In this document: piece after piece, positions 1 to 64,000 of the stretch | Position numbering within the stretch: the first letter of the stretch is position 1 | How the letters are laid out: every line of letters begins with the position of its first letter | Position numbers and translations under genes: made by a program | DNA from: an uncultured Thermoplasmata archaeon | Lineage (GTDB): Archaea > Thermoplasmatota > Thermoplasmata > Halarchaeoplasmatales > Halarchaeoplasmataceae | DNA: 64,000 bases | Assembly: GCA_964462425.1 (NCBI GenBank) | Contig: CAYWYD010000003.1 | Location: forward strand, 5,918 to 69,917 | Direction: 5' to 3' | The notes under the pieces: generated by a model | What the model was told of the DNA's origin: nothing | The model's database searches: none | What the model saw: only the letters and a program-made list of their open reading frames with translations

Positions 1-105
1 GCCTGTTACGAACCGGAGATAAAGATAGACGAGAGGACCCTAGAACTCCTTCATGACGTGGAGGAGGATCTAGCTTATGCACTAAAAGATATCGGGAGGG
101 CATGA
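1..105 (+). CDS. 3' end of an upstream gene (partial, product unknown)
   Basis: Frame 1 reads ...ACYEPEIKIDERTLELLHDVEEDLAYALKDIGRA followed by TGA at 103-105. GC is host-like. No start codon lies inside the window. Confidence 0.3.
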   Translation, partial: ACYEPEIKIDERTLELLHDVEEDLAYALKDIGRA

Positions 106-184
106 GTTTTCCGTTTCTAAAGGTTTTTTGGCATTCCCTCTAAAGAAAATCTACCTATGGCGATCGTTCATGAATATCTATTTT

Positions 185-475
185 TCAGACAGGTTCGACA
201 GTAGTCTCCAATTCCTTTAAATCCACTTCAATTTTGTCAGCAGTTCTTTTATATTTAAAACAGGTATCATCTTCAACATATTTTCTTTTAACTATATCCA
301 CTGACCTCAGCTTTTCTACCGCTCGATATATTGTTTCTCTACGCGTTTTAGGGTGTTGATTTTGATATTTCTCTAATATATCATTGATCGACATCATCTC
401 ATCATCTAAAATATTCAGTATATTTAATCTGGTCTCAGAATCTAGAACTGACGTGATATCAATTATATCCTCCAT
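185..475 (-). CDS. Small winged-helix (wHTH) transcriptional regulator, ArsR/MarR/TrmB-like
   Basis: 96-aa ORF containing ...MSINDILEKYQNQHPKTRRETIYRAVEKLRSVDIVKRK..., which reads as a recognition helix plus wing. It is AT-rich like the adjacent R-M genes. It sits divergent to the 592..1617 ORF, 116 bp away. Confidence 0.5.
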   Translation of the reverse strand: MEDIIDITSVLDSETRLNILNILDDEMMSINDILEKYQNQHPKTRRETIYRAVEKLRSVDIVKRKYVEDDTCFKYKRTADKIEVDLKELETTVEPV

Positions 476-591
476 AGGTTAACACTTCCATAATATCTTT
501 TGAACCGGACAGATACATATCTTCGTAATATATTGTAAAGCTACGTAACAAATACATAAATAAATTTTTTCCTAATCTTTCTGAGATAATT

Positions 592-1617
592 ATGGGAAAA
601 CATGAAAGAAAAGATGTCCAGATCGCAGAGAATATTGTAAAAGATCTAGTCAATGGAAACAAAATAGACTCTCACCAAAAACAACATAAATTGTATGAAT
701 TATCTACCGACCTAGCTGAAAGGATAAAACGTGATTTTCCCGATCTCTCCTATTGTGAAACGGTGGGTAACACATATGGAAACCTCGGCGACCTTAAATT
801 AGATATCCAAGGACGAGATTGTATATATATAGAGCTGAAATTTTTGAGCGGAGGAAGGGGTACGAGAGCAAATATTGGCCAAAATACACTAACCGATTTC
901 GATCTATTTGAATCAAAGGCCAAATCTTGGCAAGAATTTCGAAAGGAAGAAAATCATATTACATGGGTAAAGAGGGAATTGAACAAATTTGAGGATTACC
1001 CAGAAAATATAAAGAATACTAGTGGTAAAAAAACTATAATTTATAAAAAGGCCGGATATCTAAAGGATGTGATAGGGACTAGACGTGGTAAAGAAACCAA
1101 AAAAGTGGCTAAAAATGTATTAAACGATCCAAAATCTTCCCAAAAGAAGAAAAAAGCTGCGGAGATTATAATCAACATCGTAGATAAGGCCGAGAAAGAA
1201 AAAAAGGATTATCTCAACTATCTATCTGAACTGGATCAAAATCATGAAAATATCAAAAAATTCCTCTTCTTGATTTTATCTGGAAGACATACCACTAAAA
1301 AGCTAGATGAAAAATGGGATCTAGATCTATCAACCATCCTAGATAATCTAAAAAACGATTATTACGTTTATTATGGCTATAAGAATAGAAAGAACAAAAC
1401 GGTAGAAGTGGAAGATACCTCAGAGAAGTTGAAGGAACTACTTGATAAAAGAATATTCATTTCATTTAAAAAAGGCCAGACAAACGTTCTTATATCTTTC
1501 AAAAATGACTCCCAAAAGGAGATCCCAATATTACGAGTGGTTTTTCATTGGAAAAATAAATTCCAGGGTATACAGACCCCCTGTCTTAATGTATTCGATA
1601 GCACTTATTTAAAATGA
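592..1617 (+). CDS. Candidate type II restriction endonuclease (PD-(D/E)XK fold), partner of the adjacent methyltransferase
   Basis: Lysine-rich 341-aa ORF. The PD-(D/E)XK signature is present as GDLKLD...(13 aa)...IELK. It is convergent with, and 15 bp from, the N6-adenine MTase. Local GC is about 33%. Confidence 0.45.
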   Translation: MGKHERKDVQIAENIVKDLVNGNKIDSHQKQHKLYELSTDLAERIKRDFPDLSYCETVGNTYGNLGDLKLDIQGRDCIYIELKFLSGGRGTRANIGQNTLTDFDLFESKAKSWQEFRKEENHITWVKRELNKFEDYPENIKNTSGKKTIIYKKAGYLKDVIGTRRGKETKKVAKNVLNDPKSSQKKKKAAEIIINIVDKAEKEKKDYLNYLSELDQNHENIKKFLFLILSGRHTTKKLDEKWDLDLSTILDNLKNDYYVYYGYKNRKNKTVEVEDTSEKLKELLDKRIFISFKKGQTNVLISFKNDSQKEIPILRVVFHWKNKFQGIQTPCLNVFDSTYLK

Positions 1618-1632
1618 ATTTCCACTTGTATT

Positions 1633-2895
1633 TCAAGCCTCTAAATCAAATGGAAACAATCGTTCTAATTCGGTTTTAGAAAGTTGGGTGTTCCCAGTGA
1701 TGCTCTGCACCACTTCGATTTTATCATTCGAATTCAGTTGATCTAAAATATCTTTTAGATCTAGATTTTGCGTGTCTATAGAGCCGTCTTCAAAAAATCT
1801 CGCTTGTTTGCCCTTTGGTGGAAAGATAACATTTACGTGGTTCTCTCCGATAAATTTCATCCCCTCCGGTATTAAAGCGGCTCTAACTTTTCCTGATCCA
1901 GGTTTACCCACTACTCTATTGACCACTATAGCGGGACCCACGCTAGGGTCATCTATATCGACATACTGCGGTTTTTCATGGTTTTCAAGCTCAAGGCCGT
2001 CTTCAGTTATGTTGTGAGACCAAATTATCGGGATATTACCCTCCTTTTGATCAGTTAATTTATCTTTATTTTGATTCCAAACAAGTCTTCCAGTTTTGAC
2101 AGTATACCCCATCTCTCTAAGAGATATTTTATCCTCAAACTTCTTTTCTAGATACTCAGCGTCCTCACTGAATATCATTATCTCATTTTTTCTAAAAACG
2201 TAATCACCATGGTTTTTTCCCTTCTTCAATATCAATAACATAGTAGATTGCTGAGCATTGTGGAACAATTCAGCATCCTTGAGTATGTGTAAATATTCTA
2301 TATTACAATTATTTATTATATATTCCCGGAGTTTGGAAAAATACGCTCCATTATTCATCGAGGGAGGGTTTACAAAGGCCAGGTATCCTCCTTCCTTTAG
2401 TAATTTTATCCCCTGATATATGAATAATCCATATATATTCAATCTCCCGTTTATCACTTCTTCATACTTCTTCTTTATTCCTTCATCCGGGCTAAATTCG
2501 TAATAAGGTGGATTTCCTATTATCAAATCGAATTTATCTCGAACCTCTCTTTTTAGAGTATCTGTTTTTTTTATCTCGGCTTCAGGCACAACTTCTCGAG
2601 ATATATTTACCATCTTTTCGTCTATATCCCACCCGTAGAGCTCCGGGGAGTTAAATCGGTCCTTAACGGACAGGAGAAATTCGCCCGTACCGCATCCAGG
2701 ATCTAGAACTTTCAGACCGTTCTTATTCAAAAACTCATCTGGCAATTGATCGATAAGTTTTCTTCGTATTTTTTTAGGTGTGAAATATTGTCCGAGGTTC
2801 TTCCTTCGGTCTAAATCTTCCTTCTCGATATATTCTAATGTTTCGGACCTAAATTGATCCAAATCCTTTTTAGATTTTTCAGTACGCATTGCCAC
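1633..2895 (-). CDS. Site-specific DNA N6-adenine methyltransferase (gamma class, TaqI/Eco57I-like)
   Basis: AdoMet motif I is VLDPGCGTGEFL and catalytic motif IV is IIGNPPYY, in the gamma-class order. A target-recognition domain is expected in the C-terminal half. The start is probably GTG at 2895 or ATG at 2889. Confidence 0.8.
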   Translation of the reverse strand: MAMRTEKSKKDLDQFRSETLEYIEKEDLDRRKNLGQYFTPKKIRRKLIDQLPDEFLNKNGLKVLDPGCGTGEFLLSVKDRFNSPELYGWDIDEKMVNISREVVPEAEIKKTDTLKREVRDKFDLIIGNPPYYEFSPDEGIKKKYEEVINGRLNIYGLFIYQGIKLLKEGGYLAFVNPPSMNNGAYFSKLREYIINNCNIEYLHILKDAELFHNAQQSTMLLILKKGKNHGDYVFRKNEIMIFSEDAEYLEKKFEDKISLREMGYTVKTGRLVWNQNKDKLTDQKEGNIPIIWSHNITEDGLELENHEKPQYVDIDDPSVGPAIVVNRVVGKPGSGKVRAALIPEGMKFIGENHVNVIFPPKGKQARFFEDGSIDTQNLDLKDILDQLNSNDKIEVVQSITGNTQLSKTELERLFPFDLEA

Positions 2896-3344
2896 CCACC
2901 TTTATTATACTTATTTTATTTAAAGGGCTTTGACCTTCAGCGCCGTTCGTTTTACTCTTTACCGCCTCTGAAATAGTTACTTTAAAACTTTTGACCAAAT
3001 CCCACTGATCTCCGGCGAAAATGAGTTGAACTTTTTTTGTGTTTGCCATGTATATCAAAGCAATCTTGATAGATTAATTACATAGATTTATAGCTTTTGT
3101 AAAAAGGTATCGATCTTAGTACCCATCGATTGCTCAGGAACATCCATAGCCAAGGATCTTTAATCTTCCTGTAGATGTCTGTATGTACTTCTAGACCATA
3201 AGATAATGCTTCAAGTGAAAGTTGGGCTATAACAGATGAACGGTGATTTTCTCCTCATAACTTTAGAATAGCACCAAGAAAAGAGAGCTTTTTCAGCACA
3301 AATTATTTAGAGATTTAAGAGAGATATATACAGGGAAGATAAAA

Positions 3345-3608
3345 ATGGCGACCGGTAGTAGGGTCTCAAGAATATTCTTTATACTTTTAGGTTCAAGCTT
3401 ACTTGTCAGTCTCCTCATCTATGTGATACCAGGATCCATCTTCATAGCGGATTATCTGAAGTTCATAACGCTTATCCTCTTTGCTGGGACCGGAGTGTTG
3501 TCGATCTTCTTCGTGACGGAACAGTTGATACCCGGGTCCGGGACCATGATGTCCGACAAAGAAAAGGCGGATTCTAGACCAGCGGATGAAAAGATTAAGG
3601 TGGGCTAG
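3345..3608 (+). CDS. Small membrane protein (2 predicted TM helices). The same frame continues past TAG 3606-3608 to 3776, encoding a C4 zinc ribbon.
   Basis: The hydrophobic stretches are FFILLGSSLLVSLLIYVIPGSIF and ITLILFAGTGVLSIFFV. The continuation after the in-frame TAG reads ...KKCDECGTELEYKEDYQSYYCPNCRT and contains no ATG, GTG or TTG. Confidence 0.3.
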   Translation: MATGSRVSRIFFILLGSSLLVSLLIYVIPGSIFIADYLKFITLILFAGTGVLSIFFVTEQLIPGSGTMMSDKEKADSRPADEKIKVG

Positions 3609-3787
3609 AAAACTAAAGCGGGAACACGAAAAACTCCGATTTCTACACAGAAGAGCGAAGGTCTCTTTTCTAAATTCAACCCGTTCGCCGGGAAAAAGAA
3701 GTGCGACGAATGCGGAACGGAGTTGGAGTACAAGGAAGATTATCAAAGTTATTACTGCCCCAACTGTCGGACTTAAAAGGAGAATAG

Positions 3788-4015
3788 TCCTCGATTATCA
3801 CGTCGAAAAAGGGTACAGATATAGAGGTACACAAAGCGATAGGATACACGATTACCGACGAGAAGATAGTAGGCAGCATCCACATAGCTCTTGGTGAGAA
3901 CAAGATGTTCGGCGGTGAGAACGACTCGTTTCTACACTGGGACCTGGTCATGCTCGATCCGTCCTTCGAAGTTAACGGGGAAAAGGTCATAGACACCGGT
4001 CAACACCCGGTCTGA
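3788..4015 (+). pseudogene. C-terminal remnant of an M29-family aminopeptidase (aminopeptidase T/AmpS/PepS-like). The N-terminal ~300 codons are absent.
   Basis: Frame 2 reads, directly after a TAG, SSIITSKKGTDIEVHKAIGYTITDEKIVGSIHIALGENKMFGGENDSFLHWDLVMLDPSFEVNGEKVIDTGQHPV*. This matches the conserved M29 C-terminus (...FDEKIGGTVHLALG...SAxHWDxV...VDG...). No start codon is present. Upstream lies the AT-rich R-M island. Confidence 0.45.
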
Positions 4016-4069
4016 GGTCTAGGCCCAACACAAAGTTTTTACCTCCGCCGCTCTCTATATTCAAATACC

Positions 4070-4801
4070 ATGGATCGAGAAGTGCTCAAAGACTATATCC
4101 GCGAGAGGGTGGATTTTTCACAGACCGACCAGAAAAAAGGCGTTCCCATGCCTCCGGTCCAGAAAGAACCTCCCGAAGAAGCGGAACTGGTTGATCTTCC
4201 GGACCCGGAAAGTCTTGACATAAACATCGGACTCAGCGAAGCTATCTCGAACAGGGAGTCGAGGCGCTCTTTTACGAACGATCCTCTGGAACTAACGGAA
4301 CTGTCATTTCTTCTGGGGGCGACCCAAGGCGTGCGTGAGACGACCGACTCAGGACGCGTTTACAGGGTCGTACCTTCGGCGGGAAATCGTCACGCTCTAG
4401 AGACCTACACAGCCGCGTTCGATGTTAATGAGCTAAACGAAGGGATCTACAGGTATCTACCTTTAGACCATAAACTGGTAAAAGTGATAGAATATGAAGA
4501 TATGGAGGACAAAGTCACACGAGCCGCGAGGGGACAATCCTTCGTCGGGAACTGCGCCGCGACCTTCATCTGGACCACTGTACCGTACAGGATGGAGTGG
4601 CGGTACGGAGAAGCCTCCTACAAGGTCATCGCTATAGACGCGGGTCACGTCTGCCAGAACTTGTACATCGCCGCGGAAGCTATAGAGGCGGGAACTTGTG
4701 CTATAGCTGCCTACGATCAGGACCTGATGGATTCCCTGCTCGAAGTCGACGGAAAAGACGAATTCACCATCTATCTGGCGCCGGTGGGTAAGATACCCTG
4801 A
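4070..4801 (+). CDS. Nitroreductase-family protein (SagB-type dehydrogenase domain)
   Basis: RESRRSF...PSAGNRHALETY...GIYRY...VIAIDAGHVCQNLYIAAEAIEAGTCAI is typical of the NADH oxidase/nitroreductase fold of SagB/ThcOx-like proteins. Confidence 0.6.
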   Translation: MDREVLKDYIRERVDFSQTDQKKGVPMPPVQKEPPEEAELVDLPDPESLDINIGLSEAISNRESRRSFTNDPLELTELSFLLGATQGVRETTDSGRVYRVVPSAGNRHALETYTAAFDVNELNEGIYRYLPLDHKLVKVIEYEDMEDKVTRAARGQSFVGNCAATFIWTTVPYRMEWRYGEASYKVIAIDAGHVCQNLYIAAEAIEAGTCAIAAYDQDLMDSLLEVDGKDEFTIYLAPVGKIP

Positions 4802-4961
4802 TCCTCACCAGGGAAAGAGTTAATTATCTCGAATCACATAACTTTTAATGGGAGTGGTCAGAGGATAGATAGGTCGTACCTTACACGTTAAAGTGTAGAA
4901 CGGCCTCCTTGTGAATCTTTCGGGGCATCTATTTCTATATTCTGGCCTTCTGGTGAGATAT

Positions 4962-5804
4962 ATGGAGTTGAAAGGTAAAACATGTATGGTCACCGGTGCT
5001 AATTCCGGGATCGGTAATCGCACTGCTGAAAGGTTCGCGGACAGAGGGGCTCAAGTGGTGATGGTCTGTAGAAACGATGAACGGTGCGAGAAGGCCAGAA
5101 AGGAGATCGTCCAAAGAACGCAAAACGGGGATGTACAACTCCTACTCTGCGATCTATCGTCGATGCGCTCCGTTAGACTGGCTGTCAAAACGTTCAAAGA
5201 GAAGTTCAGCAGTTTACACGTGCTCGTGAACAACGCAGGCATGATCTCTTCAGAGAGGAAGATCACGGACGAAGATTACGAAAAAACGTTCGCGACCAAC
5301 TATCTCGGCCACTTCCTCCTCACCTATCTTTTGATCCCCGCCATGAAAGACGCTAAAGCCGAGATAATCAACGTTACCTCCGCAGCTCATAAAAACGCGA
5401 ACCTCGATTTTAACGACCTTCAGCTAAAGGAGCCTTCCAACTTCGGCAGTTGGAGGGCCTATGCCAACTCAAAATTGGCACAGGTGATGTTCACTTATAC
5501 CCTGTCCAAAAAACTGAAGAGATATCAGATATCGGTGAACAGCTTTCATCCTGGGGTCGTGAACTCTCAATTCGGGAACGGGACTCTTTTGACAAAGATC
5601 TTCTACACGTTGTTTTTCTTTTTGATGAGAGACCCCGACGATTCCGCGGAAGATATCGTTAACATCATCACTGATCCTAAATTTGAAGGCGTGACCGGGA
5701 AGTATTTCTCCAAGAGAAAGATAAAAGAGCCCTCTAAAGACGCTCACGATTTAAAGGTGCGTAGGAAGCTTTGGAAAGAGAGTAAGAGGTTGGTAGGAGT
5801 GTAG
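4962..5804 (+). CDS. Short-chain dehydrogenase/reductase (SDR, retinol-dehydrogenase-like)
   Basis: The Rossmann motif is GKTCMVTGANSGIG, NNAG is present, and the catalytic motif is YANSK (YxxxK). The start was moved to the in-frame ATG at 4962 (MELKGK...). The track ORF begins at 4911. Confidence 0.8.
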   Translation: MELKGKTCMVTGANSGIGNRTAERFADRGAQVVMVCRNDERCEKARKEIVQRTQNGDVQLLLCDLSSMRSVRLAVKTFKEKFSSLHVLVNNAGMISSERKITDEDYEKTFATNYLGHFLLTYLLIPAMKDAKAEIINVTSAAHKNANLDFNDLQLKEPSNFGSWRAYANSKLAQVMFTYTLSKKLKRYQISVNSFHPGVVNSQFGNGTLLTKIFYTLFFFLMRDPDDSAEDIVNIITDPKFEGVTGKYFSKRKIKEPSKDAHDLKVRRKLWKESKRLVGV

Positions 5805-5823
5805 AAGGCTGTCACCTTCAACT

Positions 5824-6927
5824 CTAGTCCTCGAATTCATAGAGCAGATCCTTAGCTAGGGAATTTTCGAAATAATTGAAATAAACGAACGTGATGAAGA
5901 ATGTATTAACGAGAAAACCCGCGAAGTAGAAAAGGAACGAATATAACAATAATTCAGGATCAAAAGTCCTCACGGCTAGTCTCAGAAAAAGCAGGATCGT
6001 CCCGAGGGTCAGGATCAAGCCCAACAACCTCGACCGAGCGCCCTCGAAGAGGTAGAAATCCGCAGCGGGTCCCGGGATCTTCACTCCAAGTCTCCAGAAT
6101 ATGAAAAGAGGGATCACTATAACCGGAATAAAGTACGAAGCGGCGGAAGCTAAAGCAAAAAGTTCACTCAATGATCTTTCAGCGAGGAGCAGAGGATTCA
6201 AACTTATGTATATCGCGATAACCACCGCTAGTATGGACTCTAAAAAGAAGGCCCTCCAGAAATTTTTCCGAGGAAATCTGTCTTTAAAGGCTTTTTTCTC
6301 GATCGTTATCTTTCCGGTATCCAATGCTTTAGGGATATGGAAGATCCAACTCAGTAAATCATGATAAGCCGTTTTCAGAAACTCCTCATCATCCTCCCTC
6401 GTTCCGGTCGTTCTTCTTATATCCTTGAAGATGTGGGGGAAGTACTTCCTCTGGAAGAGCACTATCACGCTGACGAGCCCGAAGCTTTGAAGAAGTAGAA
6501 AAAAGAATCCGATCAGATAAGAAAATAAGAAGAGGAAAAAGATCATGACGGGCATCAAAAACGAACCGACGCTCGGGATGTAATCCCGGAATATAGGGAG
6601 TAGAAAGGGGCTGTAGAGGGAGTAACCAACCACTAAAGTGAGAACCGTCAAGAAGAAAGAGATACCCAGCAAAGCCTTCAACACGTCTTTAGTACTTATG
6701 ATGCCGTATTTCCCGTAAAATCGCAGCGAGAAAACCCCGGTCACTAAAAATATCGTAACTAGGCCGTTCAAGATAGGGTTGACTAGATTGAATATATCCC
6801 CGTCCCAGTTAGTTATCAAGATGTATATGATCCAAACAACAAATATCAGGCCAAGACCGGATAACAGTTTACGGATTCTATCGTCGTGTTTTCTTTGCTC
6901 TTTGGTTGACCGTGATCCCTCACCCAT
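5824..6927 (-). CDS. Polytopic membrane protein, function unknown
   Basis: 367 aa with at least 8 hydrophobic segments and no recognisable motif. Confidence 0.4.
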   Translation of the reverse strand: MGEGSRSTKEQRKHDDRIRKLLSGLGLIFVVWIIYILITNWDGDIFNLVNPILNGLVTIFLVTGVFSLRFYGKYGIISTKDVLKALLGISFFLTVLTLVVGYSLYSPFLLPIFRDYIPSVGSFLMPVMIFFLFLFSYLIGFFFLLLQSFGLVSVIVLFQRKYFPHIFKDIRRTTGTREDDEEFLKTAYHDLLSWIFHIPKALDTGKITIEKKAFKDRFPRKNFWRAFFLESILAVVIAIYISLNPLLLAERSLSELFALASAASYFIPVIVIPLFIFWRLGVKIPGPAADFYLFEGARSRLLGLILTLGTILLFLRLAVRTFDPELLLYSFLFYFAGFLVNTFFITFVYFNYFENSLAKDLLYEFED

Positions 6928-7032
6928 GTTCTCATCGAGGGTATGGTCGAGGATTCCTTTTATATTTTATTGAATCCGTCCGCGAGCGATTCTCTTATCA
7001 TCTTAAAAAGAAGAAAAAACAAAGATCCGTAC

Positions 7033-7365
7033 TCACTGCTGTTCGTCCTCTTCGGTGCCTTCACCCATTTCTTCGTCCTCGGTAGTTGAGTCCTCTTGAA
7101 GAGCGTCCTCTTCTTCCGCCGCTCTTCTTCTCCTCCAAAATACGATCGCTAGAAGTGATAATAGGATCACTATACCGATCCCGATCAACCACCAGTAGTC
7201 TACATGCCCACTTTCACCTCGAGTGTCATCCTTTTCATCTCCTTCGTCGAGCACACTACAGACCACTCCGTCGGAGGCATCACCGCTGGCGATTTCAACC
7301 GTATACTCGCCGGTTTCTACCCCGGAAGTGTTCCATTTGAACTCTCCCTGATGAGTGTTGATCAC
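7033..7365 (-). CDS. Small surface-anchored protein: short Ig/FN3-like ectodomain fragment, TM helix, poly-Arg stop-transfer, acidic tail
   Basis: GEYTVEIASGDASDG resembles the DGEYTVEVKAV repeats of the 2079-aa protein. It is followed by WWLIGIGIVILLSLLAIVFWRRRR and then an E/D-rich tail. Confidence 0.35.
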   Translation of the reverse strand: MINTHQGEFKWNTSGVETGEYTVEIASGDASDGVVCSVLDEGDEKDDTRGESGHVDYWWLIGIGIVILLSLLAIVFWRRRRAAEEEDALQEDSTTEDEEMGEGTEEDEQQ

Positions 7366-7784
7366 TCCAAGGGTGAGACTTTCATATACCGTCTCTTCGG
7401 ATCTCTACCATAATCGGTGCACGGCCATGTTGTCCCAAATGTCTAGATATTATTGTCGTTCAGATCATAAAAATCACCGCTGTAGGAAGTTATATTCTCC
7501 CAGTTGACGCCCTCTTAAGGTGAGCTGAAAAATCGTTCCGATGTATTCGATGAGGTGGACGGTATCTTTTCAGCACGGGATAGAGGAAGGTCCCGATCTC
7601 GAAGGCGATTCTAGTGTGAAGGGCGAAGAACGTTCCCCGCTATCCCGGATACCGCCGCCCACCCATTTTTCATCTTAGATTTTCAAGTTACCGGATATAC
7701 GATAATACTTAAGTAAAGAAGACCGTTATCGAACCGCATGGAGGACGGACCCGGCTAGTCCGAGTGCTTTGAATAAAAAGGGAA

Positions 7785-9578
7785 GTGGAATATATGAGAT
7801 GGCGAAAACTGCTGACGATGGTTCTAGCGGTTTCATTACTAGTTAATCTCTCCATCGTATTTGCTGTTCCTGCAGGTGGAGTGGACGGGGAAGAAACGAG
7901 AACCGACTCTAGGCCTGAAATAAAAGATCTGGGAGATACGCCGTGGCCGAGTTTTGGAAAAGATGAAAAGAATACGGGCTTGAGTTCTCACGATACAACT
8001 CGACTAGACGGCGCGGTAAAGTGGGCCTCCGAGACTCAAGGGAAGATCAAAAGTTCTCCCACCATCGGACCGGACGGGTCGATCTACTTCGGCTCGAACG
8101 ACAATAGGTTGTACGCTCTGAGACCCGACGGTATCCAGAAATGGAATTTTTGCACCTCGGGAGAAGTCCTCTCCTCACCAGCTATCGGAGCGAACGGCAA
8201 CATATATTTCGGTTCTACGGATGAAAATTTCTACTCTCTCACACCAGACGGAAGCTTGAGATGGAAGTTCGATACCGGCGAGTACAGCGTTCAAGGAGGT
8301 ATGATCGAATCTTCGCCCGTGATCGGACCGGACGGAACGATATATTTCGGGTGCTGGAACGGTAGATTGTATGCTCTTCACCAGAACGGCACGGCGAAGT
8401 GGAGTTTCAGAACCGGCGGACCGATCAAATCATCTTCTCCAGCTGTAGATTCCGACGGTACCGTCTATATCGGTTCTCACTCCGGCGGCCTTTATGCTGT
8501 AAATCCCAACGGGACTGAAAGATGGAGCTACTCCACGGGACAGGGAGTACATTCCTCACCGACCATCGGCCAGGACGGAACCATCTACGTGGGTTCAGAG
8601 GACGACAATTTTTACGCTGTGAATCCCGAAGGAACGGTCGAATGGAACTATACGACCGGGGATAACGTCCGGGCTTCGGCCGCTATAGGGCCGGACGGGA
8701 CGATCTACATAGGCTCTTTCGACTCGAATATGTACGCGTTCACAAAATCCGGTTCGTTGAAATGGTCCTTCGAATCCGATCATGCGATATATACCAATCC
8801 AGCTATCGGCGGCGAAGGGACCATCTACTTCGCTTCAGCCATGGGCACTATATATTCGCTCTATCCGAACGGGACGGAGAAGTGGTCTATAAAGGCTGAG
8901 GATTCCATCGGTTCTTCACCTTCTATAGGGTCTAACGGCAGGGTCTATATCGGTTCGTCCGACTCAAACCTGTACTCTATCGGAGCCGGCAAATCGGAAG
9001 AAAACCCTCCGGGCGAGCCTCAGAACCTCGAAGCCGCGGGAGGGGAAGACTACATCAAGCTCACATGGGACCCACCGGCCGACAAGGGCAGTTCTTTGAT
9101 AAAGGAATACAGGATCTATAGAGGAGCGAACCAAGCTGATATTATTCAATATGATGTCGTAGATGGGGCGAAAACTTCCTACAACGACACCGGTGTCCGA
9201 GAAGGGTCGACTTACCGCTACAAGGTCAGCGCGGTCAACGATGCAGGCGAAGGAGAATTGACCTCAGCGGTCGAGGAAACGGTCTCCACTAGTGATGACG
9301 GCGAACCCCCCGACGATGATGTTAGCGAAGAAGGATTTATGTCATCCTATTGGTGGTTGATACTGCTTCTTATAATAGGGATCATCGCCGCGGCCATATT
9401 CCTACTGTCCCGTAAGAGAGAAACCCCGGAAGAATCTCGAGGGACCTCTAGCGTAAGATCCGAATCGACCGAAAATCAGCGTAGACGGACTTCTAGAGGG
9501 ACGACCGCGTCTAGAGAGGAAACTTCAGAGGGTGTATACAGTGATGAAGGTGAGATACAACCTGAAGATGAGATATAG
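7785..9578 (+). CDS. Secreted/surface PQQ-type beta-propeller repeat protein with C-terminal FN3 domain, TM anchor and Ser/Arg-rich tail
   Basis: An N-terminal signal peptide is followed by about 8 repeats of the form IGxDGxIYxGSxDxxLYAxxPxGxxKW. Next comes an FN3 domain (PGEPQNLEAAGGEDYIKLTWDPP...TYRYKVSAVNDAGEGE), then the TM segment SYWWLILLLIIGIIAAAIFLL, then RKRETPEE... Confidence 0.7.
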   Translation: MEYMRWRKLLTMVLAVSLLVNLSIVFAVPAGGVDGEETRTDSRPEIKDLGDTPWPSFGKDEKNTGLSSHDTTRLDGAVKWASETQGKIKSSPTIGPDGSIYFGSNDNRLYALRPDGIQKWNFCTSGEVLSSPAIGANGNIYFGSTDENFYSLTPDGSLRWKFDTGEYSVQGGMIESSPVIGPDGTIYFGCWNGRLYALHQNGTAKWSFRTGGPIKSSSPAVDSDGTVYIGSHSGGLYAVNPNGTERWSYSTGQGVHSSPTIGQDGTIYVGSEDDNFYAVNPEGTVEWNYTTGDNVRASAAIGPDGTIYIGSFDSNMYAFTKSGSLKWSFESDHAIYTNPAIGGEGTIYFASAMGTIYSLYPNGTEKWSIKAEDSIGSSPSIGSNGRVYIGSSDSNLYSIGAGKSEENPPGEPQNLEAAGGEDYIKLTWDPPADKGSSLIKEYRIYRGANQADIIQYDVVDGAKTSYNDTGVREGSTYRYKVSAVNDAGEGELTSAVEETVSTSDDGEPPDDDVSEEGFMSSYWWLILLLIIGIIAAAIFLLSRKRETPEESRGTSSVRSESTENQRRRTSRGTTASREETSEGVYSDEGEIQPEDEI

Positions 9579-9668
9579 AGAAACAAGACAGCAAAAAAGA
9601 GTATCGCGGAGTGCAGAAAACAACTTAAAAGACAGGGTAGATGCTGAAGGTCAGAGAAGTGTATTAAG

Positions 9669-10619
9669 ATGTCATCGAAGAGTTTGAATATCAGAAAATT
9701 TGAAGAGACGGATTATCAGGAGATAGTGAGATTACAAAATGTGGTGTTTCCATGGATAAATTTGAGTGTCGAATCTTTAAAACACAGGGATGAAAATCGT
9801 GCTGAAAGATGTAAACATCAAAAGTATATAGCCGAACTGGACAGCGAAGTTATCGGTTACACCAGCTACTCGCAGTCCGAAGTGTCCTACGAACCCGGGA
9901 AGTTCAACATCAACGGAGTCATACATCCGGATCATCAGGGTGAAGGTTACGGCGCCGAGTTCTACCGATATCTCATGGACGAGCTGGAAGAACACGATCC
10001 TGAGGAATTGTGGTCTCACACGAAGGAGGGCAAAGAAAGAGCGATCAGATTCCTCGAAGATAGAGGCTTTCAGGAGATGAAGAGAGTTTGGGAGCTGGAA
10101 TTGGATGTAAATGAATTCGATGAAGGGTCCGCCCTTGAAAGAAACCTAGATGAGGAGGGTATCTCTCTGACCACGTTGGATGAGATAGGGACCAGCGAAG
10201 AGAATAAGAGAAAGTTCTACGAGGTGTTCGATAAAATAGCAGAGGACATCCCAGGGTCCGATCAATATACTGGCTTAGATTATGAGCAGTTCAAAAAGAT
10301 GATACTCGGTCGTCCTATCTTCTCTCCTGAATGCAGTGTTATAGCGGTGAAAGATAACAGGTTCATCGGTATGCTCACCCAATACTGGAACAAGGAAGAG
10401 AACGCTATCTATACCGGTCTCGGAGGGGTAAAGCGAGAACATAGGAGGAAAGGTATAGCTACGGCGATGATAGGAAAGGCCGTCGAGATAGCGGAAGAGA
10501 AAGGGGTCCCCAAGATAAAGACCGAAAGCGATAATGAGACCATGCTCCACATAATCGAGAACCTAGGGTTCGAGAAGAAACCGGGCATGATAGACTACAA
10601 GAAGACGGTTGAGAATTAA
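9669..10619 (+). CDS. Tandem GNAT-domain N-acetyltransferase
   Basis: There are two acetyl-CoA motif-A-like segments: HQGEGYGAEFYRYL and HRRKGIATAMIGKAVEIAEEKG. Confidence 0.7.
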   Translation: MSSKSLNIRKFEETDYQEIVRLQNVVFPWINLSVESLKHRDENRAERCKHQKYIAELDSEVIGYTSYSQSEVSYEPGKFNINGVIHPDHQGEGYGAEFYRYLMDELEEHDPEELWSHTKEGKERAIRFLEDRGFQEMKRVWELELDVNEFDEGSALERNLDEEGISLTTLDEIGTSEENKRKFYEVFDKIAEDIPGSDQYTGLDYEQFKKMILGRPIFSPECSVIAVKDNRFIGMLTQYWNKEENAIYTGLGGVKREHRRKGIATAMIGKAVEIAEEKGVPKIKTESDNETMLHIIENLGFEKKPGMIDYKKTVEN

Positions 10620-10683
10620 GGTCTCTTGGGATCAAAACGTAGGAGCAGTAAAGAAATCAAAAAATTCAGTTTTATCTTCCCGA

Positions 10684-11748
10684 TCACATCCCAGCCTTCT
10701 TCAACCTTGTCCGGACATTAGTCACTTTTCTATCGGATAGATTTGAGTCTTTCAATTTTTCTACATAGCTCGAGAAAAAACGTTCGTCCCTGGATTCCAA
10801 GACCTCGCCTATCCGGTCCCAGTACAGCTTGGAGATCCTCTGTGGAGCCTCTTTTACAAACTTGCCGAAGTATTCGGGGTACGTTTCGTAATTCACTGAA
10901 GAACTCTTTTTCCTGTTCAGCAAATCGTTGTATCTCGCCATGTATTTTTCCACGTTCTCTAACACGTGATGATAGCCCGTGAGAGCGTACTGATCCAAGA
11001 CTCTAGGACAGATGAGAACATACCTGAAATCCCAGTCGCTGTAAAGGCTCTTTTCGTGGTTGGTCAAAAGGAAGGCGGACTCTAGTCCTTTCACGACCTG
11101 ATTTAATCGATTTTTCCCATCGCCTTCGGCGCTCGTATCAGTTTCGAGTTTTGACTCAAAGAAAACGAAGACCTTTTTCTCAGGTATGATCAGTACAGCG
11201 TCGTACCGGACTTTACTGTATTTATCTGATATATCCAAAAAAGAAACGTTCCTTCTGCTCTTTTCTTCACCGCAGTGGACCGCTCCACAGGCCACTTCGA
11301 ATTCGAACAGTAGGATCTTTTTTGTCTTCTGAACTTGTCTCTTTTTCAAACCTAAATTCCTTCTGATCTTCGGTCGATCCCACAGAGCTCCTACCTTTTC
11401 CTCCACATATTTATCTTCAGCATCCTTGCCCTCGGAAAAACTTCGAAAAAAAGACTCCGACCACGAAGACCTTTTTGTGTTCTCTCTCGGCCGCTCCGGT
11501 AAAGAAGAGACCTGGCTCCAACTGTCTAGATTACCCAGCATGAAAAGCGTCAGGGCGGTCTCAGAATTGGGATTGAAGAAGCTGTCGGGATGTGAAGCGT
11601 CTTTTACCAATGCAGACTTTCTCTTTTCGGTTATCCCATACCAGAGGTTCCAATCCTCTTTTACAGAAGGTCGGTTCAGCAGAAGTTCCACCTGACCTTT
11701 TAAATGATTATCCATCTTCACCAACAAAGGACGACCCGTATAAAACAT
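10684..11748 (-). CDS. Hypothetical protein with a PD-(D/E)XK-like nuclease core (family unknown)
   Basis: FEFEVACG...YDAVLIIPEKKVFVFFESKLE gives E...D...ExK in nuclease-like spacing. No other motif was recognised. Confidence 0.3.
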   Translation of the reverse strand: MFYTGRPLLVKMDNHLKGQVELLLNRPSVKEDWNLWYGITEKRKSALVKDASHPDSFFNPNSETALTLFMLGNLDSWSQVSSLPERPRENTKRSSWSESFFRSFSEGKDAEDKYVEEKVGALWDRPKIRRNLGLKKRQVQKTKKILLFEFEVACGAVHCGEEKSRRNVSFLDISDKYSKVRYDAVLIIPEKKVFVFFESKLETDTSAEGDGKNRLNQVVKGLESAFLLTNHEKSLYSDWDFRYVLICPRVLDQYALTGYHHVLENVEKYMARYNDLLNRKKSSSVNYETYPEYFGKFVKEAPQRISKLYWDRIGEVLESRDERFFSSYVEKLKDSNLSDRKVTNVRTRLKKAGM

Positions 11749-11920
11749 TCAAAAAGGGAGGGAAAAGTGAAAGTAGGTTTTTAAGAACGCCTTAAGTCCC
11801 TCTTCTCGGAGCTAGATCCCGACCAGGGCTCCGGAGAGTCCCTGCAATCTCGGTTATTCTGCGTCTATATCGCAGTAGGCACCATCTTTCTATAACATAT
11901 CGGCGAGAACAGATCTAAGA

Positions 11921-12127
11921 TCAACTGATCAAATTCACGTTTATCGCTTTCAGGCCTCGACTAGTCTTTTTCGTCTCGAATTCCACCTTCTGTCCCTCGA
12001 TGACCTCTCCATCCGAGACTATCTCCGATCGATGGAAAAATATCTCATCGCCGGTCTCCTGGGACCTGATGAAACCATAGTTCTTTCCGCCGAACCAGAT
12101 CTTCACTCTTCCTCTTTCCATCGTCAA
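11921..12127 (-). CDS. csp: Cold-shock protein (CspA family, S1-like OB fold)
   Basis: GRVKIWFGGKNYGFIRSQETGDEIFFH matches the RNP1/RNP2 motifs of bacterial Csp. Length is 68 aa. Confidence 0.85.
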   Translation of the reverse strand: MTMERGRVKIWFGGKNYGFIRSQETGDEIFFHRSEIVSDGEVIEGQKVEFETKKTSRGLKAINVNLIS

Positions 12128-12245
12128 GATATCTTCTATCGACTTTTATAATCTTATCGTTTCACCCCGATAGTCGAAGAAGCATCTCTTTTTCTCGAAA
12201 AACTTTTATGATAAAGACACATATGTCTAATACGGAGGTCTGAAC

Positions 12246-12815
12246 ATGGAAGGTTTGAAAGGATTAGAAGGAAAGAAAGTTCTAACTAAAGATGGTAAGT
12301 TGACGGGAAAGGTGATCGATTTCACCTACCAGGGTGATAGAATAGAAAAGATCGTCCTCAAGATGAATAAAGACATTTTGGAGGACATCGGGGAAGAGAA
12401 GCCGATGCTGTCCTCGGTAAAAAGAGCACTAGAAATAGAGAAAATTAAGGCGGTCTCGGATAACGTGATATTACACAAGGAATTAGATGACCTACATCTA
12501 GATTTCGACGAGATCTCCGAGGATAACCTCCTATCAGCCATCAGAGGGCTACGGATAAATGACAGTGAAGGAAGAGACGTCGGTAAGGTGACCGATATAA
12601 TGGTAGATATCGAGGATTGGGGTACGCCGTCACTCCTGGTAAAGCTGAACAAAGATGTACTCGAACCTTTGGACATAGAAGGGTCTATGCTATCCAAAAC
12701 CGAACTGGAGATCTCTATGAGACACGTGGACGAGATCAGTGACTGGATAATGTTGGACAAATCGGCGGATCAGCTGGGAGATATAATCAAAAAGGAGCCG
12801 GTGAAGAAGCCGTAG
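12246..12815 (+). CDS. Tandem PRC-barrel domain protein
   Basis: There are two copies of a pattern like GKKVLTKDGKLTGKVIDF and GRDVGKVTDIMVDI. Confidence 0.55.
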   Translation: MEGLKGLEGKKVLTKDGKLTGKVIDFTYQGDRIEKIVLKMNKDILEDIGEEKPMLSSVKRALEIEKIKAVSDNVILHKELDDLHLDFDEISEDNLLSAIRGLRINDSEGRDVGKVTDIMVDIEDWGTPSLLVKLNKDVLEPLDIEGSMLSKTELEISMRHVDEISDWIMLDKSADQLGDIIKKEPVKKP

Positions 12816-12822
12816 GAACTTC

Positions 12823-13329
12823 TCAGACCAGTTTAAGACCCACCCAGTAGAATACCGCGAGGGTGATTATCCCTCTGAACGCGCCGGCGATGACGTTGAT
12901 TATGGTGAACCATTCTCTATCCATCCCCTCACCTTTTTCCTCCGGATTGAGCAGAGAAAAGAGATAAAGAGATATCGAGTCGATCATCAGAGGTGTACTC
13001 AGAACCACTAGAAGACCGTAATAGCCGTACTTCTTTACGAACCATTCACAATACTCTATGATCTTTTTGATGAACCTGTTCTTCGTGGAAGTGTAACTCT
13101 TTAGTTTTTTCCTAGCGGAAGTACTGATCTCGAAGACGATGAAACCTCCGATACCTTTCCCTAGCGCGAGTATCGAGATCAGAATGACCGGATGGATATG
13201 GTAATTGAAAAGCCCTATCTCCACCGGTATCGGGAGTATTACAGCGGCTAAGATAGCATAGATAAGGAAAAGGATCGAATAGGCCAATGGATTAGTGGCT
13301 AAACCCGTCAATATTCCGATCAGGTCCAT
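12823..13329 (-). CDS. Small membrane protein, DedA/VTT(YqaA)-like
   Basis: 168 aa with about 4 TM segments. The loop reads ARKKLKSYTSTKNRF... and the ends are hydrophobic. Confidence 0.35.
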   Translation of the reverse strand: MDLIGILTGLATNPLAYSILFLIYAILAAVILPIPVEIGLFNYHIHPVILISILALGKGIGGFIVFEISTSARKKLKSYTSTKNRFIKKIIEYCEWFVKKYGYYGLLVVLSTPLMIDSISLYLFSLLNPEEKGEGMDREWFTIINVIAGAFRGIITLAVFYWVGLKLV

Positions 13330-13427
13330 CAGTGGAAAAAATTAGAGAGAGGTTAAAAGAATTTTTGTCTCGGTCCTATGATCATCACACCTAACACTTA
13401 TAAACATTAGAACCTATTTAGATAGAT

Positions 13428-13931
13428 ATGTCACCTTCAAGAGACGTGGTTATCGAAAGCATCGACGAACTAGGATCTCTTCTAGCGAGGACATACTGGA
13501 TAGAGGAGGAGTTCGAGGGAGTAACGCAGTGGGAAGCTTATACCTCGGTAGAAGACAAATATAAGGAACTTCTTTTCAGACTATCTCACGAATCCGAAGG
13601 GCATAAAGAATTGCTGAAAAAATTGATCTCGAACCTCGAAGGTTTGGATATGGAAACGATCAAGCAAAATTCTCAAGCTCGCGAGGCTGTCAAATTCAAA
13701 AAATACTCTCAAGATATAGAGATACTGCAAGAAGTATATGAGAACGATGAGTTGGCTCTAGACCTCTATTCGAAGATCCATTCGAAGACCTCGCGAGAAT
13801 TTATCGAGAAAATGTGGGAAGGGGACGATCCCGATGAATTTTTCCAAATACTTTCCGAGATCATCGAAGAAGAGAAAGAACATATCGCGTCAGTAGGTGA
13901 ATTTGCCCAAAAGCTTGGCCGAGTCAAGTGA
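13428..13931 (+). CDS. Ferritin-like/rubrerythrin-like di-iron four-helix-bundle protein
   Basis: Two E...ExxH pairs are present: WIEEEFEG...SHESEGHKELL and VYENDELALDLY...EEEKEHIASV. Confidence 0.4.
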   Translation: MSPSRDVVIESIDELGSLLARTYWIEEEFEGVTQWEAYTSVEDKYKELLFRLSHESEGHKELLKKLISNLEGLDMETIKQNSQAREAVKFKKYSQDIEILQEVYENDELALDLYSKIHSKTSREFIEKMWEGDDPDEFFQILSEIIEEEKEHIASVGEFAQKLGRVK

Positions 13932-13993
13932 ATTCCAAAAACTAAGATTAAATTTATTAGCGACGAGAACTTTCACCCATACGGGGTTAAAAC

Positions 13994-14638
13994 ATGACTG
14001 AGATCGAAAGGATAGGACATTCCTCCGTAAGTATCGAAACCGACGATAAAAATATCTACATCGACCCGTTCTACACCGAATCGATGCGCAACGAAGTGAA
14101 AGATTTTTACGATAATGCGGGGAAGGCCGACGTCCTTCTCATAACGCACGAACACCACGACCACTGCGATCCCTCGACTTTTCAGAAGCTGTTGAGTGAA
14201 GATACCAAAATCGTAGCACCTGAGGACTGCTCGGACAAGATTGAGAGGGAGTTCATCGACGTTAAACCCGGAGACACTGTGGACCTAGACGGCGTGGAGT
14301 TAAAAGCGGTCCACGCTTATAACCAGAAAAGAACGAGAGATTCCGGTGAACCGTTTCACCCAAAAGGGGAAGGAGTCGGCTATCTGATCTCTTCCGAAGG
14401 AAAAACGATCTATCATCCTGGAGACACCGAAAATATTCCGGAGATGGAAGATCTAGAAGAGATACACACAGCTTTTTTACCTATAGACGGGACTTACACC
14501 ATGGACATCGACGAGGCGGTGCAAGCGGCTAAAGTGATCGAACCCGAAGTCGTCATCCCCTTCCATGAGAGAGACGTCGATCCGAAAAAATTCAAAGATA
14601 GGTTGGAAAAGGAAACGGATATAGAAGTTAAACGATGA
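13994..14638 (+). CDS. Metallo-beta-lactamase-fold hydrolase
   Basis: LLITHEHHDHCD is the HxHxDH metal-binding motif. ...HPGDTE... lies downstream. Confidence 0.7.
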   Translation: MTEIERIGHSSVSIETDDKNIYIDPFYTESMRNEVKDFYDNAGKADVLLITHEHHDHCDPSTFQKLLSEDTKIVAPEDCSDKIEREFIDVKPGDTVDLDGVELKAVHAYNQKRTRDSGEPFHPKGEGVGYLISSEGKTIYHPGDTENIPEMEDLEEIHTAFLPIDGTYTMDIDEAVQAAKVIEPEVVIPFHERDVDPKKFKDRLEKETDIEVKR

Positions 14639-14681
14639 AGTAAACACCACTTCTTTAGATGTACCGCTCCCACCTCAGACA

Positions 14682-15149
14682 CTACCGCGATTTCAACTCT
14701 TCGAATACCGCTTCCAGGTTCTCTCCGGTCTCTTCGACGATCTCCTTCCACTCCTCGTTATCCGGCGCGACACCCAACAGTCTAGCGACCTTCATTATAG
14801 AGATATGATAAACGGTCTGAACTCCCGGTTCTTCTTCCCAAACGACCATGTTGCAGGGGAAGAGTCCTCCCATCTTTATCGTCTGGTCTAGAGCTCTATC
14901 CGCCACCTCCGCGTTGCAGGCGCCGAGCACGTAATAGGGATCGCGGTCCGCGTCCACTTTTTTATTCAGAACTTCGGAGGGCGAGAACTCCACCAGGATG
15001 CCGAAGCCGTTCTTTTCACAGACTTCTCTCACTAACTCGATAGCCTCCTCGTGCTCCATCTCCAGTGTAGCGGTCTTCTCCCCTCTATCTTCGGGATCGA
15101 AAACGGTCGGATCTATCTTCAGATCCATCTCGACCTCACCTGCTGACAT
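14682..15149 (-). CDS. DUF302-family protein
   Basis: VLGACNAEVA...GLFPCNMVVWEE matches the conserved DUF302 core. Confidence 0.55.
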   Translation of the reverse strand: MSAGEVEMDLKIDPTVFDPEDRGEKTATLEMEHEEAIELVREVCEKNGFGILVEFSPSEVLNKKVDADRDPYYVLGACNAEVADRALDQTIKMGGLFPCNMVVWEEEPGVQTVYHISIMKVARLLGVAPDNEEWKEIVEETGENLEAVFEELKSR

Positions 15150-15579
15150 TCACGTCTACGCCTTTCTCCAGAGTGCTATCTACCGGGCATCTTTTCTCTA
15201 TAGTCTCTAAAAATTTCGATATCTCTTCTTCGGGCACGCCTTCTACCTTTGTAACTTTCACTCGGATCTCCTGGAAACCGGGGGAAACGTCCGCTTCACC
15301 TTTGACTCCTCGGGGATCTAGATCACCCTCGATCTCGAGTTGGAAATCTTCTAGTGCATACCCCATCTGTTTCGCGACTATCGTTCCGGTAAAATCGAGA
15401 CAGGCGCCGAGCGACCCCAACATGACTTCGACTGGATTCGGACCTTTGTTCGTTCCACCTAGCCTTTCCGGTTCATCTATGGTGATCGAAAAATCCCTTA
15501 TCTGGATCTCGGATTCGAATCCTCCCTTTTTCTCGAGCAGAGCTTCATAAGTGTTCATATTTTTGCTTTTTTCACCCAT
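15136..15579 (-). CDS. OsmC/Ohr-family peroxiredoxin-like protein
   Basis: GGTNKGPNPVEVMLGSLGACL and the C-terminal ...IEKRCPVDSTL are OsmC hallmarks. It overlaps the DUF302 gene by 14 bp on the same strand. Confidence 0.75.
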   Translation of the reverse strand: MGEKSKNMNTYEALLEKKGGFESEIQIRDFSITIDEPERLGGTNKGPNPVEVMLGSLGACLDFTGTIVAKQMGYALEDFQLEIEGDLDPRGVKGEADVSPGFQEIRVKVTKVEGVPEEEISKFLETIEKRCPVDSTLEKGVDVNVSR

Positions 15580-15757
15580 ATTATCACTATAAGGTATAAG
15601 GGGGTTATCTAATAAAGTTGTGGGATGAGAGAAACCGTTAGTTATACCTGAAAACTGCTTTCAAAAAAGCTTTCAAATCTGATGAAAACGGAAAGAAGCG
15701 CCGTTAAAAATTCAAACTGACTTTTTAACGGCCTTCCAAATCCTCCATTTATCTCTA

Positions 15758-15958
15758 CTAGCTGCTCGAATCACAAGCTCCATTCTCAACATTTACCAGG
15801 TATCTATCGATGGACTCTAAAAGATGATGATCTTCCTCAAGAGAATCATCCGTCTCGCACACCTCTTTAGCACGATCTAAAGATTCCAAGAAGTCTCTAC
15901 ACTGGTAGTCGGGCATGGTGTCCGGTAAACCAAGAAGTACGAGCTCTCTGTCTAACAT
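15758..15958 (-). CDS. Small acidic hypothetical protein (66 aa)
   Basis: Its start overlaps the stop of 15958..16371 by 1 nt. It contains Cys residues (QCRDF...EVCE...GACD). Confidence 0.25.
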   Translation of the reverse strand: MLDRELVLLGLPDTMPDYQCRDFLESLDRAKEVCETDDSLEEDHHLLESIDRYLVNVENGACDSSS

Positions 15959-16371
15959 TATGACCCCTCCTTTCTTTCGGTGATAGTTTCTACTATGCGA
16001 TTCGTTTTGAAATCGTCACAACTTTCCATCAAACGGCCCTCACAAGTGGCGCAAAAACCCGCATCCCTTCCAGTCATCACATCTTCGTTTTCCGCTAGCA
16101 GGGACCTTGCCTCCTTTTCTGCGAGTTTAAGAGACGAGTAATCTATGGTATGGCATCCGGGTACCTCTTTCTCTCCGATTTCCAGTAAAAAGTATGCATC
16201 GGTCCCACGGCTTTCTCTTTTAAAGATACCGATCCTCCTATCATCTTTCTTTAACACTTTGAGAGGTTCCAAAAGTGATTCTCTTTCAACCTTTTCTTCT
16301 CCAAACTCCTCCAGTCCGGAGTCTTCGAAACCCGCATTTGTCCGCCTTTTCCCCTTCATTTCCGTTGACAT
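15958..16371 (-). CDS. Hypothetical protein with Cys motifs (PGCHT...CATCEG...SCDDF)
   Basis: 137 aa with no family recognised. It may bind metal or form an Fe-S centre. Confidence 0.3.
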   Translation of the reverse strand: MSTEMKGKRRTNAGFEDSGLEEFGEEKVERESLLEPLKVLKKDDRRIGIFKRESRGTDAYFLLEIGEKEVPGCHTIDYSSLKLAEKEARSLLAENEDVMTGRDAGFCATCEGRLMESCDDFKTNRIVETITERKEGS

Positions 16372-16482
16372 CTTTTTTACCTCTCTGTATAGTATATTGT
16401 ACTCGCACCTATTACATACTTGTAGAAAATCGACAGCGTTATCACTTTTCGATATATATTTTAGATATAACTATATAGAAAA

Positions 16483-18447
16483 TTAACCCTCGTAGTTCTT
16501 ATAAAGTTGATGGAGCAGAAGGTAGATGCTGAAAACGCTCTGGATCTTTCCTTTCGCTATGTCTAGAGCCTCGGTTTTATCCTTCAAAGAGTACTTTTTC
16601 GATTTAACGCCCTCGTGTTTTTCCAAGATACCTTTTTCTTCTAGTTTCTGTAGCATAGGATACATCGTTCCGGCGCTGATCGAGAGGCCGAAATTTTGCC
16701 TGAGCTCATCGATGATGCCCTTGCCGTGGATCTTTCCTTTATTGGCTATCAGCAGTATAGCAAGTTCCTTCAGACATGTCTTCTGTATATCCTCTCTAAC
16801 GGTCTCCTCGTCGATCATATCTCTAAATTTTCGAGAGACTGTTTCCAACAAGTCTTCATCTCCCTCAAGATCGAAATTTCTACTCTCGCTTATCAGCTCC
16901 TCGTTCAACTTCCACTCAGTGATATCGAAGAAACTCAGAATGGTCTTTTCAGGTTCTACTAAAAAGGTGACCCAAACCATCACGTCTTTCTCTTCGTCTT
17001 CTTTATCTTTTATAACGGCATGATAACTCTCCAGATGAGATCTGTCATATGAACCTTTGTAATCCTGGATCATCTCTATCTTATCTTTTCCCTTCTCGCT
17101 GATAACCGACGATAAATCTTCTCCCTCAACGTTATTCCTCTTGTTCCCTACGAGTTCTAAAAATTTCTGGTTAGCTTTTTCGATCATCATATCTTCGGAA
17201 AGGATGACGGTAGGATTCACATTATGTTCCAGCACATTTTCGTACATCTGTTCCATAAATTTTTGCGGCGTGATGTCCTGTATCAGGCCTTCAATAAATT
17301 TCACCTCTCCGTCCTCGAAGACCCCGCGACCTTTCTCCCAGACCCATTTCTTTTCTCCGTCGGCGGTCTCTATACGGTAGGTGACTTGATACGGTTCCTC
17401 TCTTTCCAAAGCCTCCTGTATATTCTCCCAAGTCGCTTCTCTATCTTCAGGAAAGATCAATTCGCTGAAAGACACCTTGTTATCGTCTATCAGGTCTTCC
17501 GCCTCGTACCCTGTAAGCCTTTTGCAACCCTCACTAACAAATTTCATCGTCCAATTCTTATTGTTCAAACAGCGGTACGCCATCCCTGGGAGATTGCTGA
17601 GCAGTGTTTCCAATTCCCTATGTTTTTCTCTCAGTTCTCTTTCCGCTCTCTTCTGTTCTGAGATCTCTCTGATGCTGCATTCGTGATAGAGAGTTTTTCC
17701 CTCCTGATCCTTCACCGCTAGAGAGATATTCTCGGTCCATACCTCCTCCCCGTTCCTATCTTCCAATTTTATCTCTTGGCGGTCTATCATGCCCTTGTAC
17801 CTCACCTGCGATTTCCATCGATCTTTATCCTCGGACTCCGCAAAAAAACCGAAGAAATTTTTGCCCTTCAGGTCTTCAGGATCAGTATAGCCCAATATCT
17901 TGGCCGTCCTCGGATTCGATTCTTGGATCTTGCCATCAGGGTCGATACGATACATGCCTACCGGTATCCTCTCGAACAGGTTCCTGTAGCGCTGTTCACT
18001 TTTCCTCAAGGCCTTTTCCGCCCTTCTCAATTCCACCTCCTTCTCTATGGCTTGGGCCAACTTCTCGTACTGCTCCCTAGGATCATCCCGTTTCACAAAA
18101 TATCTGTTAGCGCCCTTATTCATCGCCGTCATAGCTACCTCTTCCGTGCCTTTACCGGTCAGAAGGATAAAAGGGACTTCCTTACCTATATCTCTAACTC
18201 TATCTAAAAATTCTAAACCGTCCATCCCGGGCATCGAGTAATCCGAAACGACCACGTCATAATCCTTCTTCTTCAATCTATTCAAAGCATCTTCCGGACC
18301 TGAGAAAGTATCGACACTGAATGATTCTGACCTCTTCTCTAAAAAAATCTTTGCCTGTTGACGAAAACCACTCTCATCGTCCACGAATAGGACTTCTATA
18401 AGCATATGCCCATTCTGAACCTTGTTCTCTCCTCCAACCCGCTTCAT
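16483..18447 (-). CDS. Response regulator: REC receiver, three PAS domains, C-terminal PadR-type wHTH
   Basis: The receiver reads LFVDDESGF...DVVVSDYSMPGMDGLEFL...ILLTGKG. Three PAS-like cores follow. The C-terminus reads GIIDELRQNFGLSISAGTMYPMLQKLEEKGILE. Confidence 0.75.
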   Translation of the reverse strand: MKRVGGENKVQNGHMLIEVLFVDDESGFRQQAKIFLEKRSESFSVDTFSGPEDALNRLKKKDYDVVVSDYSMPGMDGLEFLDRVRDIGKEVPFILLTGKGTEEVAMTAMNKGANRYFVKRDDPREQYEKLAQAIEKEVELRRAEKALRKSEQRYRNLFERIPVGMYRIDPDGKIQESNPRTAKILGYTDPEDLKGKNFFGFFAESEDKDRWKSQVRYKGMIDRQEIKLEDRNGEEVWTENISLAVKDQEGKTLYHECSIREISEQKRAERELREKHRELETLLSNLPGMAYRCLNNKNWTMKFVSEGCKRLTGYEAEDLIDDNKVSFSELIFPEDREATWENIQEALEREEPYQVTYRIETADGEKKWVWEKGRGVFEDGEVKFIEGLIQDITPQKFMEQMYENVLEHNVNPTVILSEDMMIEKANQKFLELVGNKRNNVEGEDLSSVISEKGKDKIEMIQDYKGSYDRSHLESYHAVIKDKEDEEKDVMVWVTFLVEPEKTILSFFDITEWKLNEELISESRNFDLEGDEDLLETVSRKFRDMIDEETVREDIQKTCLKELAILLIANKGKIHGKGIIDELRQNFGLSISAGTMYPMLQKLEEKGILEKHEGVKSKKYSLKDKTEALDIAKGKIQSVFSIYLLLHQLYKNYEG

Positions 18448-18855
18448 TAGACTCCCTCAGATATCCATTTAGCGGCTTTAGATAAATAAATGTATCGTCG
18501 ATCAAATCGTAGTTTTTACCCTTTCTTGATCATTTAACCCTCGGAAAAATCTTTCTCTTTTCCCCAGGCAGCCTTGACATGTATTGTTCCGCTATGCTGT
18601 AATTCTGTCTCTTACTTATTTTTTCCATGTTCACCCTCTATTAATTATACCGTTTTAACGGTGTAATTAGTTATCTCAAAGTTATTAACAATTCACTTAA
18701 AAATTTAGTACAATTCTTAGCCCTCGATAGTTTTGTAATCCAGATCGAAAGCTTTCCGATCCATCTCGACGGTCTCCTAAGATGGAAACGCTGTCCTAGA
18801 GGGTAAAAATCCATAAAAAGTTTAATTTGGCCCCGATCCCTTATCCATATTAAGC

Positions 18856-20016
18856 ATGAAAGGTGAGAACAAAGGCGGAAAACTGGTGGCTTTAGGGAGT
18901 GTCTTACTGAACGGGGTCATCTTCGGGGTCAAAGGTTTTATCGGGCTCCAGATAGGCAGTCTAGCGCTGCTTTCGGACGCGGTCCACACCATCTCGGACA
19001 GCGCTAGCTCCGTTGCCGTTTACGCCGGTCTGAAAGTCGGAGAGAAACCTCCCGACGAAAGCCATCCTTTCGGCCACGGGAGAGCGGACCAGATCGCCGT
19101 TTTAGCTGTGGGTATAATCTTGGCATTCACAGCACTCACCTTCCTTACCGACGGGATCGAGTCGCTTCTCGCCGGTGTAGAAACTATCAGTATGCGCCGG
19201 ATCTTTTACTTCTACATCATCATGACCGCTGTAGCAAAGGAAGTGATGGGGGAAGCCAGCTATCTAGTCGGTAAGAAGAGCGGCTCCGAGTCGTTAAAAG
19301 CAGACGCCTGGCATCATCGGGCAGACGCCGCAACGACCGTACTGGTCATAGGCGCCATATATGCTTCCCAGATAGGTCTGCCTCTTTTGGATCCAATAGT
19401 CGGGATAGGCATCGCTCTTTTGGTGGGATACATGGGAATCTCTTACATCAAAAAATCCACTTACAATCTTCTAGGAACCAAACCTTCTTCAGATCTATTA
19501 GAAGATATTGAAACAACGGCCGACGAGATCGACGGCGTCGAGGGTGTTCACGACATCAAGGTCCATGATTACGGAGGGAAAAAGGCGGTCTCTCTGCATA
19601 TGAAGATGAAAGACGGGACGGTCCGCGCGGCACATGAAAAGAGCCACGAATTGAAGAACCGGTTGGAAGAAAGCGTGGTCTCGACTGCCGAGGTGCATCC
19701 CGACCCGAGCAGTATCCCGACCGAGAAGATAAAAAGTCTGATCAAAAACCGAGCCGAAAAAATCGAGGGTGTCCTAGACGTCCATAAGATCAACATCTCT
19801 GAAGGAGAAGATAACATCCTTGTCTCGATGCATCTAGTACTCCCCAAGGAGTCGTCGATAGAGGTGGGACACAACATAGGCACTGGCTTCGAAAGAGATG
19901 TCAAAGAAAAGATCCAAGACGAATTGAAGAACGAGGCGGAGATCCAAGTCCATATAGAACCCTGTCAGGAAAAATGTGATGAGTGCGAAATCAAAGATGA
20001 TAACTCATCATGTTGA
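18856..20016 (+). CDS. Cation diffusion facilitator (CDF) family metal efflux transporter
   Basis: LSDAVHTISDSASS and HGRADQIA in TM2/TM5 are the CDF metal-site signatures. There is a cytoplasmic C-domain and a Cys-rich tail CQEKCDECEIKDDNSSC. Confidence 0.8.
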   Translation: MKGENKGGKLVALGSVLLNGVIFGVKGFIGLQIGSLALLSDAVHTISDSASSVAVYAGLKVGEKPPDESHPFGHGRADQIAVLAVGIILAFTALTFLTDGIESLLAGVETISMRRIFYFYIIMTAVAKEVMGEASYLVGKKSGSESLKADAWHHRADAATTVLVIGAIYASQIGLPLLDPIVGIGIALLVGYMGISYIKKSTYNLLGTKPSSDLLEDIETTADEIDGVEGVHDIKVHDYGGKKAVSLHMKMKDGTVRAAHEKSHELKNRLEESVVSTAEVHPDPSSIPTEKIKSLIKNRAEKIEGVLDVHKINISEGEDNILVSMHLVLPKESSIEVGHNIGTGFERDVKEKIQDELKNEAEIQVHIEPCQEKCDECEIKDDNSSC

Positions 20017-20104
20017 GCTGCTTTGATTATACCCCGATCTGTTCTTTTTTATTACCCTCTCCCTAGAATATATCTCCTTTCTTTCGGGGGGGCAGTATGA
20101 AGAA

Positions 20105-21475
20105 TCAAAAGAACATGAAAAATGCTCCCGTGACGAGGAACCAGATCATGATCGCTGCGATCAACACAGCTGTAGGGATCAACATCCTCTTGTAGAAACT
20201 TTTCATATCTATATCGAAATATTCGATCGTGAGTATTATGCAGAGGTGTATGGGAGAGGTGAAGTACCCCAAAAAGATGAAGATGAAAGTCAAACTCACC
20301 GTTCTCACGCTGATCACCGGGAGGAATGGCAGAAGGACCGGAAAGCCCACGCCTATCGCACCCGGAAGATGGCCGAAGACCGCACCTATAGCATACCCGG
20401 CTAATATCACTACAAGAAGCACGGGTACATGACTTCCCAGCGCCTCGATCACCGGCGGGAGGGCCCCTCCACGCTCTATGATGCCCTTGAACAGCATTAT
20501 TCCATAAGCTGCTAACAACAGGTCGAACGAAAATCCCTCTTTGAAAGTTTCCGGTATCTCTCCTACAGAATAACTTTGCTCGTTCTGTAGAAAGATGAGT
20601 ACTATAGCAAATAGTAGAGTGATATAGAGCGGGATGCCAAAGATGATATTACCGGAGAGAGCGATGATTATGGGCAGAAGTTCATAGACCAACAACCAGG
20701 GATTCACCGTAGACTCCGATGCTCCTCCGACTTGGATCTTTTTCAGCCCCCAGTAAACGCCGATCAGTATCTGTGCCGCAAAGATAGGTATATTGAAGAC
20801 CGCTATCCAGTATAGATTCACTCCCGAAAGGTATGAAGCGAAGATCAAACCGGTCGAAAGAGGATAAACGGTGAACCAGATGTGCCGCCACCACCAGTTT
20901 AGAAAGGTCTTCTCGGTATCGTCGAGACCCAATTTGTCTCCTTCGTCATCTATCATCGGAGCTGAGACCAAAGCGCCTCCGGGCATCGGCATCAGTCCGA
21001 AGATGGCGGGTATAGAACCCATAACCATCCTCCGATCCGGAAGAGCACTCTTCAATTCCCTTATCATCCTCATGACTTGATCGGAATCTTTGTAAAGAAA
21101 ACCTAGGAAAGCAACCTGAACGATTATCGCCATCAGACGAAGGGTTTCGTACTCTCTAGATATCTCCAGTACCCAATACAGCCCCGTTCGAGATGGTTCT
21201 GAGAAAACCAGCAATACGGCGGTAGCTGCCATAATTGCTTTACCGAAATCTATCTTCAGATAGATCAAAAAGGCAAGGAGCCCGAATCCCGCGATGACCC
21301 CTGCTATCCCGATCATCGGGAGCGAAAAAGAACGGGGTTTTAAAAACCGTTTGGTACAAAAACCGATTAGACTTATAATCGGAATTACCGCCGAAAGTAT
21401 TAAATCACAATTTTTCGCTTTGTGTAATATGAGCTCCGTAGTAACCATATTACTACTAGTTATCATCTTCGCCAT
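20105..21475 (-). CDS. Polytopic membrane protein, putative permease (family not assigned)
   Basis: 456 aa with more than 10 TM segments. The 5' end overlaps the divergent ORF, so the true start may be the internal Met (MIGIAG...) near 21316. Confidence 0.4.
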   Translation of the reverse strand: MAKMITSSNMVTTELILHKAKNCDLILSAVIPIISLIGFCTKRFLKPRSFSLPMIGIAGVIAGFGLLAFLIYLKIDFGKAIMAATAVLLVFSEPSRTGLYWVLEISREYETLRLMAIIVQVAFLGFLYKDSDQVMRMIRELKSALPDRRMVMGSIPAIFGLMPMPGGALVSAPMIDDEGDKLGLDDTEKTFLNWWWRHIWFTVYPLSTGLIFASYLSGVNLYWIAVFNIPIFAAQILIGVYWGLKKIQVGGASESTVNPWLLVYELLPIIIALSGNIIFGIPLYITLLFAIVLIFLQNEQSYSVGEIPETFKEGFSFDLLLAAYGIMLFKGIIERGGALPPVIEALGSHVPVLLVVILAGYAIGAVFGHLPGAIGVGFPVLLPFLPVISVRTVSLTFIFIFLGYFTSPIHLCIILTIEYFDIDMKSFYKRMLIPTAVLIAAIMIWFLVTGAFFMFF

Positions 21476-22520
21476 AGCCGTCTTCCTTATTTACTATTAT
21501 TTCGAGAAGACAAAAGAACAACGACTTAAAAGAATCAAAAAAGAAAATACTCTTTCGCCAAAAGATGAAGCTTACAACAAAGTGAAGAGTGCTCAGAGGA
21601 TAACGAAGATGATGAAACGTAGAGGGGCCGAAGATAAAAATGCGGACCAGATTGTAAACAAAGCAGAAAAGGCTCTAAAAAGCGGGAAAACTTCAAAGGC
21701 AAAAGAGTTGGCCGATAAGGCCAAAGAGAGAGCTTCTAAGGATAGCGGGTCGGTTAAAGGTAAAGATGATATGAGCTCAAAAAAGACTTACACGGTAGAC
21801 GAGCTCGATGAGGTAGAGTTCGAGGAAACCAAAGAAGCAAAAAAGAAAAGAGAAGAATTGAAAAAACAGAGAGAGAGGCTAAACAGTCTTCCCGACAATT
21901 ATCTAGAGTCGAAATTTGAGATGAAAAGAGTCGGGGATATGCTCGATGAAGAAGGTGGCAACGAGGAGGCAGAAGAGTATTACAACGAGGCTGAAAAGTC
22001 TTTTGAAAACGAAGATTATACCGCCGCCTTAAAATACACGATTCGCTGTAGAAAACTTATAAAAGGAGAAGACCCGGAGCTTATAGCTTTCCAGGAGATA
22101 GACAAAAAAGAACCTTCTGAAGAGCTCAAGGAGAAATTTCCGGACATTGAAAAGGAAATGACCGAGGAAAGCCGAGAAGAAGCTACGGAAAAAGAACAAT
22201 TAGGTGAAACGGAAAAGGCCGTCGAAACGGATGTCTACGCCTCGGAGGAGAAAACCGAAAGCACGACCTCGAAGCCAAAAAACATCTGTCCCGACTGTGG
22301 ATTCGTAGGAGGAGAGGACGACAGATTCTGCCCGAAATGCGGTACGGAATTGATCATGGAAAATCGATGCCCAGAATGTGGAAACGAAGTCGATCAGGAC
22401 GACAAATTCTGTCGGAAATGCGGGGCTGAACTCGGCGAAGAACAGCTGGTCTGCCCAGAGTGCGGAACTGAAGCGGAACCAGACGACGATTTCTGCGGGA
22501 TGTGCGGGGCCAAACTGTAG
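21429..22520 (+). CDS. Membrane-anchored coiled-coil protein with three C-terminal double zinc-ribbon (DZR-like) modules
   Basis: An N-terminal TM segment (VVTILLLVIIFAIAVFLIYYYF) is followed by a K/E-rich region. The C-terminus carries three modules: CPDCG...CPKCG, CPECG...CRKCG and CPECG...CGMCG. The start was moved to the in-frame ATG at 21429. The track start 21294 would overlap the divergent gene. Confidence 0.55.
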   Translation: MSSVVTILLLVIIFAIAVFLIYYYFEKTKEQRLKRIKKENTLSPKDEAYNKVKSAQRITKMMKRRGAEDKNADQIVNKAEKALKSGKTSKAKELADKAKERASKDSGSVKGKDDMSSKKTYTVDELDEVEFEETKEAKKKREELKKQRERLNSLPDNYLESKFEMKRVGDMLDEEGGNEEAEEYYNEAEKSFENEDYTAALKYTIRCRKLIKGEDPELIAFQEIDKKEPSEELKEKFPDIEKEMTEESREEATEKEQLGETEKAVETDVYASEEKTESTTSKPKNICPDCGFVGGEDDRFCPKCGTELIMENRCPECGNEVDQDDKFCRKCGAELGEEQLVCPECGTEAEPDDDFCGMCGAKL

Positions 22521-22534
22521 TAAGTATGTATTAT

Positions 22535-23332
22535 CTATATGAGATCTCTCTCTACTAGATATTGTACGATCTCGTTTATCTTACTGGGAGAGAGGTTACC
22601 GACCCTTCTATCACCGAAGGGTACCTCTTTTTCTATATCAAACGCTGTTTCTAGAGAATTCTTGATCTTCTTCCTCCTGTGATTGAACAGACCTTTTACC
22701 ACTTCAGAAAATTTTACCTTGTCACTGATATAAAAGTCCGGTCTAGAGGGTGAGATACGAATTACGCTGGCATCCACATTGGGTGGAGGATAAAAATTCT
22801 GTCTCGAGATGTCAAATAACATCTCTACATCGGCGAAGGTAGAAACCATGACAGAGAGACGAGAGTACTCATCACTACCGGGTTCCGCCACCATCCTTCG
22901 AGCGAACTCTTTTTGATAGGTCAAAATCCCTCGCTCAAAATCTTTCTGCAGGAGTTTGAAGGTGATAGGTGACGAGATACTGAAGGGGAGATTGGAGACA
23001 ACCTTATCAAAGGATGGCAGATCTAGTTCTAGAACATCACCCTGGATCAGCTCGATGTCCTTATCCTTATATCTACCCTCTAGATATCCTATCAATGTGT
23101 CGTCCTTCTCCACCATGATGACGCGCCTGGCCTTCTCCACTATCCTATCGGTGAGGACCCCTAGCCCGGGACCTATCTCCAATACAGTATCCTTCGAAAA
23201 AAGTTCGGCGATCTCGACTATCCTTCTAGCTTTACTGTCGCTCTTGAGAAAATTTTGTCCTAAACTTTGAGACGGACGGATACCTAGTCTTTTCAACTTG
23301 CTTTTAACACTCTCTTCCATCGGGCTCACCAT
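22535..23332 (-). CDS. rsmA: 16S rRNA (adenine1518/1519-N6)-dimethyltransferase KsgA/Dim1
   Basis: LGQNFL...VLEIGPGLGVLT...NLPFSISSPI are canonical KsgA motifs. Confidence 0.9.
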   Translation of the reverse strand: MVSPMEESVKSKLKRLGIRPSQSLGQNFLKSDSKARRIVEIAELFSKDTVLEIGPGLGVLTDRIVEKARRVIMVEKDDTLIGYLEGRYKDKDIELIQGDVLELDLPSFDKVVSNLPFSISSPITFKLLQKDFERGILTYQKEFARRMVAEPGSDEYSRLSVMVSTFADVEMLFDISRQNFYPPPNVDASVIRISPSRPDFYISDKVKFSEVVKGLFNHRRKKIKNSLETAFDIEKEVPFGDRRVGNLSPSKINEIVQYLVERDLI

Positions 23333-23365
23333 TTGAAAATAATCCTAAAATATGTTGAGTATATA

Positions 23366-23405
23366 GTAAAAGACACGACAATTTGTACTTTTATGTGTCT
23401 TTTAC
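23366..23405 (-). terminator. Perfect 11-bp-stem hairpin (gtaaaagacac / gtgtcttttac) in the PRC-barrel/ksgA intergenic region
   Basis: This is an exact inverted repeat. On the minus strand it is followed by T-rich tracts. A second 7-bp-stem hairpin lies at 23420-23441. Confidence 0.3.
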
Positions 23406-23551
23406 TAGTTGTGGAGCTTGTAACTTAGTTCAAAAAGTTACGTGTTCCACTATAAATTCTAATTTCCTGTAGACCAATTTCTATTGATGACCGAAATCGT
23501 CGAAGACCTCCACAAAGATCAGAGGATCAAAGCTCCCATCAGACCTTTCGA

Positions 23552-23800
23552 TCAATCCATGCTTATGTTTTCCATCACCACTACATCCTTTACCGCCTTC
23601 ATACCCTCATAGGGTAGTACAAGACGATCTTCTGCATCGGTCTTGAACAGCTGTTCTTCTATCTCCTCGTCAGGTGTCACAAGCACGTGCTTTACATCTC
23701 CACTATCCGTATCGATGACAAAATTATCTATCTTTCCTAGTATCTGCCCATCGTTTGTCATCACAGTTTTGCCTCGCAGTTCGGTAACGAACATCCTCAT
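23552..23800 (-). CDS. PRC-barrel domain protein
   Basis: LRGKTVMTNDGQILGKIDNFVIDTDSGDVKHVLV. Confidence 0.55.
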   Translation of the reverse strand: MRMFVTELRGKTVMTNDGQILGKIDNFVIDTDSGDVKHVLVTPDEEIEEQLFKTDAEDRLVLPYEGMKAVKDVVVMENISMD

Positions 23801-23846
23801 ACTTTTACCTCCATTTTCATATCTTATGATTTTATTTTACTTATCA

Positions 23847-26054
23847 TTATCGGTATATATCGATACCATTAAAATCTTTCTTTTTATTTATGCTCTTTTG
23901 CATCTCTTCTTCCCATTCCTCGTACAACTGTAGGACTTCCTCGTCAACAGAAGGGGTAGTTTCCTCGATACTGCTTTCAAAGTGCTTCATCAGTACTTCT
24001 TTAGAACCGTCTTTTATCGCCTTCAGCCCGGCTTCTCTACAGATCGACTCTATATCAGCCCCGACAAAAGAATCGGTTTTGTCCACAAGAGATTTAAGAT
24101 CGACTTCATCGGACAAAGGCATATGTTGGGTATGAACCTCGAATATCTTTTTTCTAGAAGTCCTATCTGGTACTGGCACTAAGAGTTGATGATCGAACCT
24201 GCCAGCTCTCAAAAGAGCGTTGTCGAGCCTGTCCGGGCGGTTCGTCGCAGCGATGACCACCACGTCGGTGGTTCTCTCGATCCCGTCCAAACTGGTCAGG
24301 AGCTGATTTACTACTCTATCCGTCGTACCGTCGGAGGTGTTCCTACCTCGTTCTGGCGCTATCGCATCTAGTTCATCTAAGAATACTATCGAAGGGGCCG
24401 TCTGACGAGCCTTTTTGAACAACTCTCTTATCGCCTTTTCGCTCTCACCGACCCACTTGGATAATAACTCAGGTCCTTTCACCGAAATGAAGTTGGCATC
24501 GCTTTCGTTCGCGATAGCCTTAGCCAAGAGAGTTTTTCCTGTGCCTGGAGGGCCATAAAGGAGGATACCTTTTGTAGGTTCGACTCCCATCTTTATGAAA
24601 GATTCTGGATCCGTGATAGGTCGTTCTACAGAGTCTTTGAGTTTTTCTTTGATCTCCTCTAGCCCGCCAACATCGTTCCAAGATACCTGAGGTATCTCCA
24701 CTATTATTTCTCTCAAACTGCTGGGTTCTACTTCCTTCAAGGCCTCAAGGAAATCTTTTTTCTTGACTTCCATCTCTTCTAGGACTTCCCTCGGAAGCGG
24801 TTCGTCCAGGTCTATATCGGGTAGATACCGCCTCAACGAACGCATCGCCGCCTCTTTCACCAACGATTCTACATCCGCGCCGGCGAAACCGTGCGTCATC
24901 TCCGCTAAATTCTCGAGTTCTACATCTTTAGACATCGGCATTCCCCGGGTGTGTATTTTCAGTATCTCCACTCTATCTTGCCTGTCGGGCAAACCTATCT
25001 CGATCTCCCTGTCGAATCTACCGGGTCTTCTCAAAGCAGGATCGACCGCATCGACTCTGTTTGTAGCTCCTATCACTATCGTTTCTCCTCTATTCGTTAA
25101 ACCGTCTAGTAAAGTCAGGAGCTGGGCGACGACCCTCCTTTCTACCTCCCCTTTCACGTCGTCTCTTTTCGGCGCAATAGAATCCAGCTCGTCTATGAAT
25201 ATTATCGAAGGTGACTGATCTTTAGCCTCTTCAAATATATCTCTCAATTTCTCCTCGCTCTGTCCGTAGTACTTAGACATGATCTCAGGGCCCTGGACGG
25301 AAAGAAAGTTGGCTCCGGCCTCGTTGGCAACGGCTTTAGCTATCCAGGTCTTACCGGTCCCGGGCGGACCATGGAGAAGCACCCCCTTTGGAGGATCTAT
25401 ACTCAACCTGTCGAAGAGTTGAGGATGCTTCAAGGGGAGTTCGATCATCTCACGAACTCTCTTGAGTTCATCGTCTAATCCACCTACATCTTCGTAAGTA
25501 ACCCTTGTAGTCGATATTACTTCCCCTTCACTAACCGGTTCTTCCTTCACGATGACCTCTGTTCCTTTCTTGATAACCACTGCCATATCCACGGGATTAG
25601 TGGAGATGACCATGAAAGGCACGCTGCCGCCCATCAGGGCTATGCCCGGAACTACGATAGCGTCACCGGCGATCATCGGCCTTTTTAATAACCTCTTTTT
25701 CACGTAAGAATCTATTCCCTCGCCAAATTTCAACCTATTCCCCTCTTCGATTATGGGGGCGATAACTACTTTTTGTGCTTCTTGAACCGATATCTTGGTC
25801 ACTTTTACCTTATCGCCGATAGAAACCTTCGCGTTCTTCCTGACCAGGCCGTCGATCCTGATGATTTCCTTACCTTCATTCTGTGTCGATAGACTGAAGA
25901 CCTTAGCGACCGTCTCCTTTTCCCCCTCGATTTTTACTACGTCTCCCACGTCAACATCGAGTTCCATCCGGGTTTTCGCTCCCAGTCTCGCTCTGCTCCG
26001 ACCGATGTCTTCCTGAGGCGCTTCGTTGACCTTCAAAACTTTTTCGGCAGCCAT
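23847..26054 (-). CDS. cdc48: AAA+ ATPase Cdc48/VAT (two AAA modules)
   Basis: There is an N-domain, then two Walker A motifs ([17 protein letters not shown] and [17 protein letters not shown]), Walker B motifs (IIFIDELD and IVFLDELD) and second-region-of-homology arginines. Confidence 0.92.
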
Positions 26055-26107
26055 ATGTAACTCTGGGTGAGTAGTTTTGTGAAGATATTAAAGATTTTGG
26101 GAAAAAA

Positions 26108-26797
26108 CTATTCCTGCGGAGGTATATTGATCTCCATTATCTCTTTGTGGTAGTTCCCGTTCACGTCTTCCATCTCGATCTCTACCGTGTATGGGGTATC
26201 TCGAGCAGCCATTTTGTAGGTTTTCAAGTAATAATGCTCTTTATCAGGGTCTTTTCTCATCTTGGTACTATTTCCTCCGCCTACAGTTATCTTGATACTG
26301 TCTTCTTTTATCTCTGTATTAGATGTTATCTTGGCTCTAAACGTCACGTTGTAAACCTCGCCGTAAGTGATGTTATCAACATCCACGAGTTCGCCGCCGT
26401 CTCGGATCTCTACATTCAGTTCGTTCAAACGCGGATCGGCGAAATCGCTGAAAGGCGGATTCATCAGAAGTACCCAGACAGCTAAAAGGGTCAGGAAATA
26501 AACGCCGAAATTTTTTGCCCACCCCTTCGTTTCGAGATCCTCGACTTCCAGCTTGAGTACATTATAAATAGGTTTCAAAAATGCGATCCCTAAAAGACCG
26601 GCAAAAAGACCTACCGTCCACTCTTCCGTGAGACTAAAAACGTAAAAACTCAAGATCGAAAATATCGGAGCTAAACCCACGGCGACCAAAGTCGTTTTAC
26701 CTTTCTCAATTTCTTTCTTCATGTACTCTTCCCGATCGAAGTCGGGCATCTCGAAATCAGGTTCTTCTTCTTCCTCTTTTTTTCTTCTCTTAGCCAT
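26108..26797 (-). CDS. Membrane protein with acidic N-terminus, 3 TM segments and a C-terminal beta-rich ectodomain. Function unknown.
   Basis: The N-terminus reads MAKRRKKEEEEEPDFEMPDFD. TM segments follow, and there is an ...ITVGGGNSTKMRK... domain. Confidence 0.35.
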   Translation of the reverse strand: MAKRRKKEEEEEPDFEMPDFDREEYMKKEIEKGKTTLVAVGLAPIFSILSFYVFSLTEEWTVGLFAGLLGIAFLKPIYNVLKLEVEDLETKGWAKNFGVYFLTLLAVWVLLMNPPFSDFADPRLNELNVEIRDGGELVDVDNITYGEVYNVTFRAKITSNTEIKEDSIKITVGGGNSTKMRKDPDKEHYYLKTYKMAARDTPYTVEIEMEDVNGNYHKEIMEINIPPQE

Positions 26798-26902
26798 GGA
26801 TATGAGTGTAGATGAAAGGGTCTTGATTAAAAATCTTTTGTATATATCCTTTTCAAATCCATCTCATAGTGGGTCACTAACCGAATACAAGGAGGAAAAA
26901 AC

Positions 26903-26910
26903 TTATAATA
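26903..26910 (+). promoter_or_regulatory. TATA box (TTATAATA) upstream of rpoK-rps2
   Basis: It lies 44 nt upstream of the rpoK ATG. Confidence 0.4.
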
Positions 26911-26950
26911 GAAATCTTTCTAGGACAAAAGGCGTAAAGGAAAAATAACC

Positions 26951-27133
26951 ATGACTAGGCGATATACCCGTTTCGAGAAGGCAAGGATAATCGGAGCCCG
27001 TGCCCTTCAAATCTCTATGGGCGCACCAACGCTGCTGGACCTCGAAAACATCGACTCTTCGGATCCGGTAGAGATGGCCATAAGAGAGTTTGAAAAAAGC
27101 GTTATCCCGATCACCGTGATGAGAGAGGAATAA
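26951..27133 (+). CDS. rpoK: DNA-directed RNA polymerase subunit K (Rpo6/RpoK)
   Basis: TRFEKARIIGARALQISMGAP is the Rpb6/RpoK signature. Length is 60 aa. A TATA-like box lies 44 nt upstream. Confidence 0.85.
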   Translation: MTRRYTRFEKARIIGARALQISMGAPTLLDLENIDSSDPVEMAIREFEKSVIPITVMREE

Positions 27134-27136
27134 ATA

Positions 27137-27766
27137 ATGACTGATGATGCAGAAGAGGAAGAAAAAGAAGAGCAGGAAAAATTGGTCCCGGAAGACACTT
27201 ATCTGACGGCAGGAGTACATATAGGGACTCAGCAGAAATCGAAGGATATGGAATCATTCATCCATAGGGTCAGGAGCGACGGTCTTTTCGTTTTGGATAT
27301 CAACGAGGCCGACGACAAGATAAGGAGTCTAGCTAAATTCCTTTCTAGATATCCTTCAGAAAGGATCTTATTGGTCTCCGCCAGGCAGTACGGTAAAAGA
27401 CCTATAGAAACATTCTCCGATATAATGGGAACCGCGAGCATCGCGGGCCGGTTCATCCCTGGAACGTTAACGAACCCATCGCTGGATCACTTCTTAGAAC
27501 CTGAAGTAGTGGTCGTGATCGATCCTTCAGCGGATAGACAGGCGGTCAAAGAGGCCGTCACTGCAGGACTACCGATCGTCGGTCTTGTAGATACAAACAA
27601 TAGTCTTAAAAACGTAGATATCGCTCTCCCGGCTAACAACAAAGGTCGAAAATCCTTAGCACTGGTGTTTTGGCTGTTGGCTAGAGAGATGAAACTGTTC
27701 CAGGGCGAGATAGAAAACAGAGACGAATTCGCCTACGAGGTAGACGACTTCGAACAAACACTATAA
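27137..27766 (+). CDS. rps2: 30S ribosomal protein S2 (uS2)
   Basis: LTAGVHIGTQQK...LPIVGLVDTNNSLKNVDIALPANNKGRKSLALVFWLLARE. Confidence 0.9.
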   Translation: MTDDAEEEEKEEQEKLVPEDTYLTAGVHIGTQQKSKDMESFIHRVRSDGLFVLDINEADDKIRSLAKFLSRYPSERILLVSARQYGKRPIETFSDIMGTASIAGRFIPGTLTNPSLDHFLEPEVVVVIDPSADRQAVKEAVTAGLPIVGLVDTNNSLKNVDIALPANNKGRKSLALVFWLLAREMKLFQGEIENRDEFAYEVDDFEQTL

Positions 27767-27774
27767 TAACGAAC

Positions 27775-29697
27775 TCAGTAAAGTCTAACGGTTTCTAGAT
27801 TCTTAGGAGCCCTCGTCCTCATACCATATTTTTTGTAGATGGTAGTCGCTAGATTTGTTGCTTTTTTCTCCTCCCCGTGGGAGGTCAACACCTGCTGTGG
27901 ATTGGGGTCCATCTTGCTCACATAGTGAAGCAATTGGATCCTGTCACTGTGGCCGGAGAAACCTTCGGATGTATGTACGTTCAATTTTACCGGGATGTCG
28001 ATCTTCTCTCCTTTCTCAGTCAGCGTTATCTTATCATACCCCCTCTGTATCTTGTTTCCGAGTGTCCCTTCAGCCTGGTAACCTGAAAATATCAAGGTGG
28101 CTTCAGGATCGTCCCCCCACGCTTTGAAATATTCCAAAACGGGTCCACCGTTCATCATCCCCGCAGTGGCGAGGACTATAGCCGGTTCTTCTCTATCACA
28201 GATCTTTTTTCTGTCCTCCATACTCCCAACCTCCTCGAAAATATCGGAGAGGAAAGGATTCTCGTCTTCATGGAATATCTTGTTCTTCAAAGTGTTGTTG
28301 AGGAACTCAGGATAGGCAGTATGGATCGCGGTAGCTTCCCATATCATCCCATCCAGGAAAACCTCGCATTCCGGTATCTCACCTTTACGCATCGCCTCTT
28401 CAATCACCAGCATAACCTCTTGGGAACGACCGACCGCAAAAACTGGAAGGATAACTTTGCCGTTTCTATTGTTCAATGCCTGATCCAATATATCTTTGAG
28501 CTGTTCCACCGCATCGTTCCTGCTTGGCTGTAGATCCTCGTAACCACCATAGGTTGATTCCATCACCACCGTCTCGACCCTTGGGAATTGGTTCTCCGCC
28601 TGGTTGAAAAGCCATGTATCGTCATACTTGATATCGCCGGTAAAAGCTATATTGTAGTCCCCATCGCCGATATGGATATGAGCTACCGCGGAACCTAGTA
28701 TATGGCCGGCGTTGTGAAGGGTTAGCCTCATATCCGGCGCTATATCGGTAGTTTCGCCGTATTCAAGAGGTATAGTACGTTTCACCTGTTCCCTTATATG
28801 GTTCGATTGATAAGGGGGGTCTCTAGCGTCGCTGACTGACACCTTGATGTAATCCAATTGAAGCAGAGCGGACAGATCTCTAGTGGGAGCGGTGCAGTAA
28901 ACTGGTCCTTCGTACCCATACTTATAAAGCGCCGGGATGATCCCGCTGTGATCGAGATGTGCGTGAGTAACTATTATAGAATCGATATCCTCTAAAGGGA
29001 GTATCTCGGGGGCGTTCAGATAAGGAGTTCCCTCTCCATTCTCATCTCTTGCCGAAACGTCTACGCCGCAGTCGACCAGTACTTTACTGTCCCTAGTTTG
29101 GAGTAGATGAGCGGATCTGCCGACCTCTCTATATCCACCTAGAGCGGTGACTCGACCAAATTTTTCACCGGTCCGGGTATTTCGATTTATCTTTCTACCC
29201 ACCTTATGGAGAAAATCTTTTCTCTCGTCCCTCACTTTTCTCAAATATCCTCTTATATCGTCTATCGTCTTGGATTTTATCGGTGGAGTCCTTATCACCT
29301 CCACAGCCCAGCTGGTCTCTCTTTTTATCTCGTTCAACAGTTTACCGTCCTTTCCTATCGCTATACCGGGTGCCTTGGCCTCGATGGTTATTTTCCCTAT
29401 GTCATCTTCGAAGTACATTTCGGTTATCTCTGCTTCCTCTGGAACTATCTCTCGTATCTTCTCTTCGGCCTCTTCGGGATCATCGAGCATCGATGGATCG
29501 GTCCGGACCAGAACCCTTCTCTTCAATTTCTCGGCTAATTTCTTTATCGTGTCAGAGTCTTCAGTGAATTCATCTATATCTTTCGTATAGATGACGATCT
29601 CCGACCCTTCGAACTGTATGTCCGTTATACGTGCTGTTCTTGATACTACTTCTCTGACCGCTTCTTTTGCTTCCTCTAAAATGTCTTCAACACTCAT
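27775..29697 (-). CDS. aCPSF1/FttA: KH-domain beta-CASP metallo-beta-lactamase ribonuclease (archaeal transcription termination factor)
   Basis: N-terminal KH domains are followed by HAHLDHSG (HxHxDH), a beta-CASP region and the C-terminal ...GHSD... motif. Length is 640 aa. Confidence 0.9.
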   Translation of the reverse strand: MSVEDILEEAKEAVREVVSRTARITDIQFEGSEIVIYTKDIDEFTEDSDTIKKLAEKLKRRVLVRTDPSMLDDPEEAEEKIREIVPEEAEITEMYFEDDIGKITIEAKAPGIAIGKDGKLLNEIKRETSWAVEVIRTPPIKSKTIDDIRGYLRKVRDERKDFLHKVGRKINRNTRTGEKFGRVTALGGYREVGRSAHLLQTRDSKVLVDCGVDVSARDENGEGTPYLNAPEILPLEDIDSIIVTHAHLDHSGIIPALYKYGYEGPVYCTAPTRDLSALLQLDYIKVSVSDARDPPYQSNHIREQVKRTIPLEYGETTDIAPDMRLTLHNAGHILGSAVAHIHIGDGDYNIAFTGDIKYDDTWLFNQAENQFPRVETVVMESTYGGYEDLQPSRNDAVEQLKDILDQALNNRNGKVILPVFAVGRSQEVMLVIEEAMRKGEIPECEVFLDGMIWEATAIHTAYPEFLNNTLKNKIFHEDENPFLSDIFEEVGSMEDRKKICDREEPAIVLATAGMMNGGPVLEYFKAWGDDPEATLIFSGYQAEGTLGNKIQRGYDKITLTEKGEKIDIPVKLNVHTSEGFSGHSDRIQLLHYVSKMDPNPQQVLTSHGEEKKATNLATTIYKKYGMRTRAPKNLETVRLY

Positions 29698-29842
29698 AAA
29701 ATCACGTTCTTTGCAGTTGTACTTTCTTGCTGTTCTGAAGTATTATTTTTGTGAGGATACGAGTCAAGGAAAAGACATTCGAACTCACGATAGTTCTCTC
29801 CCCCGCTCGTCTTATCAGATACCATATTGTAAGCAGAGACCC

Positions 29843-30499
29843 TTACAGGGCAGGTAAATTTTTCTCTTCCTCAAGGTTGGATATCCTTTCCTCTATCTTT
29901 TCATCCTCTATCTGTTCGAATCCATCCTCGGTTATCAAGGCGACATTTATACCGTCACCGGAAGCCGAATCGCGGCTGCTCGAAACCATCAAAGAGAGCA
30001 CGGCTAGATCGATACCTTCCTCTAGCTCCATATCTTCTTCGTAATGGTCTTCTAGGACGCCATAAACAAAGGGCGATCCGGAACCCTCAGCAACATAATT
30101 GTCGGGTATCGCTCCACCGAGAGCGTCTACAGAGTAAACTTTTCCTTCTCCGTCGGGGTCGACTCCTCCAAGGACCAAACCCACATAGTAGGGCATCATC
30201 CTTCGCCCCATCATGATATTCGACAGGAGCGTTGTAGCGGCCTCCACCGACATCGCCTTGTTCCTCTTCAATTCGTAAAGTTCAACTTCAGAGCGAAGAT
30301 AACGGGACAACGCCTGACCGTCCCCGACCAATCCGGCGATGGTCAATCCTATGTTATCTGTTATCTGGAACAATTTTTTCGTATCCTTATGAGAGATCAT
30401 ATGACCCTTGGTCGCTCTTTTTTCCGTTGCCAGTACGACGCCTTCTTTGCATACGAGACCTAGTGTGGTTGTACCTTTTTTGTTGTTTTCTTTATCCAT
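29843..30499 (-). CDS. psmB: Proteasome beta subunit (with propeptide)
   Basis: The propeptide MDKENNKKG is followed by the catalytic N-terminal TTTLGLVCKEGVVLATEKRAT. Confidence 0.9.
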   Translation of the reverse strand: MDKENNKKGTTTLGLVCKEGVVLATEKRATKGHMISHKDTKKLFQITDNIGLTIAGLVGDGQALSRYLRSEVELYELKRNKAMSVEAATTLLSNIMMGRRMMPYYVGLVLGGVDPDGEGKVYSVDALGGAIPDNYVAEGSGSPFVYGVLEDHYEEDMELEEGIDLAVLSLMVSSSRDSASGDGINVALITEDGFEQIEDEKIEERISNLEEEKNLPAL

Positions 30500-30650
30500 G
30501 ATTTCACACTCAACCCAAATATATATCGGCTGTCAATCCCAGACAAACTAGGAATTAAACCAATACAAAACTCTCTACACTGTTGTTAAAAAGGCTCTCC
30601 TATTTAGATGTTTCCATCCTTTTCCTGAACAACCGATTTCCCCCTAAATA

Positions 30651-31139
30651 TTACCTGTAGATCGACTGACCAGTTTTTGTAGAAGAGACTTTGTCTTGTT
30701 CCACCCTTGATCCTCCTAAAGATTGAAAATGTATAGTGGTCCTCATGCCTATATTTATGACGTACTGTACGGTGTCAAAAAGCATCGTTTTCTCCAGATC
30801 ATCCCGGTATAGATGTTTCTTTATTATGACGGAATCGGGCACGTTTTGATCATCTCGTTGGATGTTGTAAATATTGGAATCTTGTGCTAGTATCATAACG
30901 AGCTTTTTTTCAAAACCAGATCTTTGTTTATCGTTCAACTTTTGTAGTACTTTTTTATGCTCGTCGCTTACGTTCAGCTTGTACACGACTTCCAACCTAT
31001 TTTCATTCTGCTCTGGATTCCCTAGAAGTACCACTCTTTTCCCGTGTTTGAGGTGGATGAGCCAATTGAGCTGTGACTGCTCCTTTGTTTCGAACTCGCG
31101 ATCATCTTCTTCTAACCATTCTATTATCTTATCTTTCAT
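30651..31139 (-). CDS. Hypothetical protein
   Basis: 162-aa soluble protein with no motif recognised. Confidence 0.3.
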   Translation of the reverse strand: MKDKIIEWLEEDDREFETKEQSQLNWLIHLKHGKRVVLLGNPEQNENRLEVVYKLNVSDEHKKVLQKLNDKQRSGFEKKLVMILAQDSNIYNIQRDDQNVPDSVIIKKHLYRDDLEKTMLFDTVQYVINIGMRTTIHFQSLGGSRVEQDKVSSTKTGQSIYR

Positions 31140-31189
31140 GGAGCGGTAGGTACTTACAAGGTTTAAGAATTTTTGCCTCCGATCCGCTC

Positions 31190-31753
31190 TCAGATCAATA
31201 TCACTTCCAATCCCCTTAGAACGAAGAGAGGAGCCACAACCATGAGAAAATCATCGTCGATCATCATACAAGGATATTCAGCGACTATAGCCACGATCCC
31301 GCCTATAAATGAAAGAAAGATCACGAATGGGAGGGAATAGGTTGTCATCAATATTAATATGATAGAAGCTAGACTTATCCAAGATATCAAAGGTATGTAA
31401 GGATAAAATTTCGGAAGATGGACCTGCATCTCACCGATCATCGGATCCACCAAACCCATCCCTAAAAATACTACAAATGCGAGATACTTGGGAAAAAATA
31501 CAAGAGTTATCGCCGCTGCAGTACTAGCCCACGCATACGAGGCGAGCTGTTCTTTTTCATAAAACCTCATAGTCGGCAGTTGAAAGTCACAGTAAAGACG
31601 AAGGGCCTCAAAGGCCAAAACTATTGCGAGTAAAACCAAGAGCAACAGTCTTTTTGGCTGCCCGAAAAGAGGATCTGGAACCAAATAATAAAGTAAAACG
31701 AGGCATACTATCGAATGAATAATTCTCCGGAATACTTTATCATTTCCATCCAT
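31190..31753 (-). CDS. Polytopic membrane protein, possibly polyprenol/dolichol-kinase-like
   Basis: About 6 TM segments plus LVDP and IDDDF acidic motifs. The assignment is weak. Confidence 0.3.
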   Translation of the reverse strand: MDGNDKVFRRIIHSIVCLVLLYYLVPDPLFGQPKRLLLLVLLAIVLAFEALRLYCDFQLPTMRFYEKEQLASYAWASTAAAITLVFFPKYLAFVVFLGMGLVDPMIGEMQVHLPKFYPYIPLISWISLASIILILMTTYSLPFVIFLSFIGGIVAIVAEYPCMMIDDDFLMVVAPLFVLRGLEVILI

Positions 31754-31841
31754 CTAATCTTCCGCCTTGTGGTAAAACCTTGTGGTAAAAGGTTGATAAA
31801 AAGATTTTAAAGAAGAGTTTTTGATGGAACTTAGAACCGAT

Positions 31842-33167
31842 CTAGAGTTCTTCTATCCGGTCCTGTTCTTCACGCTTGTCGATGACTCTTTTCGCTTTTC
31901 CGACGGTCCTCGGAAGCGTGTTGGGTTCAAGGAGTTTCAACTTGGCGTTTATGTTCAGTACCGCTTTTAGATTCTCCTTCGCTTCTTCCTTCAATTTTTC
32001 CTCATCGTACTCGTCGGATTCGTAGTACTTTCTGTCCACTTCCGCCCTGACGAATAACCTATCGAGCACGTCTCTATCAACGATTATCTGATAGTGCTCA
32101 GCTATCCCGTCGGTTTCGAGGAGTGCATCTTCGACCTGACTCGGGAATACGTTCACCCCACCGACGATGAGCATATCGTCGCTTCGACCTTCTATACTTT
32201 CTATCCTCGGGTGTTCACGACCGCACTCGCATTTCTCATAGGTAACTGAACCCACGTCTTTTGTCCTGTATCTGAGGAGCGGCATCGCCTCTCTAGTCAA
32301 CATGGTAACTACTATTTCACCTGTCTCTCCTTCAGGTAGCACTTCCCCGGTATTCGGATCGATGGTTTCGACCAGGAATTGATCGCCCCAAACATGGAGC
32401 CCGTTCTGTTCGGGACACTCGATCGCCACCCCGGGACCGTACAGTTCGCTCATGCCGTAAACATCTTGAGCTTTCATACCGAAGGATTTTTCTATACTTT
32501 CTCTAGCTTCTTCACTCCACGGCTCGGCGCCGAACATCCCGACCTTGAGATCGAAATCTTCTATCGGGTCGTATCCGTGTTTCTCCGCAGCCTCCGCTAG
32601 GTAAATCGCGTAAGAAGGTGTAGAAGCCAAAACGTCGGTCTGGAAGTCGTTCAACATCTTGATCTGTTTCTTGGTGTTGCCGGTACTGGTCGGAAGTACT
32701 GAGGCGCCCAGTACTTCTGCCCCTTGATGGAAGCCCAAACCGCCTGTGAAAAGACCATAACCGTAAGCGTTCTGAACTATGTGTTCAGGCTCTACACCCG
32801 CGGCGTTATAGCATCTAGCCATCAGGTCGCCCCACGTCTCCATATCATTGCGGTTGTAAGCTACGACAGTGGGCGTACCGGTCGTCCCGGAAGACGCGTG
32901 AAAACGCACGACCTCCTCTTTAGGGACCGCAAGTATTCCATAGGGATAATGCTCCCGCAGGTCGTCCTTAACGGTGAAGGGGACCTTACTAACATCTTCT
33001 AAGCTCGTTATGTCCGACGGTTTGACGCCTTCTTCCTTGAAACGCTTCTTGTACATGGGAACGTTCTCGTATGCGTATTTGACTTGTTTCGTCAAACGTT
33101 CCTCCTGCAGCTCACGTATATCATCCAACTTCATCTTCTGGGCTTTTTCATTATACATAATAATCAT
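31842..33167 (-). CDS. Phenylacetate-CoA ligase family adenylating enzyme (PaaK / coenzyme F390 synthetase-like)
   Basis: The N-terminus is PaaK-like (DIRELQEERLTKQVKYAYENVPMYKKRF). The AMP-binding motif FHASSGTTGTPTVVAY is present, followed by ...YGMSE... Confidence 0.8.
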   Translation of the reverse strand: MIIMYNEKAQKMKLDDIRELQEERLTKQVKYAYENVPMYKKRFKEEGVKPSDITSLEDVSKVPFTVKDDLREHYPYGILAVPKEEVVRFHASSGTTGTPTVVAYNRNDMETWGDLMARCYNAAGVEPEHIVQNAYGYGLFTGGLGFHQGAEVLGASVLPTSTGNTKKQIKMLNDFQTDVLASTPSYAIYLAEAAEKHGYDPIEDFDLKVGMFGAEPWSEEARESIEKSFGMKAQDVYGMSELYGPGVAIECPEQNGLHVWGDQFLVETIDPNTGEVLPEGETGEIVVTMLTREAMPLLRYRTKDVGSVTYEKCECGREHPRIESIEGRSDDMLIVGGVNVFPSQVEDALLETDGIAEHYQIIVDRDVLDRLFVRAEVDRKYYESDEYDEEKLKEEAKENLKAVLNINAKLKLLEPNTLPRTVGKAKRVIDKREEQDRIEEL

Positions 33168-33286
33168 CTATATTTTCGTAGTTGTTTTTCGTAGTTGTGG
33201 TTAGGTTAGGTGGCTATAGATGGAATTAATTATAAGTTTTTCGAATGGGTATTTTGGGTAGTCTAGAATATGGGTTTCCCTGGAGG

Positions 33287-34354
33287 TCAATCGTCTGTGA
33301 CGTTAACAAAACCCCACCGTTTAGAAAACCAATGGTGCGTCAAGGCGATTATCGATATGGTGAAGTTGAACACCAGGTCAAAGTGATGATACCAGGGATG
33401 ATCTCCAAAGATATGTGTGGGGGCGATCAAGAATCTAAAGATGAGGTACTGTAATACTACCATCCCCATCAGTGCCAGCGTTCTTGCCCCGACCCGCTTT
33501 TTCACATTAGATATACCGTTCAGATGGTTGGTATAAAGACCGAATACTATTATCGGGATGAGAGGATACGTACCCATGTAAAGGACGTGATGCCATTGCT
33601 CTGCAGCGTTTGGAGCGATCGGAGCCAATGGAGCCGCCGTCGAGATGATAAAATGACATAAAGCTCCCATACTGAAGCCGGCAACCAGGGCGAAGCCCAT
33701 TAGAGAACCACCGCGGGCATAATCATTAGGGAAGTCGATCTTTTCGATCAAATCGCCCCAATTTATAGCAACCAGGAGTTCCATCATGATCACCCACTGG
33801 AAGGAACCCAAGAACCAATAGTAACTTACGGGCTGAAAATTACCTAGGGCGCCTGATAGACCACCCGACCAGGCAAAGAGAATATACCACAGTACCCAGA
33901 TCACACCGTACCAGAAGAAGGCCTTCAGCGCATCTATAGGTATCCAATCCGATAATTTTCCTTTGAAAAAGATATCGTCCCAGCCGAAAAAGAAGAAACC
34001 CAGGACGATGAATATGAAATGACCCGCCATAAGAAGTGGATCTGGGATGCCCACTATTTCACCTATTATGAAGCCGTGGACAAGATAGATCAAGACCGCT
34101 CCGGATATCGAGACCCACTGCCTCGAGAGACCTTTAAGAGTTGGCTTCTCCCATCTTGGCTCAAAATAATGATCCTGACAAATCGATAACATAACATAAT
34201 AACCCAATAAAGGGACATACCAATGTTCATGCCAATGAGGCCCCATCCAGTGCCAACTTAACAGTAGAATCGATACGCCTATTGCTCCGCTCATTATCAG
34301 GGCGGGAATCGAGGTATAGGATCCCCATTTTAATTCCACATCCAATATAAACAC
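33287..34354 (-). CDS. Trp/His-rich polytopic membrane protein, function unknown
   Basis: At least 10 TM segments. The His-rich motifs are HWMGPHWHEHWY, WHHVLYMGTYP and HPWYHHFD. Confidence 0.35.
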   Translation of the reverse strand: MFILDVELKWGSYTSIPALIMSGAIGVSILLLSWHWMGPHWHEHWYVPLLGYYVMLSICQDHYFEPRWEKPTLKGLSRQWVSISGAVLIYLVHGFIIGEIVGIPDPLLMAGHFIFIVLGFFFFGWDDIFFKGKLSDWIPIDALKAFFWYGVIWVLWYILFAWSGGLSGALGNFQPVSYYWFLGSFQWVIMMELLVAINWGDLIEKIDFPNDYARGGSLMGFALVAGFSMGALCHFIISTAAPLAPIAPNAAEQWHHVLYMGTYPLIPIIVFGLYTNHLNGISNVKKRVGARTLALMGMVVLQYLIFRFLIAPTHIFGDHPWYHHFDLVFNFTISIIALTHHWFSKRWGFVNVTDD

Positions 34355-34468
34355 CTACGTGAGGCACATTGAAAGGAAGTAATAAATCTTTCCTAGAAAG
34401 CTTATGATATTCCAAGGTAGGCAGAAAGACATAACATAAGTATGCTAGAGTTTATTCCCCTAGAGCGC

Positions 34469-37400
34469 TCACAATTTGTACTCGTCTTCACATACCTTTT
34501 GGTCGATCCGGTCCATCTCTCTTTCCAATTCGGGCAGTGTCATTCTCCTTTCTTTTTCTTCTTCGCCTCTCTTTCTCCAAGCTTCTACACCAAGCCTCGC
34601 GATAACTATGGCTATGACTACACCTGCAAAAACAAGATAATAGGGGATATCGAACCTTCTTATCTCAAAATTTAAGCTCACTATTTTGCTGTTACCGGCT
34701 CTGTCCCAAGCCCTCACCTCCACGGTGTGATCGCCTGCCGAGAGTCCGGCAAAAGTGTATTCCGTGTTTTCACCAGCGAGTATCCATTCTCCTTGGTCTA
34801 GCCGTATCTCGTAGTACTCTATCCCGCTGGGCTCGGCTTCGCCCTGCCATTCCACGGTGACGAATCGATCACTCAACTCCGTTCCTCCAGAAGGAGATGT
34901 GATCGTGATCTGGGGTGAGGCGGTATCGATAAGGAAAGTCACGCTTTCTTTACCCACTCTCTCACTCTTATCTACCGCCTTGACCTCAACGGTGTACTCG
35001 CCGTCCTCCAATCCCTCTAATACGTATTCGGTGGAATCCCCTATATTTATCCACTCTTCATCGACCTTTATCTCGTAGTGCTTTAGCTCGACATTTCTCT
35101 CTATATTCTCAAATACCCATCTGACGGTCACCTCGTCGGTGGAAAATATGGAGCCATCATCCGGCGAGACTATTCTGACCGGCGGCGAGGTGGCATCGAC
35201 GGTCACCGTAACGGTATCGGTCTCTCTCCAACCGGTTTTATCCCAGGCTCTAACCGAGATCTCGTACTCGCCGTCCTGGAGATCGGTCAGTTTGAATTCC
35301 TTAGCACCTCCAACATTTTCCCAATGTCTATCACAGACCCTGATCTCGTGAAAATCCGCATTTTCGGATGTCCACTTGACCGTGAAATTATCTGACCTTA
35401 TCACCTGATCTTCTTCAGGCGATATTATCTCGATCTTTACCGTCTTCACGCTGAACTCTATGCTGTCAGAATCGGAATTACCGTTATCGTCTTCCGCTCT
35501 TACCTGAACTTCGTAGTCACCGTCCTCTAGATCATCATACCTATGTTCACCTTCCTCATCGGGTTCTATCCACTTTCCTTCCTCGTCTCCTGGCCCGTCC
35601 AACTTTATTTCCACATCTTCGGCGTTCTCTACCAACCACTCTATATCGACTGAAGACCTTCTCTCCGTACTCCCGTTCTCCGGAGAGGTGATCTCGACAT
35701 TTATCCCCGGGTCTACTTGAAAATCGACACTGTGACGTGATCCTATACCGGCGTCATCTTCTCCTCGGACTTTAACTGTATGCTCGCCCTTCTGTAAGTC
35801 CTCGAATGTGTGAGTTCTTTCATCATCGACATCGATCCATTCTTCCTCGTTCAACCTGATCTCGTAATCTATTTCACCTTCTTCACCTTTTGAAGCCCAA
35901 CTAGCCGTCACCTCGGAAGAGTAAACCGTTTCTTGCTCACTAGGTTGCACTATATGTGTTCTAAATTCCTCAACAGGGTCACGTTTTACCAACGGATATC
36001 TATCTTCGCTCTCGTTTCCAGGGATCCCGTAGGACCTGTTCCATATCCCACTATCTCCCACTTCGTGAGAACCTGGATATCTATCCTTGTAGTCCGACCA
36101 ATAATTCCCTTCCTCGCCGTCGTCCCAAGAGTTATTTTTGTTATCGTAAGCCTGTCCTTCTATCTCCGCATCCCCTATTTCATCGCTGTAGAGCTCATTA
36201 TGATATATGTGATTGGGTTTGGAGCGTGTAAGATACACTCCATAAACGTGATTGTTCGAGATATTGTTCCCGAAAACAATATTCTTTTTGGAAGAGGACA
36301 TATAAACCCCGGGCCAACTGTTATTGTATATGTGGTTCTCCGCTATCACGTTTCTATCGGAATTCACCATGTAATAACCGGTGGTGCTGTTATAGAGAGT
36401 GTTGCTTTCCAAAACATTCCTATTGGAGTACCGGAGAGTGATGCTCTGCATCTGTTGGGTTACGGTGTTCTCTACGATTCGATTGTTGTCGGAAAAGCCC
36501 AAAAGTATTCCTATATCTCCGTCCTCGATCTTCTGATCTTTAACGACCATATCGGTACAATTGGCAAGGATGATCTGTGAAGCGTCTTCAGTGATGGTCT
36601 CGCCGCTCACATCTTTTCGATAAATGATGGGTTTTCCATTGACCGTATTGGACTCATCTATAGAATGGGTGTTCCAATGCTCCACCGACCTCCCCCAGAA
36701 GTGCAGGCTATCATCGATCAATTCGTTATCCTCGAAAGAGTTGCTCTCGGAAGAAAACAGGTATATGCCGTAACTATCACTGGAAACGATCCGATTACCT
36801 TCGATTTCGTTGTCGTTGGAACGTCCGATCCGCATTCCGTACCACCGGCTATGATTGATCACGTTATCATATAAACGATTCTTCTCAGAGTGTGTCAGAT
36901 AGATACCGTAATTATCATTGAAAGATTGAGTACCGCTGAGCGTGTTATCGGTGGACTTGTAAACATATATACCTATGTCATTGGTGAACAGCTCAGTTTT
37001 TTCTACGCTGTTCTTTTCTGACTCTCTGAGTTCTACTCCCTTACCGTTGTAGGACGCGTTGTTTTCAGATAGGTGGTTCTCGGGAGAAGAACTGAGCACT
37101 ATACCACGATCATGGTTGCTCACCGAATTTTCCATGAGCTCGTTGCCGTCGGATTTTTCCAACCATATCCCTCGACCATAGACCGGATAGTGAGACTTTT
37201 TAACGTGATTTCCCTCTATCTTGTTTCCAATGGATGAGGAGACATATATACCGACATGATTGTTTACCATTTTATTATCGACTATCACATTTTCAGTGGA
37301 CTCCTTCAAATGGATGCCGTAGGAGTTGAAAGAAACTTTGTTGTTCGCTAGCCTTCCGTTTTCGGTGCCGTTCAGGACCACACCGCTGTTGCCTGAACTA

Positions 37401-40400
37401 GCGTCTCCACTGCGATTCGCATCGTGGAGTTTATTGTTCTTCACTATGAAGTGATCCGAGACTTCTTCGAATGTCAAAGCCGAGCTTTCTTCCTTACCGC
37501 TCAAATCATACCATTCGATCACATAGGGATCTTCTTCTTCGCCAGTTCCTGGCCATCCTTCTTGTCCCGCCATCTCCTCCAATTCTTCGTTTCCGGTGAT
37601 GTGGATAGGATCTCTCTCTAGATAAAAGGAAAAGTCGATAGATTCGGTCACATCATCATCGATAGACCTGACTTCGATCCTGTGTTCACCGCCGTTCATC
37701 TCCTCGAAAACGTGATCGGTCTCGTTTCCAACATCTATCCAGTCCTTGTCGTTCAGCCTGATCTCGTGACCTTCAATATTATATGATATCCACCTCACCT
37801 CGAGTTCGCCCTCACCTGTGACCTCTTTGTCCTCGGGGAAGGTGATGTTCAGATAGGGTGAAGTGTCCACGGAAAAGTTCACGCTCTCGGTCACGGTCTC
37901 CGAAGTCGACCTCACGTCTAAGATATGATCTCCATCTTCGACTCCTTCGAACACGTAACTCGTATCCCCACCTACGTCTATCCAGTCCTTATCATTCAAC
38001 CTGATCTCATGGCCAGTTACATTATAAGAAGTCCACGCTGCTTCAACATCGCTCTCCCGTACGATCTCACCTTCCGCCGGAGATTCGATCCTTATATGCG
38101 GGTCAGTTTTAACGGTAAAAGTCACCGAGTTTTTGACACTCTTTTTATCCCCTACCGCTTTGATCTCTGCGGTATATTCACCATCGTCTAGGCCTTCAAA
38201 AGTGTACGAGTCGTTTTCTCCAACGTCTATCCAATCTTCCTGGCCCAATCTTACCTCGTGATATTGACTCCGTTTAGAGATCCATTTTAACTTAACGTTA
38301 GATCCCCTGATGATCTCTCCCTCCTCGGGAGATATTATTTCTGCACTAGGAACCGCGGCGTTGTAAACCGCCAAAGCGTAATCCTGGTTAGGTCGACTGT
38401 CATTGTTCGCATCCGCCGGGACGTTCGTTCCTATCACTCTCACCGTATAAGTTCCATCTTCGACCTCTTCAGACGGGATGTAAACGTTCTCCACGTTGTT
38501 CGTGTCGTCCCGACCGTCGCCGTTGGGATCGAAATCTTCCATCGCGGGAGCATCGGGTCGAGTCCAGCCCTGATCGAAGGCGTTACCATTGTAAACGCTC
38601 CCGTCGGGTGCCTTTACTTCCAGATCAAGGTCGTTCTTCAATGTTCGATTATCTCCACTTAAGGCGTTCTTGTCCGTCCATCCTAATGTTATCTTCAGTG
38701 GTTCACCCTCTCTTTCCCGCTTTACCTCGTACTCCTCCACATCGCCGGTTTCTAACGATGTTTTTTGATCTTCGAGCATGAAAGGAACCGGATCGTCTTT
38801 AGGATACTCCAGTTTAGATATGTCCACCATGCCCCAGCCTTCGTCCTTGTTCGGTATCGGCCCGGTCTCGCAGCCTCCGGAGTCGAGATCGTGGGCGGTA
38901 TTTATCAGCAGAGATCTTACCATAGCGGGACTGGGTTTTTCACCGAAGTTCTCATCGTACCACTCCACCACGACAGAAGCGGCTCCCGCTACAGCGGGAG
39001 TCGACATGGAAGTACCGGACATCCATTCGTAAGTGGCTCCTTTTGAATAGGCCGGGTGATCCAGGGAAAGTACGTTTTCTCCCGGAGCGACGACGTCGGG
39101 CTTCACCCGATTATCCTGCGTCCAACCTCTAGAACTGAATCGCGATACACTAGCAGGGTTTTCAGTATCTCCACCCCCATAATCGCTGCCGTCGGGAACA
39201 TAACTCTCAGTAGCTCCGATAGTTATCACGTTCTTAGCATTACCGGGGCTCCCGATGGTCTGCTCCTGCGCCCCTGAATTTCCCGCGGAAACGGTTATCA
39301 CCATGGGCTGATTTCCGGTCGTATTTCTATCAGCGTCTCTCACCGCTTGATCGAATATCTCGTCGGACGCAGTATATTCGCCGGCGGTGGTAGCTCCCCA
39401 CGAGTTGGTGTGAACGTAGGCGTCGGCTTCCTGCTTCGGTACTTCGATTATATCGTAGTAATCGGGATCCACCCATCCTGGATCGAATATCTTTGCAGCG
39501 TAGATTTTAGATTCGGAAGCCAAACCCTGAGCCATGTAATAGGGTCCGAAACCGGGATACTCGCCTTTCTCTCCACTTCCTTGATAGGTGTTTCCAGCCG
39601 CCGATCCAGTGGTGTGGGTCCCGTGGCCGTGACTGTCGCTCCAGTCGTCATCGTCAAGGTCTTCGAATCCGTGCCCCCCTATCACCCTACCGGTCAGGTC
39701 CGGATGTCCCGCGTCACCGATAGTTCCGTTTCCTATCCCGGTGTCTCCCACAGCTATGGTCACGTTCTCTCCAGTATAACCGAGTTGGTTGATGTAAGCA
39801 CCAAAATCACCGTATTTCCTGTAAGGAGAACCGATGTCGTCCTGCTCGTCGTCCATTATCCACGCCCCGCCGCCTATGATCTGACTTTCGATCTCGGAGT
39901 GGAGTTCGGGCTCCCGGTACTGGGAGATATAGTACACTTCTTTCATCCTAGCTAAGTTTCTCAGCTCCGCCTTAGATGTGATATTGAGAGTGAGACCGTG
40001 CTCGAATCTATCGAGTTCTTGATGATCTGAAACCGGAAGTTTTGATGCTATCGACATCACATCATCGGTGCTGAGCTCGGGATTGAATTTGACATTGACT
40101 TTGTCGGGTTCGAGTTGAGGATCAAACTTGTAAGCGGGGTGATAGATCCCGACCCAGTCCACGAACGACAAGTCTTCAACTTCTACCGCGGTCTCCGGCG
40201 TCATGCTCACTTCATAGGCGTAATTGGGGATGTAATTGATCACCTCCACGCCTTTATTCTCCAGTTCCTCTCTCCAATCGGGACTCACCGGGCCGAGCAT
40301 GTGGACGATGTAAAGTCCTTCCTTCCCGGGTTCGTATTCTTCGATGCTGAGATCGGAAGCGATCTCGGGTTCTTCTTCGGTGAAGTCGAAAGTATGTTCT

Positions 40401-40708
40401 TTGACAGATATCTCCGTACGAGCCGGTAATATATTGACCTCTACACCTCTAGACTTCAACCCATGAGCTAACTTTCCGTTTGTCTTTACTAGAGCAAATT
40501 CACCGTAGTCATGGATGACGCTGAGGTCTAAGCCACTCAAAAGGCCTTCATTCCTCAACCCTTCCATTTCCACCAATATGATCTGTTCGTCCGACTTCAT
40601 ATTTGATCTCGAGATGGGATCGATACTTCCAGCAGCAGAAACGAAGGTGGCCCCTATGATCAGAAGCGAAGATAAGAGGGTCAGTACTTTCACGTTCAGA
40701 TTTCTCAT
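34469..40708 (-). CDS. Giant (2079 aa) cell-surface protein: signal peptide, propeptide-like region, S8 subtilisin-like protease, Ig/FN3-like repeats, parallel beta-helix (PbH1/NosD-like) array, further Ig-like repeats, C-terminal TM anchor
   Basis: The S8 catalytic triad sits in VAVGDTGIGNG (D322), HGHGTHTTGSAAG (H362) and GTSMSTPAVAGAAS. There are many N-x-I-x-x-N/GIYL beta-helix rungs. Three copies of EIRLNDKDWIDVG...YTxEV... FN3-like modules are present. The C-terminus reads YYLVFAGVVIAIVIARLGV followed by RKRGEEEKERR. Confidence 0.8.
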   Translation of the reverse strand: MRNLNVKVLTLLSSLLIIGATFVSAAGSIDPISRSNMKSDEQIILVEMEGLRNEGLLSGLDLSVIHDYGEFALVKTNGKLAHGLKSRGVEVNILPARTEISVKEHTFDFTEEEPEIASDLSIEEYEPGKEGLYIVHMLGPVSPDWREELENKGVEVINYIPNYAYEVSMTPETAVEVEDLSFVDWVGIYHPAYKFDPQLEPDKVNVKFNPELSTDDVMSIASKLPVSDHQELDRFEHGLTLNITSKAELRNLARMKEVYYISQYREPELHSEIESQIIGGGAWIMDDEQDDIGSPYRKYGDFGAYINQLGYTGENVTIAVGDTGIGNGTIGDAGHPDLTGRVIGGHGFEDLDDDDWSDSHGHGTHTTGSAAGNTYQGSGEKGEYPGFGPYYMAQGLASESKIYAAKIFDPGWVDPDYYDIIEVPKQEADAYVHTNSWGATTAGEYTASDEIFDQAVRDADRNTTGNQPMVITVSAGNSGAQEQTIGSPGNAKNVITIGATESYVPDGSDYGGGDTENPASVSRFSSRGWTQDNRVKPDVVAPGENVLSLDHPAYSKGATYEWMSGTSMSTPAVAGAASVVVEWYDENFGEKPSPAMVRSLLINTAHDLDSGGCETGPIPNKDEGWGMVDISKLEYPKDDPVPFMLEDQKTSLETGDVEEYEVKREREGEPLKITLGWTDKNALSGDNRTLKNDLDLEVKAPDGSVYNGNAFDQGWTRPDAPAMEDFDPNGDGRDDTNNVENVYIPSEEVEDGTYTVRVIGTNVPADANNDSRPNQDYALAVYNAAVPSAEIISPEEGEIIRGSNVKLKWISKRSQYHEVRLGQEDWIDVGENDSYTFEGLDDGEYTAEIKAVGDKKSVKNSVTFTVKTDPHIRIESPAEGEIVRESDVEAAWTSYNVTGHEIRLNDKDWIDVGGDTSYVFEGVEDGDHILDVRSTSETVTESVNFSVDTSPYLNITFPEDKEVTGEGELEVRWISYNIEGHEIRLNDKDWIDVGNETDHVFEEMNGGEHRIEVRSIDDDVTESIDFSFYLERDPIHITGNEELEEMAGQEGWPGTGEEEDPYVIEWYDLSGKEESSALTFEEVSDHFIVKNNKLHDANRSGDASSGNSGVVLNGTENGRLANNKVSFNSYGIHLKESTENVIVDNKMVNNHVGIYVSSSIGNKIEGNHVKKSHYPVYGRGIWLEKSDGNELMENSVSNHDRGIVLSSSPENHLSENNASYNGKGVELRESEKNSVEKTELFTNDIGIYVYKSTDNTLSGTQSFNDNYGIYLTHSEKNRLYDNVINHSRWYGMRIGRSNDNEIEGNRIVSSDSYGIYLFSSESNSFEDNELIDDSLHFWGRSVEHWNTHSIDESNTVNGKPIIYRKDVSGETITEDASQIILANCTDMVVKDQKIEDGDIGILLGFSDNNRIVENTVTQQMQSITLRYSNRNVLESNTLYNSTTGYYMVNSDRNVIAENHIYNNSWPGVYMSSSKKNIVFGNNISNNHVYGVYLTRSKPNHIYHNELYSDEIGDAEIEGQAYDNKNNSWDDGEEGNYWSDYKDRYPGSHEVGDSGIWNRSYGIPGNESEDRYPLVKRDPVEEFRTHIVQPSEQETVYSSEVTASWASKGEEGEIDYEIRLNEEEWIDVDDERTHTFEDLQKGEHTVKVRGEDDAGIGSRHSVDFQVDPGINVEITSPENGSTERRSSVDIEWLVENAEDVEIKLDGPGDEEGKWIEPDEEGEHRYDDLEDGDYEVQVRAEDDNGNSDSDSIEFSVKTVKIEIISPEEDQVIRSDNFTVKWTSENADFHEIRVCDRHWENVGGAKEFKLTDLQDGEYEISVRAWDKTGWRETDTVTVTVDATSPPVRIVSPDDGSIFSTDEVTVRWVFENIERNVELKHYEIKVDEEWINIGDSTEYVLEGLEDGEYTVEVKAVDKSERVGKESVTFLIDTASPQITITSPSGGTELSDRFVTVEWQGEAEPSGIEYYEIRLDQGEWILAGENTEYTFAGLSAGDHTVEVRAWDRAGNSKIVSLNFEIRRFDIPYYLVFAGVVIAIVIARLGVEAWRKRGEEEKERRMTLPELEREMDRIDQKVCEDEYKL

Positions 40709-40817
40709 AAATACCTATTGCTCCTAGTTACGGTAATAAGTATGACTGTTTTTCCTACTAATTAAATCTTCGAAAGTTATGATCTTTCATGGCATCGTTT
40801 GAAACGCGACCAAAATC

Positions 40818-40825
40818 TTTATAAT
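40818..40825 (+). promoter_or_regulatory. TATA box (TTTATAAT) for the atpH-B operon
   Basis: An AT-rich octamer sits about 45 nt upstream of the atpH GTG, with a purine-rich BRE-like stretch 5' of it. Confidence 0.4.
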
Positions 40826-40866
40826 CCTTCTACAATTCCTACCCCTGAAAAAGGACTTAACATCAC

Positions 40867-41196
40867 GTGGGGTTTTCAACCGTGGCAGTGGATGAGGTAA
40901 AAAAGATAAAGAAGGCGGAAAAAAAGGCTCTCGAAAGAGTGAAAAAGGCAAAAAAAGAAGCCGAGAAGATGGTGGAAGAAGCTGAAGAAGAGGCGCAGCA
41001 GGAAAAGGAAGACGAACTCTTCTCTCTCAAAAAAGAACTTGAGGAGAAGAAAGAAGAAGCGAAAGAAGAGGCCGAAAAGAAAGCGGTAGAGATAAGAGAA
41101 GAGGGTGAAAAGGAAGTAGAAAAGATCAAGAGATCCACCAAAGAAGACATTTCAGAAGCCGTCGATCACGTGATAAAAAGAGTTATGGAGGTATGA
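40867..41196 (+). CDS. atpH: A-type ATP synthase subunit H
   Basis: 109-aa K/E-rich coiled coil immediately upstream of atpI. The start is GTG. The TATA box TTTATAAT lies at 40818-40825. Confidence 0.6.
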   Translation: MGFSTVAVDEVKKIKKAEKKALERVKKAKKEAEKMVEEAEEEAQQEKEDELFSLKKELEEKKEEAKEEAEKKAVEIREEGEKEVEKIKRSTKEDISEAVDHVIKRVMEV

Positions 41197-41200
41197 AGCG

Positions 41201-43393
41201 GTGTTCTTTCCGGAGCGCATGAAGGATCTCACCATTCTGGTCCATGATGATCACGTGGAAGACCTTATCGACTCAATACATGAGAGAGGTATAGCTGAAA
41301 TAAGTGACCTCGAGAGGGATAAAGAAGTCAATGAGGTCGTTGAGCCCATGGGCATTTCGGAGCGGATAGGTGAGTTGACGAATTATGATATCAAGTTATC
41401 CTCTATCCTTGATATCTTCGATCGATTAGAACCCGAAAAGAGCGTGATCAAAGAATTCGTCTCTCCCGAAGAGATTAAGAAAACGAGTAGAGAAGAGAAG
41501 GGTCTAAACCAAGTGATTTCAGAGATAGACGAGATGTTCGAAGAACACGGCGAGAAGATATTAGAGTTCGATGAAAAATTGAATAATATAAATAAAAAAA
41601 TGGAGGACCTCGAGCAGTTGAAAAAAGACTTGGAATTGATCTCTTTTCTAGATCTAGAACTGAGTCATCTAGGAGAATCAAAGTTCTCCGTGATAGATGT
41701 CGGCATAACAACGGATCCCTACGAGTTCAAAAAAAATATCGAGGAGTTAGAGTCGTATTTTTATGAAGTGGAAAGGACCCGGGAAGAGGAAGAGAGGTAC
41801 GTGGTGATAGCTGCGGCTTTAATAAAGGATAAAACTGAATTCCAATCTATATTGAGGCAGAGTGACGTCCGGCCTCTGAACTTGAAGGACGTCGAAGGCA
41901 CTCCGAAAGAAGCATTGGAAACTTTTTCTTCCGAAATGAAGGAACTAAAAGAGTCTAAAGAAGATGTTTTGGGAAAATTGAAGTCTCTCAAAGAGGATCA
42001 CGAGAAAGAATATCGGGCTTTAAAGGAAGAACTCGATATACACCGTGAGAAAAAGGAGATTGTTCAGAGATTCGGAAACACGGAAACAACCACGGTGTTG
42101 AAAGGATGGGCCCCGGAAAAAAATACTGAAGAAGTCGAAGAAACTGTGGAAAATGCCAGCGACGGCTATGCAGAAGTGATTACCGAAGAACCCGAGGATC
42201 CTGACGAGGTGCCCACCAAGTTAGACAATCCCAAGATGATAAAGCCTTTCGAGCTTCTAACTCACATGTTCGCACCTCCGCGGTACGACGAGATAGATCC
42301 AACTTTTATCTTGGCTCCAGCCTTCGTCATCTTTTTCGGCCTGATGCTGGGAGACGCTATTTACGGGATCTTGATAATTTTGACCTCCGTTATACTCCTT
42401 CAGGGCATCGGGAAGGTCGAGGAAGGGACAAGAAATTTTTCATTCGTGTTATTGGGAGTCGGTATAAGTACATTTATCTTCGGCATCCTCCAGGGGGGGT
42501 ATCTAGGTCCGGCGCAGGAAGGTCACACCAATCTTTTCGGCAGGTTGGGATTAGATTTCATCAACGAGATGGCCGTCTTAAAAACATTGCAGGGAGAAGG
42601 TCCTTTGGTACTTCTTATAATCTCCTTATTGATAGGTTTGTTCTATCTGAACGCCGGAATATTTCTCCAGTTCGTGAGGTATTTGAAGGATAGGAACTAC
42701 CGAGAGATCCTGAAAGAGAGCGTTTCATGGTGGACACTTCAGGCCGGGGGGGCCATACTCATATCGGGTTATCTTTTCGGATGGGATTATTTTTTCGGAA
42801 CGGAGGCGATGTTTGAACTCACAAGGACGGTCAACATCATAGGAGCTATTTTGACAGGCATCGGCCTTCTACTCATGGTGGTTCGGGCTAAGGGACTATC
42901 ATTTTTCGAGCTGACCGGATTCATAGGAGACTTTCTTTCATTCTCGAGGATACTCGCATTGGGCTTAGCTACTTCTGGGATAGCTTTGACCGTTAACGTG
43001 CTAGCGGATCTTGTTTCGAACAACTCTATCAATCTTCCGATCGCCGCGGCGATACTCATCGGCGGCTTGGCTTTAGTATTGAAAGGATTCAAAGATTCCA
43101 GCAAGCTCGAACAGACTTTGGGATCGATGGTTTCCCTTTTAGGTATTATCAGTTTCATGGGATACGCCGGGATGATAAACCCTAAAATACCGTTCTACTT
43201 CTTCGGCCTTGTGGTCATGATCGTGGGTCATCTGATCAACGCGGTACTTCAAGCTTTAGGCTCTTTCGTTCACTCTTTAAGGTTACAGTACGTGGAATTC
43301 TTCAGTTATTTCTACGAAGGCGGAGGGGCTGAATACGAACCTTTTAAGGCTGAAAGAGAGCATACCAAAATAAAAGAAGAGGTGAAAGGATGA
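41201..43393 (+). CDS. atpI: A-type ATP synthase subunit I (a-subunit, stator/ion channel)
   Basis: 730 aa. The N-terminal half is a soluble coiled coil and the C-terminal half has about 7-8 TM segments with a conserved Arg region. The stop overlaps the atpK start as ATGA. Confidence 0.85.
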   Translation: MFFPERMKDLTILVHDDHVEDLIDSIHERGIAEISDLERDKEVNEVVEPMGISERIGELTNYDIKLSSILDIFDRLEPEKSVIKEFVSPEEIKKTSREEKGLNQVISEIDEMFEEHGEKILEFDEKLNNINKKMEDLEQLKKDLELISFLDLELSHLGESKFSVIDVGITTDPYEFKKNIEELESYFYEVERTREEEERYVVIAAALIKDKTEFQSILRQSDVRPLNLKDVEGTPKEALETFSSEMKELKESKEDVLGKLKSLKEDHEKEYRALKEELDIHREKKEIVQRFGNTETTTVLKGWAPEKNTEEVEETVENASDGYAEVITEEPEDPDEVPTKLDNPKMIKPFELLTHMFAPPRYDEIDPTFILAPAFVIFFGLMLGDAIYGILIILTSVILLQGIGKVEEGTRNFSFVLLGVGISTFIFGILQGGYLGPAQEGHTNLFGRLGLDFINEMAVLKTLQGEGPLVLLIISLLIGLFYLNAGIFLQFVRYLKDRNYREILKESVSWWTLQAGGAILISGYLFGWDYFFGTEAMFELTRTVNIIGAILTGIGLLLMVVRAKGLSFFELTGFIGDFLSFSRILALGLATSGIALTVNVLADLVSNNSINLPIAAAILIGGLALVLKGFKDSSKLEQTLGSMVSLLGIISFMGYAGMINPKIPFYFFGLVVMIVGHLINAVLQALGSFVHSLRLQYVEFFSYFYEGGGAEYEPFKAEREHTKIKEEVKG

Positions 43394-45807
43394 GTTTGTT
43401 CGAAGTGGATATGGATTCAAAAGCACTGATCTTCCTGATCGTTTTGACCACGACTCTACTGCTGTCAGGCATCATAGCGACACAGGGACTAGAAAATGCG
43501 GTCGCGCAGGCTCAAGAGGACGAAGTAGAAGGCAGAGTAGACATACTGGTCTATCATAGAGAGGATGAGGAATATAGAAAAGAGGGTGATGAGATCAAAA
43601 GGTATATGTCCGGCGACTATGAAAATATAACCTTTTCATATAGGAAAGGGGATATACCAGAAGATCGTCAGTTGGAAAATATCTCTTGGAATTTTAAGTT
43701 ATTACAGTTTGATAGTACTGAAGATGACGACGATACCTTTAACAAAATTAATAAAAGTTTGAACAAGGGTGAAGTCGATGAAGGGTTGAAAGATGCTTTT
43801 GATCAGGAAGATATTGAATTAAATCAAAGTGCAGAACTTGAAAAAGAAGAAGAGGGAATTTGGGTCCTCATTGACGGCGAGGAAAAATACCAGATAGAGA
43901 AAGGAGAAAAAGAATTTGAAGTATATAGAGAGGAAGTCTTGGATGATAAATTAGAGAATATTTTTGATTTGAATCGCACAGATTATGAGGAAAGTTTTAA
44001 TGAGAGTTTGAACCAGAGAGAAATTGATGATAAGTTAAAAGAAGCTTTTGAGGAAAATGACTTCAAAATAGTAGGAGACAAACCACAACTCAAAAAAGAA
44101 GATGGTGTGTTTTGGATAATCGATGAGAATATCAAGAAATACAGGATAGAAAAAACCGAAAATGAGTTCAAAGTATATAGAGAGTACCTAGAATTCAAAT
44201 TTGAAAGGGCGGGAAAACATCACCTCACTTTAGATTTGGAATTTGAAAATGAAAACAAAACTTACAGAGACGAACTATCTATAGAGATAGAGAAGGATGA
44301 AAGAGGAACTTTCCTCACGGCTATAGGGGCAGGTCTAGCCGTCGGCATAGCGGGTATGGGCGCCGGTATCGGAGTCGGTATCGCAGGTTCGGCAGGAGCC
44401 GGGACTATAGCGGAGAAACCGGACAAATTCGGAAAATGTTTGGTTTATCAGGCCCTTCCACAGACTCAGGCTATCTACGGCTTACTGATAGCTGTCCTGT
44501 TACTGCTGTTTACAGGGGTCATTGGAGAGGGAACAACTGTTCCACTAACCTTAGGTGTGGCTTCTCTAGGCATCGGCTTAGCCGTTGGTATCGCCGGTCT
44601 ATCCGCCATAGGCCAGGGCATCGCATCTTCTGGAAGCATAGCGGCCTACAGCGAGAAGGAGGAATTATTCGGGAAGGGCATGGTATTTTCCGTCTTACCT
44701 GAAACTCAAGCTATCTACGGACTGCTAGTGGGCATACTGATCATGGTATTTACCGGGTTGTTGGGCGGCAATATCTCAGCCGATCTACTGGGCGACAAAG
44801 GTTTGGGAGTTGCCATGATAACTATCGGTGGAGGTTTAGCCGTAGGCGTAGCCGGTCTCTCCGGTATAGGACAGGGCATCGCCTCGGGAGCCGGTATAGG
44901 CAGCGTCGCGGAAAAAGAGGACCTCTTCGGGAAAGGTATGGTCTTCTCTGTATTACCCGAAACTCAAGCCATTTACGGCCTACTGATAGCGATCTTACTT
45001 ATGGTCTTCTCCGGACTGCTCGGAGGTGGAGCGATAGACGCTATGGCTGGATACTCGGGCTTTGGTCTGGGTCTTATCGGCATAGGTGCGGGCCTAGCCG
45101 TAGGCGTAGCCGGTCTCTCCGGTATAGGTCAGGGTATCGCAGCGGCTAGCGGTATAGGCAGCGTCGCGGAGAAGGAAGAGGTCTTCGGTAGAGCGATGGT
45201 CTTTTCTGTGTTACCTGAAACTCAGGCCATCTACGGCATGCTGATCGCCATATTACTGATGATATTCAGCGGTCTGTTAGGAGGAGATGGTGTCTTGATC
45301 GGCGAAAATACTAGAAGTATACAGATGTTCTTCGGATTGGTCGGTGTAGGGGCTGGCCTTTCAGTCGGTGTAGCCGGTCTCTCTGGAATAGGTCAAGGCA
45401 TCGCCTCGGGCAGCGGGATAGCTACTGTCGCGGAAGATGAGCAGATGTTCGGAAGAGGGATGGTCTTTTCCGTATTACCTGAAACTCAAGCTATCTACGG
45501 TATGCTGATCGCCATATTACTGATGGTCTTCAGCGGGATGATAGGTGGTTCGATACCTCCAGAGAATGATCCCACGTTATCCGGTATTCAGATGGGAATC
45601 GCAGCGGTTGGTGCCGGTCTCGCTATAGGTATAGCCGGCGTGTCCGGCGTAGGTCAAGGTATCACCTCGGGTTCCGCTATCGCCGCCGTGTCAAAGCGTG
45701 AAGAGACCTTCGGTAAGGGCATGATATTCAGCGTGATGTCCGAAACGTTTGCGATCTTCGGCCTGCTGATAGCGATATTCATAATCGTGTTCCTAGGGTT
45801 CATGTGA
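43390..45807 (+). CDS. atpK: A-type ATP synthase proteolipid subunit K/c. It is a fusion of an N-terminal TM, a ~300-aa acidic repeat domain and six covalently linked c-hairpins.
   Basis: There are six tandem units of GAGLAVG(I/V)AGLSGIGQGIA...FGKGMVFSVLPETQAIYGLLIAILLMVF. Unit 1 has PQTQ in place of PETQ. The start is supported by the ATGA overlap with atpI. Confidence 0.85.
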   Translation: MSLFEVDMDSKALIFLIVLTTTLLLSGIIATQGLENAVAQAQEDEVEGRVDILVYHREDEEYRKEGDEIKRYMSGDYENITFSYRKGDIPEDRQLENISWNFKLLQFDSTEDDDDTFNKINKSLNKGEVDEGLKDAFDQEDIELNQSAELEKEEEGIWVLIDGEEKYQIEKGEKEFEVYREEVLDDKLENIFDLNRTDYEESFNESLNQREIDDKLKEAFEENDFKIVGDKPQLKKEDGVFWIIDENIKKYRIEKTENEFKVYREYLEFKFERAGKHHLTLDLEFENENKTYRDELSIEIEKDERGTFLTAIGAGLAVGIAGMGAGIGVGIAGSAGAGTIAEKPDKFGKCLVYQALPQTQAIYGLLIAVLLLLFTGVIGEGTTVPLTLGVASLGIGLAVGIAGLSAIGQGIASSGSIAAYSEKEELFGKGMVFSVLPETQAIYGLLVGILIMVFTGLLGGNISADLLGDKGLGVAMITIGGGLAVGVAGLSGIGQGIASGAGIGSVAEKEDLFGKGMVFSVLPETQAIYGLLIAILLMVFSGLLGGGAIDAMAGYSGFGLGLIGIGAGLAVGVAGLSGIGQGIAAASGIGSVAEKEEVFGRAMVFSVLPETQAIYGMLIAILLMIFSGLLGGDGVLIGENTRSIQMFFGLVGVGAGLSVGVAGLSGIGQGIASGSGIATVAEDEQMFGRGMVFSVLPETQAIYGMLIAILLMVFSGMIGGSIPPENDPTLSGIQMGIAAVGAGLAIGIAGVSGVGQGITSGSAIAAVSKREETFGKGMIFSVMSETFAIFGLLIAIFIIVFLGFM
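44308..45804 (+). repeat. Intragenic tandem repeat: six units of ~240 nt, each encoding one c-subunit helical hairpin
   Basis: A near-identical nucleotide block (...ttctccgtattacctgaaactcaagc(t/c)atctacgg...) recurs about every 240 nt. Confidence 0.85.
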
Positions 45808-45822
45808 TGGAGAACTGATAAT

Positions 45823-46410
45823 ATGCCGATAGAGAAGATAATCGAAAGGATCGAAGAAGAAACGCGGGATAAAATGGATAACATTATCCAAAGGGGGGAA
45901 GAGAGGGCGAAGGAGATCGAGGAAGAGATAGAGAAGGAGAAGGAGCGGAAACTCGAGGAGATGAAAAAGGAAAGGGAAAGAGAGATAAAGACGATGAAAA
46001 ACAGGATCATCTCCCAGGCTAAACTCGAAACTAAGAAGAAAAAATTGAATGTCAGGGAAGAGATGATAAATGACGTCTTTGAGAAAGTGAAGACACGCCT
46101 CGATTCAAAGGGGCCAGAGGAGTATAAAGGCTATCTTAAGCAGGCCATCAAACAAGCCGATAATTTATTGAAAGGTGATTTCAAAATAGAATGTGATCCA
46201 GAGAGCGAGGAGTTGGTGAGACGATTATCAAACGAGATCAATCTAAAGATCGAGATAGAAGCTACCTTAGACACGATCGGAGGTATAAAAGCCATTTCTG
46301 AAAAAGGTTCTACTATCGATTTTACCTTCGAAGCTAACCTGGATAGCAAACGTAAAAAACTGCGAAAGGAGATCTCTGAGATATTATTTCAAGAGAAAGA
46401 GGAGGACTGA
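45823..46410 (+). CDS. atpE: A-type ATP synthase subunit E
   Basis: The N-terminal charged helix is MPIEKIIERIEEETRDKMDNIIQRGEERAKEIEEE. The C-terminal globular domain and the position in the operon also fit. Confidence 0.8.
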   Translation: MPIEKIIERIEEETRDKMDNIIQRGEERAKEIEEEIEKEKERKLEEMKKEREREIKTMKNRIISQAKLETKKKKLNVREEMINDVFEKVKTRLDSKGPEEYKGYLKQAIKQADNLLKGDFKIECDPESEELVRRLSNEINLKIEIEATLDTIGGIKAISEKGSTIDFTFEANLDSKRKKLRKEISEILFQEKEED

Positions 46411-46413
46411 ACG

Positions 46414-47544
46414 GTGTTAGAAAGTCTGATAAATACATTGGGTCTGCCTACTTTCGTGCTGATAGTGGTAGGCGCATCTTTATTGATAGTGGTCATCCTA
46501 TTGATGAGTTATTTTAAAGTCCTGATATCCATAACCAACTTCAGTTTCCCCAATGCTAAATTGAGAGCGAGAGGCAATCCGTTCATAAAGAGAGACATTT
46601 TGAAATCTTTAGTGGAGAGTACTAGTCTCAACGAAGTTTTTTCCAAGATAAGAGAGGAAAACTATGAGATCCCAAAAGAAGAAACCGAAGAACTTTCTTC
46701 GATAGAAAAGAAACTTGAAGAAAACGTTATCGAATCCCTAAAAAAAGCACATATGGCGGCTCCAACGAACTTCAAACCCTTCGTAAATACATGGCTGATG
46801 AAATATGACCTCAAGATGGTCAAGAGAGCGATGAAGGACATATTCAGAGAAAAAGGAGAATTAGATAAGAAATTGATCCCCGTGAAAACGATAGATGAAG
46901 AAAAAGTGGAGGAGATGACATCCGCTAGGAATATGCAGGAACTAGTATCGGTCCTGAAGGAAACAAAATTTGAAGAACCTCTTAAGGGAAAAGAAAACGT
47001 GGATAATTTTTTCGAGATTGACGTGGAATTGGATAAATTCCTTTTCCAGGAGATAAGAAGTTCCGCCAATCAGGTAGAGGGCGAGGAAAGATCAACGGTC
47101 AGATACTTTTTCGGGAAATATACCGATGTGCTAAATCTCAAGACAATACTTAGAGGGTTGAGAGAAGATATAGAAGAGGAAAGATTGAAAGAGTCCTTAT
47201 TACCTCCAGGTAGGGAATTGGAAGATTGGAAGCTGGAGAACATGGTCGAAGCTTCGGACCTCGACGAAGCGCTGATAGAACTGGAGGGTACCTCTTACGA
47301 TGAATTGAGAGAAGCGAAATCCACTCTGTCTTATTTTGAGCTGGAAAAAAAATTAGACGAGGAACTTCTAAAAGTAGTTTCAGAGATCCACAGTCAAGAG
47401 ATACTAACCGTAGGCCCGATGCTAAAATTTTTGATCGCCAAAGAGATGGAACTGCGGAACCTTAAAGTATTGATCAGAGGGATCAAGGAAGGACTAAATC
47501 CAAAGAAGATAAGTGATCTTATGATAATGGAGGGAGCAGGATGA
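46414..47544 (+). CDS. atpC: A-type ATP synthase subunit C (V-type d homologue)
   Basis: 376-aa helical protein in the conserved position between E and F. The stop overlaps atpF as ATGA. Confidence 0.75.
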   Translation: MLESLINTLGLPTFVLIVVGASLLIVVILLMSYFKVLISITNFSFPNAKLRARGNPFIKRDILKSLVESTSLNEVFSKIREENYEIPKEETEELSSIEKKLEENVIESLKKAHMAAPTNFKPFVNTWLMKYDLKMVKRAMKDIFREKGELDKKLIPVKTIDEEKVEEMTSARNMQELVSVLKETKFEEPLKGKENVDNFFEIDVELDKFLFQEIRSSANQVEGEERSTVRYFFGKYTDVLNLKTILRGLREDIEEERLKESLLPPGRELEDWKLENMVEASDLDEALIELEGTSYDELREAKSTLSYFELEKKLDEELLKVVSEIHSQEILTVGPMLKFLIAKEMELRNLKVLIRGIKEGLNPKKISDLMIMEGAG

Positions 47545-47876
47545 AGGTCGTTGTAGTAGGAAAAAAGGATATGGCAGTCGGTTTTTCGCTCGCTGGGGTG
47601 AACGAAGTCTTCACTCCTGAAGATGACCATGAAGCAAAAAAGAGGCTCGATAAGCTAATGCAATCGACCGATGTCGGAGTGATATTACTCTCAGAAAGTA
47701 TAGCCAAAGACATCAGCGAGCATCTTCAGCAGAAAAAGAAGAGAAAAGATGATGTTTATCCCGTTATAGTGGAGATACCCGATAAGGAAGGTCCCGTGGA
47801 AGGAAAAGAAGATCCCCTCCAGGACAAGATAAAAAGAGCCGTAGGTATTGATGTCACGACCCAGGAGGAAAAATGA
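47541..47876 (+). CDS. atpF: A-type ATP synthase subunit F
   Basis: MKVVVVGKKDMAVGFSLAGVNEVF is the canonical subunit F N-terminus. Confidence 0.85.
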   Translation: MKVVVVGKKDMAVGFSLAGVNEVFTPEDDHEAKKRLDKLMQSTDVGVILLSESIAKDISEHLQQKKKRKDDVYPVIVEIPDKEGPVEGKEDPLQDKIKRAVGIDVTTQEEK

Positions 47877-47946
47877 TCATGTATAGATATGATTTTGACG
47901 TTCAAGACGAATCCCATTTCAAGAGACGTTCAGGAGGAAGAGAAGT

Positions 47947-50900
47947 ATGAGAGAGGAAGCAGAAGAGAAGATCAGCAGGATGAAGGAGCCCGAGGACGAA
48001 GAAGAAGGCCGGATCATTCACGTCGCGGGTCCGGTCGTCGAAGCCGACGGTCTCAGAGGAGTCGAGATGTATGAAGTCGTGGAAGTTGGAGAAGAAGGTC
48101 TGATCGGCGAAGTCATCGAACTCGACGAAGACGTTGCGACCATACAGGTCTACGAGGAAACCGGCGGTGTGCGGCCTGGAGAACCGGTCGAAAGGACGGG
48201 AGAACCTCTTTCATTAGAACTCGGTCCCGGCCTGATCGAGCAGATCTACGACGGCATCCAGAGACCGTTAGCGGACATCGCCGAGGAGACCGGCGACTTC
48301 ATCCGCAGAGGCGTAGACGTATCTCCTTTGGACGAAAGCAGGGAGTGGGAATTCAGACCAGAGGTAGAAGAGGGAGACGAGCTGGAACAGGGTGATATCT
48401 TAGGTACCGTAGAGGAAACTAAAACTGTGGATCACAAGGTCATGGTCCCTCCGGGTAAAGGAGGTAAAGTCAAAGAGATCGTATCGGAAGGAGAATACAC
48501 CATCGATGAAACCATCGCGGTTTTGGAGAATGAAGATGGTGAAGAAGAGATAAGCATGAAACAGCGCTGGCCCGTGCGAGTGGGCAGGCCGATTAAGGAC
48601 AAAAAGCAGCCCGGCGAGCTTTTGGTTACTGGACAGAGAGTTTTAGACACTTTCTTTCCTCTCGCTAAGGGAGGTACCGCGGCTATCCCTGGGGGCTTCG
48701 GGACGGGGAAGTGCGTCACGGGAGACACCCCCGTTTTGTTCGCTGACGGCTCGAAGGAACCTATAGGAGAGGTGTACGAAGAGTACAAGTCTGAGGGTGA
48801 AAAGAAGGTCGATAACGAAGAAACACTGATCGAACTGGAGGAACCTCTCGATATACTCTCTATGGAGGACGGAAGGATAGCCGAAAAGGAAGCTACTTGC
48901 CTCTACAAAGGTAAGACAGATACGACTGTCGTGATAAATACGAAATCTGGGCGAGAAGTCGAACTCACACCTATCCATAAATTGTTCGTTCTGACTCCAG
49001 ATATGGAGATCACAGAGAAGCCCGCGGGAAAGATCGAAGAAGGAGAGACTCTACTAGCTCCAAGAAGACTTCCTATAGAGGAAAAAAGTGAAGCTGAAAG
49101 GCTGGTCGTGGAAGACCTTCTGCCCGAAAAGAGAGTCCACGGTGAAGACTTCGATAAAACGGTTGAAGCCATAGGTGACCTCGAAGAAAAGTTCGGCAGT
49201 AGGAAGACACTCGCCGAAAGATTAGATATCAGCGAAGACGTTCTTACCGAGTACGCTCTAGGAAGGAACAGACCTAAAGCGAAGGTCGCCGAGAAGATAT
49301 TTGAAGAGAAGGGGATCGATCATGAAATAAGGAACGTTAAGAGTGAAAGGAGATCTACACCCATCCAGGTACCGTCGAAATTAGACGAAGACCTTGCCGA
49401 ACTTCTAGGACTTCTACTTGGAGACGGCACTGTTAAACCGTCTACCGTCCATTTCTACAATAACGATGAAGAACTCCTGTCAAGGGTGGATGAGCTTTTA
49501 AGCGGGCTTTTCGATGTGGAAATGGAGAGGGAACACGCCCGAACGGTGGATTCGACGAAAGTCAACTGTAAAACTTTGAGAGATCTTCTTGTTTCCCTCG
49601 GCTTTCCGGAAGAGAACAAGTCGAGAAATTGTAGCATTCCAAACAAGGTGCTTAAAAGCGGAGAGGACGTGATCGCGGCCTTCGTTAGAGGTTATTATCT
49701 CGCGGACGGAAGTTTCTCCAAATACGAAGTCGAGATAAACACTTCCAGCGAGGAGATGGCCAGCGATCTGACTTATGCTTTAACGAGGATCGGCACGCCT
49801 CCAAGACTCGGTTCAAAAAACACATATGCGAATAAAAGCTACAGGATAAGGATCTCTGGAGAAGAGCTCGAGAATTTCTATGAGAAAACAGCTGCGGACC
49901 ATCAAAAATATGAAAAGATCGAGAAATATTTGGAAAAGGATAGCAAACATTTCAGAGGAATCAATTCGGTAGAAGTGTCGCCCGAACTCGTGGAAGAGAA
50001 GTTCGAAGAGAGCGGGATAACGAGAAAAGAGTTTAAAGAGAACGGCATAAAGATAGCGAATTACACGACTCAGGAAGAAAAAATGAGCGTTCCAGTGTTC
50101 AGGAAGTTCTCCTCTATGACTGCTGACGATGATCTGGTAAAAATGGCGGAGAACCATTTGGATCATTTCTTACCCGATCCGGTCGAATCCGTCGAAGTGA
50201 AAGATGAAACCAAGGATGTTTACGACTTGACAGTGCCGGAAACCCACAACTTCGTAGGAGGTAACTCACCGATGGTACTCCACAACACGGTAATTCAGCA
50301 TCAATTGGCCAAATGGAGTGACGCCGACATAGTCGTTTACGTCGGCTGTGGAGAGAGAGGAAACGAGATGACCGAAGTTCTAAGAGATTTTCCGGAATTA
50401 GAAGATCCGTGGAGCGGAGAATCGCTGATGAAGAGGACCGTCCTCATCGCGAACACAAGTAACATGCCGGTGGCGGCGAGAGAGGCTTCCGTTTTCTCCG
50501 GCATCACTATAGCTGAATATTATAGAGATATGGGTTATAACGTTGCGTTGATGGCGGATTCAACTTCCCGTTGGGCGGAAGCTTTGAGAGAGATCTCCGG
50601 GAGGCTCGAAGAGATGCCCGGAGAGGAAGGTTTCCCGGCTTATTTGGCCTCTGAGTTAGCTTCCTTTTACGAGAGAGCCGGTATCTGTGATCTTTACGGG
50701 GGAAGAGAAGGCTCAATATCGGTTATAGGTGCGGTCAGTCCTTCTGGAGGCGATTTCTCCGAGCCGGTAACACAGAACACCCTGAGGATAGTGCAGGTCT
50801 TCTGGGCTTTGGATACCGAGCTGAAGAACAGGAGACATTTCCCGGCTATCGATTGGTTGACCTCTTATTCCCTCTACCTCGACGAGGTCAGCGACTGGTG

Positions 50901-51405
50901 GAAAGATAACGTCAACGAAAACTGGAAGTCGCTGAGGAGAGAGACGATGCGGCTTTTGGAGAAAGAGTCGGAACTTGAAGAGATCGTTCAGCTGGTAGGA
51001 CCCGATGCACTTCCACCCTCCGACCAGTTCGCACTCCAGGCCGCTAGAGTGATAAGAGAAGACTTCCTGCAGCAGAACGCATTTCACGACGTTGACACGT
51101 TCTGCGAACCGGAGAAACAGTTCAGGATGCTGCAGATGATGATGCGGTTCTATGCGACCGGGCAGGAAGCTGTGGAAGAGGGTGTTCCGGTCGATGATCT
51201 ATCAGAGATGGACGTGCTCGAAAAGATCAGCAGGATGTCCAATCATCCGTCCGAAGAATACGAGGATAGGTTCAACGAGATACAGATGGAGATGAACGAG
51301 GAATTCCAAGAGTTGGAAGAGTCCCTGGAACTATCTTCTCCGCTTGAAGGCGAGGAGCCAGTAACCGAAACGGATGAAGAAAATTCTCCAGAGGAGGAGG
51401 TATAA
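47947..51405 (+). CDS. atpA: A-type ATP synthase catalytic subunit A, interrupted by an in-frame intein in the P-loop
   Basis: [11 protein letters not shown]... The P-loop PGGFGTGK is split from [11 protein letters not shown] by a 525-aa insertion. C-terminal A-subunit motifs are intact. Confidence 0.92.
48712..50286 (+). mobile_element. Intein with LAGLIDADG homing-endonuclease domain, inserted at the VMA-a (P-loop GK|T) site
   Basis: It starts with Cys ([10 protein letters not shown]...) and ends ...VLHN with Thr as the +1 residue. The two LAGLIDADG blocks are [14 protein letters not shown] and [12 protein letters not shown]. Splicing would restore GGFGTGKTV. Confidence 0.85.
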
Positions 51406-51407
51406 AG

Positions 51408-52796
51408 ATGAGCGACGAGATGTCTAAAAGGACCGAATATCAGAATGTCACGGAAGTCTCCGGACCGCTGATGGTGGTGGAGGGTATAAGCGGAGTCGCC
51501 TACGACGAGATAGCTAAGATCAAATTGCCGAGCGGTGAAGAAAGATTGGGTCAGGTCCTGGAGGCGGAAACCGACAGGGCCGTGCTTCAGGTCTTCGCCG
51601 GTACGAGAGGACTGGATACCGACGAAACGAGCGTCCAGTTCACAGGAGAAGTGATGAAGTTCGGAGTCTCTAGAGAGCTTTTAGGTAGAGTTTTCAACGG
51701 TATAGGCGAACCCATAGACGGAAGTCCCGATATAATCCCCGAGGAGAGAAGAGATATAAACGGAGATCCGATAAATCCCTCGACCCGGGAGTACCCTAGG
51801 GAGTTCATCCAGACCGGTGTTTCCACCATAGACGGTATGTTGACCCTGGTGAGAGGACAGAAATTACCGATATTCAGCGCCTCCGGACTTCCACACAACA
51901 GTTTGGCGGCTCAGATAGCGCGGCAGGCCGAAGTCCTCGGCGAGGAGGAAGAATTCGCGGTGGTTTTCTGCGCCATGGGTATAACTGCGGAAGAGGCCAA
52001 CTTCTTCAGGAGAGACTTCGAGAGGACCGGCGCCTTGGAACGATCGGTTTTATTTTTGAACCTGGCGAACGACCCGGCGATCGAGAGGATAATAATCCCG
52101 AGGATGGCTCTGACCGCCGCCGAGTACCTCGCTTTCGAAGAGGACATGCAGGTCCTGGTGATCATGACCGATATGACGAATTATTGTGAGGCGCTGAGAG
52201 AGATAGCTGCTGCGAGAGAAGAGGTGCCCGGTAGAAGAGGGTATCCAGGGTACATGTACACCGATCTGGCGAACATCTACGAGAGGGCCGGGAGAATCCT
52301 GGACAGAGAGGGTTCCATAACGATGATCCCCATACTGACGATGCCCGACGACGATATAACTCATCCCATACCCGATCTTACCGGTTACATCACTGAAGGA
52401 CAGTTGGTCTTCTCGAGAGAACTGCACAGGAAAGGGATAAGGCCTCCGATAACCCCAGGAGAGAGCCTTTCTAGACTGATGGAAGAAGGTATAGGCGAAG
52501 AGAGAACGAGAGAGGACCATTCCGACGTGAGCAACCAGCTTTATGCGGCCTATGCCGAAGGTCTAGACCTGCGTGATCTCGTGGCTGTCGTCGGAGAAGA
52601 GGCATTGAGCGATAGAGATCAGCTTTACCTGGATTTTGCCGAGGAATTCGAAGAGAACTTTATACACCAGGGTGAAGAGGAAGACAGGACTATAGACGAA
52701 ACTCTAGACCTGGGTTGGGAACTTTTGACCGCTATACCGAAGAAAGATCTCAAGAGGATCGACGAGAAGTGGATCGAGAAGTATTATCCCGACTGA
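51408..52796 (+). CDS. atpB: A-type ATP synthase subunit B
   Basis: [16 protein letters not shown]... and [10 protein letters not shown]-like segments are typical of the non-catalytic B subunit. It starts 3 nt after atpA. Confidence 0.92.
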
Positions 52797-54081
52797 GCGG
52801 CTTTGACAGGTGCCTTCTGGCCGTGACCGGGGCCTCGTACCAACCTTCGGTCAACTCTCTTTCAACTTTTTTTTTCCTGACCTCATTTTCATCGGCTCTA
52901 GTACTGCATCTTTTACACCGGTAGCCCGCATCTTTGCCTATAGAGGACATCGATCTTCCACATTCGGGACATTTTGGATTGCCGACCTTTACTACCTTTT
53001 CTTCCAGTTCTAAGATTTTCATCTTCTCTATATTAAGGGTCAAAGGCTCCTTTCGGATCCCGCCCCACAATTCTACCCTGTCGCCTTCGATGAGTTTTTC
53101 CACCACCTTTCTAAAATCCTTGGTCGGCTCGTAGGCGGCGGCGGTGATCTTATTTTTTTTATCCTTTTCTTCCCCCACCTCGAACAGTACGTGGCCTCCT
53201 TCGATGTACTCCGGCTCGGAAGAGACTTTGCCCTTGACTCTTGCGGAAGTCCACGGTTCTATTTCAGAGAGAGCTGCCTCTTGGATATGATCATCGGTAG
53301 CTTGGTTGGTCAAAAAAGTGACCCACCTTTGAGGTCCTTCACCCCCTATGATATCTAAAGCCCCTTTCAATTCTTCGGGATCGTCTCCCCTGACACCGTA
53401 AAGAACGGGACAGGGGGATTTAGGGGCGATCATCTGTCTTTCCTCTTCATGATCGTAATTATCGAAAGTATGGTTGGTTCTTCTATCGAACTCTTTGACG
53501 TCTTCTTCAAGAATCCTTCTCGAAGCACCCCACTTTTCTTTCTTTCTGTAGGTCAAAAGTTCGTAAGTGAAATCGTCCGGTCTCCAGGCCAGGGCCGAAG
53601 TGGCTCCGATCAAACCCCGTTTCTCTCCGTATCCCTTGTAGGTGTGATCGTTCTCGTCTAAAAAGTTCAATATCTCTTCAAGCTCCACTACGTCCTTGAC
53701 CGCTCTTTCATAGATCCTTCTAGGAGGCCTTTCCTCTGCTACCACGAAGCCCGGGTTGGTTTTTTCACTATCGAATTCACTCCATCTTTCCACTACGTCT
53801 TTCACTCTCTGGAAGACGTTTTCATTTCTTGTAGATACACCTTCGAAGAGTGATACTTCGTCACCTATCTCCCCAATATTTCTCTTCTCTTTTTTCCCCC
53901 GACCTAGAGTTATTACTATGGCCCCGTTACCCCTAGTCTTCCAGGGCACGTTGGGATTCAGTCTTACTAACCGTGGATAATCTAAAAGGTCATATTCCTT
54001 GAACTCTTTTATCAGTTCGGTGGCTAAAAAGGTTGTACACATCCCTTTTCTAGAATCCGTGTCGTCGACAGCTATGAACAT
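52750..54081 (-). CDS. tiaS: tRNA(Ile2) 2-agmatinylcytidine synthetase TiaS
   Basis: The N-terminus [23 protein letters not shown]...[19 protein letters not shown] matches the TiaS kinase-like domain. The C-terminal zinc ribbon is CPECG...CKRC. The start was placed at Met16 of the track ORF. Confidence 0.8.
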
Positions 54082-54082
54082 A

Positions 54083-54739
54083 TCACTGTATACGCCCGCA
54101 GTTTTTGCATCTGTACCTTTCTTCACTTATACTAGTCAGTTCTCCTCCACATTCTCGGCACCGCTTTTCTTCCTTCTCCTCCTGCACCTCCTCCTTCTCT
54201 TCTCCCCGCTCATGTCCGAAAAGATGGTCGTCCAGGTACTCTCTAACGTGGACCGGTTCACCTCTGCTTCTCACGGTGGTCTCCGCTATCCTATCTAGAT
54301 ACCGCTGTCTCGGATCGCCTTCGGTCATCATGCCTGCGACCCAATCCAAAAGCAAAAGTATGCCGTGGAGCTTACTGAAGTTCCTTATCAATGCTTCCGA
54401 CATGTAGAAATCCTGAGTGAGCTGCTCCACTTCAAGTTTAAACAGTGCTTTCCCCACCGTCTTACCGCTGTAATATTCTAAAAGGGCGGAATAAAAGACC
54501 TGTACCATGCCGGCGGTCATCGGGAAGTACCAGAACATGTCGTACTGTAACTTGAGAGTGACCAGAAAGAAGAATACCCAGTAGACGAATACGGAAGAGA
54601 GGATAAAATCGATGATATAGGCTATCAATCGCTTTACCCAGTGCTTCTGCAACGGTCTGTTGTTGTGAAGGAGATCGAAACCGGTTACCATGACTATCCC
54701 GTATTCTTTAATACCCTCAGACTGCCCATCACTCATCAT
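54083..54739 (-). CDS. RDD-family membrane protein with C-terminal zinc ribbon
   Basis: The RDD motif residues are KRLIAYIIDFIL...GKTVGKALFKL...RQRYLDRIA. The C-terminus reads CRECGGEL...CKNCG. Confidence 0.5.
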   Translation of the reverse strand: MMSDGQSEGIKEYGIVMVTGFDLLHNNRPLQKHWVKRLIAYIIDFILSSVFVYWVFFFLVTLKLQYDMFWYFPMTAGMVQVFYSALLEYYSGKTVGKALFKLEVEQLTQDFYMSEALIRNFSKLHGILLLLDWVAGMMTEGDPRQRYLDRIAETTVRSRGEPVHVREYLDDHLFGHERGEEKEEVQEEKEEKRCRECGGELTSISEERYRCKNCGRIQ

Positions 54740-54904
54740 TCACTGAAAGCCTATCGACCTTCAGTATATATCGTCAGCTTTGGATTCTTCATCATCGGGT
54801 GTTGGAAGATAGGTCTACAGGTTCTTATGTTTTTTCCCCTTTTAGGATATATCTATTAGAAAAGATTCGAATGATTTATTACTGTGATTTTTACTCAATG
54901 AAAT

Positions 54905-55402
54905 ATGGAGTTGTTTATACGCGACTATCGTGAATGTGACCCCTCTAAATGTACAGCGAGAAAATTGCTAGATGATGGGTTAGCTGAAAAGCTCATGAAA
55001 GATAGAGAGCTAGGTAAAAAAGGTATATACCTCAACCCGTTAGCTGAAAAAGCGATATCGCCGGAGGACAAGGAAAAGGCCGAAGCCGGAGGTATAAGAG
55101 CTATAGACTGCACCTGGACCGAAGCCGACGACAAGATTCCGCAGTTCGAGAACGGCAGAGCACTGCCCTACCTCGTGGCGGTAAATCCAGTCAATTACGG
55201 AAAACCCTTCCAGCTGACCACTGTAGAAGCGCTCGCCGCCGCACTCTTCATCCTTGACGAAGACGACCAGGCGGAAGAGATACTCTCGAAATTCAGCTGG
55301 GGGGAACATTTTTTCGAGATGAACGAAGAGCCTCTGAAAGAGTACAAAGAAGCAGAGGGTAGTTCCGAGATCGTGGAGATACAGCAGGAGTTTATGGAAT
55401 GA
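54905..55402 (+). CDS. tsr3: Tsr3-family (DUF367) rRNA aminocarboxypropyltransferase
   Basis: YLNPLAEKAISPED...AIDCTW...NYGKPFQLTTVEALAAALFILDE matches the Tsr3 core. Confidence 0.65.
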   Translation: MELFIRDYRECDPSKCTARKLLDDGLAEKLMKDRELGKKGIYLNPLAEKAISPEDKEKAEAGGIRAIDCTWTEADDKIPQFENGRALPYLVAVNPVNYGKPFQLTTVEALAAALFILDEDDQAEEILSKFSWGEHFFEMNEEPLKEYKEAEGSSEIVEIQQEFME

Positions 55403-55421
55403 TCTCCTCCAAAAAAGCTGA

Positions 55422-55616
55422 CTATTCCTCCTGAGGCAGCATATTCGGGATTCCGTCTTCTATAGGGTAGTCGATATCGCAATCTTCGCAGTGTAAAGTT
55501 CCTTCCTCTATCTCTTGGGGAGAATCACCCGAACTTTCACTCTTCTTATCTACGGTCAGGTCCAACTCACCCTTACACTCTGGACATCTGAGTATATCTA
55601 ACAGACTCTCTTTCAT
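55422..55616 (-). CDS. trm112: Trm112-like zinc-ribbon protein (methyltransferase activator)
   Basis: LLDILRCPECKGEL...LHCEDCDIDYPIEDGIPNML. Confidence 0.75.
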   Translation of the reverse strand: MKESLLDILRCPECKGELDLTVDKKSESSGDSPQEIEEGTLHCEDCDIDYPIEDGIPNMLPQEE

Positions 55617-55670
55617 GGTTATTGTATAGAGTTTTGAGTAAAAATTCTTTCGGAAGCGTTAGCTTACAGA

Positions 55671-55982
55671 TCAAAATACATCCAGACTGTCCGGTATGTT
55701 ATTTTTCCTCTTGAGATAGCTTATCTGGGTTCTCGTGTAGCGGTATTTCACTTCACATTTTTCGTCCTGGAAGTCCCACGGCTCCACTATCAGGAGATCA
55801 CCCTCACGGATCCACATCCTCTTCTTGAGCTTCCCGGGAATACGTCCCATGCGCGTCTCTCCGTCTTCGCATATCGCTCTGACTCGACCACCGCCTAGCA
55901 TGTTATCCGCTATTGCAAACATCTGTCCATCGTCTCGATCGGGGTACGGAACCCTTACGACCTCGTCGTCTTCATCACTCAA
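55671..55982 (-). CDS. eif1a: Translation initiation factor 1A (aIF-1A)
   Basis: GQMFAIADNMLGGGRVRAICEDGETRMGRIPGKLKKRMWIREGDLLIVEPWDFQDEKCEVKYRY is the eIF1A OB-fold signature. Confidence 0.9.
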   Translation of the reverse strand: MSDEDDEVVRVPYPDRDDGQMFAIADNMLGGGRVRAICEDGETRMGRIPGKLKKRMWIREGDLLIVEPWDFQDEKCEVKYRYTRTQISYLKRKNNIPDSLDVF

Positions 55983-56050
55983 AGTATCAGATTCTTATAA
56001 AATATGGCCCTTATATAATCTTTGTTGGAAGTTCGGCCCAATTCTCGACC

Positions 56051-56527
56051 TCAGACTAGATCCCGGAAATAGGGTTTAACCACGTAGGAGATGGTCGCCA
56101 TGATACTCACTAATAAAAGTAAAGAGACGAAGGCGACAGGATAAGGATTGACTACGAAGAAGATGACCGTTCCGCCCGCAGGGGGGTGTTCCAACCATAG
56201 GGAGACCATGACTAGGATCGCTACTCCCAGAGATAAAGATACGGCGACTTTGAAAGGCAAAAGAGCGGGATAGGTAGAATGAAAGGCAAAACCTATGAGT
56301 CCACAGACGAAGTGGCTTCCTATCACTCGTCGGGGATGGGCCGGTTTACTGTCCGGCATGGCGAAAACGACGAAAGCGGTCGAACCCGCCGCAGCAACAA
56401 GTATGATCTCCTCACCTAGAATCGGGAGGCTCAACCCGAAATAAAGGATTAGAGCTGCAAAAAAAGGCTGGAAGACGTAATGTAAGATAGTATCTTTTTT
56501 GAGCTTCCTGTCGAATATTCGAACCAT
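56051..56527 (-). CDS. HPP-family membrane protein
   Basis: Four TM segments and the HPP motifs AHPRR and EHPPAGG. Confidence 0.5.
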   Translation of the reverse strand: MVRIFDRKLKKDTILHYVFQPFFAALILYFGLSLPILGEEIILVAAAGSTAFVVFAMPDSKPAHPRRVIGSHFVCGLIGFAFHSTYPALLPFKVAVSLSLGVAILVMVSLWLEHPPAGGTVIFFVVNPYPVAFVSLLLLVSIMATISYVVKPYFRDLV

Positions 56528-56631
56528 CGAAGTTACATAGATAAGGGACTAAAAATATTTTATTATGCGTTTTTTAATAGGAACCGAATTCAAAAAGATT
56601 ATATCGGGAACACCACATCTTCACCCAATAC

Positions 56632-57453
56632 ATGATAAAACTGATAGCTGTCGATCTCGACGGAACCTTGGTCCACGAGCATGAGATCGCCGAAGAAGAT
56701 AGAGAAGCGCTCTTAAGGGTACTTGACAAAAATATCCCTCTTGTCCCGACAACCACACGACTGAGGATCTCGACAGCCCGCTTCTTTGACGGAATACTTA
56801 TCGATAGGTATCCCTTGATCTGCAATAACGGCGCGAGGATTTTGGGGGCCGGATGGTCCGACCCTTCTGGTTGTTCCGTGTGGAAAGAACTGAGGATTAA
56901 GGCGAAGATAGCGGAAAAAGTGGCTTCGTATGCCGACAAGAAGGACTACGAACTCTCGACCGTCTTCCCGGAAAAAGTTTATAGGAGGAATCATAGGCCA
57001 AAAAAATCCGAAGACCGAAAGATCGGATTCGTGCAGAAAAACATGGAAGCCCTTAAACACGGCACCCCTATAAACTTCATGATCCACAAGGTCGCGAACG
57101 ATCTTGAAACGCTGGTCGATCTGGAAAAATTCGTCTCAGAAAATTTCAGAGAAGATCTGAGGTTGGACAGGCACCATAGAGGAGAAGAATACCGTTCGCT
57201 GACTATCTATGATAAGGGGGTATCAAAACTCAAAGCTTTAAGATCGGTCTGCGATAGATTCGACGTCGGACTGGACGAAGTACTGGCTATAGGTGACGAC
57301 GAGGTGGACAAAAAGATGATCGAAGAAGCCGGGATAGGAGTAGCGATGGATAACTCACCAGAGAACATAAAAGAAGCGGCAGACGAGATAGCACCGAACT
57401 GTGAGAAAAACGGCGTAGCGTGGGTGTTAAATGAGTATTTACCCGAAATTTGA
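56632..57453 (+). CDS. HAD-superfamily Cof-type (IIB) phosphatase
   Basis: Motif I is AVDLDGTLV. The C-terminal motif is IGDDEVDKKMIEEAGIGVAMDNS. Confidence 0.8.
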   Translation: MIKLIAVDLDGTLVHEHEIAEEDREALLRVLDKNIPLVPTTTRLRISTARFFDGILIDRYPLICNNGARILGAGWSDPSGCSVWKELRIKAKIAEKVASYADKKDYELSTVFPEKVYRRNHRPKKSEDRKIGFVQKNMEALKHGTPINFMIHKVANDLETLVDLEKFVSENFREDLRLDRHHRGEEYRSLTIYDKGVSKLKALRSVCDRFDVGLDEVLAIGDDEVDKKMIEEAGIGVAMDNSPENIKEAADEIAPNCEKNGVAWVLNEYLPEI

Positions 57454-57504
57454 TACTCATCTCTGAGGAAAAGAATTATAATTAGGCAAATCACTAAACG
57501 GACC

Positions 57505-58458
57505 ATGAAATTGAAAGATATCTATGAGCTAGCTATCCAGATGGGAATCGAGAACGACGTGAGGAGTGAAGACGAACTGAATAAAAAACTTAAAGAAGCG
57601 AAAGAGGAGTACGAGGAGTTGGAGGGAAAGGATAAAGAAGTCTTCGACGAGCAGCGTCTTGAGAACCCCTTCCAGGATTCAAGGCTCCTTTACGGGGACC
57701 GCGATAAGGAGGTGGAGAGAGTATTAGTGGGTATCAATATCGATACCGGTGAAGTGTTACTGGGTGACCGATTGACGGAAAAAGGTAAAGAGATAGACCT
57801 GCTAATCGGTCATCATCCAAGAGGTGTCGGCCTATCTTCTCTACATGAAGTTATGGAACTTCAGAGAGATATGCTCGAGGAGTGGGGCGTTCCTATTAAC
57901 GTTGCGGAAGGACTGATCAAAGAAAGGATGAAAGAGGTCGAAAGAAAAGTCCAAGGCGCCAACTACAATCAGAGTCTAGATGCGGCTAAACTATTGGACA
58001 TGCCGATGATGTGCCTTCATACCATCACCGACAATCTGGTCGAGTCATTTTTGACCGACGGGGTAGAGGACGAAGACTTCCACAAGGTGGAAGACGTCAT
58101 CGAGTTCCTCAATGAGATCCCTGAGTTCCACGAAGCGCGGAAGTTTAACGCCGGGCCTGATATGCTGGTGGGCAGCGAGGACAACCGGGCTGGAAAAGTC
58201 GTCGTAGAGATGACCGGCGGGACCGAAGGGAACAAAGAGTCATATGAAAAGATGGCCGAAGCGGGAGTCGGCACGGTCATAGGCATGCATCTCACTGAAG
58301 ATCACAGGGAAAAAGTCGAAGAAAATCACATAAATTACATCATAGCCGGGCACATGGCGAGTGATTCCCTAGGCATGAACCTGTTCTTGGATGAGATCGA
58401 AAAGAAAGGTGTAGATATAGTCCCATGCAGCGGATTTATAAGACACTCTAGAAACTGA
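57505..58458 (+). CDS. Nif3/YqfO-like dinuclear-metal-centre protein (tentative)
   Basis: The N-terminus MKLKDIYELA... and the DLLIGHHPRG motif fit this family. There is a C-terminal conserved His region. Confidence 0.4.
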   Translation: MKLKDIYELAIQMGIENDVRSEDELNKKLKEAKEEYEELEGKDKEVFDEQRLENPFQDSRLLYGDRDKEVERVLVGINIDTGEVLLGDRLTEKGKEIDLLIGHHPRGVGLSSLHEVMELQRDMLEEWGVPINVAEGLIKERMKEVERKVQGANYNQSLDAAKLLDMPMMCLHTITDNLVESFLTDGVEDEDFHKVEDVIEFLNEIPEFHEARKFNAGPDMLVGSEDNRAGKVVVEMTGGTEGNKESYEKMAEAGVGTVIGMHLTEDHREKVEENHINYIIAGHMASDSLGMNLFLDEIEKKGVDIVPCSGFIRHSRN

Positions 58459-58464
58459 GTTTAA

Positions 58465-59193
58465 ATGATCGAGATTAAAGGTCTGAGAAAAAAATACGGT
58501 GAGATCGAGGCCGTTAAAGATGTAGATTTTTCTGTAGATAGCGGCGAGGTCTTCTGTCTGTTGGGGTCCAACGGAGCCGGGAAAACCACCATAATAAAGA
58601 TACTTCTAGGTTTATTAGATCCAACGGACGGTACCGCTCTGATAGATGGAAAAGAAGTAAAAGACAAAGTCAGTTTGAAGAAAAACTTCGGCTATATGCC
58701 GGAGCAGCCTCATCTCCATGAGCGTTTGACCGGCTACGAGTTCCTAGACATCATGGGATCTTTAAAAGGGATGAACGGAGAAAGTTTAAAAAAGAGTATA
58801 AAAAAGTATTCGAAAGATCTAGAACTGGATGAAAGAATAAATATGGAGATGGGAGCTTATTCAAAAGGGATGAAACAGAAAGTCCTTTTCGTGAATTCCA
58901 TCCTCCACGATCCTCCTAATCTTATACTCGACGAACCTACGGTCGGTCTGGACCCACGATACAGCCAGTACATGAAAAAGAAGATAAACGAATTCTCTAA
59001 AGAAGGCAAAAACATCCTGATGACCACTCATATTACTACTGTCGCGGAAGAGGTCGCCGACGTCGTAGGGATAATAGATAAAGGATCTCTTTTGATAAAG
59101 GGTAGTCAGGAAGAACTGAAAGAGTCTACGGGAACGAAAAGTCTGGAGCGTGCCTTCATCGAAGTGATAAAGGATGAAAGGAAGAGCGCTTAA
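58465..59193 (+). CDS. ABC transporter ATP-binding protein
   Basis: Walker A is GSNGAGKTT. The signature/Walker B region is ...SKGMKQKV...LILDEPTVGLDP. Confidence 0.9.
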   Translation: MIEIKGLRKKYGEIEAVKDVDFSVDSGEVFCLLGSNGAGKTTIIKILLGLLDPTDGTALIDGKEVKDKVSLKKNFGYMPEQPHLHERLTGYEFLDIMGSLKGMNGESLKKSIKKYSKDLELDERINMEMGAYSKGMKQKVLFVNSILHDPPNLILDEPTVGLDPRYSQYMKKKINEFSKEGKNILMTTHITTVAEEVADVVGIIDKGSLLIKGSQEELKESTGTKSLERAFIEVIKDERKSA

Positions 59194-60652
59194 TCTTTTT
59201 TCTATAGAGGTCAAAGGTTCATACAGGTCCTTCAAGGAAAGAACTACAGAACATCCTTTCATGACGTCCTGGTTCGTGATCCTCCTGATCGTCGGTTTTT
59301 GGACCCTATTAATGATCGTGGAATTTGCAAAAAATATAGAAGATCCTTTGATCACTTTGACCGAAGCCGACGTTCTCTTCGCGGTCTTTTTCATAATCAT
59401 GGCGAAATCTTCCGTGGAAACTCTCGAGAACACTCTCAGGAATAAGGAATTGAAATATTACTTCTCTTCAGCCATTCCAATAAGAAAAGTTCAGATCTCT
59501 CGACTATTGAAAGTCTTCTGGTACAATCTCATCCTCGTTGCTATTTCGCTCGGCGTAGTTTCGGTCCTTATACCGATATTCGGTTTCAGTCCCCCCGTGA
59601 ACAACTCCTTCTTTTACCGCCTCTATCTTATTTGTCTGATAGCTCCGATGATCGGTTTCAACCTGGGAACCTTCATGCAGGTGAAGGGCTTGGGAAAGAG
59701 GGTTGTCCTACTTTTGCTCTACGGTCAGAATATCTCTTTGATCTGGCTTTCTCTTCAGTCCAGCATCGCACCGAAAATGATCTTTTTCTATCTCTCCTTA
59801 CTGGGTGTGTTTTCGCTGCTGGTCTTCTTATCTTCGGCGGGAACGTTTTGGGATGCCTGGAAACACGGAACGACGACCTCGACGGATAGATCGCTGCGAT
59901 TTCACGATTCGGGAGACTTTCTTCCCAAATTTATACCTTCCTCGACAAGGAGGGTTGCGGAAAAGGAGATCATGGCTAGATGGCGCAGGAGAGAGAGCCC
60001 TGCGACCATGGGTGTGACCGTTATGCTCGGCGCTGGACTGATATTTTTTTATACAAGATTCGGACCCACTCCAAACCTCGGGCTAGGGCTCGGCAAGTAC
60101 ATGTACCCTTTATTGATCGGACTTGGCCTTTATATCGCGGTGATCCTGCAGATAGTTTTCCCGTCGCTGTCGCTCGTTGGAAAAGAAGGGAAGGCATTTT
60201 GGGTTTTAAGATCTCTCCCGGTCAAGGGAGATGAGATAATCTGGGGTAAGATCTTTGCGATCTTGGCGTACAGCCCAATCATAGTGGCATCGATAGCTCT
60301 ACCCCTCCCACTGCTACTTTCTTACCCTTTGAGCATGATACTTTTTTCGATCATCTCCTCCATACTGGTCATATTTCTGCTGAGCGGCGTCGGGATCTGG
60401 GCCGCGGCTAAATTCCCGAATTTCGATGAGAGCGTTAACGGCGCTCCCGACGTCACGACGATGTACACCGTGATGATAACCTGCATGATCCTTTTGGGTC
60501 TCTTCCTTAGTATCCCCGCTTTTATTTTCAGAATAGATCGAGTATTGGGTCTTTTAGCGTTGATATTCATGGCCGATATGAGCGCCTTATTTCTTCTTTT
60601 ATTGGGAAAAAGAGCCGGGAAAATTTACGAGAAAATCCAGATGGACTTCTGA
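59174..60652 (+). CDS. ABC-2-type transporter permease (putative partner of the upstream ATPase)
   Basis: 492 aa with about 12 TM segments. It overlaps the ATPase gene by 20 bp. Confidence 0.5.
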   Translation: MKGRALNLFSIEVKGSYRSFKERTTEHPFMTSWFVILLIVGFWTLLMIVEFAKNIEDPLITLTEADVLFAVFFIIMAKSSVETLENTLRNKELKYYFSSAIPIRKVQISRLLKVFWYNLILVAISLGVVSVLIPIFGFSPPVNNSFFYRLYLICLIAPMIGFNLGTFMQVKGLGKRVVLLLLYGQNISLIWLSLQSSIAPKMIFFYLSLLGVFSLLVFLSSAGTFWDAWKHGTTTSTDRSLRFHDSGDFLPKFIPSSTRRVAEKEIMARWRRRESPATMGVTVMLGAGLIFFYTRFGPTPNLGLGLGKYMYPLLIGLGLYIAVILQIVFPSLSLVGKEGKAFWVLRSLPVKGDEIIWGKIFAILAYSPIIVASIALPLPLLLSYPLSMILFSIISSILVIFLLSGVGIWAAAKFPNFDESVNGAPDVTTMYTVMITCMILLGLFLSIPAFIFRIDRVLGLLALIFMADMSALFLLLLGKRAGKIYEKIQMDF

Positions 60653-60703
60653 TTTCAAATCCCATTCCAAAATTGTTTATATCCTCCTGAGAATACTATA
60701 TCT

Positions 60704-61258
60704 ATGAGGATATTATTGGTCATATCCGGCGCTTCCGGCGTGATATACGGAAAAAGATTGTTGGAAGTGCTCAGTGAAAGGGAAGACGTTCTGGTGGAAC
60801 TCGTGATTTCTGAAGCCGGGAAGGAATTGATCGATACTGAATTGGATGTTAGCTGTGATAAAATAATCGACAAGGCCGACGAGGTTCACCAGCCGAGCGA
60901 TCTAAAGGCTCCACCCTCTTCCGGAAGTTCAAAGTACGACGGGATGGCGATCGTTCCCTGCTCCATGTCATCTCTTTCCAAGATAGCGACCGGGGTATCG
61001 GACAACCTGATCACGAGAGCTGCGGCGGTTTTCATCAAGGAAGATAGAAAAGTAGTATTAACGCCGAGAGAGACGCCTCTCACAACGATCTGGCTTGAGA
61101 ACATGTACGAACTTTCTAAAGAGGGTGTAACTATCCTGCCCGCCATCCCCGCGTATTATGGCGATCCAGATAGTATAGACGATCTGGTAGATTTCGTGGT
61201 CGGAAAGATAATGGACTCTTTCGGTATAGAGAACTCGCTCTACAGACGCTGGGAATAG
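60704..61258 (+). CDS. ubiX: Flavin prenyltransferase UbiX/Pad1
   Basis: MRILLVISGASGVIYGKRLLEVL...MAIVPCSMSSLSKIATGVSDNLITRAA... Confidence 0.85.
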   Translation: MRILLVISGASGVIYGKRLLEVLSEREDVLVELVISEAGKELIDTELDVSCDKIIDKADEVHQPSDLKAPPSSGSSKYDGMAIVPCSMSSLSKIATGVSDNLITRAAAVFIKEDRKVVLTPRETPLTTIWLENMYELSKEGVTILPAIPAYYGDPDSIDDLVDFVVGKIMDSFGIENSLYRRWE

Positions 61259-61288
61259 AGCCAAAAAATACCCATTTGCGATCGAAAC

Positions 61289-61299
61289 TTTTATATATA
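61289..61299 (+). promoter_or_regulatory. Strong TATA-like element (TTTTATATATA) about 195 nt upstream of tfb
   Basis: This is the best TATA match in the tfb upstream region. A hairpin (attggagg...cctccaat, about 61371-61410) lies between it and the ATG. Confidence 0.3.
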
Positions 61300-61492
61300 A
61301 CATGCCATCAGTATTATATTTGGAAAGTGGTCAGTTTCCTGAACACGCGAGGAAATTATTAGCTTCCAGGGGGATTGGAGGGACATACCCGACAATCTAT
61401 ACCTCCAATTAGAAATACAGATAGAATGGCGATTCGGAAAATTCTACCTTATGACCGCTTTCCAATATTGATAGATGTGAGATAGGATAATC

Positions 61493-62446
61493 ATGTGTGC
61501 GGAAGCAAAAACTAAATCAAATAACAAGCCCGAAATAGAGAAGGTCACCACCTGTCCAGAATGTGGTGGAAGTAATATATACCAGGATTATGATAGAGGC
61601 GAATTGATCTGCGAAGACTGCGGTCTGGTGATCGACGATCAATACATAGACCAAGGACCCGAATGGCGAGCATTCGACATGAAACAGGAAGAAAATAGAG
61701 CGAGAACCGGGCCTAAAATAAGTAGTCTGAGACACGACAAGGGTCTATCTACGGAAATAGATAGCGGGGGAAGAGATTCACAGGGAAGGGCCCTATCGAG
61801 CAGAAAGAAATCCCAGATGTACAGGCTGAGAAAATGGCAGAGAAGGTCTCGGGTCTCGGGTGCGAGAGAGAGTTCCTTGATATCCGCTCTTACCGAGATC
61901 AAAAAATTGACCTCGAAGATGGGGCTTCCCAAACATGTCACCGAGAGAGCCGCTTCTATTTATAGAGACGTTATAGAGAAAAATCTGGTAAGGGGGAGAA
62001 GTATAAAAATAGTCTCCTGCTCCGTGGTTTATCTCGCCTGCAGGAAATTGGAGATTCCCAGGACTCTAGACGAATTCGCACGGGAAAGTGATTTCGATAG
62101 GAAAAATATCGGAAGGACCTATAGATTCCTCAAGCGGGAACTCAATATGAAATTAAAGCCGACTAAACCTCAGAAATACATCCAGAAATTCTGTAACGAA
62201 CTCAGTCTAGGGGGGAGAGTCAAGAGGACTGCTACGGAGATAATAGATCGGGCGGAAGAGAAAGGAATGATCTCCGGAAAGGGACCTACTGGCTTAGCTG
62301 CCGCCGCGATCTACATAGCCAGTATAAAGGAAGATGATAAAAGGACCCAGGTTGAGATCGCTGAGATAGCCGACGTGACCGAAGTTACGGTCAGAAACCG
62401 GTACAAAGAGATAGTCGATAAGTTGGGTATAGAGATAGAGGTCTGA
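61493..62446 (+). CDS. tfb: Transcription initiation factor IIB (TFB)
   Basis: The N-terminal zinc ribbon is CPECGGSNIYQDYDRGELICEDCGLV. A B-reader region and two cyclin-fold repeats follow. Confidence 0.92.
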   Translation: MCAEAKTKSNNKPEIEKVTTCPECGGSNIYQDYDRGELICEDCGLVIDDQYIDQGPEWRAFDMKQEENRARTGPKISSLRHDKGLSTEIDSGGRDSQGRALSSRKKSQMYRLRKWQRRSRVSGARESSLISALTEIKKLTSKMGLPKHVTERAASIYRDVIEKNLVRGRSIKIVSCSVVYLACRKLEIPRTLDEFARESDFDRKNIGRTYRFLKRELNMKLKPTKPQKYIQKFCNELSLGGRVKRTATEIIDRAEEKGMISGKGPTGLAAAAIYIASIKEDDKRTQVEIAEIADVTEVTVRNRYKEIVDKLGIEIEV

Positions 62447-62485
62447 AAACAGTTTGAAAAAACCCTGACTGAAGTTCCGGCTTAT

Positions 62486-63940
62486 TTACACTAGTATCTG
62501 GATGAGGTAGGTATCCAATCCGGTGAAAAACAGTATGACCGGCAGGATTATACATCCCATAAGGTGAACTCTTCTGACACCATACAAGGGTGGGATCACA
62601 CCGATAGCAGTCGATATCACTGCTATTACCAATCCCATCGGACCGGAAAGGGCCAGTATCAAGATTATCAAGAAAACGATGATACCTTTCGAGAGTTTAC
62701 CGTATTCGACTTTTTGGTGAACGCCGGCGAAGCTCTTCCCGAGGGACAGGGTCAAAAGATAAGCTACCGCCGCTGAGAGGACCACGGCGAAAAGTAGAAG
62801 TAAAAACAGGCCGGGAACATTCATAATACTACTCCATTCCTGGATATTATCCTCGTTCAACCGCAGAACGGCCTGCATAGCCCCGCTTCTAGCCCGAAGT
62901 ATGATGAACAACGCTACTAGGGTGAAGATAGCGCATGAAGTGTCTACGGCCGAAACAGCGGTTATGAATTCGCGGGAACTTTTTTCCTGACTCTGATCAT
63001 TGGGAGTGAACATACCCGTCACCGTGGTCGCAGCCGCTGCAGTTACACCGGGCAGCCACCCTACAAGGCCTCCGGATAAAGTTCCAGTGACGACACCTCT
63101 GACTTTACTCTTCTTTCCCAATCTGATGTTCACGTCTTCTATCTTCTGATCGGGAACATCAGGATTGTCCATCAAACTTATCAGGAGGTTAGAGATACCG
63201 AACAAGCCCGTGAACATCGGAAACAGCATCACTGAGGTGGTGGGAATGCCTTCCTGTTCTACGAAGGTTACATTTTGAGAATACATGCCTGTCGGAGATA
63301 GAACGACAAAGCCCAATAGACCGCTCAGCAGAAATAGTCCTCCAGCTACCAGTTTAGGTTTGTAGTCCAAAAGACTTCTTCCCTCCTGAAAAGATAAAAC
63401 GAAGACTACGATGAAAAGGATGATCGGTATAAACGGGACCAATTTATCGTAAAGATTCACAGGATCGCCCATCACGAGTCGAGCCGGAAGTATCAATAAG
63501 AGTGCTATGAAGGTAGCGGCAAAACTTCCCAAAGCACTAGCTTTGATCGCTTCGTAACCTCGTCCTTCTAGAAGCATGCGATGAGCCGGGAGCACGGAGA
63601 GAGCGGTTTCACCTTCAGGTGCCCCAAAATAAGTAGCGGGTATAAAATTCAAGAACGTATGAGTGATCAGGCATCCTATTACCAGCATTGAGATCAAAAG
63701 CAATAATTCAGAGGTCGTGGGAGCGAAACCGGAGAGCAAACTTGAAACAAAAATACTGATCGCCCCTAAAGAACTGATTATCAAAAACGAGACAGTGTTA
63801 ACATGGATTCCCGGTATCAAACCAGTAACTATGCCCAAACAGATACCGAAGAAAGTGAAAAGGACGGCGAGAATCAGGAGGGAAAAAGGCGTCATGTGAC
63901 TCCTTGCCAAAAGCGCACTTTTAATGTAGATTCCTCTCAA
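62486..63940 (-). CDS. TctA-family (DUF112) tripartite tricarboxylate transporter large permease
   Basis: GLIPGIH...FGAPEGETALSVLPAHRML...GRGYEAIKASALGSFAATFIALLLI matches the TctA consensus. The true start may be Met16 at 63895. Confidence 0.55.
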   Translation of the reverse strand: MRGIYIKSALLARSHMTPFSLLILAVLFTFFGICLGIVTGLIPGIHVNTVSFLIISSLGAISIFVSSLLSGFAPTTSELLLLISMLVIGCLITHTFLNFIPATYFGAPEGETALSVLPAHRMLLEGRGYEAIKASALGSFAATFIALLLILPARLVMGDPVNLYDKLVPFIPIILFIVVFVLSFQEGRSLLDYKPKLVAGGLFLLSGLLGFVVLSPTGMYSQNVTFVEQEGIPTTSVMLFPMFTGLFGISNLLISLMDNPDVPDQKIEDVNIRLGKKSKVRGVVTGTLSGGLVGWLPGVTAAAATTVTGMFTPNDQSQEKSSREFITAVSAVDTSCAIFTLVALFIILRARSGAMQAVLRLNEDNIQEWSSIMNVPGLFLLLLFAVVLSAAVAYLLTLSLGKSFAGVHQKVEYGKLSKGIIVFLIILILALSGPMGLVIAVISTAIGVIPPLYGVRRVHLMGCIILPVILFFTGLDTYLIQILV

Positions 63941-64000
63941 ATCCGGCCTATTCCCATTCGATCGTACCCGGCGGTTTGTTCGTGACGTCGTAAACCACTC

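Follow-up and report, generated by a model that had tools for sequence, protein, structure and literature searches.

An AT-rich block in an archaeal chromosome: a probable horizontally acquired Type II restriction-modification module with a candidate MspI/HinP1I-like endonuclease

Near one end of the 64,000-nt stretch of archaeal DNA analysed here (the window), a block of about 3.2 kb (110-3340) is very probably a horizontally acquired and apparently intact Type II restriction-modification (R-M) module lodged in the chromosome. Three ORFs make up most of it: a 96-aa winged-helix (wHTH) ORF on the minus strand (185..475), a 341-aa ORF on the plus strand (592..1617; R), and a 420-aa ORF on the minus strand with a GTG start at 2895 (1633..2895; M), which is 418 aa long if read from the ATG at 2889, as is its database copy (P0128). 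R and M lie tail to tail with their stop codons 15 nt apart (1618..1632), and the wHTH gene is divergent from R across 116 bp at 26.7% GC (476..591), so that both the convergent pairing of a methyltransferase gene with a lysine-rich ORF and the divergent small regulator gene are as the original prediction had them. Four of the five elements of that prediction are supported by the work described below, the exception being the controller function proposed for the wHTH protein.

The composition of the block sets it apart from its surroundings. GC content is 34.9% over 110-3340, within the 33-36% expected, and 46.2% over 3341-64000; the figure of 48-50% previously given for the flanks holds for the adjacent 4-5 kb and is slightly high for the window as a whole. 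When GC and tetranucleotide usage were profiled along the window, sliding windows of 3231 bp had a mean GC of 45.9% (SD 2.2%) and a minimum of 34.9% at position 101, placing the block about 5 SD under the mean as the lowest 3.2-kb stretch present, and tetranucleotide distance to the remaining sequence also peaked at the island (0.41, vs 0.15-0.27 elsewhere). Third-position GC (GC3) is 0.29 in the wHTH gene, 0.32 in R and 0.36 in M, vs 0.46-0.63 in all other window ORFs of at least 250 aa, which are host genes. Island and flanks are therefore readily distinguished by GC (34.9% vs 46.2%), and horizontal acquisition is supported by GC, GC3 and tetranucleotides together.

The borders are less eloquent. 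On the left, GC drops from 0.49 (1-105) to 0.33 at a non-coding junction (106..184) that separates the stop codon of a host GAF-domain gene from the wHTH gene, which faces it with its 3' end; on the right, the island ends in AT-rich non-coding DNA (3059..3344; GC 0.34), where each of the six frames is interrupted by stop codons. A truncated neighboring gene had been taken as a further sign of recent acquisition, and this proves weak: the GAF gene ending at 105 is complete in L001 and is cut by the window edge alone, and what may survive of the C-terminal end of an M29 aminopeptidase gene (3788..4015, plus strand, about 75 aa; a weak match to profile positions 333-392 of 406 in Pfam Peptidase_M29, under the gathering score at E=1.5e-3) lies outside the island, some 450 bp past it, and has host-like composition (GC3 0.63). 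Signatures of mobility were likewise absent among those sought: no direct repeats flanking the island, no integrase or transposase ORFs within 1-6000, no tRNA genes in the window, and no match to Rfam families.

Judged by its sequence, M is a gamma-class N6-adenine DNA methyltransferase, as originally predicted, with catalytic motifs X (GQYFTP, aa 35-40; 2776-2793), I (DPGCGTG, aa 65-71; 2683-2703) and IV (NPPY, aa 128-131; 2503-2514) readable in that order on the minus strand. It matches the Pfam Eco57I (4.6e-22) and N6_Mtase (3.1e-21) models and PADLOC MTase_II (2.6e-51), and the closest solved structures by PDB sequence are CamA, BseCI and TaqI (1e-15 to 1e-12). M.TaqI, M.BseCI and CamA have the same motif order followed by a C-terminal target-recognition region; M.TaqI is also of matching size (421 aa), and M has about 200 residues C-terminal of its catalytic domain. 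The likeness, however, covers only residues ~57-242 of M, its catalytic domain, and the C-terminal recognition domain of M matched nothing characterised, so that the specificity of these enzymes cannot be transferred to it. M would be a monomeric, TaqI-type gamma enzyme methylating adenine at N6 within a short recognition site. Upstream of the ATG, its promoter region has TTTAAATA at a distance of 33-40 nt and GGTGG at 6-10 nt. This region is included in a doubtful ORF of 56-59 aa (2879..3058, minus strand), which overlaps the start of M, is not established as a gene and has no family match in the profile collections searched, PADLOC included; it is placed like a 59-aa RHH-like ORF upstream of M at the related locus L005.

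The more unusual member of the pair is R, a candidate restriction endonuclease whose predicted PD-(D/E)XK fold resembles that of MspI and HinP1I. Its family, so far uncharacterised, numbers about 145 proteins in at least 10 phyla of bacteria and archaea. R matches no Pfam, NCBIfam or PADLOC model, those of known restriction endonucleases included and the Pfam models of MspI, HinP1I and HhaI among them, and no PDB sequence; the same three enzymes are absent from the PDB searches at E<=10, whether by phmmer or with a profile of the family. Searches of plasmid and phage collections by tblastn gave no match, and Foldseek against viral structures returned uncharacterised proteins only. Compared with solved structures, the AlphaFold model of R (pLDDT 93) has MspI and HinP1I, both restriction enzymes, as its closest neighbors; it has the alpha-beta-beta-beta-alpha-beta core of PD-(D/E)XK nucleases, and a catalytic sheet and a second (recognition) sheet arranged as in these two enzymes. 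Nuclease-fold homology of the 341-aa ORF, on which the original candidacy depended, is thus found at the level of the model.

Conservation within the family points the same way. The catalytic core D67-x13-E81-x-K83 (790..840, plus strand) can be read directly, with D67 just before beta2 and E81 and K83 on beta3 of the model; E81 and K83 are present in 117 of 117 homologues. Position 67 is Asp in 98 of these and Asn in 19, among them L005 and L007, where the homologue adjoins a methyltransferase; either Asn is tolerated here or the first metal ligand is another residue. An N-terminal helix (604..630, plus strand) carries E5, R6 and E13 in 116 of the 117, the remaining sequence having a gap, and one of its glutamates may serve as the acidic residue of the active-site helix. 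Conservation in the family is highest in the motif VFHWKNKFQGIQTPCLNVFD (1540..1599, plus strand), which falls in the C-terminal beta-sheet of the model and includes W320, K321, N322, G326, T329 and P330, all invariant. By analogy with the MspI/HinP1I/HhaI architecture (PMC7026639), which is the basis for assigning a recognition role to the second sheet, this motif is a candidate DNA-recognition element. The window copy has Asp at position 67 and every other invariant residue of the family.

On this model R would be a Mg2+-dependent endonuclease with D67, E81 and K83 on the catalytic sheet and E5 and E13 on the helix, and, by analogy with MspI and HinP1I, would probably act as a monomer that cuts an unmethylated site sequentially, first one strand and then the other. 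The analogy has limits. MspI (C^CGG), HinP1I (G^CGC) and HhaI, all monomeric Type IIP PD-(D/E)XK enzymes, resemble R in fold without detectable sequence similarity, even when the family profile is used. R is about 90 residues longer, and the roughly 150-residue all-helical insert between its two sheets (residues 99-256 of the model) has no counterpart in them. They also have m5C methyltransferase partners and GC-only sites, whereas the R family is mostly found with N6-adenine methyltransferases.

Across phyla, R keeps its pairing with a methyltransferase. Among 48 species-level loci, drawn from the scanned species representatives (a set from outside the host genome), 32 have an R homologue convergent with and abutting an orthologue of M (phmmer 1e-130 to 1e-170). 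These are distributed over Chloroflexota, Patescibacteria, Nitrososphaeria, Gammaproteobacteria, Zixibacteria, Aminicenantes and Elusimicrobia, in neighborhoods that are otherwise unrelated; in archaeal relatives the 3' ends of R and M overlap by 50-97 nt, vs the 15-nt gap in the window. Elsewhere the partner changes: in Asgard loci the R homologue is paired with a beta-class N6_N4 methyltransferase, and in an archaeal MAG (L061) a C5 methyltransferase lies about 0.9 kb away. Conserved pairing, swapping of the methyltransferase and XRE-type controller (C) proteins upstream of R at some loci (see below) together argue that this is a real Type II R-M module. Should all members of the family share one specificity, their range of partners (gamma N6-adenine, beta N6/N4 and C5) suggests a recognition site with both A/T and C/G pairs.

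Is the wHTH gene part of this module? The 96-aa protein is, from its profile matches, a winged-helix DNA-binding protein and a candidate regulator: it matches the Pfam FUR DNA-binding domain (4.3e-06; 27.3 bits, cut-off 23.1), more weakly HTH_20, ArsR and TrmB, and PADLOC Csa3 wHTH (2e-6), with no HTH_3/XRE match in the profile searches. A word-index search returned no protein but the query; a full HMMER scan added 52 distant relatives, each about 95 aa long, and 25 of 33 family members match FUR and 16 match HTH_20. Its single-sequence AlphaFold model (pLDDT 62) is all-helical and too poor to use, the winged-helix assignment coming from the profile matches. The part of the original prediction that made it a winged-helix protein in place of the usual XRE type is thus upheld; the part that made it controller-like finds no backing in conservation, a profile of the family having no members in 62 related loci. 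Because the protein is not found with the R-M module elsewhere, it is a plausible controller and no more.

The low GC3 of the gene indicates that it arrived with R and M or from a similar donor, and the protein would be the best candidate for a regulator, brought in with the same foreign DNA and acting on the 116-bp shared promoter region. That region has TATA-like elements readable for R (ATAAATAAATTTTTT, 556-570, some 25-35 nt upstream of the R start codon) and for the wHTH gene (TTTACAATATATTA, ~524-537, minus strand). A direct repeat within it, ACA(G/A)ATACATA at 509 and 548, was considered as an operator and set aside as not significant, a repeat of equal quality occurring in 8.5% of dinucleotide shuffles. 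With C proteins of the C.PvuII, C.AhdI and C.Esp1396I type the 96-aa protein shares small size, DNA binding and a gene beside R, but those proteins have an XRE-family rather than a winged-helix (FUR/ArsR-like) HTH, are co-transcribed with R instead of divergent from it, are associated with C-boxes, to which the window intergenic region offers no significant similar repeat, and are co-inherited with their modules, as the window protein (0 of 62 loci) is not.

A serious alternative, evenly poised on the evidence at hand, is that the R-M pair is real and that the wHTH gene sits beside it either as a passenger or as a small regulator with no link to it; the system would then have no dedicated controller and would depend on convergent transcription and the strengths of its promoters, as most relatives apparently do. 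The absence of any relative of the protein near the other members of the R-M family favors this, as do the lack of a small DNA-binding gene beside R at most loci, the non-significance of the sole intergenic repeat, and the stand-alone nature of the 52 distant relatives. Against it are the foreign composition of the gene, its divergence from R over just 116 bp, and the small DNA-binding proteins upstream of R at five other loci: classic XRE controller proteins directly upstream at four (L056, L035, L031 and L028), and at L005 a different wHTH protein overlapping the start of R. The window protein has no detectable likeness to the L005 protein, nor to the DNA-binding domain of LexA in the fusions described next.

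In Patescibacteria, the orthologous methyltransferase is fused to a complete LexA, comprising the wHTH and an S24 autoprotease domain with its cleavage site. The promoter of this LexA-methyltransferase gene has a conserved repeat, TTTCGNT-N4-TTTCGNT, and an adjacent TTATCCACA box, a candidate DnaA site. A full-text literature search found no description of such a fusion. Methyltransferases of the M.SsoII, M.EcoRII and M.MspI type carry fused N-terminal DNA-binding domains and are autoregulated; the Patescibacteria orthologue shares with them an N-terminal DNA-binding domain on the methyltransferase, but differs in that its partner is a complete LexA. M in the window has no fusion of this kind.

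Another possibility is that the block is a decaying remnant in which M is a working orphan methyltransferase and R is inactive or unexpressed. Statistics on palindrome avoidance (observed/expected under a Markov model) bear on this: A-containing 4- and 6-mers are not avoided in the host window, and the pooled bacterial loci of relatives avoid GATC, GTAC, CTAG and TGCA, non-specifically. The lack of avoidance in the host fits recent acquisition and would be equally expected from an inactive system, and the host is known from metagenome assembly alone. Decay is nevertheless improbable: neither R nor M is shortened in comparison with its homologues (100% coverage), the window copy of R holds every invariant family residue, and the unameliorated composition argues for recent arrival over long decay.

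A finding that counts against a Type II module comes from the haloarchaea, where 14 Halorubrum/Halobacteriales species have an intact R homologue at one conserved locus beside lipoyl synthase with no adjacent methyltransferase, which is unexpected for a Type II endonuclease. An orphan CTAG methyltransferase was considered as a protector of these copies; it was not adopted, such a gene being reported in only ~37.5% of Halorubrum genomes (Fullmer et al., PMC6471742). That the 341-aa protein is a methyltransferase-associated PD-(D/E)XK nuclease with some other role (modification-dependent restriction, repair or nicking), its methyltransferase-independent function in Halorubrum being the primary one, would accommodate these solitary copies, the Asn at position 67 in 16% of members and the failure of known restriction-endonuclease models to match R, but is most improbable given the tight convergent pairing in 32 of 48 species loci, the exchange of the partner for other methyltransferase classes, the classic C proteins upstream of R, the Type IIP enzymes as nearest folds, and the fact that a modification-dependent enzyme is not expected beside a methyltransferase that makes its own substrate.

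If the block is read as a Type II R-M module, a wider and distinctly tentative picture, rather doubtful taken as a whole, is that the family consists of a fixed R-M core whose regulator is swapped by lineage: XRE C proteins in some bacteria, a complete LexA fused to the methyltransferase in Patescibacteria, and stand-alone wHTH proteins in archaea (the window and L005). Through the LexA fusion, methyltransferase expression would respond to SOS induction, a feedback that would guard against self-restriction; the 96-aa wHTH protein would be a true non-XRE controller of archaeal type acting on the 116-bp promoter region; and R would found a new MspI/HinP1I-like clade recognizing a site of mixed A/T and C/G pairs.

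Taken alone, the recent arrival of a Type II R-M cassette in an archaeon is an ordinary result; its value lies in the family to which R belongs. The window copy offers an entry point to some 145 restriction-endonuclease family members that lack a Pfam, NCBIfam or PADLOC model and any solved relative at the sequence level, and that are probably MspI/HinP1I-like in their mechanics. Should they yield a new specificity or a further monomeric enzyme, that would have practical value. Their regulatory solutions are also unusually varied, and the LexA-methyltransferase fusions of Patescibacteria, if functional, would link the control of restriction-modification directly to the DNA-damage response.

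The strongest evidence that the convergent pair at the left end of the window, a 341-aa restriction endonuclease candidate (R; 592-1617, forward strand) and a 420-aa methyltransferase (M; 1633-2895, reverse strand), is a restriction-modification (R-M) unit comes from genomic context. A scan in which each species was represented by a single genome yielded 48 loci in relatives; at 32 of these the R homologue converges on an M orthologue that it adjoins or overlaps (phmmer E-values of 1e-130 to 1e-170). The paired loci are scattered over Dehalococcoidia, about 20 Patescibacteria, Nitrososphaeria, Gammaproteobacteria, Zixibacteria, Aminicenantes and Elusimicrobia, and the genes around the pair are unrelated between loci. 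At Asgard loci (L010/L024, L026) the partner of R is a co-directional 741-aa beta-class N6_N4 methyltransferase, and in an archaeal MAG (L061) a C5-cytosine methyltransferase (motifs PPCQGFS, ENV and QLGNAVP) is convergent with the R homologue at a distance of about 0.9 kb: one endonuclease family is found with three methyltransferase classes. At four loci (L056 5764-5985; L035 1-264; L031 5693-5980; L028 181-414) a canonical XRE-type controller (C) protein of about 73 aa, encoded on the R strand, ends directly ahead of the R start; at the last three it coexists with a methyltransferase that bears an N-terminal LexA-type (S24) fusion. A Type II R-M family would be expected to show this combination of conserved pairing, exchange of methyltransferase class and accompanying C proteins, which supports the R-M interpretation; the block in the window is probably such a system. 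It would work like ordinary Type IIP modules, M being a member of the gamma N6A class. Since the family includes adenine and cytosine methyltransferases as partners, its recognition site would contain both A/T and C/G pairs if specificity is shared; palindrome-avoidance statistics did not identify the site.

M itself (METHYLTRANSFERASE; 418 aa if started at the ATG at 2889) has Pfam matches to Eco57I (4.6e-22) and N6_Mtase (3.1e-21) and also fits PADLOC Type II methyltransferase models (2.6e-51); its nearest solved structures are CamA, M.BseCI and M.TaqI. Its motifs run in the order X (GQYFTP), I (DPGCGTG), IV (NPPY), followed by about 200 C-terminal residues; this order and the Eco57I/N6_Mtase matches bear out the original prediction of a gamma-class N6-adenine methyltransferase. 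Since those C-terminal residues resemble nothing characterised, they give no clue to the site that M targets.

R has no match in Pfam, NCBIfam or PADLOC, and a family profile built from 46 sequences likewise brings up nothing in the PDB; a database of 5.8 billion proteins contains 145 homologues, very few of which bear a name. In its predicted structure an N-terminal helix (residues 3-20) is followed by a sheet, with D67 immediately before strand 68-72 and E81-x-K83 on strand 78-85, which in the model is the canonical PD-(D/E)XK arrangement. E81 and K83 are invariant in all 117 full-length homologues, and E5, R6 and E13 of the first helix are present in 116, with a gap in the remaining one. 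Position 67 (window 790-792), the presumed first catalytic Asp, is occupied by Asp in 98 homologues and by Asn in the other 19, two of which are nevertheless neighbours of a methyltransferase gene (L005, L007): the enzyme may tolerate Asn, or the metal ligand may be another acidic residue (E5 or E13). The D-x13-ExK motif had already marked this ORF as a nuclease candidate, and both its modelled fold and its catalytic motif agree with that assignment. Beyond the first sheet the model places a helical insert of about 150 residues and a second beta-sheet (257-336), which carries the strongest motif of the family, HWKNKFQGIxTPCLN. In MspI, HinP1I and HhaI, which act as monomers and cleave the strands singly, catalysis is carried out by the first sheet and base reading by the second (PMC7026639); from its resemblance in fold, R may use the same general mechanism. 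R is structurally similar to the MspI/HinP1I clade but falls outside it by sequence; its insert is large, and the methyltransferase that it pairs with uses another chemistry. It is treated here as representing an uncharacterised family of a known kind, and these ORFs may already be in REBASE as putative enzymes.

The low-GC block noticed in the original prediction is confirmed. GC content is 34.9% at 110-3340, the minimum over all sliding windows of 3231 bp (mean 45.9%, SD 2.2%), and 46.2% at 3341-64000; tetranucleotide usage across the window also deviates most in the block, and third-position GC is 0.29, 0.32 and 0.36 for the three island genes, compared with 0.46-0.63 for all ORFs of at least 250 aa elsewhere in the window. 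To the right, host-like composition is found in a hydrophobic 87-aa ORF (3345-3608), a zinc-ribbon ORF of about 50 aa (CDEC...CPNC; about 3621-3776) and what may be left of the C-terminal part of an M29 aminopeptidase (3788-4015; weak Pfam match, E=1.5e-3). The abrupt fall in GC, the deviant third-position values and these host-like ORFs indicate that the compositional island is real, with limits at about 106-3344. The first two small ORFs stand between the island and the M29 remnant, which is at best an indirect sign of rearrangement. On the left, nucleotides 1-105 are the end of a host GAF-domain gene that is whole in an overlapping contig (L001): the supposed truncated gene beside the island is interrupted by the window edge only. 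A search for a tRNA, flanking repeats, an integrase or an Rfam element accompanying the island found none. The host is an archaeon, as indicated by aCPSF1 and CDC48 equivalogs further along the window.

The third island gene (185-475, reverse strand) encodes a 96-aa protein with a FUR DNA-binding domain match (27.3 bits; Pfam cut-off 23.1) and weaker matches to ArsR/HTH_20, TrmB, MsvR and Csa3 winged-helix domains. A full HMMER scan found 52 distant relatives, all stand-alone and of about 95 aa; FUR was matched by 25 and HTH_20 by 16 of the 33 examined, so that the winged-helix assignment is sound. That this protein regulates the R-M module is a tentative reading, nearly balanced and leaning slightly towards doubt. 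Its gene has the same foreign composition as the rest of the island, the 116 bp separating it from the divergent R contain TATA-like elements for both, and the position upstream of R is held by small DNA-binding proteins at five other loci, including L005, where the gene of an unrelated winged-helix protein overlaps the R start; however, none of 62 other loci has a relative of the 96-aa protein, no relatedness to the L005 protein or to the fused LexA domain is detectable, and the sole repeat in the intergenic region is not significant. Of the controller first proposed, the winged-helix fold and divergent arrangement stand, and the controlling role is no more than plausible. C proteins have an XRE fold, co-orientation with C-boxes and co-inheritance, all of which this protein lacks; it is therefore not to be called a C protein, though it may act like one. 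The L005 protein (95 aa, 5721-6008) has weak PadR, HxlR and TrmB matches. The same locus has a 59-aa ORF (8194-8373), ribbon-helix-helix-like by sequence and with no Pfam match, that overlaps the M start, and a doubtful 56-59-aa ORF (2879-3058, reverse strand) occupies the equivalent place upstream of M in the window.

Intact R homologues lacking an adjacent methyltransferase occur in 14 Halorubrum/Halobacteriales species (L008, L009, L014-L023, L025, L048, L057 and L058, from Halorubrum and one Halobacteriales MAG). These homologues are 36-39% identical, with catalytic residues intact, and lie at one conserved locus beside the lipoyl synthase gene, kept across at least 13 Halorubrum species; L057 has, about 0.7 kb upstream, an ORF with weak resemblance to a beta-methyltransferase. 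Separately, the pooled Halorubrum loci, 162 kb in all, show strong avoidance of CTCGAG (21 observed, 160 expected under a Markov model); AGCGCT (13 and 82) and CTAG (40 and 109) are avoided too.

A complete N-terminal LexA, consisting of a LexA_DNA_bind winged helix and Peptidase_S24, is fused to 64 of the 120 best M homologues, all of these about 615 aa long and mostly from Patescibacteria, where M orthologues are 56-62% identical (loci L027-L055, e.g., L030, L033 and L038; proteins P0155, P0165 and others). Alignment to E. coli LexA shows that the fusions keep the catalytic Ser and Lys as well as the AAG (Ala-Gly) cleavage site. One is named “transcriptional repressor LexA” by NCBI, and a full-text literature search found no publication on such fusions. 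In the 160 nt upstream of the fusion genes at 19 of these loci, a common TTGACA...TATAAT promoter has in its spacer a direct repeat, TTTCGNT-N4-TTTCGNT (13 of 19), whose half-sites co-vary between loci (GGT/GGT, GCT/GCT, GAT/GAT, GGG/GGG, TAT/TAT). A DnaA-box-like TTATCCACA adjoins the -35 element in all 19, and many loci have another copy, inverted, close to the start codon; no dnaA gene was found near these loci. Because flanking genes differ between loci, the promoter signals must move together with the module. L034 also encodes, about 1 kb from its fusion gene (9747-11108, reverse strand), a 453-aa protein with an N-terminal LexA/S24-like segment (…VGVIAAGSPIEAIE…LRVQGDSM…), which suggests that in such genomes S24 is fused to other enzymes as well. 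One plausible hypothesis is that the LexA-methyltransferase fusion represses its own promoter, in which case SOS-induced autocleavage of the fusion while the chromosome is being cut would raise methyltransferase expression. The copy in the window is itself ordinary; it is the family-level leads that are of more interest.

Follow-up and report, generated by a model that had tools for sequence, protein, structure and literature searches.

A start-less 3' remnant of an M29 aminopeptidase gene at the border of a predicted restriction-modification island in an uncultured Thermoplasmata archaeon

Introduction

Aminopeptidases of family M29 share a signature of six residues, EEHYHD (PMC4661694), and include AmpT (PDB 2AYI), PepS from S. 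pneumoniae (4ICQ), AmpS from S. aureus (1ZJC) and Lmo1603 from Listeria. The bacterial enzymes comprise 408-418 amino acids, whereas the proteins of an archaeal M29 clade consist of about 365 residues. Here, we describe a sequence related to this archaeal clade that resides in a 64-kb window, i.e. the whole stretch of DNA analyzed (contig CAYWYD010000003.1 of assembly GCA_964462425.1), from an uncultured Thermoplasmata archaeon. Measured against the enzymes named above, it corresponds to the C-terminal 67 residues of the matching archaeal proteins. Because residues 1 to ~298 are lost, a start codon is missing and constraint is relaxed, it has to be regarded as a gene remnant and not as an enzyme; neither of the two glutamate ligands of M29 enzymes is left.

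The remnant borders a pair of genes for a predicted restriction-modification (R-M) system. It is well documented that R-M loci frequently differ from their counterparts in related genomes through substitution or insertion/deletion while the flanks are conserved, with 116 and 158 such cases among 760 locus pairs (Furuta, Abe & Kobayashi, 2010; PMC2853133). The locus described here resembles these cases in combining an R-M pair of deviant GC content, collinear flanks, a non-homologous middle part and the destruction of a resident gene.

Results

Reading frame and M29 identity of the remnant

Frame 2 of the plus strand is open from position 3788 to a TGA at 4013-4015 and translates into SSIITSKKGTDIEVHKAIGYTITDEKIVGSIHIALGENKMFGGENDSFLHWDLVMLDPSFEVNGEKVIDTGQHPV, which amounts to 75 open codons ending in ...GQHPV. 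The original prediction, made from the DNA letters, quoted this translation correctly but stopped three residues short of its end, omitting HPV. It also stated that the frame opens directly after a stop codon and has no start, and indeed a TAG lies immediately upstream (3785-3787) and no ATG, GTG or TTG is present before an ATG at 3905, from which the conventional ORF listed for this region encodes 36 amino acids. The M29 gene relic proper occupies 3812-4015 on the plus strand and consists of residues 299-365 plus the stop codon, as delimited by tblastn, blastn and alignments. The first eight codons of the open frame (3788-3811, SSIITSKK) are junction DNA without M29 homology in the alignments, and homology at the nucleotide level is unambiguous from about position 3824 onward. 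The loss of the 5' codons had thus been recognized correctly, with the amendments that about 298 and not roughly 330 codons are missing and that codons 1-8 of the frame are not derived from M29.

The closest relative of the window at this locus is found in Thermoplasmatota MAG NA-30cm_bin.11 (L006). When its intact 365-aa M29 protein was used as a tblastn query, residues 299-365 aligned with positions 3812-4012 at 80.6% identity (E 2e-29), so that the proposed M29 match is borne out by 81% identity with an intact orthologue. The same search detected no further M29 pieces across the 64-kb window; upstream M29 sequence is absent in every frame, and an in-frame N-terminal region has therefore not been overlooked. 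On its own, the 75-aa fragment matches profile positions 333-392 of 406 in PF02073 with an E value of 0.0015 and 17.9 bits, which falls short of the gathering score of 27 bits, as is expected for 67 residues. It has no match in NCBIfam, and a phmmer search against the PDB returned chance matches only (alginate-binding proteins, E ~0.5). The family assignment is therefore carried by the orthologues of the fragment. Among 5.8 billion proteins, a single relative was found, P0001 (99 aa, 75% identity, E 2e-25). A profile made from the fragment and P0001 matches 2326 proteins in a representative library, usually at residues ~271-363 of proteins of ~365 aa. A scan of GTDB genomes yielded 16 loci, nearly all of them from haloalkaliphilic or halophilic Thermoplasmata MAGs, and at 15 of these the matching frame is a complete gene for a protein of ~365 aa. 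Intact orthologues score 165 (L006) and 168 bits (L020) on PF02073 and match the structures of AmpT (2AYI), PepS (4ICQ) and AmpS (1ZJC) with E values of 1e-11 to 1e-16. The segment 3812-4015 is homologous to genuine M29 genes and orthologous to residues 299-365 of the intact 365-aa genes, that is, to the extreme C-terminus of an AmpT/PepS-type enzyme, just as originally proposed. An antisense ORF at 3676-3996 represents a shadow of the M29 reading frame and recurs opposite the intact gene in L006.

Alignment of the profile to PDB entries places the histidine codon of an HIALG motif (3881-3883, plus strand) at the position of AmpT H345 and the codons for H-W-D (3935-3943, plus strand) at those of AmpT H376-V377-D378. 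The histidine motif and the HWD metal ligand named in the original prediction hence coincide with AmpT H345 and H376/D378. Three of the six EEHYHD residues are retained in the stub, namely the His and the His-x-Asp, while both catalytic glutamates (L006 GEVF; E295 of IGELG) fall in the deleted part. Given the missing residues, aminopeptidase activity of the stub is not expected. Judged from an HMM alignment, the intact members of the archaeal clade (L006 1850-2947 and its orthologues) lack the four-residue loop that bears Tyr352 in Thermus AmpT, the tyrosine of EEHYHD. A Phe or Tyr located two residues on (GENxxF/YGG) may serve as its substitute.

Comparison with related loci

L006 and the window are collinear to the left and to the right of the island. 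Its gene order starts with a gene for a PAS/HTH sensor protein of 522 aa (L006 231-1799), followed by the intact M29 gene (1850-2947), a gene for a SagB-type dehydrogenase (3002-3733) and an SDR gene. In blastn comparisons, window positions 1-90 correspond to L006 1689-1778 (94% identity) and positions 3823-5819, which cover the M29 3' end, the SagB-type dehydrogenase and the SDR, to L006 2755-4727 (81%), with collinearity extending further downstream. The breakpoints lie at 90-92 on the left and at about 3812-3824 on the right; the two sequences stem from related species (~81-85% nucleotide identity) and not from strains of one species, and the breakpoints are accordingly resolved to ~10-30 nt. 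Between the matching flanks, L006 contains ~970 bp, made up of the last sensor codons, the intergenic region and the first ~298 codons of M29, compared to ~3.7 kb in the window. The 5' 900 nt of the M29 gene are situated in this island-free relative exactly where the window carries the island, in agreement with the original reading that the 5' part of the gene was destroyed by insertion of an R-M island or an associated deletion.

On the left side, the 3' end of the sensor gene is present at 1-105 on the plus strand and matches residues 487-517 of the 522-aa L006 protein in tblastn. Homology stops at about position 90, and the protein ends in ...AYALKDIGRA* in the window versus ...AYALKDLPPSEE* in L006. 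The left junction thus lies inside the last sensor codons and gives rise to a new tail of four residues, IGRA*, in place of LPPSEE*. On the right side, the gene for the SagB-type nitroreductase/dehydrogenase is intact (4070-4801, plus strand; Pfam Nitroreductase E 2e-22, TIGR03605 111 bits, and synteny). An exact-sequence look-up found no record identical to the encoded protein. The sequence AAAGTTTTTA (4033-4042), located 5' of the SagB gene and 3' of the stop codon of the stub, is identical in L006 and may represent the SagB gene's own BRE/TATA element.

The arrangement seen in L006 is not restricted to this relative. An M29 gene immediately 5' of the corresponding SagB gene and transcribed in the same direction occurs in L006, L020, L022, L025, L086 and L090, where it is intact, and in L021, whose contig ends within it. 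Synteny with island-free relatives, i.e. collinearity of L006 on both sides and M29 upstream of SagB in seven relatives, therefore fits the original prediction. None of the island proteins was found by tblastn in L006 or in the six further relatives L020, L021, L022, L025, L086 and L090. Relaxed tblastn searches revealed no M29 remnants beside SagB in L023, L024, L026, L028 and L029, in which the synteny differs. The window and L006 also differ outside the island. Positions 6975-9666 (~2.7 kb) correspond to only 672 nt in L006 and hold a gene for a membrane-anchored protein of 597 aa with beta-propeller repeats (7785-9578) as well as an acidic ORF of 110 aa (7033-7365), and three blocks within 12193-13931 are rearranged in order relative to L006 7758-9662.

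A second 5' truncation of the M29 orthologue was noted in Ca. Saliniplasma (L001 1991-2371, equivalent to L004 2374-2754, and also in L002 and L003). This stub keeps only residues 241-365, is preceded by an unrelated gene for a membrane protein of 114 aa and is reported by gene callers as the 99-aa protein P0001 mentioned above. Relatives with the same TtuA...Ham1-RIO-RNasePH synteny carry an intact M29 gene. A single ancient truncation shared by both lineages was considered and rejected, as the small membrane proteins encoded 5' of the two stubs are unrelated (BLASTP E = 3). The unrelated upstream membrane proteins and the differing synteny lead us to regard the two truncations as independent.

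The foreign segment and its restriction-modification pair

The foreign segment of ~3.7 kb (91-3811) stands out by its composition and is without homology to L006 or other relative loci. Its GC content is 30-40% up to about position 3200 and 41-46% at 3200-3800, compared to 45-53% in the flanking native DNA. The first gene (185-475, minus strand) encodes a winged-helix regulator of 96 aa (Pfam FUR-type wHTH, E 4e-6; PADLOC Csa3 wHTH, E 2e-6). It is followed by the genes for a predicted Type II restriction endonuclease of 341 aa with a PD-(D/E)xK fold (592-1617, plus strand) and, in opposite orientation, a gamma-class N6-adenine DNA methyltransferase of 420 aa (1633-2895, minus strand).

The methyltransferase contains the motifs VLDPGCGTGEF and IIGNPPYY, and with them both the N6-adenine catalytic motif (NPPY) and the AdoMet motif (FxGxG-type) by which methyltransferases of Type II R-M systems are recognized. 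It scores 79.4 bits with Pfam Eco57I, 76.5 bits with N6_Mtase and E 3e-51 with PADLOC MTase_II, and its matches in the PDB are M.TaqI, M.BseCI and CamA (E 1e-12 to 1e-15). The adjacent 341-aa protein provides the corresponding endonuclease candidate with a predicted nuclease fold and conserved catalytic residues, E81-x-K83 being invariant in 25 homologues. No Pfam, NCBIfam or PADLOC model matches this protein, nor is there detectable similarity to characterized enzymes. Its fold is predicted to be nearest to those of the Type IIP enzymes R.HinP1I and R.MspI, from which it differs in being ~100 residues longer and in lacking detectable sequence similarity. HinP1I and MspI are partnered with m5C and not with m6A methyltransferases. 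The family occurs in Chloroflexi, other bacteria, Lokiarchaeota and Halorubrum. Homologues with 52-54% identity are encoded convergently with a gene for an N6_Mtase/Eco57I protein of ~400 aa in three unrelated bacterial neighborhoods, while the Halorubrum homologues (37-38% identity) are solitary at a conserved locus (L092). At the level of prediction, it is justified to speak of an R-M island.

Upstream of the methyltransferase gene and overlapping its start by 17 nt, the ORF list contains an ORF of 59 aa (2879-3058, minus strand) that has no family match in Pfam or PADLOC; its product could be a small protein that regulates the R-M genes. The remainder of the segment harbors an orphan membrane ORF on the plus strand (3345-3608) for 87 aa with two transmembrane helices. 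It ends with a TAG at 3606-3608, after which 55 more codons in the same frame encode a CxxC...CxxC zinc ribbon without a start codon (3609-3777), as is evident from the translations and from weak zinc-ribbon matches in Pfam. The TAG is also present in L099, an independent assembly, and the sole database homologue of 3345-3777 is from the same strain. Probably, a nonsense mutation has divided a single gene at 3345-3777, although read-through of the TAG is possible. A general recoding of TAG, by pyrrolysine or read-through, that would rescue interrupted frames was discarded, as 7 of the 37 long ORFs found in the window terminate with TAG. For the M29 frame it does not come into question either, because the sequence 5' of the TAG at 3785 is not M29-like.

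In contrast to R-M loci with mobility signatures of the type described previously (PMC2853133), the island shows no such marks. No pair of repeats bracketing it was detected, whether as inverted or direct terminal repeats or as a long target duplication, no tRNA or Rfam element was found at its ends, and no ORF within it matched an integrase or transposase family in Pfam.

Sequence decay in the remnant

Substitutions between the window and L006 were polarised with seven outgroups. In the stub, 12 nonsynonymous and 5 synonymous changes fall on the window branch, compared to 2 and 6, respectively, for the same segment on the L006 branch. In the adjacent SagB gene, the window branch carries 14 nonsynonymous and 25 synonymous changes, a proportion that differs from that of the stub (Fisher p = 0.02). 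Exclusion of the four junction-proximal codons leaves 8 nonsynonymous and 4 synonymous changes in the stub (p = 0.095), the test as a whole covering only 67 codons and hence small numbers. Window-specific nucleotide states in the stub are distributed 5:5:9 over the three codon positions, compared to a strong bias towards third positions in intact genes, and the replacements N301D, P302I, S338F and L364P are found solely in the stub at columns that are otherwise conserved. These patterns point to decay of the stub at a roughly neutral ratio and over appreciable time, which would mean that the truncation is not very recent. We infer that the stub yields neither a transcript nor a protein.

Discussion

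Taken together, the stub is very probably a non-functional 3' remnant of an M29 gene whose 5' part has been replaced by horizontally acquired, low-GC DNA bearing an R-M system. What is observed directly is the homology, the position of both breakpoints, the lack of the 5' part, the gene content of the island and the relaxed constraint on the stub, and the following course of events can be fitted to these observations. The ancestral gene order would have been sensor gene, M29 and SagB, as in L006 today. Some 970 bp, from the last 5-7 sensor codons through the promoter region of M29 to about codon 298 of that gene, would have been lost, and ~3.7 kb with the R-M pair, the wHTH gene and the orphan small ORFs would have been gained in their place by horizontal transfer. 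The start-less stub, devoid of the catalytic glutamates, would then have gathered amino-acid-changing substitutions near the neutral ratio. Insertion and deletion probably constitute one single event of illegitimate recombination that was caused by the R-M unit or connected with it. The island has neither target duplication and terminal repeats nor integrase and transposase that would indicate how it entered, and the step in GC content at about position 3200 hints at a composite origin and hence possibly at more than one event.

In this respect it has to be considered that the region may have been shaped in at least two separate steps, the M29 5' region having been deleted, or disrupted by the DNA with the transmembrane and zinc-ribbon frames, before the R-M genes arrived as mere bystanders. 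We regard this as unlikely, albeit well worth discussing. It would account for the heterogeneous GC content of the insert (30-40% at 91-3200 versus 41-46% at 3200-3800) and for the fact that the conserved mobile cassette found elsewhere consists of the endonuclease and methyltransferase genes only, without wHTH, transmembrane or zinc-ribbon genes. Ca. Saliniplasma (L001-L004) likewise demonstrates that M29 can be truncated without involvement of any R-M gene, and the ~17 lineage-specific substitutions gathered by the stub would also be in line with an early loss. Yet the two clean breakpoints relative to L006 make a single replacement the most parsimonious solution, and an intermediate genotype is absent among 90 related loci. 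An artificial join in a metagenome-assembled genome, by which a low-GC R-M fragment of another organism was fused to a Thermoplasmata contig inside M29, is extremely improbable despite the sharp GC shifts near the junctions, because one and the same relative, L006, matches the window collinearly on either side of the island, an arrangement that no single chimeric join can yield. Furthermore, pseudogene-like substitutions would not be expected in an intact gene cut by misassembly, and the two junctions are seen again in other deposited or independently built assemblies, L091 being 100% identical over window positions 1-1704 and L099 showing 2 mismatches over 2832-4654. These two assemblies may share sequencing reads with the window and are thus no proof against an artefact at the level of reads.

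The question also arises whether the stub has been kept because it is useful. It might encode a small protein, such as the 36-aa product read from the ATG at 3905 or one initiated at a non-canonical codon, or might serve the downstream SagB gene as its 5' region or as a cis element. The open frame of 75 codons, the adjacent and co-directional arrangement of M29 and SagB in seven relatives and the persistence of 3' stubs of the same gene in two independent lineages (the window and L001-L004) could be read in this way. However, the conserved part has no canonical start, the two glutamate ligands have been lost together with ~80% of the fold, the ratio of nonsynonymous to synonymous changes on the window branch is near neutral with conserved columns altered, and the conserved BRE/TATA-like sequence for SagB is situated 3' of the stub's stop codon, all of which renders such a role very unlikely. 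It is still harder to believe that the stub was retained in both truncated lineages, and not by chance, as a small His/His-Asp metal-binding peptide or a required upstream element. Replacement of the M29 5' part by R-M-bearing DNA therefore remains our preferred explanation.

For annotation, it follows that the stub should be recorded as a pseudogene and not as a small protein, as has been done for its counterpart in Ca. Saliniplasma. The island brings to light an uncharacterized family of predicted endonucleases partnered with a TaqI-like methyltransferase. The scar itself is of an ordinary, well-understood kind and does not challenge current understanding. In the reading favored here, it adds a breakpoint-resolved case in which an R-M cassette erased most of a housekeeping peptidase gene in an uncultured haloalkaliphilic member of the Thermoplasmata, and the loss illustrates that this clade can do without M29.

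Follow-up and report, generated by a model that had tools for sequence, protein, structure and literature searches.

The 6.2-kb gene described here codes for a 2079-aa protein that is probably, taking all parts of the reading jointly, a type I membrane protein carrying a protease on a membrane-anchored stalk. The best reading of its role is that of a cell-envelope protease displayed on a stalk, for which subtilase autotransporters, lactocepin, and the tetrabrachion/STABLE protease are analogues. It is a well-formed, fairly ordinary member of a large uncharacterised surface-protein family. Within this family, which is lineage-specific and found in halophilic Thermoplasmatota, it is the 'beta-helix' member and present as a single copy; the design of the family sets one conserved protease head on many kinds of stalk and membrane anchor.

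The single ORF claimed in an earlier note on this DNA was borne out by the ORF list, the translation, and a protein of the public collection (P0001) identical to the 2079-aa product. The frame is intact and starts with ATG. The features are given below, with positions counted in the window (the whole 64,000-nucleotide stretch that was analysed).

34469–40708, minus strand: complete gene, 2079 codons plus stop (TGA at 34469–34471), from the ORF list and translation
40631–40708, minus strand: Sec-type signal peptide, aa 1–26 (MRNLNVK-VLTLLSSLLIIGATFV-SAA, with the putative cleavage point before G), from hydropathy
39809–40630, minus strand: pro-region-like extension, aa 27–300, three alpha/beta modules, from AlphaFold2 secondary structure
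38789–39808, minus strand: S8 subtilase catalytic domain, aa 301–640, from PF00082, motifs, PDB 1wmd/5fax, and Foldseek
39743–39745, 39623–39625, 39278–39280, and 39008–39010, minus strand: codons of catalytic Asp322, His362, oxyanion Asn477, and Ser567, respectively
38351–38788, minus strand: KP-43-type C-terminal beta-sandwich (jelly-roll), aa 641–786, from the KP-43/SubHal alignment and AlphaFold2 strands at pLDDT 70–90
37616–38350, minus strand: Ig-like modules 1–3, aa 787–1031, from module boundaries, AlphaFold2 beta-sandwiches, and Y_Y_Y/Big_13/CarboxypepD_reg matches
37970–38011 and 37727–37768, minus strand: two copies of HEIRLNDKDWIDVG within Ig-like modules 1–3
35966–37615, minus strand: right-handed parallel beta-helix (NosD/CASH-like), aa 1032–1581, ~17–19 rungs
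34658–35965, minus strand: Ig-like modules 4–8, aa 1582–2017, from Y_Y_Y, Ig_J, Big_13, Big_7, Glucodextran_B, and fn3 matches
34577–34657, minus strand: single C-terminal TM helix, aa ~2018–2044 (RFDIPYYLVFAGVVIAIVIARLGVEAW), from hydropathy and an AlphaFold2 helix at model residues 1145–1171
34472–34576, minus strand: charged tail, predicted to be cytoplasmic, 35 aa, RKRGEEEKERRMTLPELEREMDRIDQKVCEDEYKL-COOH, from comparison with the tails of P0002–P0011
40709–40866, no strand: divergent intergenic region of 158 bp between the S8 gene and atpH, sequence read directly
40867–41196, plus strand: atpH

The gene lies beside an ATPase (atp) operon, a multi-TM protein, a PaaK-like ligase, and the proteasome. 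Its adjacency to the atp operon is conserved in three of four loci, and the divergent layout is kept in L001 and L080. The ATPase operon, the multi-TM protein, and the PaaK-like ligase gave no functional clue. The intergenic region contains an AT-rich TTTAATTA box ~50 nt upstream of the ATG and a GGAG ~12 nt upstream, which are putative promoter and ribosome-binding elements.

Regarding topology, hydropathy over the whole protein found two hydrophobic segments only, at aa 4–29 and aa ~2018–2044. The first, with its S-A-A|G putative cleavage site, supports the signal peptide proposed earlier, and the sequence of this peptide holds neither a twin-arginine motif nor a lipobox Cys. The second is followed by WRKRGEEEKERR..., in agreement with the proposal of a TM segment and a charged tail. 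Neither a PGF motif nor a TIGR04126 match was found at this end, which carries a 35-aa tail instead of an archaeosortase A signal, again as first described. The chain starts with a Sec signal peptide and is anchored by one C-terminal TM helix, and the tail would face the cytoplasm.

In the head of the protein, Peptidase_S8 (PF00082) covered aa 313–626 over the full profile (1–288; E 1.4e-40, 139.9 bits, cut-off 21.8), and the active-site motifs D322 (DTG), H362 (HGTH), N477 (SAGN), and S567 (GTSM) were invariant across 27 homologs. A profile score above the curated threshold, the Asp-His-Ser order, and the oxyanion Asn place it in family S8, with the complete triad that the earlier note had read from the translation. 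The alignment to KP-43/SubHal (1wmd, 5fax) ran unbroken from aa 309 to 766 against chain residues 17–424 (E about 1e-50; 4e-51 for 1wmd) and spanned all catalytic motifs. With a catalytic domain directly joined to a homologous jelly-roll beta-barrel, the head belongs to the KP-43 subfamily of S8A. Foldseek aligned it to 1wmd with a TM of 0.78 and 31% identity, on an AlphaFold2 model of moderate quality built from 27 aligned sequences (mean pLDDT 65, parts of the catalytic core <50). Judging from its sequence, the head is most likely an active subtilisin-type protease.

Between the signal peptide and this head, AlphaFold2 placed alpha/beta modules at about aa 41–93, 131–188, and 203–263, of which the first two are weakly similar (hhalign E 2e-4). 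No Pfam model matched this region, and no Inhibitor_I9 match was seen at E<=10 for aa 28–315. A phmmer search of 1.84 billion representatives returned 2196 matches at E<=1e-3, nearly always N-terminal in proteins of 1000–4300 aa. Foldseek alignments against unprocessed pro-subtilisins extended over 520–640 columns, and the fold-level resemblance to a subtilisin propeptide is only suggestive. Because the region lacks detectable I9 sequence similarity, the 'propeptide' label draws on where the region lies, on its type of fold, and on analogy. Profile, sequence, and structure evidence agree with the earlier proposal to the extent of a pro-region-like extension. It may act as a propeptide/chaperone and be removed autocatalytically, as in the KP-43 family and other subtilases; characterised KP-43-subfamily enzymes are secreted and activate themselves through propeptide cleavage (PMC11982257).

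The stalk contains eight Ig-like modules of 81–90 aa each. The earlier note had placed such Ig/FN3 modules after the beta-helix; the modules are real and five do follow it, but three precede it. They fit Y_Y_Y (122 bits), Big_13, and Ig_J better than fn3 (PF00041), which scored 44.6 bits over the whole protein (cut-off 25) with no individual stretch above the cut-off. AlphaFold2 predicted five beta-sandwiches for modules 4–8, and Foldseek matched the arrays to cell-surface Ig/FN3 arrays such as those of RPTP sigma, GhpA, and the S-layer protein SbsB. On these models, the predicted fold of the modules is an Ig-like beta-sandwich.

The long parallel beta-helix, earlier estimated at ~20 rungs, was recovered by several approaches. 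NosD and Beta_helix profiles matched at E 2e-62 and 8e-42, nine para_beta_helix repeats were found, and the N-x-hydrophobic-x-x-N motif occurred 17 times inside aa 1032–1581 and once elsewhere in the protein. AlphaFold2 modelled about 17–19 rungs at pLDDT >90, with a loop insertion near aa 1335–1380 and a conserved C-terminal cap. Profile match and repeated rungs of ~22 residues identify a right-handed parallel beta-helix of the CASH type, and profile searches support both the S8 and the beta-helix assignments.

Altogether, the membrane-distal N-terminus bears the KP-43-like subtilase with its complete, conserved catalytic apparatus, and three Ig-like modules, the NosD-like beta-helix of ~17–19 rungs, and five further Ig-like modules lie between head and membrane. 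This array could form a rigid spacer of roughly 40–50 nm if extended, with glycan binding as a further possible role of the beta-helix. On this stalk, the protease might degrade extracellular protein for the cell, process other envelope proteins, or both. The functional class suggested in the earlier note, a surface protease or adhesin, is still the best one; the 'sheath' and 'S-layer' parts of that suggestion were not supported.

The protein is not alone in its lineage. Full-length orthologs (P0002–P0005) share 51–56% identity over 99–100% coverage with the same architecture, and orthologs of the same length at this identity occur in at least four MAGs. In the wider family, 656 proteins matched at E<=1e-10, most of them sharing only the first ~38% of the query. 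Hundreds of paralogs carry the ~800-aa protease head at about 50% identity with differing stalks and anchors; PQQ propellers, coiled coils, PKD, CARDB, or beta-helices follow the head. As anchor, family members use a TM helix, a PGF-CTERM-like end, or a soluble domain at the C-terminus, and 87 of 120 family proteins have a TM segment at the end. Some paralogs end in PGFT...YYKK, and Heimdall/Loki/PGF-CTERM matches were sub-threshold. This membership in a large paralogous family with swapped stalks and anchors was absent from the earlier note.

It is possible, if rather unlikely, that the protein serves first of all as a structural part of the envelope or as an adhesin, for example as an S-layer-like canopy or a fibre for cell-cell or cell-substrate attachment. 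Self-maturation would then be the main task of the S8 head, and binding to glycans or other cells that of the beta-helix and Ig modules. The stalk, with its eight Ig-like modules and beta-helix, does make up more than 60% of the protein, its structural neighbours include the S-layer proteins SbsB and EA1, the grappling-hook protein GhpA, and the beta-helix adhesin PfbA, and some paralogs have a coiled-coil stalk followed by a TM segment, like tetrabrachion or SlaB. The SPEARE proteins of Nanohaloarchaeota, which join a serine protease at the N-terminus to adhesion domains and a C-terminal TM, were proposed to act in host contact (PMC6642349). However, the head is the best conserved part (61–66% vs. 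46–50% for the stalk) and the only one common to the whole family, which suggests that the protease is the common function. Moreover, N-glycosylation sequons showed no significant enrichment (24 vs. 18 ± 4 expected), and there was no evidence for lattice formation or high abundance.

The beta-helix could have an enzymatic or adhesive function of its own, its structural neighbours including lyases, epimerases, depolymerases, and the adhesin PfbA. A bifunctional protein, in which the helix is a polysaccharide-active enzyme of the pectate-lyase-like superfamily (lyase, epimerase, or glycosidase) and both glycan and protein in extracellular polymers are degraded, seems improbable. A match to NCBIfam AlgG was weak (3.4e-8, 32.6 bits) and far short of its cut-off of 700. 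No solved beta-helix enzyme was detectable by sequence, and the DPHD motif of AlgG-type enzymes was not seen in the beta-helix when the translation was read by eye. Among 12 orthologs, the invariant beta-helix positions are chiefly ladder residues (Asn, Gly, and Ser) and aromatics of the cap, which are structural.

Pfam and NCBIfam gave no match for the 35-aa tail. Its motifs L-x-ELE-x-E and terminal [DE][DE]YKL are conserved within the beta-helix subfamily, as judged from the tails of P0002–P0011; the L, E, Y, and L positions were invariant or nearly so, and among the loci examined the motif was found only in orthologs. A bolder reading, to which we give little credence, is that the S8-headed giant proteins jointly form the main surface coat of halophilic Thermoplasmatota, a modular protease-tipped canopy of one head on interchangeable stalks with at least three anchoring modes. 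In the beta-helix member, the strictly conserved tail (L-x-ELE...[DE][DE]YKL-COOH) would then be a docking signal that links this one protein, encoded next to atp, with a partner in the cytoplasm for its placement or turnover.

The locus had also been described as prone to assembly error and phase variation through near-identical internal DNA repeats. The sole point in favour is the 14-aa stretch HEIRLNDKDWIDVG, which was indeed found twice (aa 900–913 and 981–994) and is identical at the protein level, but the DNA of the two copies agrees at only 36 of 42 nt. The two modules carrying it share 49% protein and 63% DNA identity, the Ig modules among themselves are 53–63% identical in DNA, and the longest exact repeat within the gene is 14 nt. 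TRF found no array within the gene; all it listed there was an 8-nt unit running over 23 nt, at the minimum score. Since the internal repeats are this diverged, there is no basis for either claim, and with colinear orthologs of 2078–2093 aa in at least four independent MAGs, the idea that the locus is misassembled or a phase-variable contingency gene is effectively refuted. Least probable of all and likewise effectively refuted is the reading that the beta-helix marks a NosD-type accessory protein acting in the maturation of copper centres or N2O reductase: the TIGR04247 (NosD_copper_fam) score of 106.5 bits fails the family threshold of 300, no nosZ, nosF, or nosY was found among the ORFs scanned near the gene and elsewhere in the window, and NosD, the periplasmic component of NosDFY, is a ~400-aa partner of an ABC transporter that has only the fold in common with a module within a 2079-aa protease.

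The preferred reading, a protease displayed on a stalk, can be set beside several known systems. Lactocepin PrtP and the C5a peptidase ScpA are S8 proteases of 1100–1900 aa with pre-pro regions, Fn3/Ig-like spacers, and a C-terminal anchor, and the protein described here shows a similar layout of putative N-terminal pre-pro region, Ig-like spacers, and C-terminal cell anchor. The C5a peptidase was detectable by sequence (E about 7e-9), with similarity limited to the S8 core. These Gram-positive cell-envelope proteinases are anchored to peptidoglycan through LPXTG/sortase, carry a PA-domain insert, and are not known to have a beta-helix. The Bacillus enzymes KP-43/SubHal align end to end with the catalytic and jelly-roll domains at about 30% identity, triad and oxyanion Asn kept. 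KP-43 is a free secreted enzyme of 43 kDa, whereas here the KP-43-like unit tips a 2079-aa membrane-anchored protein and is preceded by the ~270-aa three-module N-terminal region without Pfam match.

In the type Va subtilase autotransporter Ssp of Serratia marcescens, an S8 domain sits on a beta-helix of 248 residues (PMC9977779). What the two share is the logic of an envelope-tethered S8 protease that sits on a right-handed parallel beta-helix. In our case, the helix has about 450 residues, is flanked by eight Ig modules, and carries a KP-43-type head; the anchor of Ssp is a C-terminal outer-membrane beta-barrel, whereas here a single alpha-helical TM would span the archaeon's only membrane. 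Pfam found no autotransporter domain, and the C-terminus is an alpha-helical TM with a 35-aa tail rather than a 12-stranded barrel. The likeness is convergent and does not reflect membership.

Among archaea, the tetrabrachion stalk carries STABLE, a protease of the subtilisin family with a proposed role in peptide supply for peptide fermentation and/or the processing of envelope precursors (PMC5744192). Both this Staphylothermus marinus S-layer complex and the present protein hold a subtilisin-family protease outside the cell on a long membrane-anchored stalk. STABLE is a polypeptide of its own that attaches non-covalently to a coiled-coil stalk; in the present case protease and stalk form one chain, and the stalk consists of beta-helix and Ig modules. 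SPEARE proteins are giants of 3300–8500 aa from halophilic archaea (PMC6642349): besides adhesion domains, they have a serine-protease region at the N-terminus and, close to the other end, a TM segment with a cytoplasmic part beyond it. They contain laminin-G and toxin-like domains, and their best-conserved part is a cytoplasmic type III restriction-enzyme domain, in contrast to the 35-aa tail seen here. Pfam found no laminin-G, toxin, or type III restriction-enzyme domains in our protein, and SPEARE membership was rejected.

Asp and Glu together make up 19.7% of the protein, a proportion typical of 'salt-in' halophiles. The relatives with a nameable source come from hypersaline and soda-lake Thermoplasmatota of the Ca. 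Halarchaeoplasmatales (Ca. Natronoplasma, Saliniplasma, Haladaptatiplasma; Great Salt Lake), so the marine Thermoplasmatota invoked earlier do not fit. The only basis for the suggested DPANN link is the label 'Aenigmatarchaeota' that submitters gave to several relatives, and the locus in one MAG so labelled was syntenic with Thermoplasmatota loci. The Ca. Halarchaeoplasmatales are known from MAGs only (review PMC11332174), and no cell-envelope description was found in the literature consulted on the group.

These findings do not overturn current understanding. The gene and its paralogs provide a concrete, testable picture of the Ca. Halarchaeoplasmatales surface, which may carry active subtilases tens of nanometres from the membrane. 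This is relevant to the ways in which these heterotrophs of sediments might obtain peptides. The highly acidic KP-43-type head could merit testing as a salt-tolerant protease. Finally, the protease-on-beta-helix design is a convergent counterpart to bacterial subtilase autotransporters, and the family as a whole is a natural experiment in domain grafting, with one head placed on beta-helix, propeller, coiled-coil, PKD, or CARDB stalks.

The gene is one complete, unbroken ORF of 2079 codons with an ATG start (34469..40708, minus strand), as the earlier note had read it, and the public collection contains a protein identical to its product (P0001). By inference, so long an open frame in DNA of 46% G+C could not have arisen by chance. 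The signal peptide and the C-terminal TM segment proposed for it are the only two hydrophobic segments by hydropathy: aa 4-29 is a Sec-type signal peptide ending S-A-A|G, with neither an RR motif nor a lipobox Cys, and aa ~2018-2044 is followed by WRKRGEEEKERRMTLPELEREMDRIDQKVCEDEYKL. Asp and Glu make up 19.7% of the protein and the net charge is -231, an acidity as expected of a 'salt-in' halophile.

The complete Asp/His/Ser triad was confirmed as well: Pfam placed Peptidase_S8 at aa 313-626 (1.4e-40), and the catalytic residues lie in canonical motifs.

Active-site residues of the protease head, none of which varies among 27 aligned homologs
Asp322: DTG motif, catalytic
His362: HGTH motif, catalytic
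Asn477: SAGN motif
Ser567: GTSM motif, catalytic

KP-43 (1wmd) and SubHal (5fax) aligned in one unbroken stretch with aa 309-766 (E about 1e-50), a range that takes in the jelly-roll after the catalytic domain. The AlphaFold2 model matched 1wmd with a TM of 0.78 (Foldseek). Judged by alignment and model, the predicted protease head is specifically KP-43-like. The Pfam scan at E<=10 gave nothing useful for the jelly-roll region or the C-terminal tail, and no match at all for aa 27-300. For this N-terminal region, AlphaFold2 predicted three alpha/beta modules in a moderate model (mean pLDDT 65); hhalign among all three gave a weak resemblance between modules 1 and 2 and no other signal. Foldseek alignments with unprocessed pro-subtilisins extend over 520-640 columns, long enough to take in a propeptide-like module, and we infer that aa 27-300 are propeptide-like. 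Searching 1.84 billion representatives with the pre-catalytic region alone (phmmer) returned 2196 matches (565 at E<=1e-10, 104 at E<=1e-30), nearly all of them N-terminal in very large proteins.

Behind the head, the stalk consists of a long parallel beta-helix flanked by eight Ig-like modules (81-90 aa), three on its N-terminal and five on its C-terminal side. The FN3-like repeats of the earlier note stand as Ig-like modules: Y_Y_Y leads the Pfam matches (8e-36), Ig_J, Big_13 and Big_7 also matched, and fn3 was weaker, without any individually significant stretch. The beta-helix was borne out by Pfam (NosD 2.3e-62, Beta_helix 7.7e-42), by nine para_beta_helix repeats in NCBIfam, and by the structure prediction for which the same note had called. 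The C-terminal 1200 aa, a segment starting after Ig-like module 1, model well (mean pLDDT 81.5): sandwiches 2 and 3, a beta-helix of about 17-19 rungs with a strand triplet about every 22 residues (pLDDT mostly >90) and a single inserted loop around aa 1335-1380, then another five sandwiches, the TM helix and a disordered tail. PDB sequence searches with the beta-helix and with Ig modules 4-8 found nothing, and N-glycosylation sequons were not significantly more numerous than in shuffles.

The features above are what is shown: topology signals, an active site that is intact and conserved, a head of the KP-43 type, a beta-helix and Ig modules. How they would work together is a proposal. The protein would be exported by Sec and kept anchored by its C-terminal helix, and its N-terminal region would be cut off autocatalytically, by analogy with KP-43-subfamily enzymes, for which such propeptide removal was shown (PMC11982257). 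The Ig and beta-helix array may act as a spacer, with the protease tens of nanometres above the membrane, and the predicted protease would break down external protein and/or mature other envelope proteins. A mainly structural or adhesive protein is a serious but rather unlikely reading, and it is improbable that the beta-helix itself is enzymatically active.

A stalk-held protease has precedents. In the subtilase autotransporter Ssp, a beta-helix of 248 residues carries the S8 domain (PMC9977779), and our protein is convergent with such autotransporters; in Staphylothermus, the tetrabrachion stalk binds the subtilisin-family protease STABLE (PMC5744192). The cell-envelope proteinases of Gram-positive bacteria can be compared as well (C5a peptidase matched at E about 7e-9). 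The overall topology is shared with SPEARE proteins (PMC6642349), whereas their defining cytoplasmic nuclease and their laminin-G domains are lacking here.

The earlier note had also described near-identical internal DNA repeats and, with them, a locus prone to assembly error and phase variation; neither survived. The sequence HEIRLNDKDWIDVG does occur twice (aa 900-913 and aa 981-994), with 36/42 nt identical, and the two modules that hold it share 49% identity at the protein level and 63% at the DNA level. Over all module pairs, DNA identity is 53-63%, the repeat search found copies at 63-71% and no higher, and no exact repeat in the gene exceeds 14 nt; TRF detected no array in the gene, just a 23-nt run of an 8-nt unit at minimum score. 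Thus, mis-assembly or slipped-strand phase variation has nothing to act on here, and orthologs in independent MAGs are colinear and 2078-2093 aa long, which also counts against a chimeric ORF. An assembly artefact or a phase-variable gene is therefore highly improbable.

Four orthologs (P0002-P0005) match over 99-100% of the length at 51-56% identity, and seven others (P0006-P0012) share this architecture except that their N-terminal Ig modules are fewer. Against the four closest, identity is 61-66% in the head vs. 46-50% in the rest. At E<=1e-10, 656 proteins match, and most share with the query just its head, the first ~38%, at identities of about 50%; after it, paralogs carry PQQ propellers, long coiled coils, PKD, CARDB, other beta-helices or modules of similar kind, reaching 3600 aa among the matches listed. 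Tandem paralogs occur in only 4/82 loci, and the window holds no second S8 head. More distant heads (29-37% identity) were found in Verrucomicrobiota, Chloroflexota, Methanosarcinales and others. Our literature search found no paper describing this S8-headed family; the relatives are already annotated publicly as 'S8 family serine peptidase' or 'NosD domain-containing protein'. A NosD-type function can be dismissed, since the family threshold of NosD_copper_fam (NCBIfam) was missed (106 bits vs. 300) and there is no nos gene context.

The suggested marine relatives did not appear: those with a nameable source carry Ca. Natronoplasma, Ca. Saliniplasma or Ca. Haladaptatiplasma names or belong to a MAG from Great Salt Lake. 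Some others, by their isolate names, are probably soda-lake sediment MAGs. The named ones belong to the uncultured order Ca. Halarchaeoplasmatales (Haloplasmatales) of Thermoplasmatota (PMC11332174). The best locus among the GTDB representatives scanned had 63% identity. Several relatives bear the submitter label 'Aenigmatarchaeota'; for one, MAG D5M12_30, this is doubtful because at its locus L001 the atp-operon synteny is that of Thermoplasmatota loci. Close homologs (48-63% identity) lie in MAGs with DPANN or bacterial labels: L001 and L005 (JBKHKA01, 'Candidatus Aenigmatarchaeota archaeon D5M12_30'), L008 ('Dehalococcoidia') and L018 ('Syntrophomonadaceae'), the last two on contigs of only 2.5-2.8 kb. 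These labels are probably misclassification or bin contamination.

The gene is divergent from an A-type ATPase operon across a 158-bp spacer, as in 2/3 orthologous loci examined. Downstream lie a multi-TM protein and a PaaK-like ligase, which differ from the DUF7982-DUF8044-CDC48 set downstream of orthologs in two annotated loci, so we read the context as inherited synteny and not as an operon. That set was put aside as functional evidence, as it is not downstream of the gene in the window. Downstream of P0002 and P0012, a conserved trio encodes a 69-75-aa membrane ORF, DUF7982 (about 250 aa) and DUF8044 (83 aa), with a convergent CDC48 gene nearby; in the window the trio does not adjoin the gene.

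The DUF7982/DUF8044 trio in homolog loci, and other genes of the window
L080, 14249-15564: trio
L081, 13847-15153: trio
L082, 9355-10661: trio
Window 7785..9578 (+): 597-aa protein, PQQ-like beta-propeller and fn3 domain, without protease head; the propeller is of the type that forms the stalk in many S8-headed paralogs (e.g. P0038, P0044)
Window 21294..22520 (+): separate 408-aa protein ending in a double zinc ribbon (PF12773)
Window 23847..26054: CDC48, about 8 kb from the gene
Window 43390..45807 (+): A-type ATPase proteolipid (c/K subunit), 805 aa
Window 47947..51405 (+): ATPase catalytic A subunit, 1152 aa, split by an intein (Intein_splicing aa 264-780) with a LAGLIDADG homing endonuclease (LAGLIDADG_3 aa 574-647)

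The L080 ortholog of the A subunit has an intein too. The proteolipid consists of an N-terminal hydrophobic segment, a very acidic region of ~300 aa with an internal ~55-aa repeat, and six fused c-subunit hairpins; the ion-binding Glu is present in 5/6 (LPETQAIYG or MSETFAIFG) and is Gln in the first (LPQTQ). Its orthologs have 595 aa in L080 (weak PKD matches) and 459 aa in L001, so hairpin number and extra domain vary among relatives.

The family ends in several ways.

C-terminus classes
Subfamily of the gene: TM and conserved ...ELE...EYKL tail
Paralogs: TM and long acidic tail, sometimes with zinc ribbons
Paralogs: PGFT-TM-YYKK, with Heimdall/Loki/PGF-CTERM matches below threshold
Paralogs: soluble domain ending ...GYWLYN...WTVEY

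Among the other ORFs of the window and the 82 loci, the EYKL tail was found in orthologs only. HbYX-type motifs serve proteasome docking and have a penultimate Tyr; such a motif was rejected here, as the Tyr is third from the end. Zinc-ribbon or double-zinc-ribbon motifs occur in the long cytoplasmic tails of P0019, P0026, P0016, P0033 and P0107. The (E/D)xPGFT, TM and YYKK end is found behind the same S8 head in P0034, P0043, P0055, P0056, P0064, P0076, P0079, P0083, P0091, P0098 and P0108; it scored 23.3 vs. a cut-off of 24 for Heimdall-CTERM and 13.7 vs. 24.5 for PGF_CTERM (NCBIfam). It resembles an archaeosortase sorting signal and may be an undescribed CTERM variant of the lineage. Paralogs without a C-terminal TM (P0051, P0057, P0062, P0067, P0072, P0080, P0085, P0086, P0100 and others) end in a conserved domain, ...N(I/L)AYD...F.F.PG.GYW(L/I)YN....V.WTVEY, possibly another kind of module for attachment or secretion.

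The domain families of the protein are all known already, and the novelty is modest. What is new is an archaeal, TM-anchored protease with a predicted KP-43-like head on a beta-helix/Ig stalk, its membership in a large lineage-specific family that combines one head with many stalks and anchors, and the conserved cytoplasmic EYKL tail of the beta-helix subfamily.

Follow-up and report, generated by a model that had tools for sequence, protein, structure and literature searches.

The rotor subunit K of an A-type ATPase encoded in the window (the whole stretch of 64,000 nucleotides analysed here, from an uncultured halophilic member of the Thermoplasmata) contains six linked hairpins, and we consider it likely that these form five ion-binding sites, each shared between neighbouring hairpins, together with a siteless junction between successive copies of the protein, in what is probably a 12-hairpin ring that probably carries Na+. 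Pfam matches, the operon, the membrane carboxylates and the fold identify K as an A/V-type ATPase proteolipid. The gene order in the operon is H-I-K-E-C-F-A-B, with K between I and E and a Pfam match for each gene:

40867-41196, + strand: atpH, upstream operon gene (Pfam)
41201-43393, + strand: atpI, upstream operon gene (Pfam)
43390..45807, + strand: atpK, rotor (proteolipid) subunit K of A-type ATPase, 805 aa (ORF, Pfam)
45823..52796, + strand: atpE, atpC, atpF, atpA (with an intein) and atpB, downstream operon genes (Pfam)

The start codon ATG of atpK overlaps the stop codon TGA of atpI (ATGA), and a ribosome-binding site, GAGGTGA, is present upstream. The protein has six separate matches to PF00137 (ATP-synt_C; E 9.3e-95, 311 bits vs a cutoff of 24). 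A full-length, alignment-based AF2 model of K superimposes on 2bl2_A with a TM score of 0.88 (rmsd 1.5 Å over 149 columns), and its hairpin region has a pLDDT >90; single-sequence AF2 of the N-terminal 310 aa gave a pLDDT of 36. An Rfam scan of the window returned no match. For the window alone, the conclusion is an intact gene with nothing unusual for its family.

The hairpins and their diagnostic residues, all encoded on the + strand, are located as follows:

44305..44529, + strand: hairpin 1, aa 306-380, no site of its own (Val329, Gln358), putative ligand donor to hairpin 2
44374..44376, + strand: GTC codon of Val329, where helix 1 of hairpins 2-6 has Gln
44455..44478, + strand: L356-P-Q358-T359-Q360-A-I-Y363 of hairpin 1, in which Gln358 replaces the carboxylate
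44461-44463, + strand: Gln358 codon CAG, read from the DNA
44545..44769, + strand: hairpin 2 (Gln409, Glu438), complete Na+-type site by motif, putative donor hairpin 1
44803..45027, + strand: hairpin 3 (Gln495, Glu524), complete site by residues
45061..45285, + strand: hairpin 4 (Gln581, Glu610), complete site by residues
45325..45549, + strand: hairpin 5 (Gln669, Glu698), complete site by residues
45586..45804, + strand: hairpin 6 (Gln756, Glu785), own site complete, putative donor hairpin 5, own donor face degenerate
45745..45759, + strand: T786-F787-A-I-F790 of hairpin 6, with Phe for Gln at E+2 and for Tyr at E+5

Hairpin 1 reads GIGVGIA in helix 1 and LPQTQAIYG in helix 2. The earlier note had placed a siteless first hairpin at 44308-44550 (aa 307-387), and direct reading bears this out: both the helix-1 Gln and the carboxylate are absent, and the cag reported for Gln358 agrees with the DNA. 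A contig assembled independently (GCA_905333205.1) encodes an identical protein. Hairpin 1 has just three acidic residues, two in the cytoplasmic loop (E342, D345) and one at its outer end (E380); its membrane part therefore holds no substitute carboxylate, a possibility that the earlier note had raised. Gln and Glu are both present in each of hairpins 2-6, where the carboxylate codons are all GAA; the proposed five complete sites per six hairpins therefore stand, and their residue set is, as had been claimed, the published Na+ motif. The helix-1 motif GIGQGIA ascribed to all five needs correction for hairpin 2 (AIGQGIA) and hairpin 6 (GVGQGIT), although the Gln itself is found in every one of them. 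Hairpin 6 reads ETF..F in helix 2 and thus lacks Gln at E+2 and Tyr at E+5.

The best alignment of hairpins 1-2 is with NtpK of the Enterococcus hirae enzyme (2bl2_A, E 3.6e-17). LPQTQAIYG is matched to LPGTQGLYG of NtpK, pairing L356, T359, Q360 and Y363 with L61, T64, Q65 and Y68, and Gln409/Glu438 are matched to Q110/E139; the ligand roles of these NtpK residues have been published (PMC2359735). According to the ProAD supplement (PMC11738941), the previous hairpin of a Na+ site supplies [S/T]-[S/T/Q]-x-x-Y. The resulting rule, [Q/E]-Xn-E plus [S/T]-[S/T/Q]-x-x-Y in the previous hairpin, holds at hairpins 2-6 and fails at hairpin 1, which has V...Q, with T-F-x-x-F in the previous hairpin. 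If the site geometry is carried over from the E. hirae structure, hairpin n would contribute the helix-1 Gln and helix-2 Glu to its ion site, and hairpin n-1 would contribute the backbone carbonyl at E-2, Thr at E+1, Gln at E+2 and a stabilising Tyr at E+5. Five complete sites would then lie within one polypeptide (hairpins 1/2, 2/3, 3/4, 4/5 and 5/6), while the sixth position, at the junction of hairpin 6 of one K copy with hairpin 1 of the next, would be siteless, with Val329 and Gln358 on one side and Phe787 and Phe790 on the other. The neutral Gln358 may mimic an occupied Glu, allowing the ion-free position to pass the stator arginine and the lipid. Hairpin 1 would have kept Leu356, Thr359, Gln360 and Tyr363 because these complete the site of hairpin 2. 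The pattern of residues thus indicates that hairpin 1 is no decayed repeat but a functioning part of the structure that donates ligands, and it would be the counterpart of the N-terminal hairpin in two-hairpin V-type subunits (E. hirae NtpK, for example), K having four more active hairpins in between.

This sharing of sites between neighbours had been overlooked in the earlier note; the dead site would include Phe787 and Phe790 of the preceding hairpin, and hairpin 1 would donate ligands.

Covariation between neighbouring hairpins was seen among relatives. Across 818 hairpin junctions, all 31 internal dead hairpins (31/31) follow a hairpin without Tyr at E+5, and this Tyr is lost in the hairpin preceding a live one in 10/787 cases (Fisher 8e-48, a value that overstates independence, as the sequences are related). 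Before dead hairpins, the Tyr is replaced by F, M or S in different lineages. Sequence comparison thereby provides support of its own for a shared-site geometry so far seen in crystal structures.

The census of relatives comprised 120 homologs, with HMM-based hairpin calling. Six-hairpin homologs occur in halophilic Thermoplasmata, Methanomicrobiales and Undinarchaeota, and 63/63 have a first hairpin with [V/A/T] in helix 1 and xPQTQ..Y in helix 2, as well as a last hairpin with ET[F/Y]..[F/L]; their middle hairpins combine Q with ETQ..Y in 252/252 cases. All of the 4-, 6- and 12-hairpin relatives examined have the siteless first hairpin, and across phyla hairpin 1 is orthologous by position. 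The loss is therefore neither recent nor peculiar to this gene. In a 50-sequence alignment, Gln358, Thr359, Gln360 and Tyr363 are invariant, position 329 is mostly Val (45 sequences), with Ala in 4 and Thr in 1, and the conservation of hairpin 1 matches that of the active hairpins (majority fraction 0.80 vs 0.73-0.78). Judging from these alignments, the siteless hairpin 1 is a design feature that is strictly conserved throughout a large protein family on which little has been published.

With this degree of conservation, it is hardly conceivable that Gln358 reflects a sequencing or assembly error, or that hairpin 1 is a decaying repeat. One G-to-C change would suffice to turn GAG into CAG, and no evidence supporting such an event was found; the five Glu codons of the other hairpins, all GAA, differ from CAG at two positions. 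The second assembly encodes the identical protein, the Gln is invariant in 50 homologs, and among 34 hairpins from related loci the equivalent codon is CAG in 18 and CAA in 16. Moreover, Val329, Phe787 and Phe790 changed along with Gln358, and the conservation of hairpin 1 at least equals that of the active hairpins. The hairpin units are only 63-80% identical in DNA, making a collapse of repeats during assembly unlikely. Sequencing error, repeat collapse and pseudogene decay were accordingly ruled out by the second assembly, codon variation, unit divergence and conservation. A reading with six functional positions, in which an ion is still bound or carried at Gln358, for instance by a neutral site for Na+ or water, is also very improbable. 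Gln is able to ligate Na+, and Thr786 is kept next to Gln358. However, four of the six determinants are gone together (Val stands in for the helix-1 Gln and Phe for the neighbour's Gln and Tyr), hairpin 1 has no carboxylate within the membrane, both ProAD and Mulkidjanian count such hairpins as non-binding, and the QT hairpins of Acetobacterium woodii-type c1 have been described as non-functional (PMC7911925).

The preferred reading of five sites and one siteless junction per K copy leaves the size of the ring and the identity of the ion to be considered. Hairpin counts among relatives cluster at 4, 6, 12 and 13, and single-chain relatives are built as 6+6, 6+3+3 or 1+11, always totalling 12; a few 7- and 9-hairpin relatives, which may be assembly artefacts, are also present. 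PDB entries give 12 single-hairpin chains for the Thermus thermophilus A/V ring and 10 chains, that is, 20 hairpins, for the E. hirae K ring. Most likely, two K copies close a 12-hairpin ring with 10 sites, which would amount to ~3.3 ions per ATP, and the stoichiometry put forward in the earlier note is the best supported one in view of the 4-, 6-, 6+6, 6+3+3 and 12-hairpin relatives. A ring of another size, built from three K copies (18 hairpins, 15 sites) or four (24 hairpins, 20 sites) and with a ratio other than 3.3, appears unlikely, even though the E. hirae K ring has 20 hairpins and 13-hairpin relatives exist: 4-, 6- and 12-hairpin forms occur together in one clade; the single chains all sum to 12; neither 4- nor 12-hairpin proteins could add up to a ring of 18; and a 24-hairpin ring would need two copies of apparently monomeric rotors and would be larger than any known ring. 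As to the ion, Na+ coupling of the five sites is predicted, since none of the six published Na+ determinants varies at any of the five across 50 homologs. Transport of H+ in vivo, with the Q/ET/Q/Y set as retained ancestry or the enzyme as promiscuous, is an improbable reading, although Na+ specificity here is a prediction from the motif and some motif-bearing archaeal enzymes, such as that of Methanosarcina acetivorans, use both Na+ and H+. Against it, not one of the six determinants has been lost from any of the five sites, and the loss of any single one marks H+ enzymes according to Mulkidjanian et al. (PMC2359735) and ProAD (PMC11738941); furthermore, the relatives originate from sediments of soda lakes and hypersaline sites, which favour a Na+ cycle.

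The earlier note had argued that lower gearing favours ATP synthesis at low ion-motive force, but the relation runs the other way: with fewer ions per ATP, a higher force is needed. Given dGp = n*F*(ion-motive force), synthesis requires more force at n = 3.33 than at n = 4 (PMC9171764). If a lower n brings a gain at all, it would lie in a smaller ion cost of each ATP, or in a steeper gradient when the enzyme pumps.

Among known systems, NtpK of the E. hirae V-type Na+-ATPase (PDB 2BL2) is the best sequence and structure match to K. As in K, its first hairpin has no carboxylate and yet supplies Leu, Thr, Gln and Tyr, and its sites lie only within a polypeptide, never between polypeptides, a plan that K appears to share. 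The features of reduced-site V-type subunits are thus present in K: fewer carboxylates than hairpins, a siteless N-terminal hairpin, and predicted ligand donation to the next site. In contrast, NtpK has 2 hairpins, 1 site and 50% occupancy in a 20-hairpin ring of 10 copies, whereas K has 6 hairpins and 5 sites (83%) in a probable 12-hairpin ring of 2 copies. The last helix reads ETY..L in NtpK vs ETF..F in K; the carboxylate position of hairpin 1 is Gly in NtpK vs Gln in K; and NtpK has no counterpart of the predicted ~300-aa N-terminal extracellular domain of K. With six hairpins and this domain, K departs from the two-hairpin size of V-type subunits (four helices, about 16 kDa).

The K subunit of Methanocaldococcus jannaschii reportedly has three hairpins and two carboxylates. 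Like the K subunit studied here, it would be an archaeal K of several hairpins, one of them without the carboxylate, and the earlier note was right that our K follows the logic of multi-hairpin subunits with fewer sites than hairpins. The two differ in that the M. jannaschii protein is said to have three hairpins, giving 8 sites per 12-hairpin ring, vs six hairpins, five carboxylates and a probable 10 sites here. One relative (L013, a 6+3+3 protein) contains a three-hairpin module of the order dead-live-live(ETF..F). A homolog search with hairpin 1 alone returned single-hairpin subunits only, and no two- or three-hairpin relatives such as M. jannaschii K. The K subunit of Methanopyrus kandleri is described as a monomeric 13-hairpin rotor (Lolkema and Boekema 2003, as cited in PMC2359735), and it is present among our homologs (P0024), with a full site in 13/13 hairpins. 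It resembles K in having many hairpins fused in one chain and the ETQ..Y motif; unlike K, with its six hairpins of which one is dead, it has no dead hairpin, all its sites being intact, and no N-terminal domain. A dead hairpin with Q....QT has also been described in the F-type c1 subunits of A. woodii and Clostridium aceticum (PMC7911925), and the A. woodii-type hybrid ring, PDB 4BEM, is a further structural match to K. These F/V hybrid rings resemble K in being mostly active with few siteless positions, and in having Gln-Thr instead of Glu-Thr in the dead hairpin. However, they are F-type, the dead hairpin is the second of two, and the ring is heteromeric (c1 plus c2/3), whereas that of K would be made from one fused polypeptide. 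A database-annotated six-hairpin relative has the same plan, with a dead first hairpin (orthologous by position, 66% identity) and an ETF..F last hairpin, but neither a signal peptide nor a PKD domain. Literature searches for six-hairpin K subunits and Methanomicrobiales rotors found no paper on this architecture.

Upstream of hairpin 1, K carries a predicted signal peptide and a putative extracellular PKD-like domain, a combination that has apparently not been described before:

43390..43512, + strand: predicted Sec signal peptide inferred from sequence, with Lys11, a hydrophobic core at aa 12-29 and small-residue cleavage motifs ATQG33 or AQA41
43531..43707, + strand: N-terminal half of the predicted extracytoplasmic PKD-like beta-sandwich, aa 48-106 (PKD_4/PKD matches of relatives, AF2 strands at pLDDT 77-85)
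43708..44184, + strand: very acidic insertion found only in this protein, with two ~78-aa tandem repeats, aa 107-181 and 191-265
44185..44298, + strand: C-terminal half of the PKD-like domain, aa 266-303 (AF2, sequence)

Relatives have an equivalent A-Q-G motif. The AF2 model has a beta-sandwich formed by aa 50-106 and 266-302 (pLDDT 77-91), the last strand of which leads directly into helix 1 of hairpin 1, and the tandem repeat score in the insertion is 151 vs 40 +/- 6 for shuffles. Pfam PKD (PF00801 / PF18911) gave no match in the K subunit of the window because the 159-aa insertion splits the domain; 82%-identical relatives match PKD_4 at 7e-14. Literature searches on PKD domains with c-rings found nothing specific. 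The putative PKD domain fused to the rotor is an unexplained addition that deserves structural study.

A review of the field lists archaeal c/K subunits with 1, 2, 3 or 13 hairpins (PMC9171764), and neither the 4/6/12-hairpin series nor a rotor-borne extracellular domain was found in the searchable literature. We tentatively suggest, as a possibility, that these archaea set the ion/ATP ratio by the packaging of hairpins in a fixed 12-hairpin rotor, to which halophilic Thermoplasmata add a secreted PKD-type domain rotating outside the cell. Each module opens with one siteless hairpin, so that site number would follow packaging. If this were true, 4-hairpin genes would give 9 sites (3.0 ions/ATP), 6-hairpin genes 10 (3.33), 6+3+3 chains 9, and 1+11 chains 11 (3.67). 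The 4-, 6- and 12-hairpin family, with one siteless hairpin per module, bridges V-type pumps, which have half the sites, and fully occupied A-type rings, and its rotors, with 9, 10 or 11 sites out of 12, would form a natural series for testing how the ion/ATP ratio is tuned. As cultured Methanomicrobiales have the same six-hairpin subunit, these predictions are experimentally testable.

The siteless hairpin is enclosed in an ORF that we assign to atpK, encoding the proteolipid rotor subunit (K) of an H-I-K-E-C-F-A-B operon, as the flanking genes match A/V-type ATPase subunits H/G, I, E, C, F, A and B. A GAGGTGA ribosome-binding site precedes the atpK ATG, which overlaps the atpI stop (ATGA). 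K carries six distinct ATP-synt_C hairpins (Pfam, E 9e-95), hairpin 1 being 44308-44550 (aa 307-387).

Features of atpK (window positions)
43390-45807, plus strand: atpK, ORF of 805 aa enclosing the siteless hairpin
43390-44298, plus strand: signal-peptide-like segment and extracytoplasmic PKD-like domain, fused directly to rotor helix 1
43708-44184, plus strand: insertion splitting the PKD domain, two tandem, very acidic repeats of ~78 aa (aa 107-265)
44374-44376, plus strand: Val329 codon, GTC, read directly
44461-44463, plus strand: Gln358 codon, CAG, read directly

No atpD was found 3' of atpB (window 51408-54126) or among ten further ORFs of medium size that were checked; the gene for subunit D probably lies elsewhere. 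The gene after atpB is TiaS-like (agmatidine synthase, minus strand). In the atpA product (47947-51405, 1152 aa), residues from about 264 to 780 form an intein that includes a LAGLIDADG homing-endonuclease domain. The immediate upstream neighbour of the operon, 34469-40708 (minus strand), encodes a predicted secreted protein of 2079 aa with, as read from the sequence only, apparent subtilase catalytic motifs (GHGTHT, SGTSMSTP), many Ig-like repeat modules of ~85 aa, beta-helix-like repeats and a putative C-terminal membrane anchor.

The six hairpin units could be aligned without difficulty, and the pattern described in the earlier note was upheld. Hairpin 1 reads GIGVGIA in helix 1 and LPQTQAIYG in helix 2, lacking both the helix-1 Gln and the helix-2 carboxylate, as had been claimed. 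No alternative membrane carboxylate, the possibility raised against this reading, was found when all acidic residues of hairpin 1 were located: two, E342 and D345, are in its cytoplasmic loop and the third, E380, is at its outer end. Hairpins 2-6 all retain the Gln (Gln409/495/581/669/756) and the Glu (Glu438/524/610/698/785, always GAA), whereas the helix-1 motif GIGQGIA ascribed to all five is wrong for hairpins 2 (AIGQGIA) and 6 (GVGQGIT). Helix 2 of hairpin 6, MSETFAIFG, has neither Gln at E+2 nor Tyr at E+5 (positions relative to the carboxylate).

Sequencing error was considered and rejected, as an independent assembly, GCA_905333205.1, has a contig encoding the identical K protein, Gln358 is invariant, and both CAG (18) and CAA (16) occur as the equivalent codon in related genomic loci. 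This codon variation is synonymous drift with the Gln under selection. Repeat collapse is also unlikely, since DNA identity between hairpin units is only 63-80%. Across an alignment of 50 homologs with six hairpins, Thr359, Gln360 and Tyr363 are likewise invariant, and the Val329 position is V, A or T in 50/50. A decaying repeat is not consistent with the mean majority fraction in this alignment, 0.80 for hairpin 1 versus 0.73-0.78 for the active hairpins; hairpin 1 is conserved at least as well as they are. Its identity to hairpin 1 elsewhere is 72% (another Thermoplasmata clade), 66% (Methanofollis) and 62% (an Undinarchaeon), compared with at most 57% to any other hairpin, so that it is positionally orthologous across phyla.

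The best match of hairpins 1-2 was NtpK, the Enterococcus hirae V-type Na+-ATPase subunit (2bl2_A, E 3.6e-17). In this comparison, also proposed earlier, LPQTQAIYG of hairpin 1 aligns with NtpK helix 2 (LPGTQGLYG), and Gln409 and Glu438 with Q110 and E139. An alignment-based model of full-length K (AF2; mean pLDDT 81, >90 over the hairpins) superimposed on 2bl2_A at 1.5 A rmsd (TM 0.88). The NtpK site takes its Na+ ligands from both hairpins: L61(O), T64 and Q65 come from the first, E139 and Q110 from the second, and Y68 of the first stabilises E139 (PMC2359735). Under the ProAD rule for multi-hairpin proteins, Na+ is bound if a hairpin has [Q/E]-Xn-E and the previous one [S/T]-[S/T/Q]-x-x-Y (PMC11738941 supplement); applied to K, it gives complete predicted sites in hairpins 2-6 only, in agreement with the claim of five active sites per six hairpins. 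Hairpin 1 also has a second invariant Gln, Gln354 (44449-44451), at E-4 (VYQALPQTQ), where active hairpins have Ser (VFSVLPETQ) and NtpK helix 2 has Gln (LILQLLPGTQ).

These results indicate that hairpin 1 is a ligand donor to the site of hairpin 2, which explains why its Leu356, Thr359, Gln360 and Tyr363 are invariant, and that the missing site is the junction of hairpin 6 of one K copy with hairpin 1 of the next, where four determinants are gone together (Val329, Gln358, Phe787, Phe790). Being neutral, the Gln probably imitates a Glu that is occupied, and the empty position could then pass the stator. This mimicry is argued by analogy with c1 of A. woodii and C. aceticum, which has a Q....QT hairpin (PMC7911925). 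Work of Matthies et al. from 2014 is also said to support it.

An HMM of the six K units was used to divide the 120 best homologs of K into their hairpins. Hairpin counts cluster at 4 (11 proteins), 6 (63), 12 (14) and 13 (18). All 63 six-hairpin proteins begin with [V/A/T]|xPQTQ..Y (helix-1 residue | helix-2 motif) and end with Q|..ET[F/Y]..[F/L], and their middle hairpins are Q|..ETQ..Y in 252/252. A siteless first hairpin also occurs in the 4- and 12-hairpin proteins and in 12/18 of those with 13; the six exceptions include Methanopyrus proteins, with all hairpins intact. The hosts are halophilic or soda-lake Thermoplasmata ('Ca. Saliniplasma' relatives), Methanomicrobiales (e.g., Methanofollis fontis, 482 aa), Undinarchaeota and Nanoarchaeota. 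The siteless hairpin 1 is evidently a family-wide design. Seven hairpins in P0050, P0053 and P0058 and nine in P0035 do not divide 12, and their internal repeats are sequence-identical; these homologs could be metagenome-assembly repeat collapse or expansion, or real 14-/18-hairpin rings. Locus L020 (PWFW01000126.1) is binned as a Halanaerobiaceae bacterium; its multi-hairpin K is of the Thermoplasmata type (72% identity) and shows a 6+6 pattern truncated by the end of the contig, so that binning contamination is likely.

At all 818 internal hairpin junctions of the 120 proteins, hairpins without carboxylate were preceded by a degenerate donor set in 31/31 cases and live hairpins in only 10/787 (Fisher 8e-48, overstated as the sequences are related). 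The residue that takes the place of the E+5 Tyr before siteless hairpins is F, M or S, depending on lineage, and the junctions concerned are 2-3, 3-4, 4-5, 5-6, 6-7, 8-9 and 9-10. As replacement residues and positions differ, these patterns indicate that coupled loss of carboxylate and donor set arose repeatedly.

Sets of 4 or 6 hairpins are on separate genes. Single chains are 6+6 (L012, L015, P0004-6), 6+3+3 (L013 5953-9351, Thermoplasmata BLK2-2.bin.13) or one siteless plus eleven live hairpins (L014, L027, P0001); all sum to 12, every module starting with a QTQ hairpin and finishing with ETF..F. The solved A/V-type enzyme of T. thermophilus has 12 single-hairpin chains per PDB entry. Both favour the 12-hairpin ring with 10 sites proposed earlier, which we infer with fair rather than high confidence, given that 13-hairpin relatives and a 20-hairpin E. 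hirae ring exist.

At its N-terminus K has a segment resembling a signal peptide, in which Lys11 and a hydrophobic core precede ATQG33 or AQA41. Next comes a beta-sandwich whose counterpart in close relatives (82% identity) is a PKD domain (PKD_4 at 7e-14). The insertion splitting it, present only in K of this window, has a weak TagH_SH3-like match and low AF2 confidence; its repeats have 26 weak homologs among 1.84 billion representatives (best E 4e-11), in large unrelated surface proteins with CARDB, Big_7 or DUF2254 domains. Helix 1 of hairpin 1 follows directly on the last PKD strand. The mature rotor would thus bear one extracellular domain per K copy, rotating with the ring, which fits the outside position of the N-terminus in c/K subunits. 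Our literature search found no paper on a PKD-type domain fused to a rotor ring.

The principle of a siteless but ligand-donating hairpin is known from NtpK, eukaryotic V-type c and A. woodii c1. In M. jannaschii K, a siteless hairpin likewise still donates ligands. Reviews list archaeal c subunits of 1, 2, 3 or 13 hairpins (PMC9171764). No paper on the series of 4, 6 and 12 hairpins, or on a plan of six hairpins with five sites, was found in a literature search that took in only a minority of subscription journals; in cultured Methanomicrobiales, however, such proteins carry the annotation subunit K, and ProAD has processed them. No PDB chain with more than two full hairpins was found.

The five sites have every published Na+ determinant, without variation, and the habitat is hypersaline and alkaline, making Na+ the best prediction for the coupling ion. 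Two K copies would give 10 sites per turn, ~3.33 ions per ATP, and single-chain 12-hairpin K subunits would be expected to give 9, 10 or 11 sites per ring. The earlier note held that lower gearing favours synthesis at low ion-motive force; this is reversed, as a drop from 12 sites to 10 makes the synthesis threshold 20% higher. The gain from a lower n would be fewer ions per ATP with a weakly pumping respiratory chain or, for an enzyme working as a pump, a gradient of greater steepness. Such a gain has been argued for V-type c subunits (PMC9171764).
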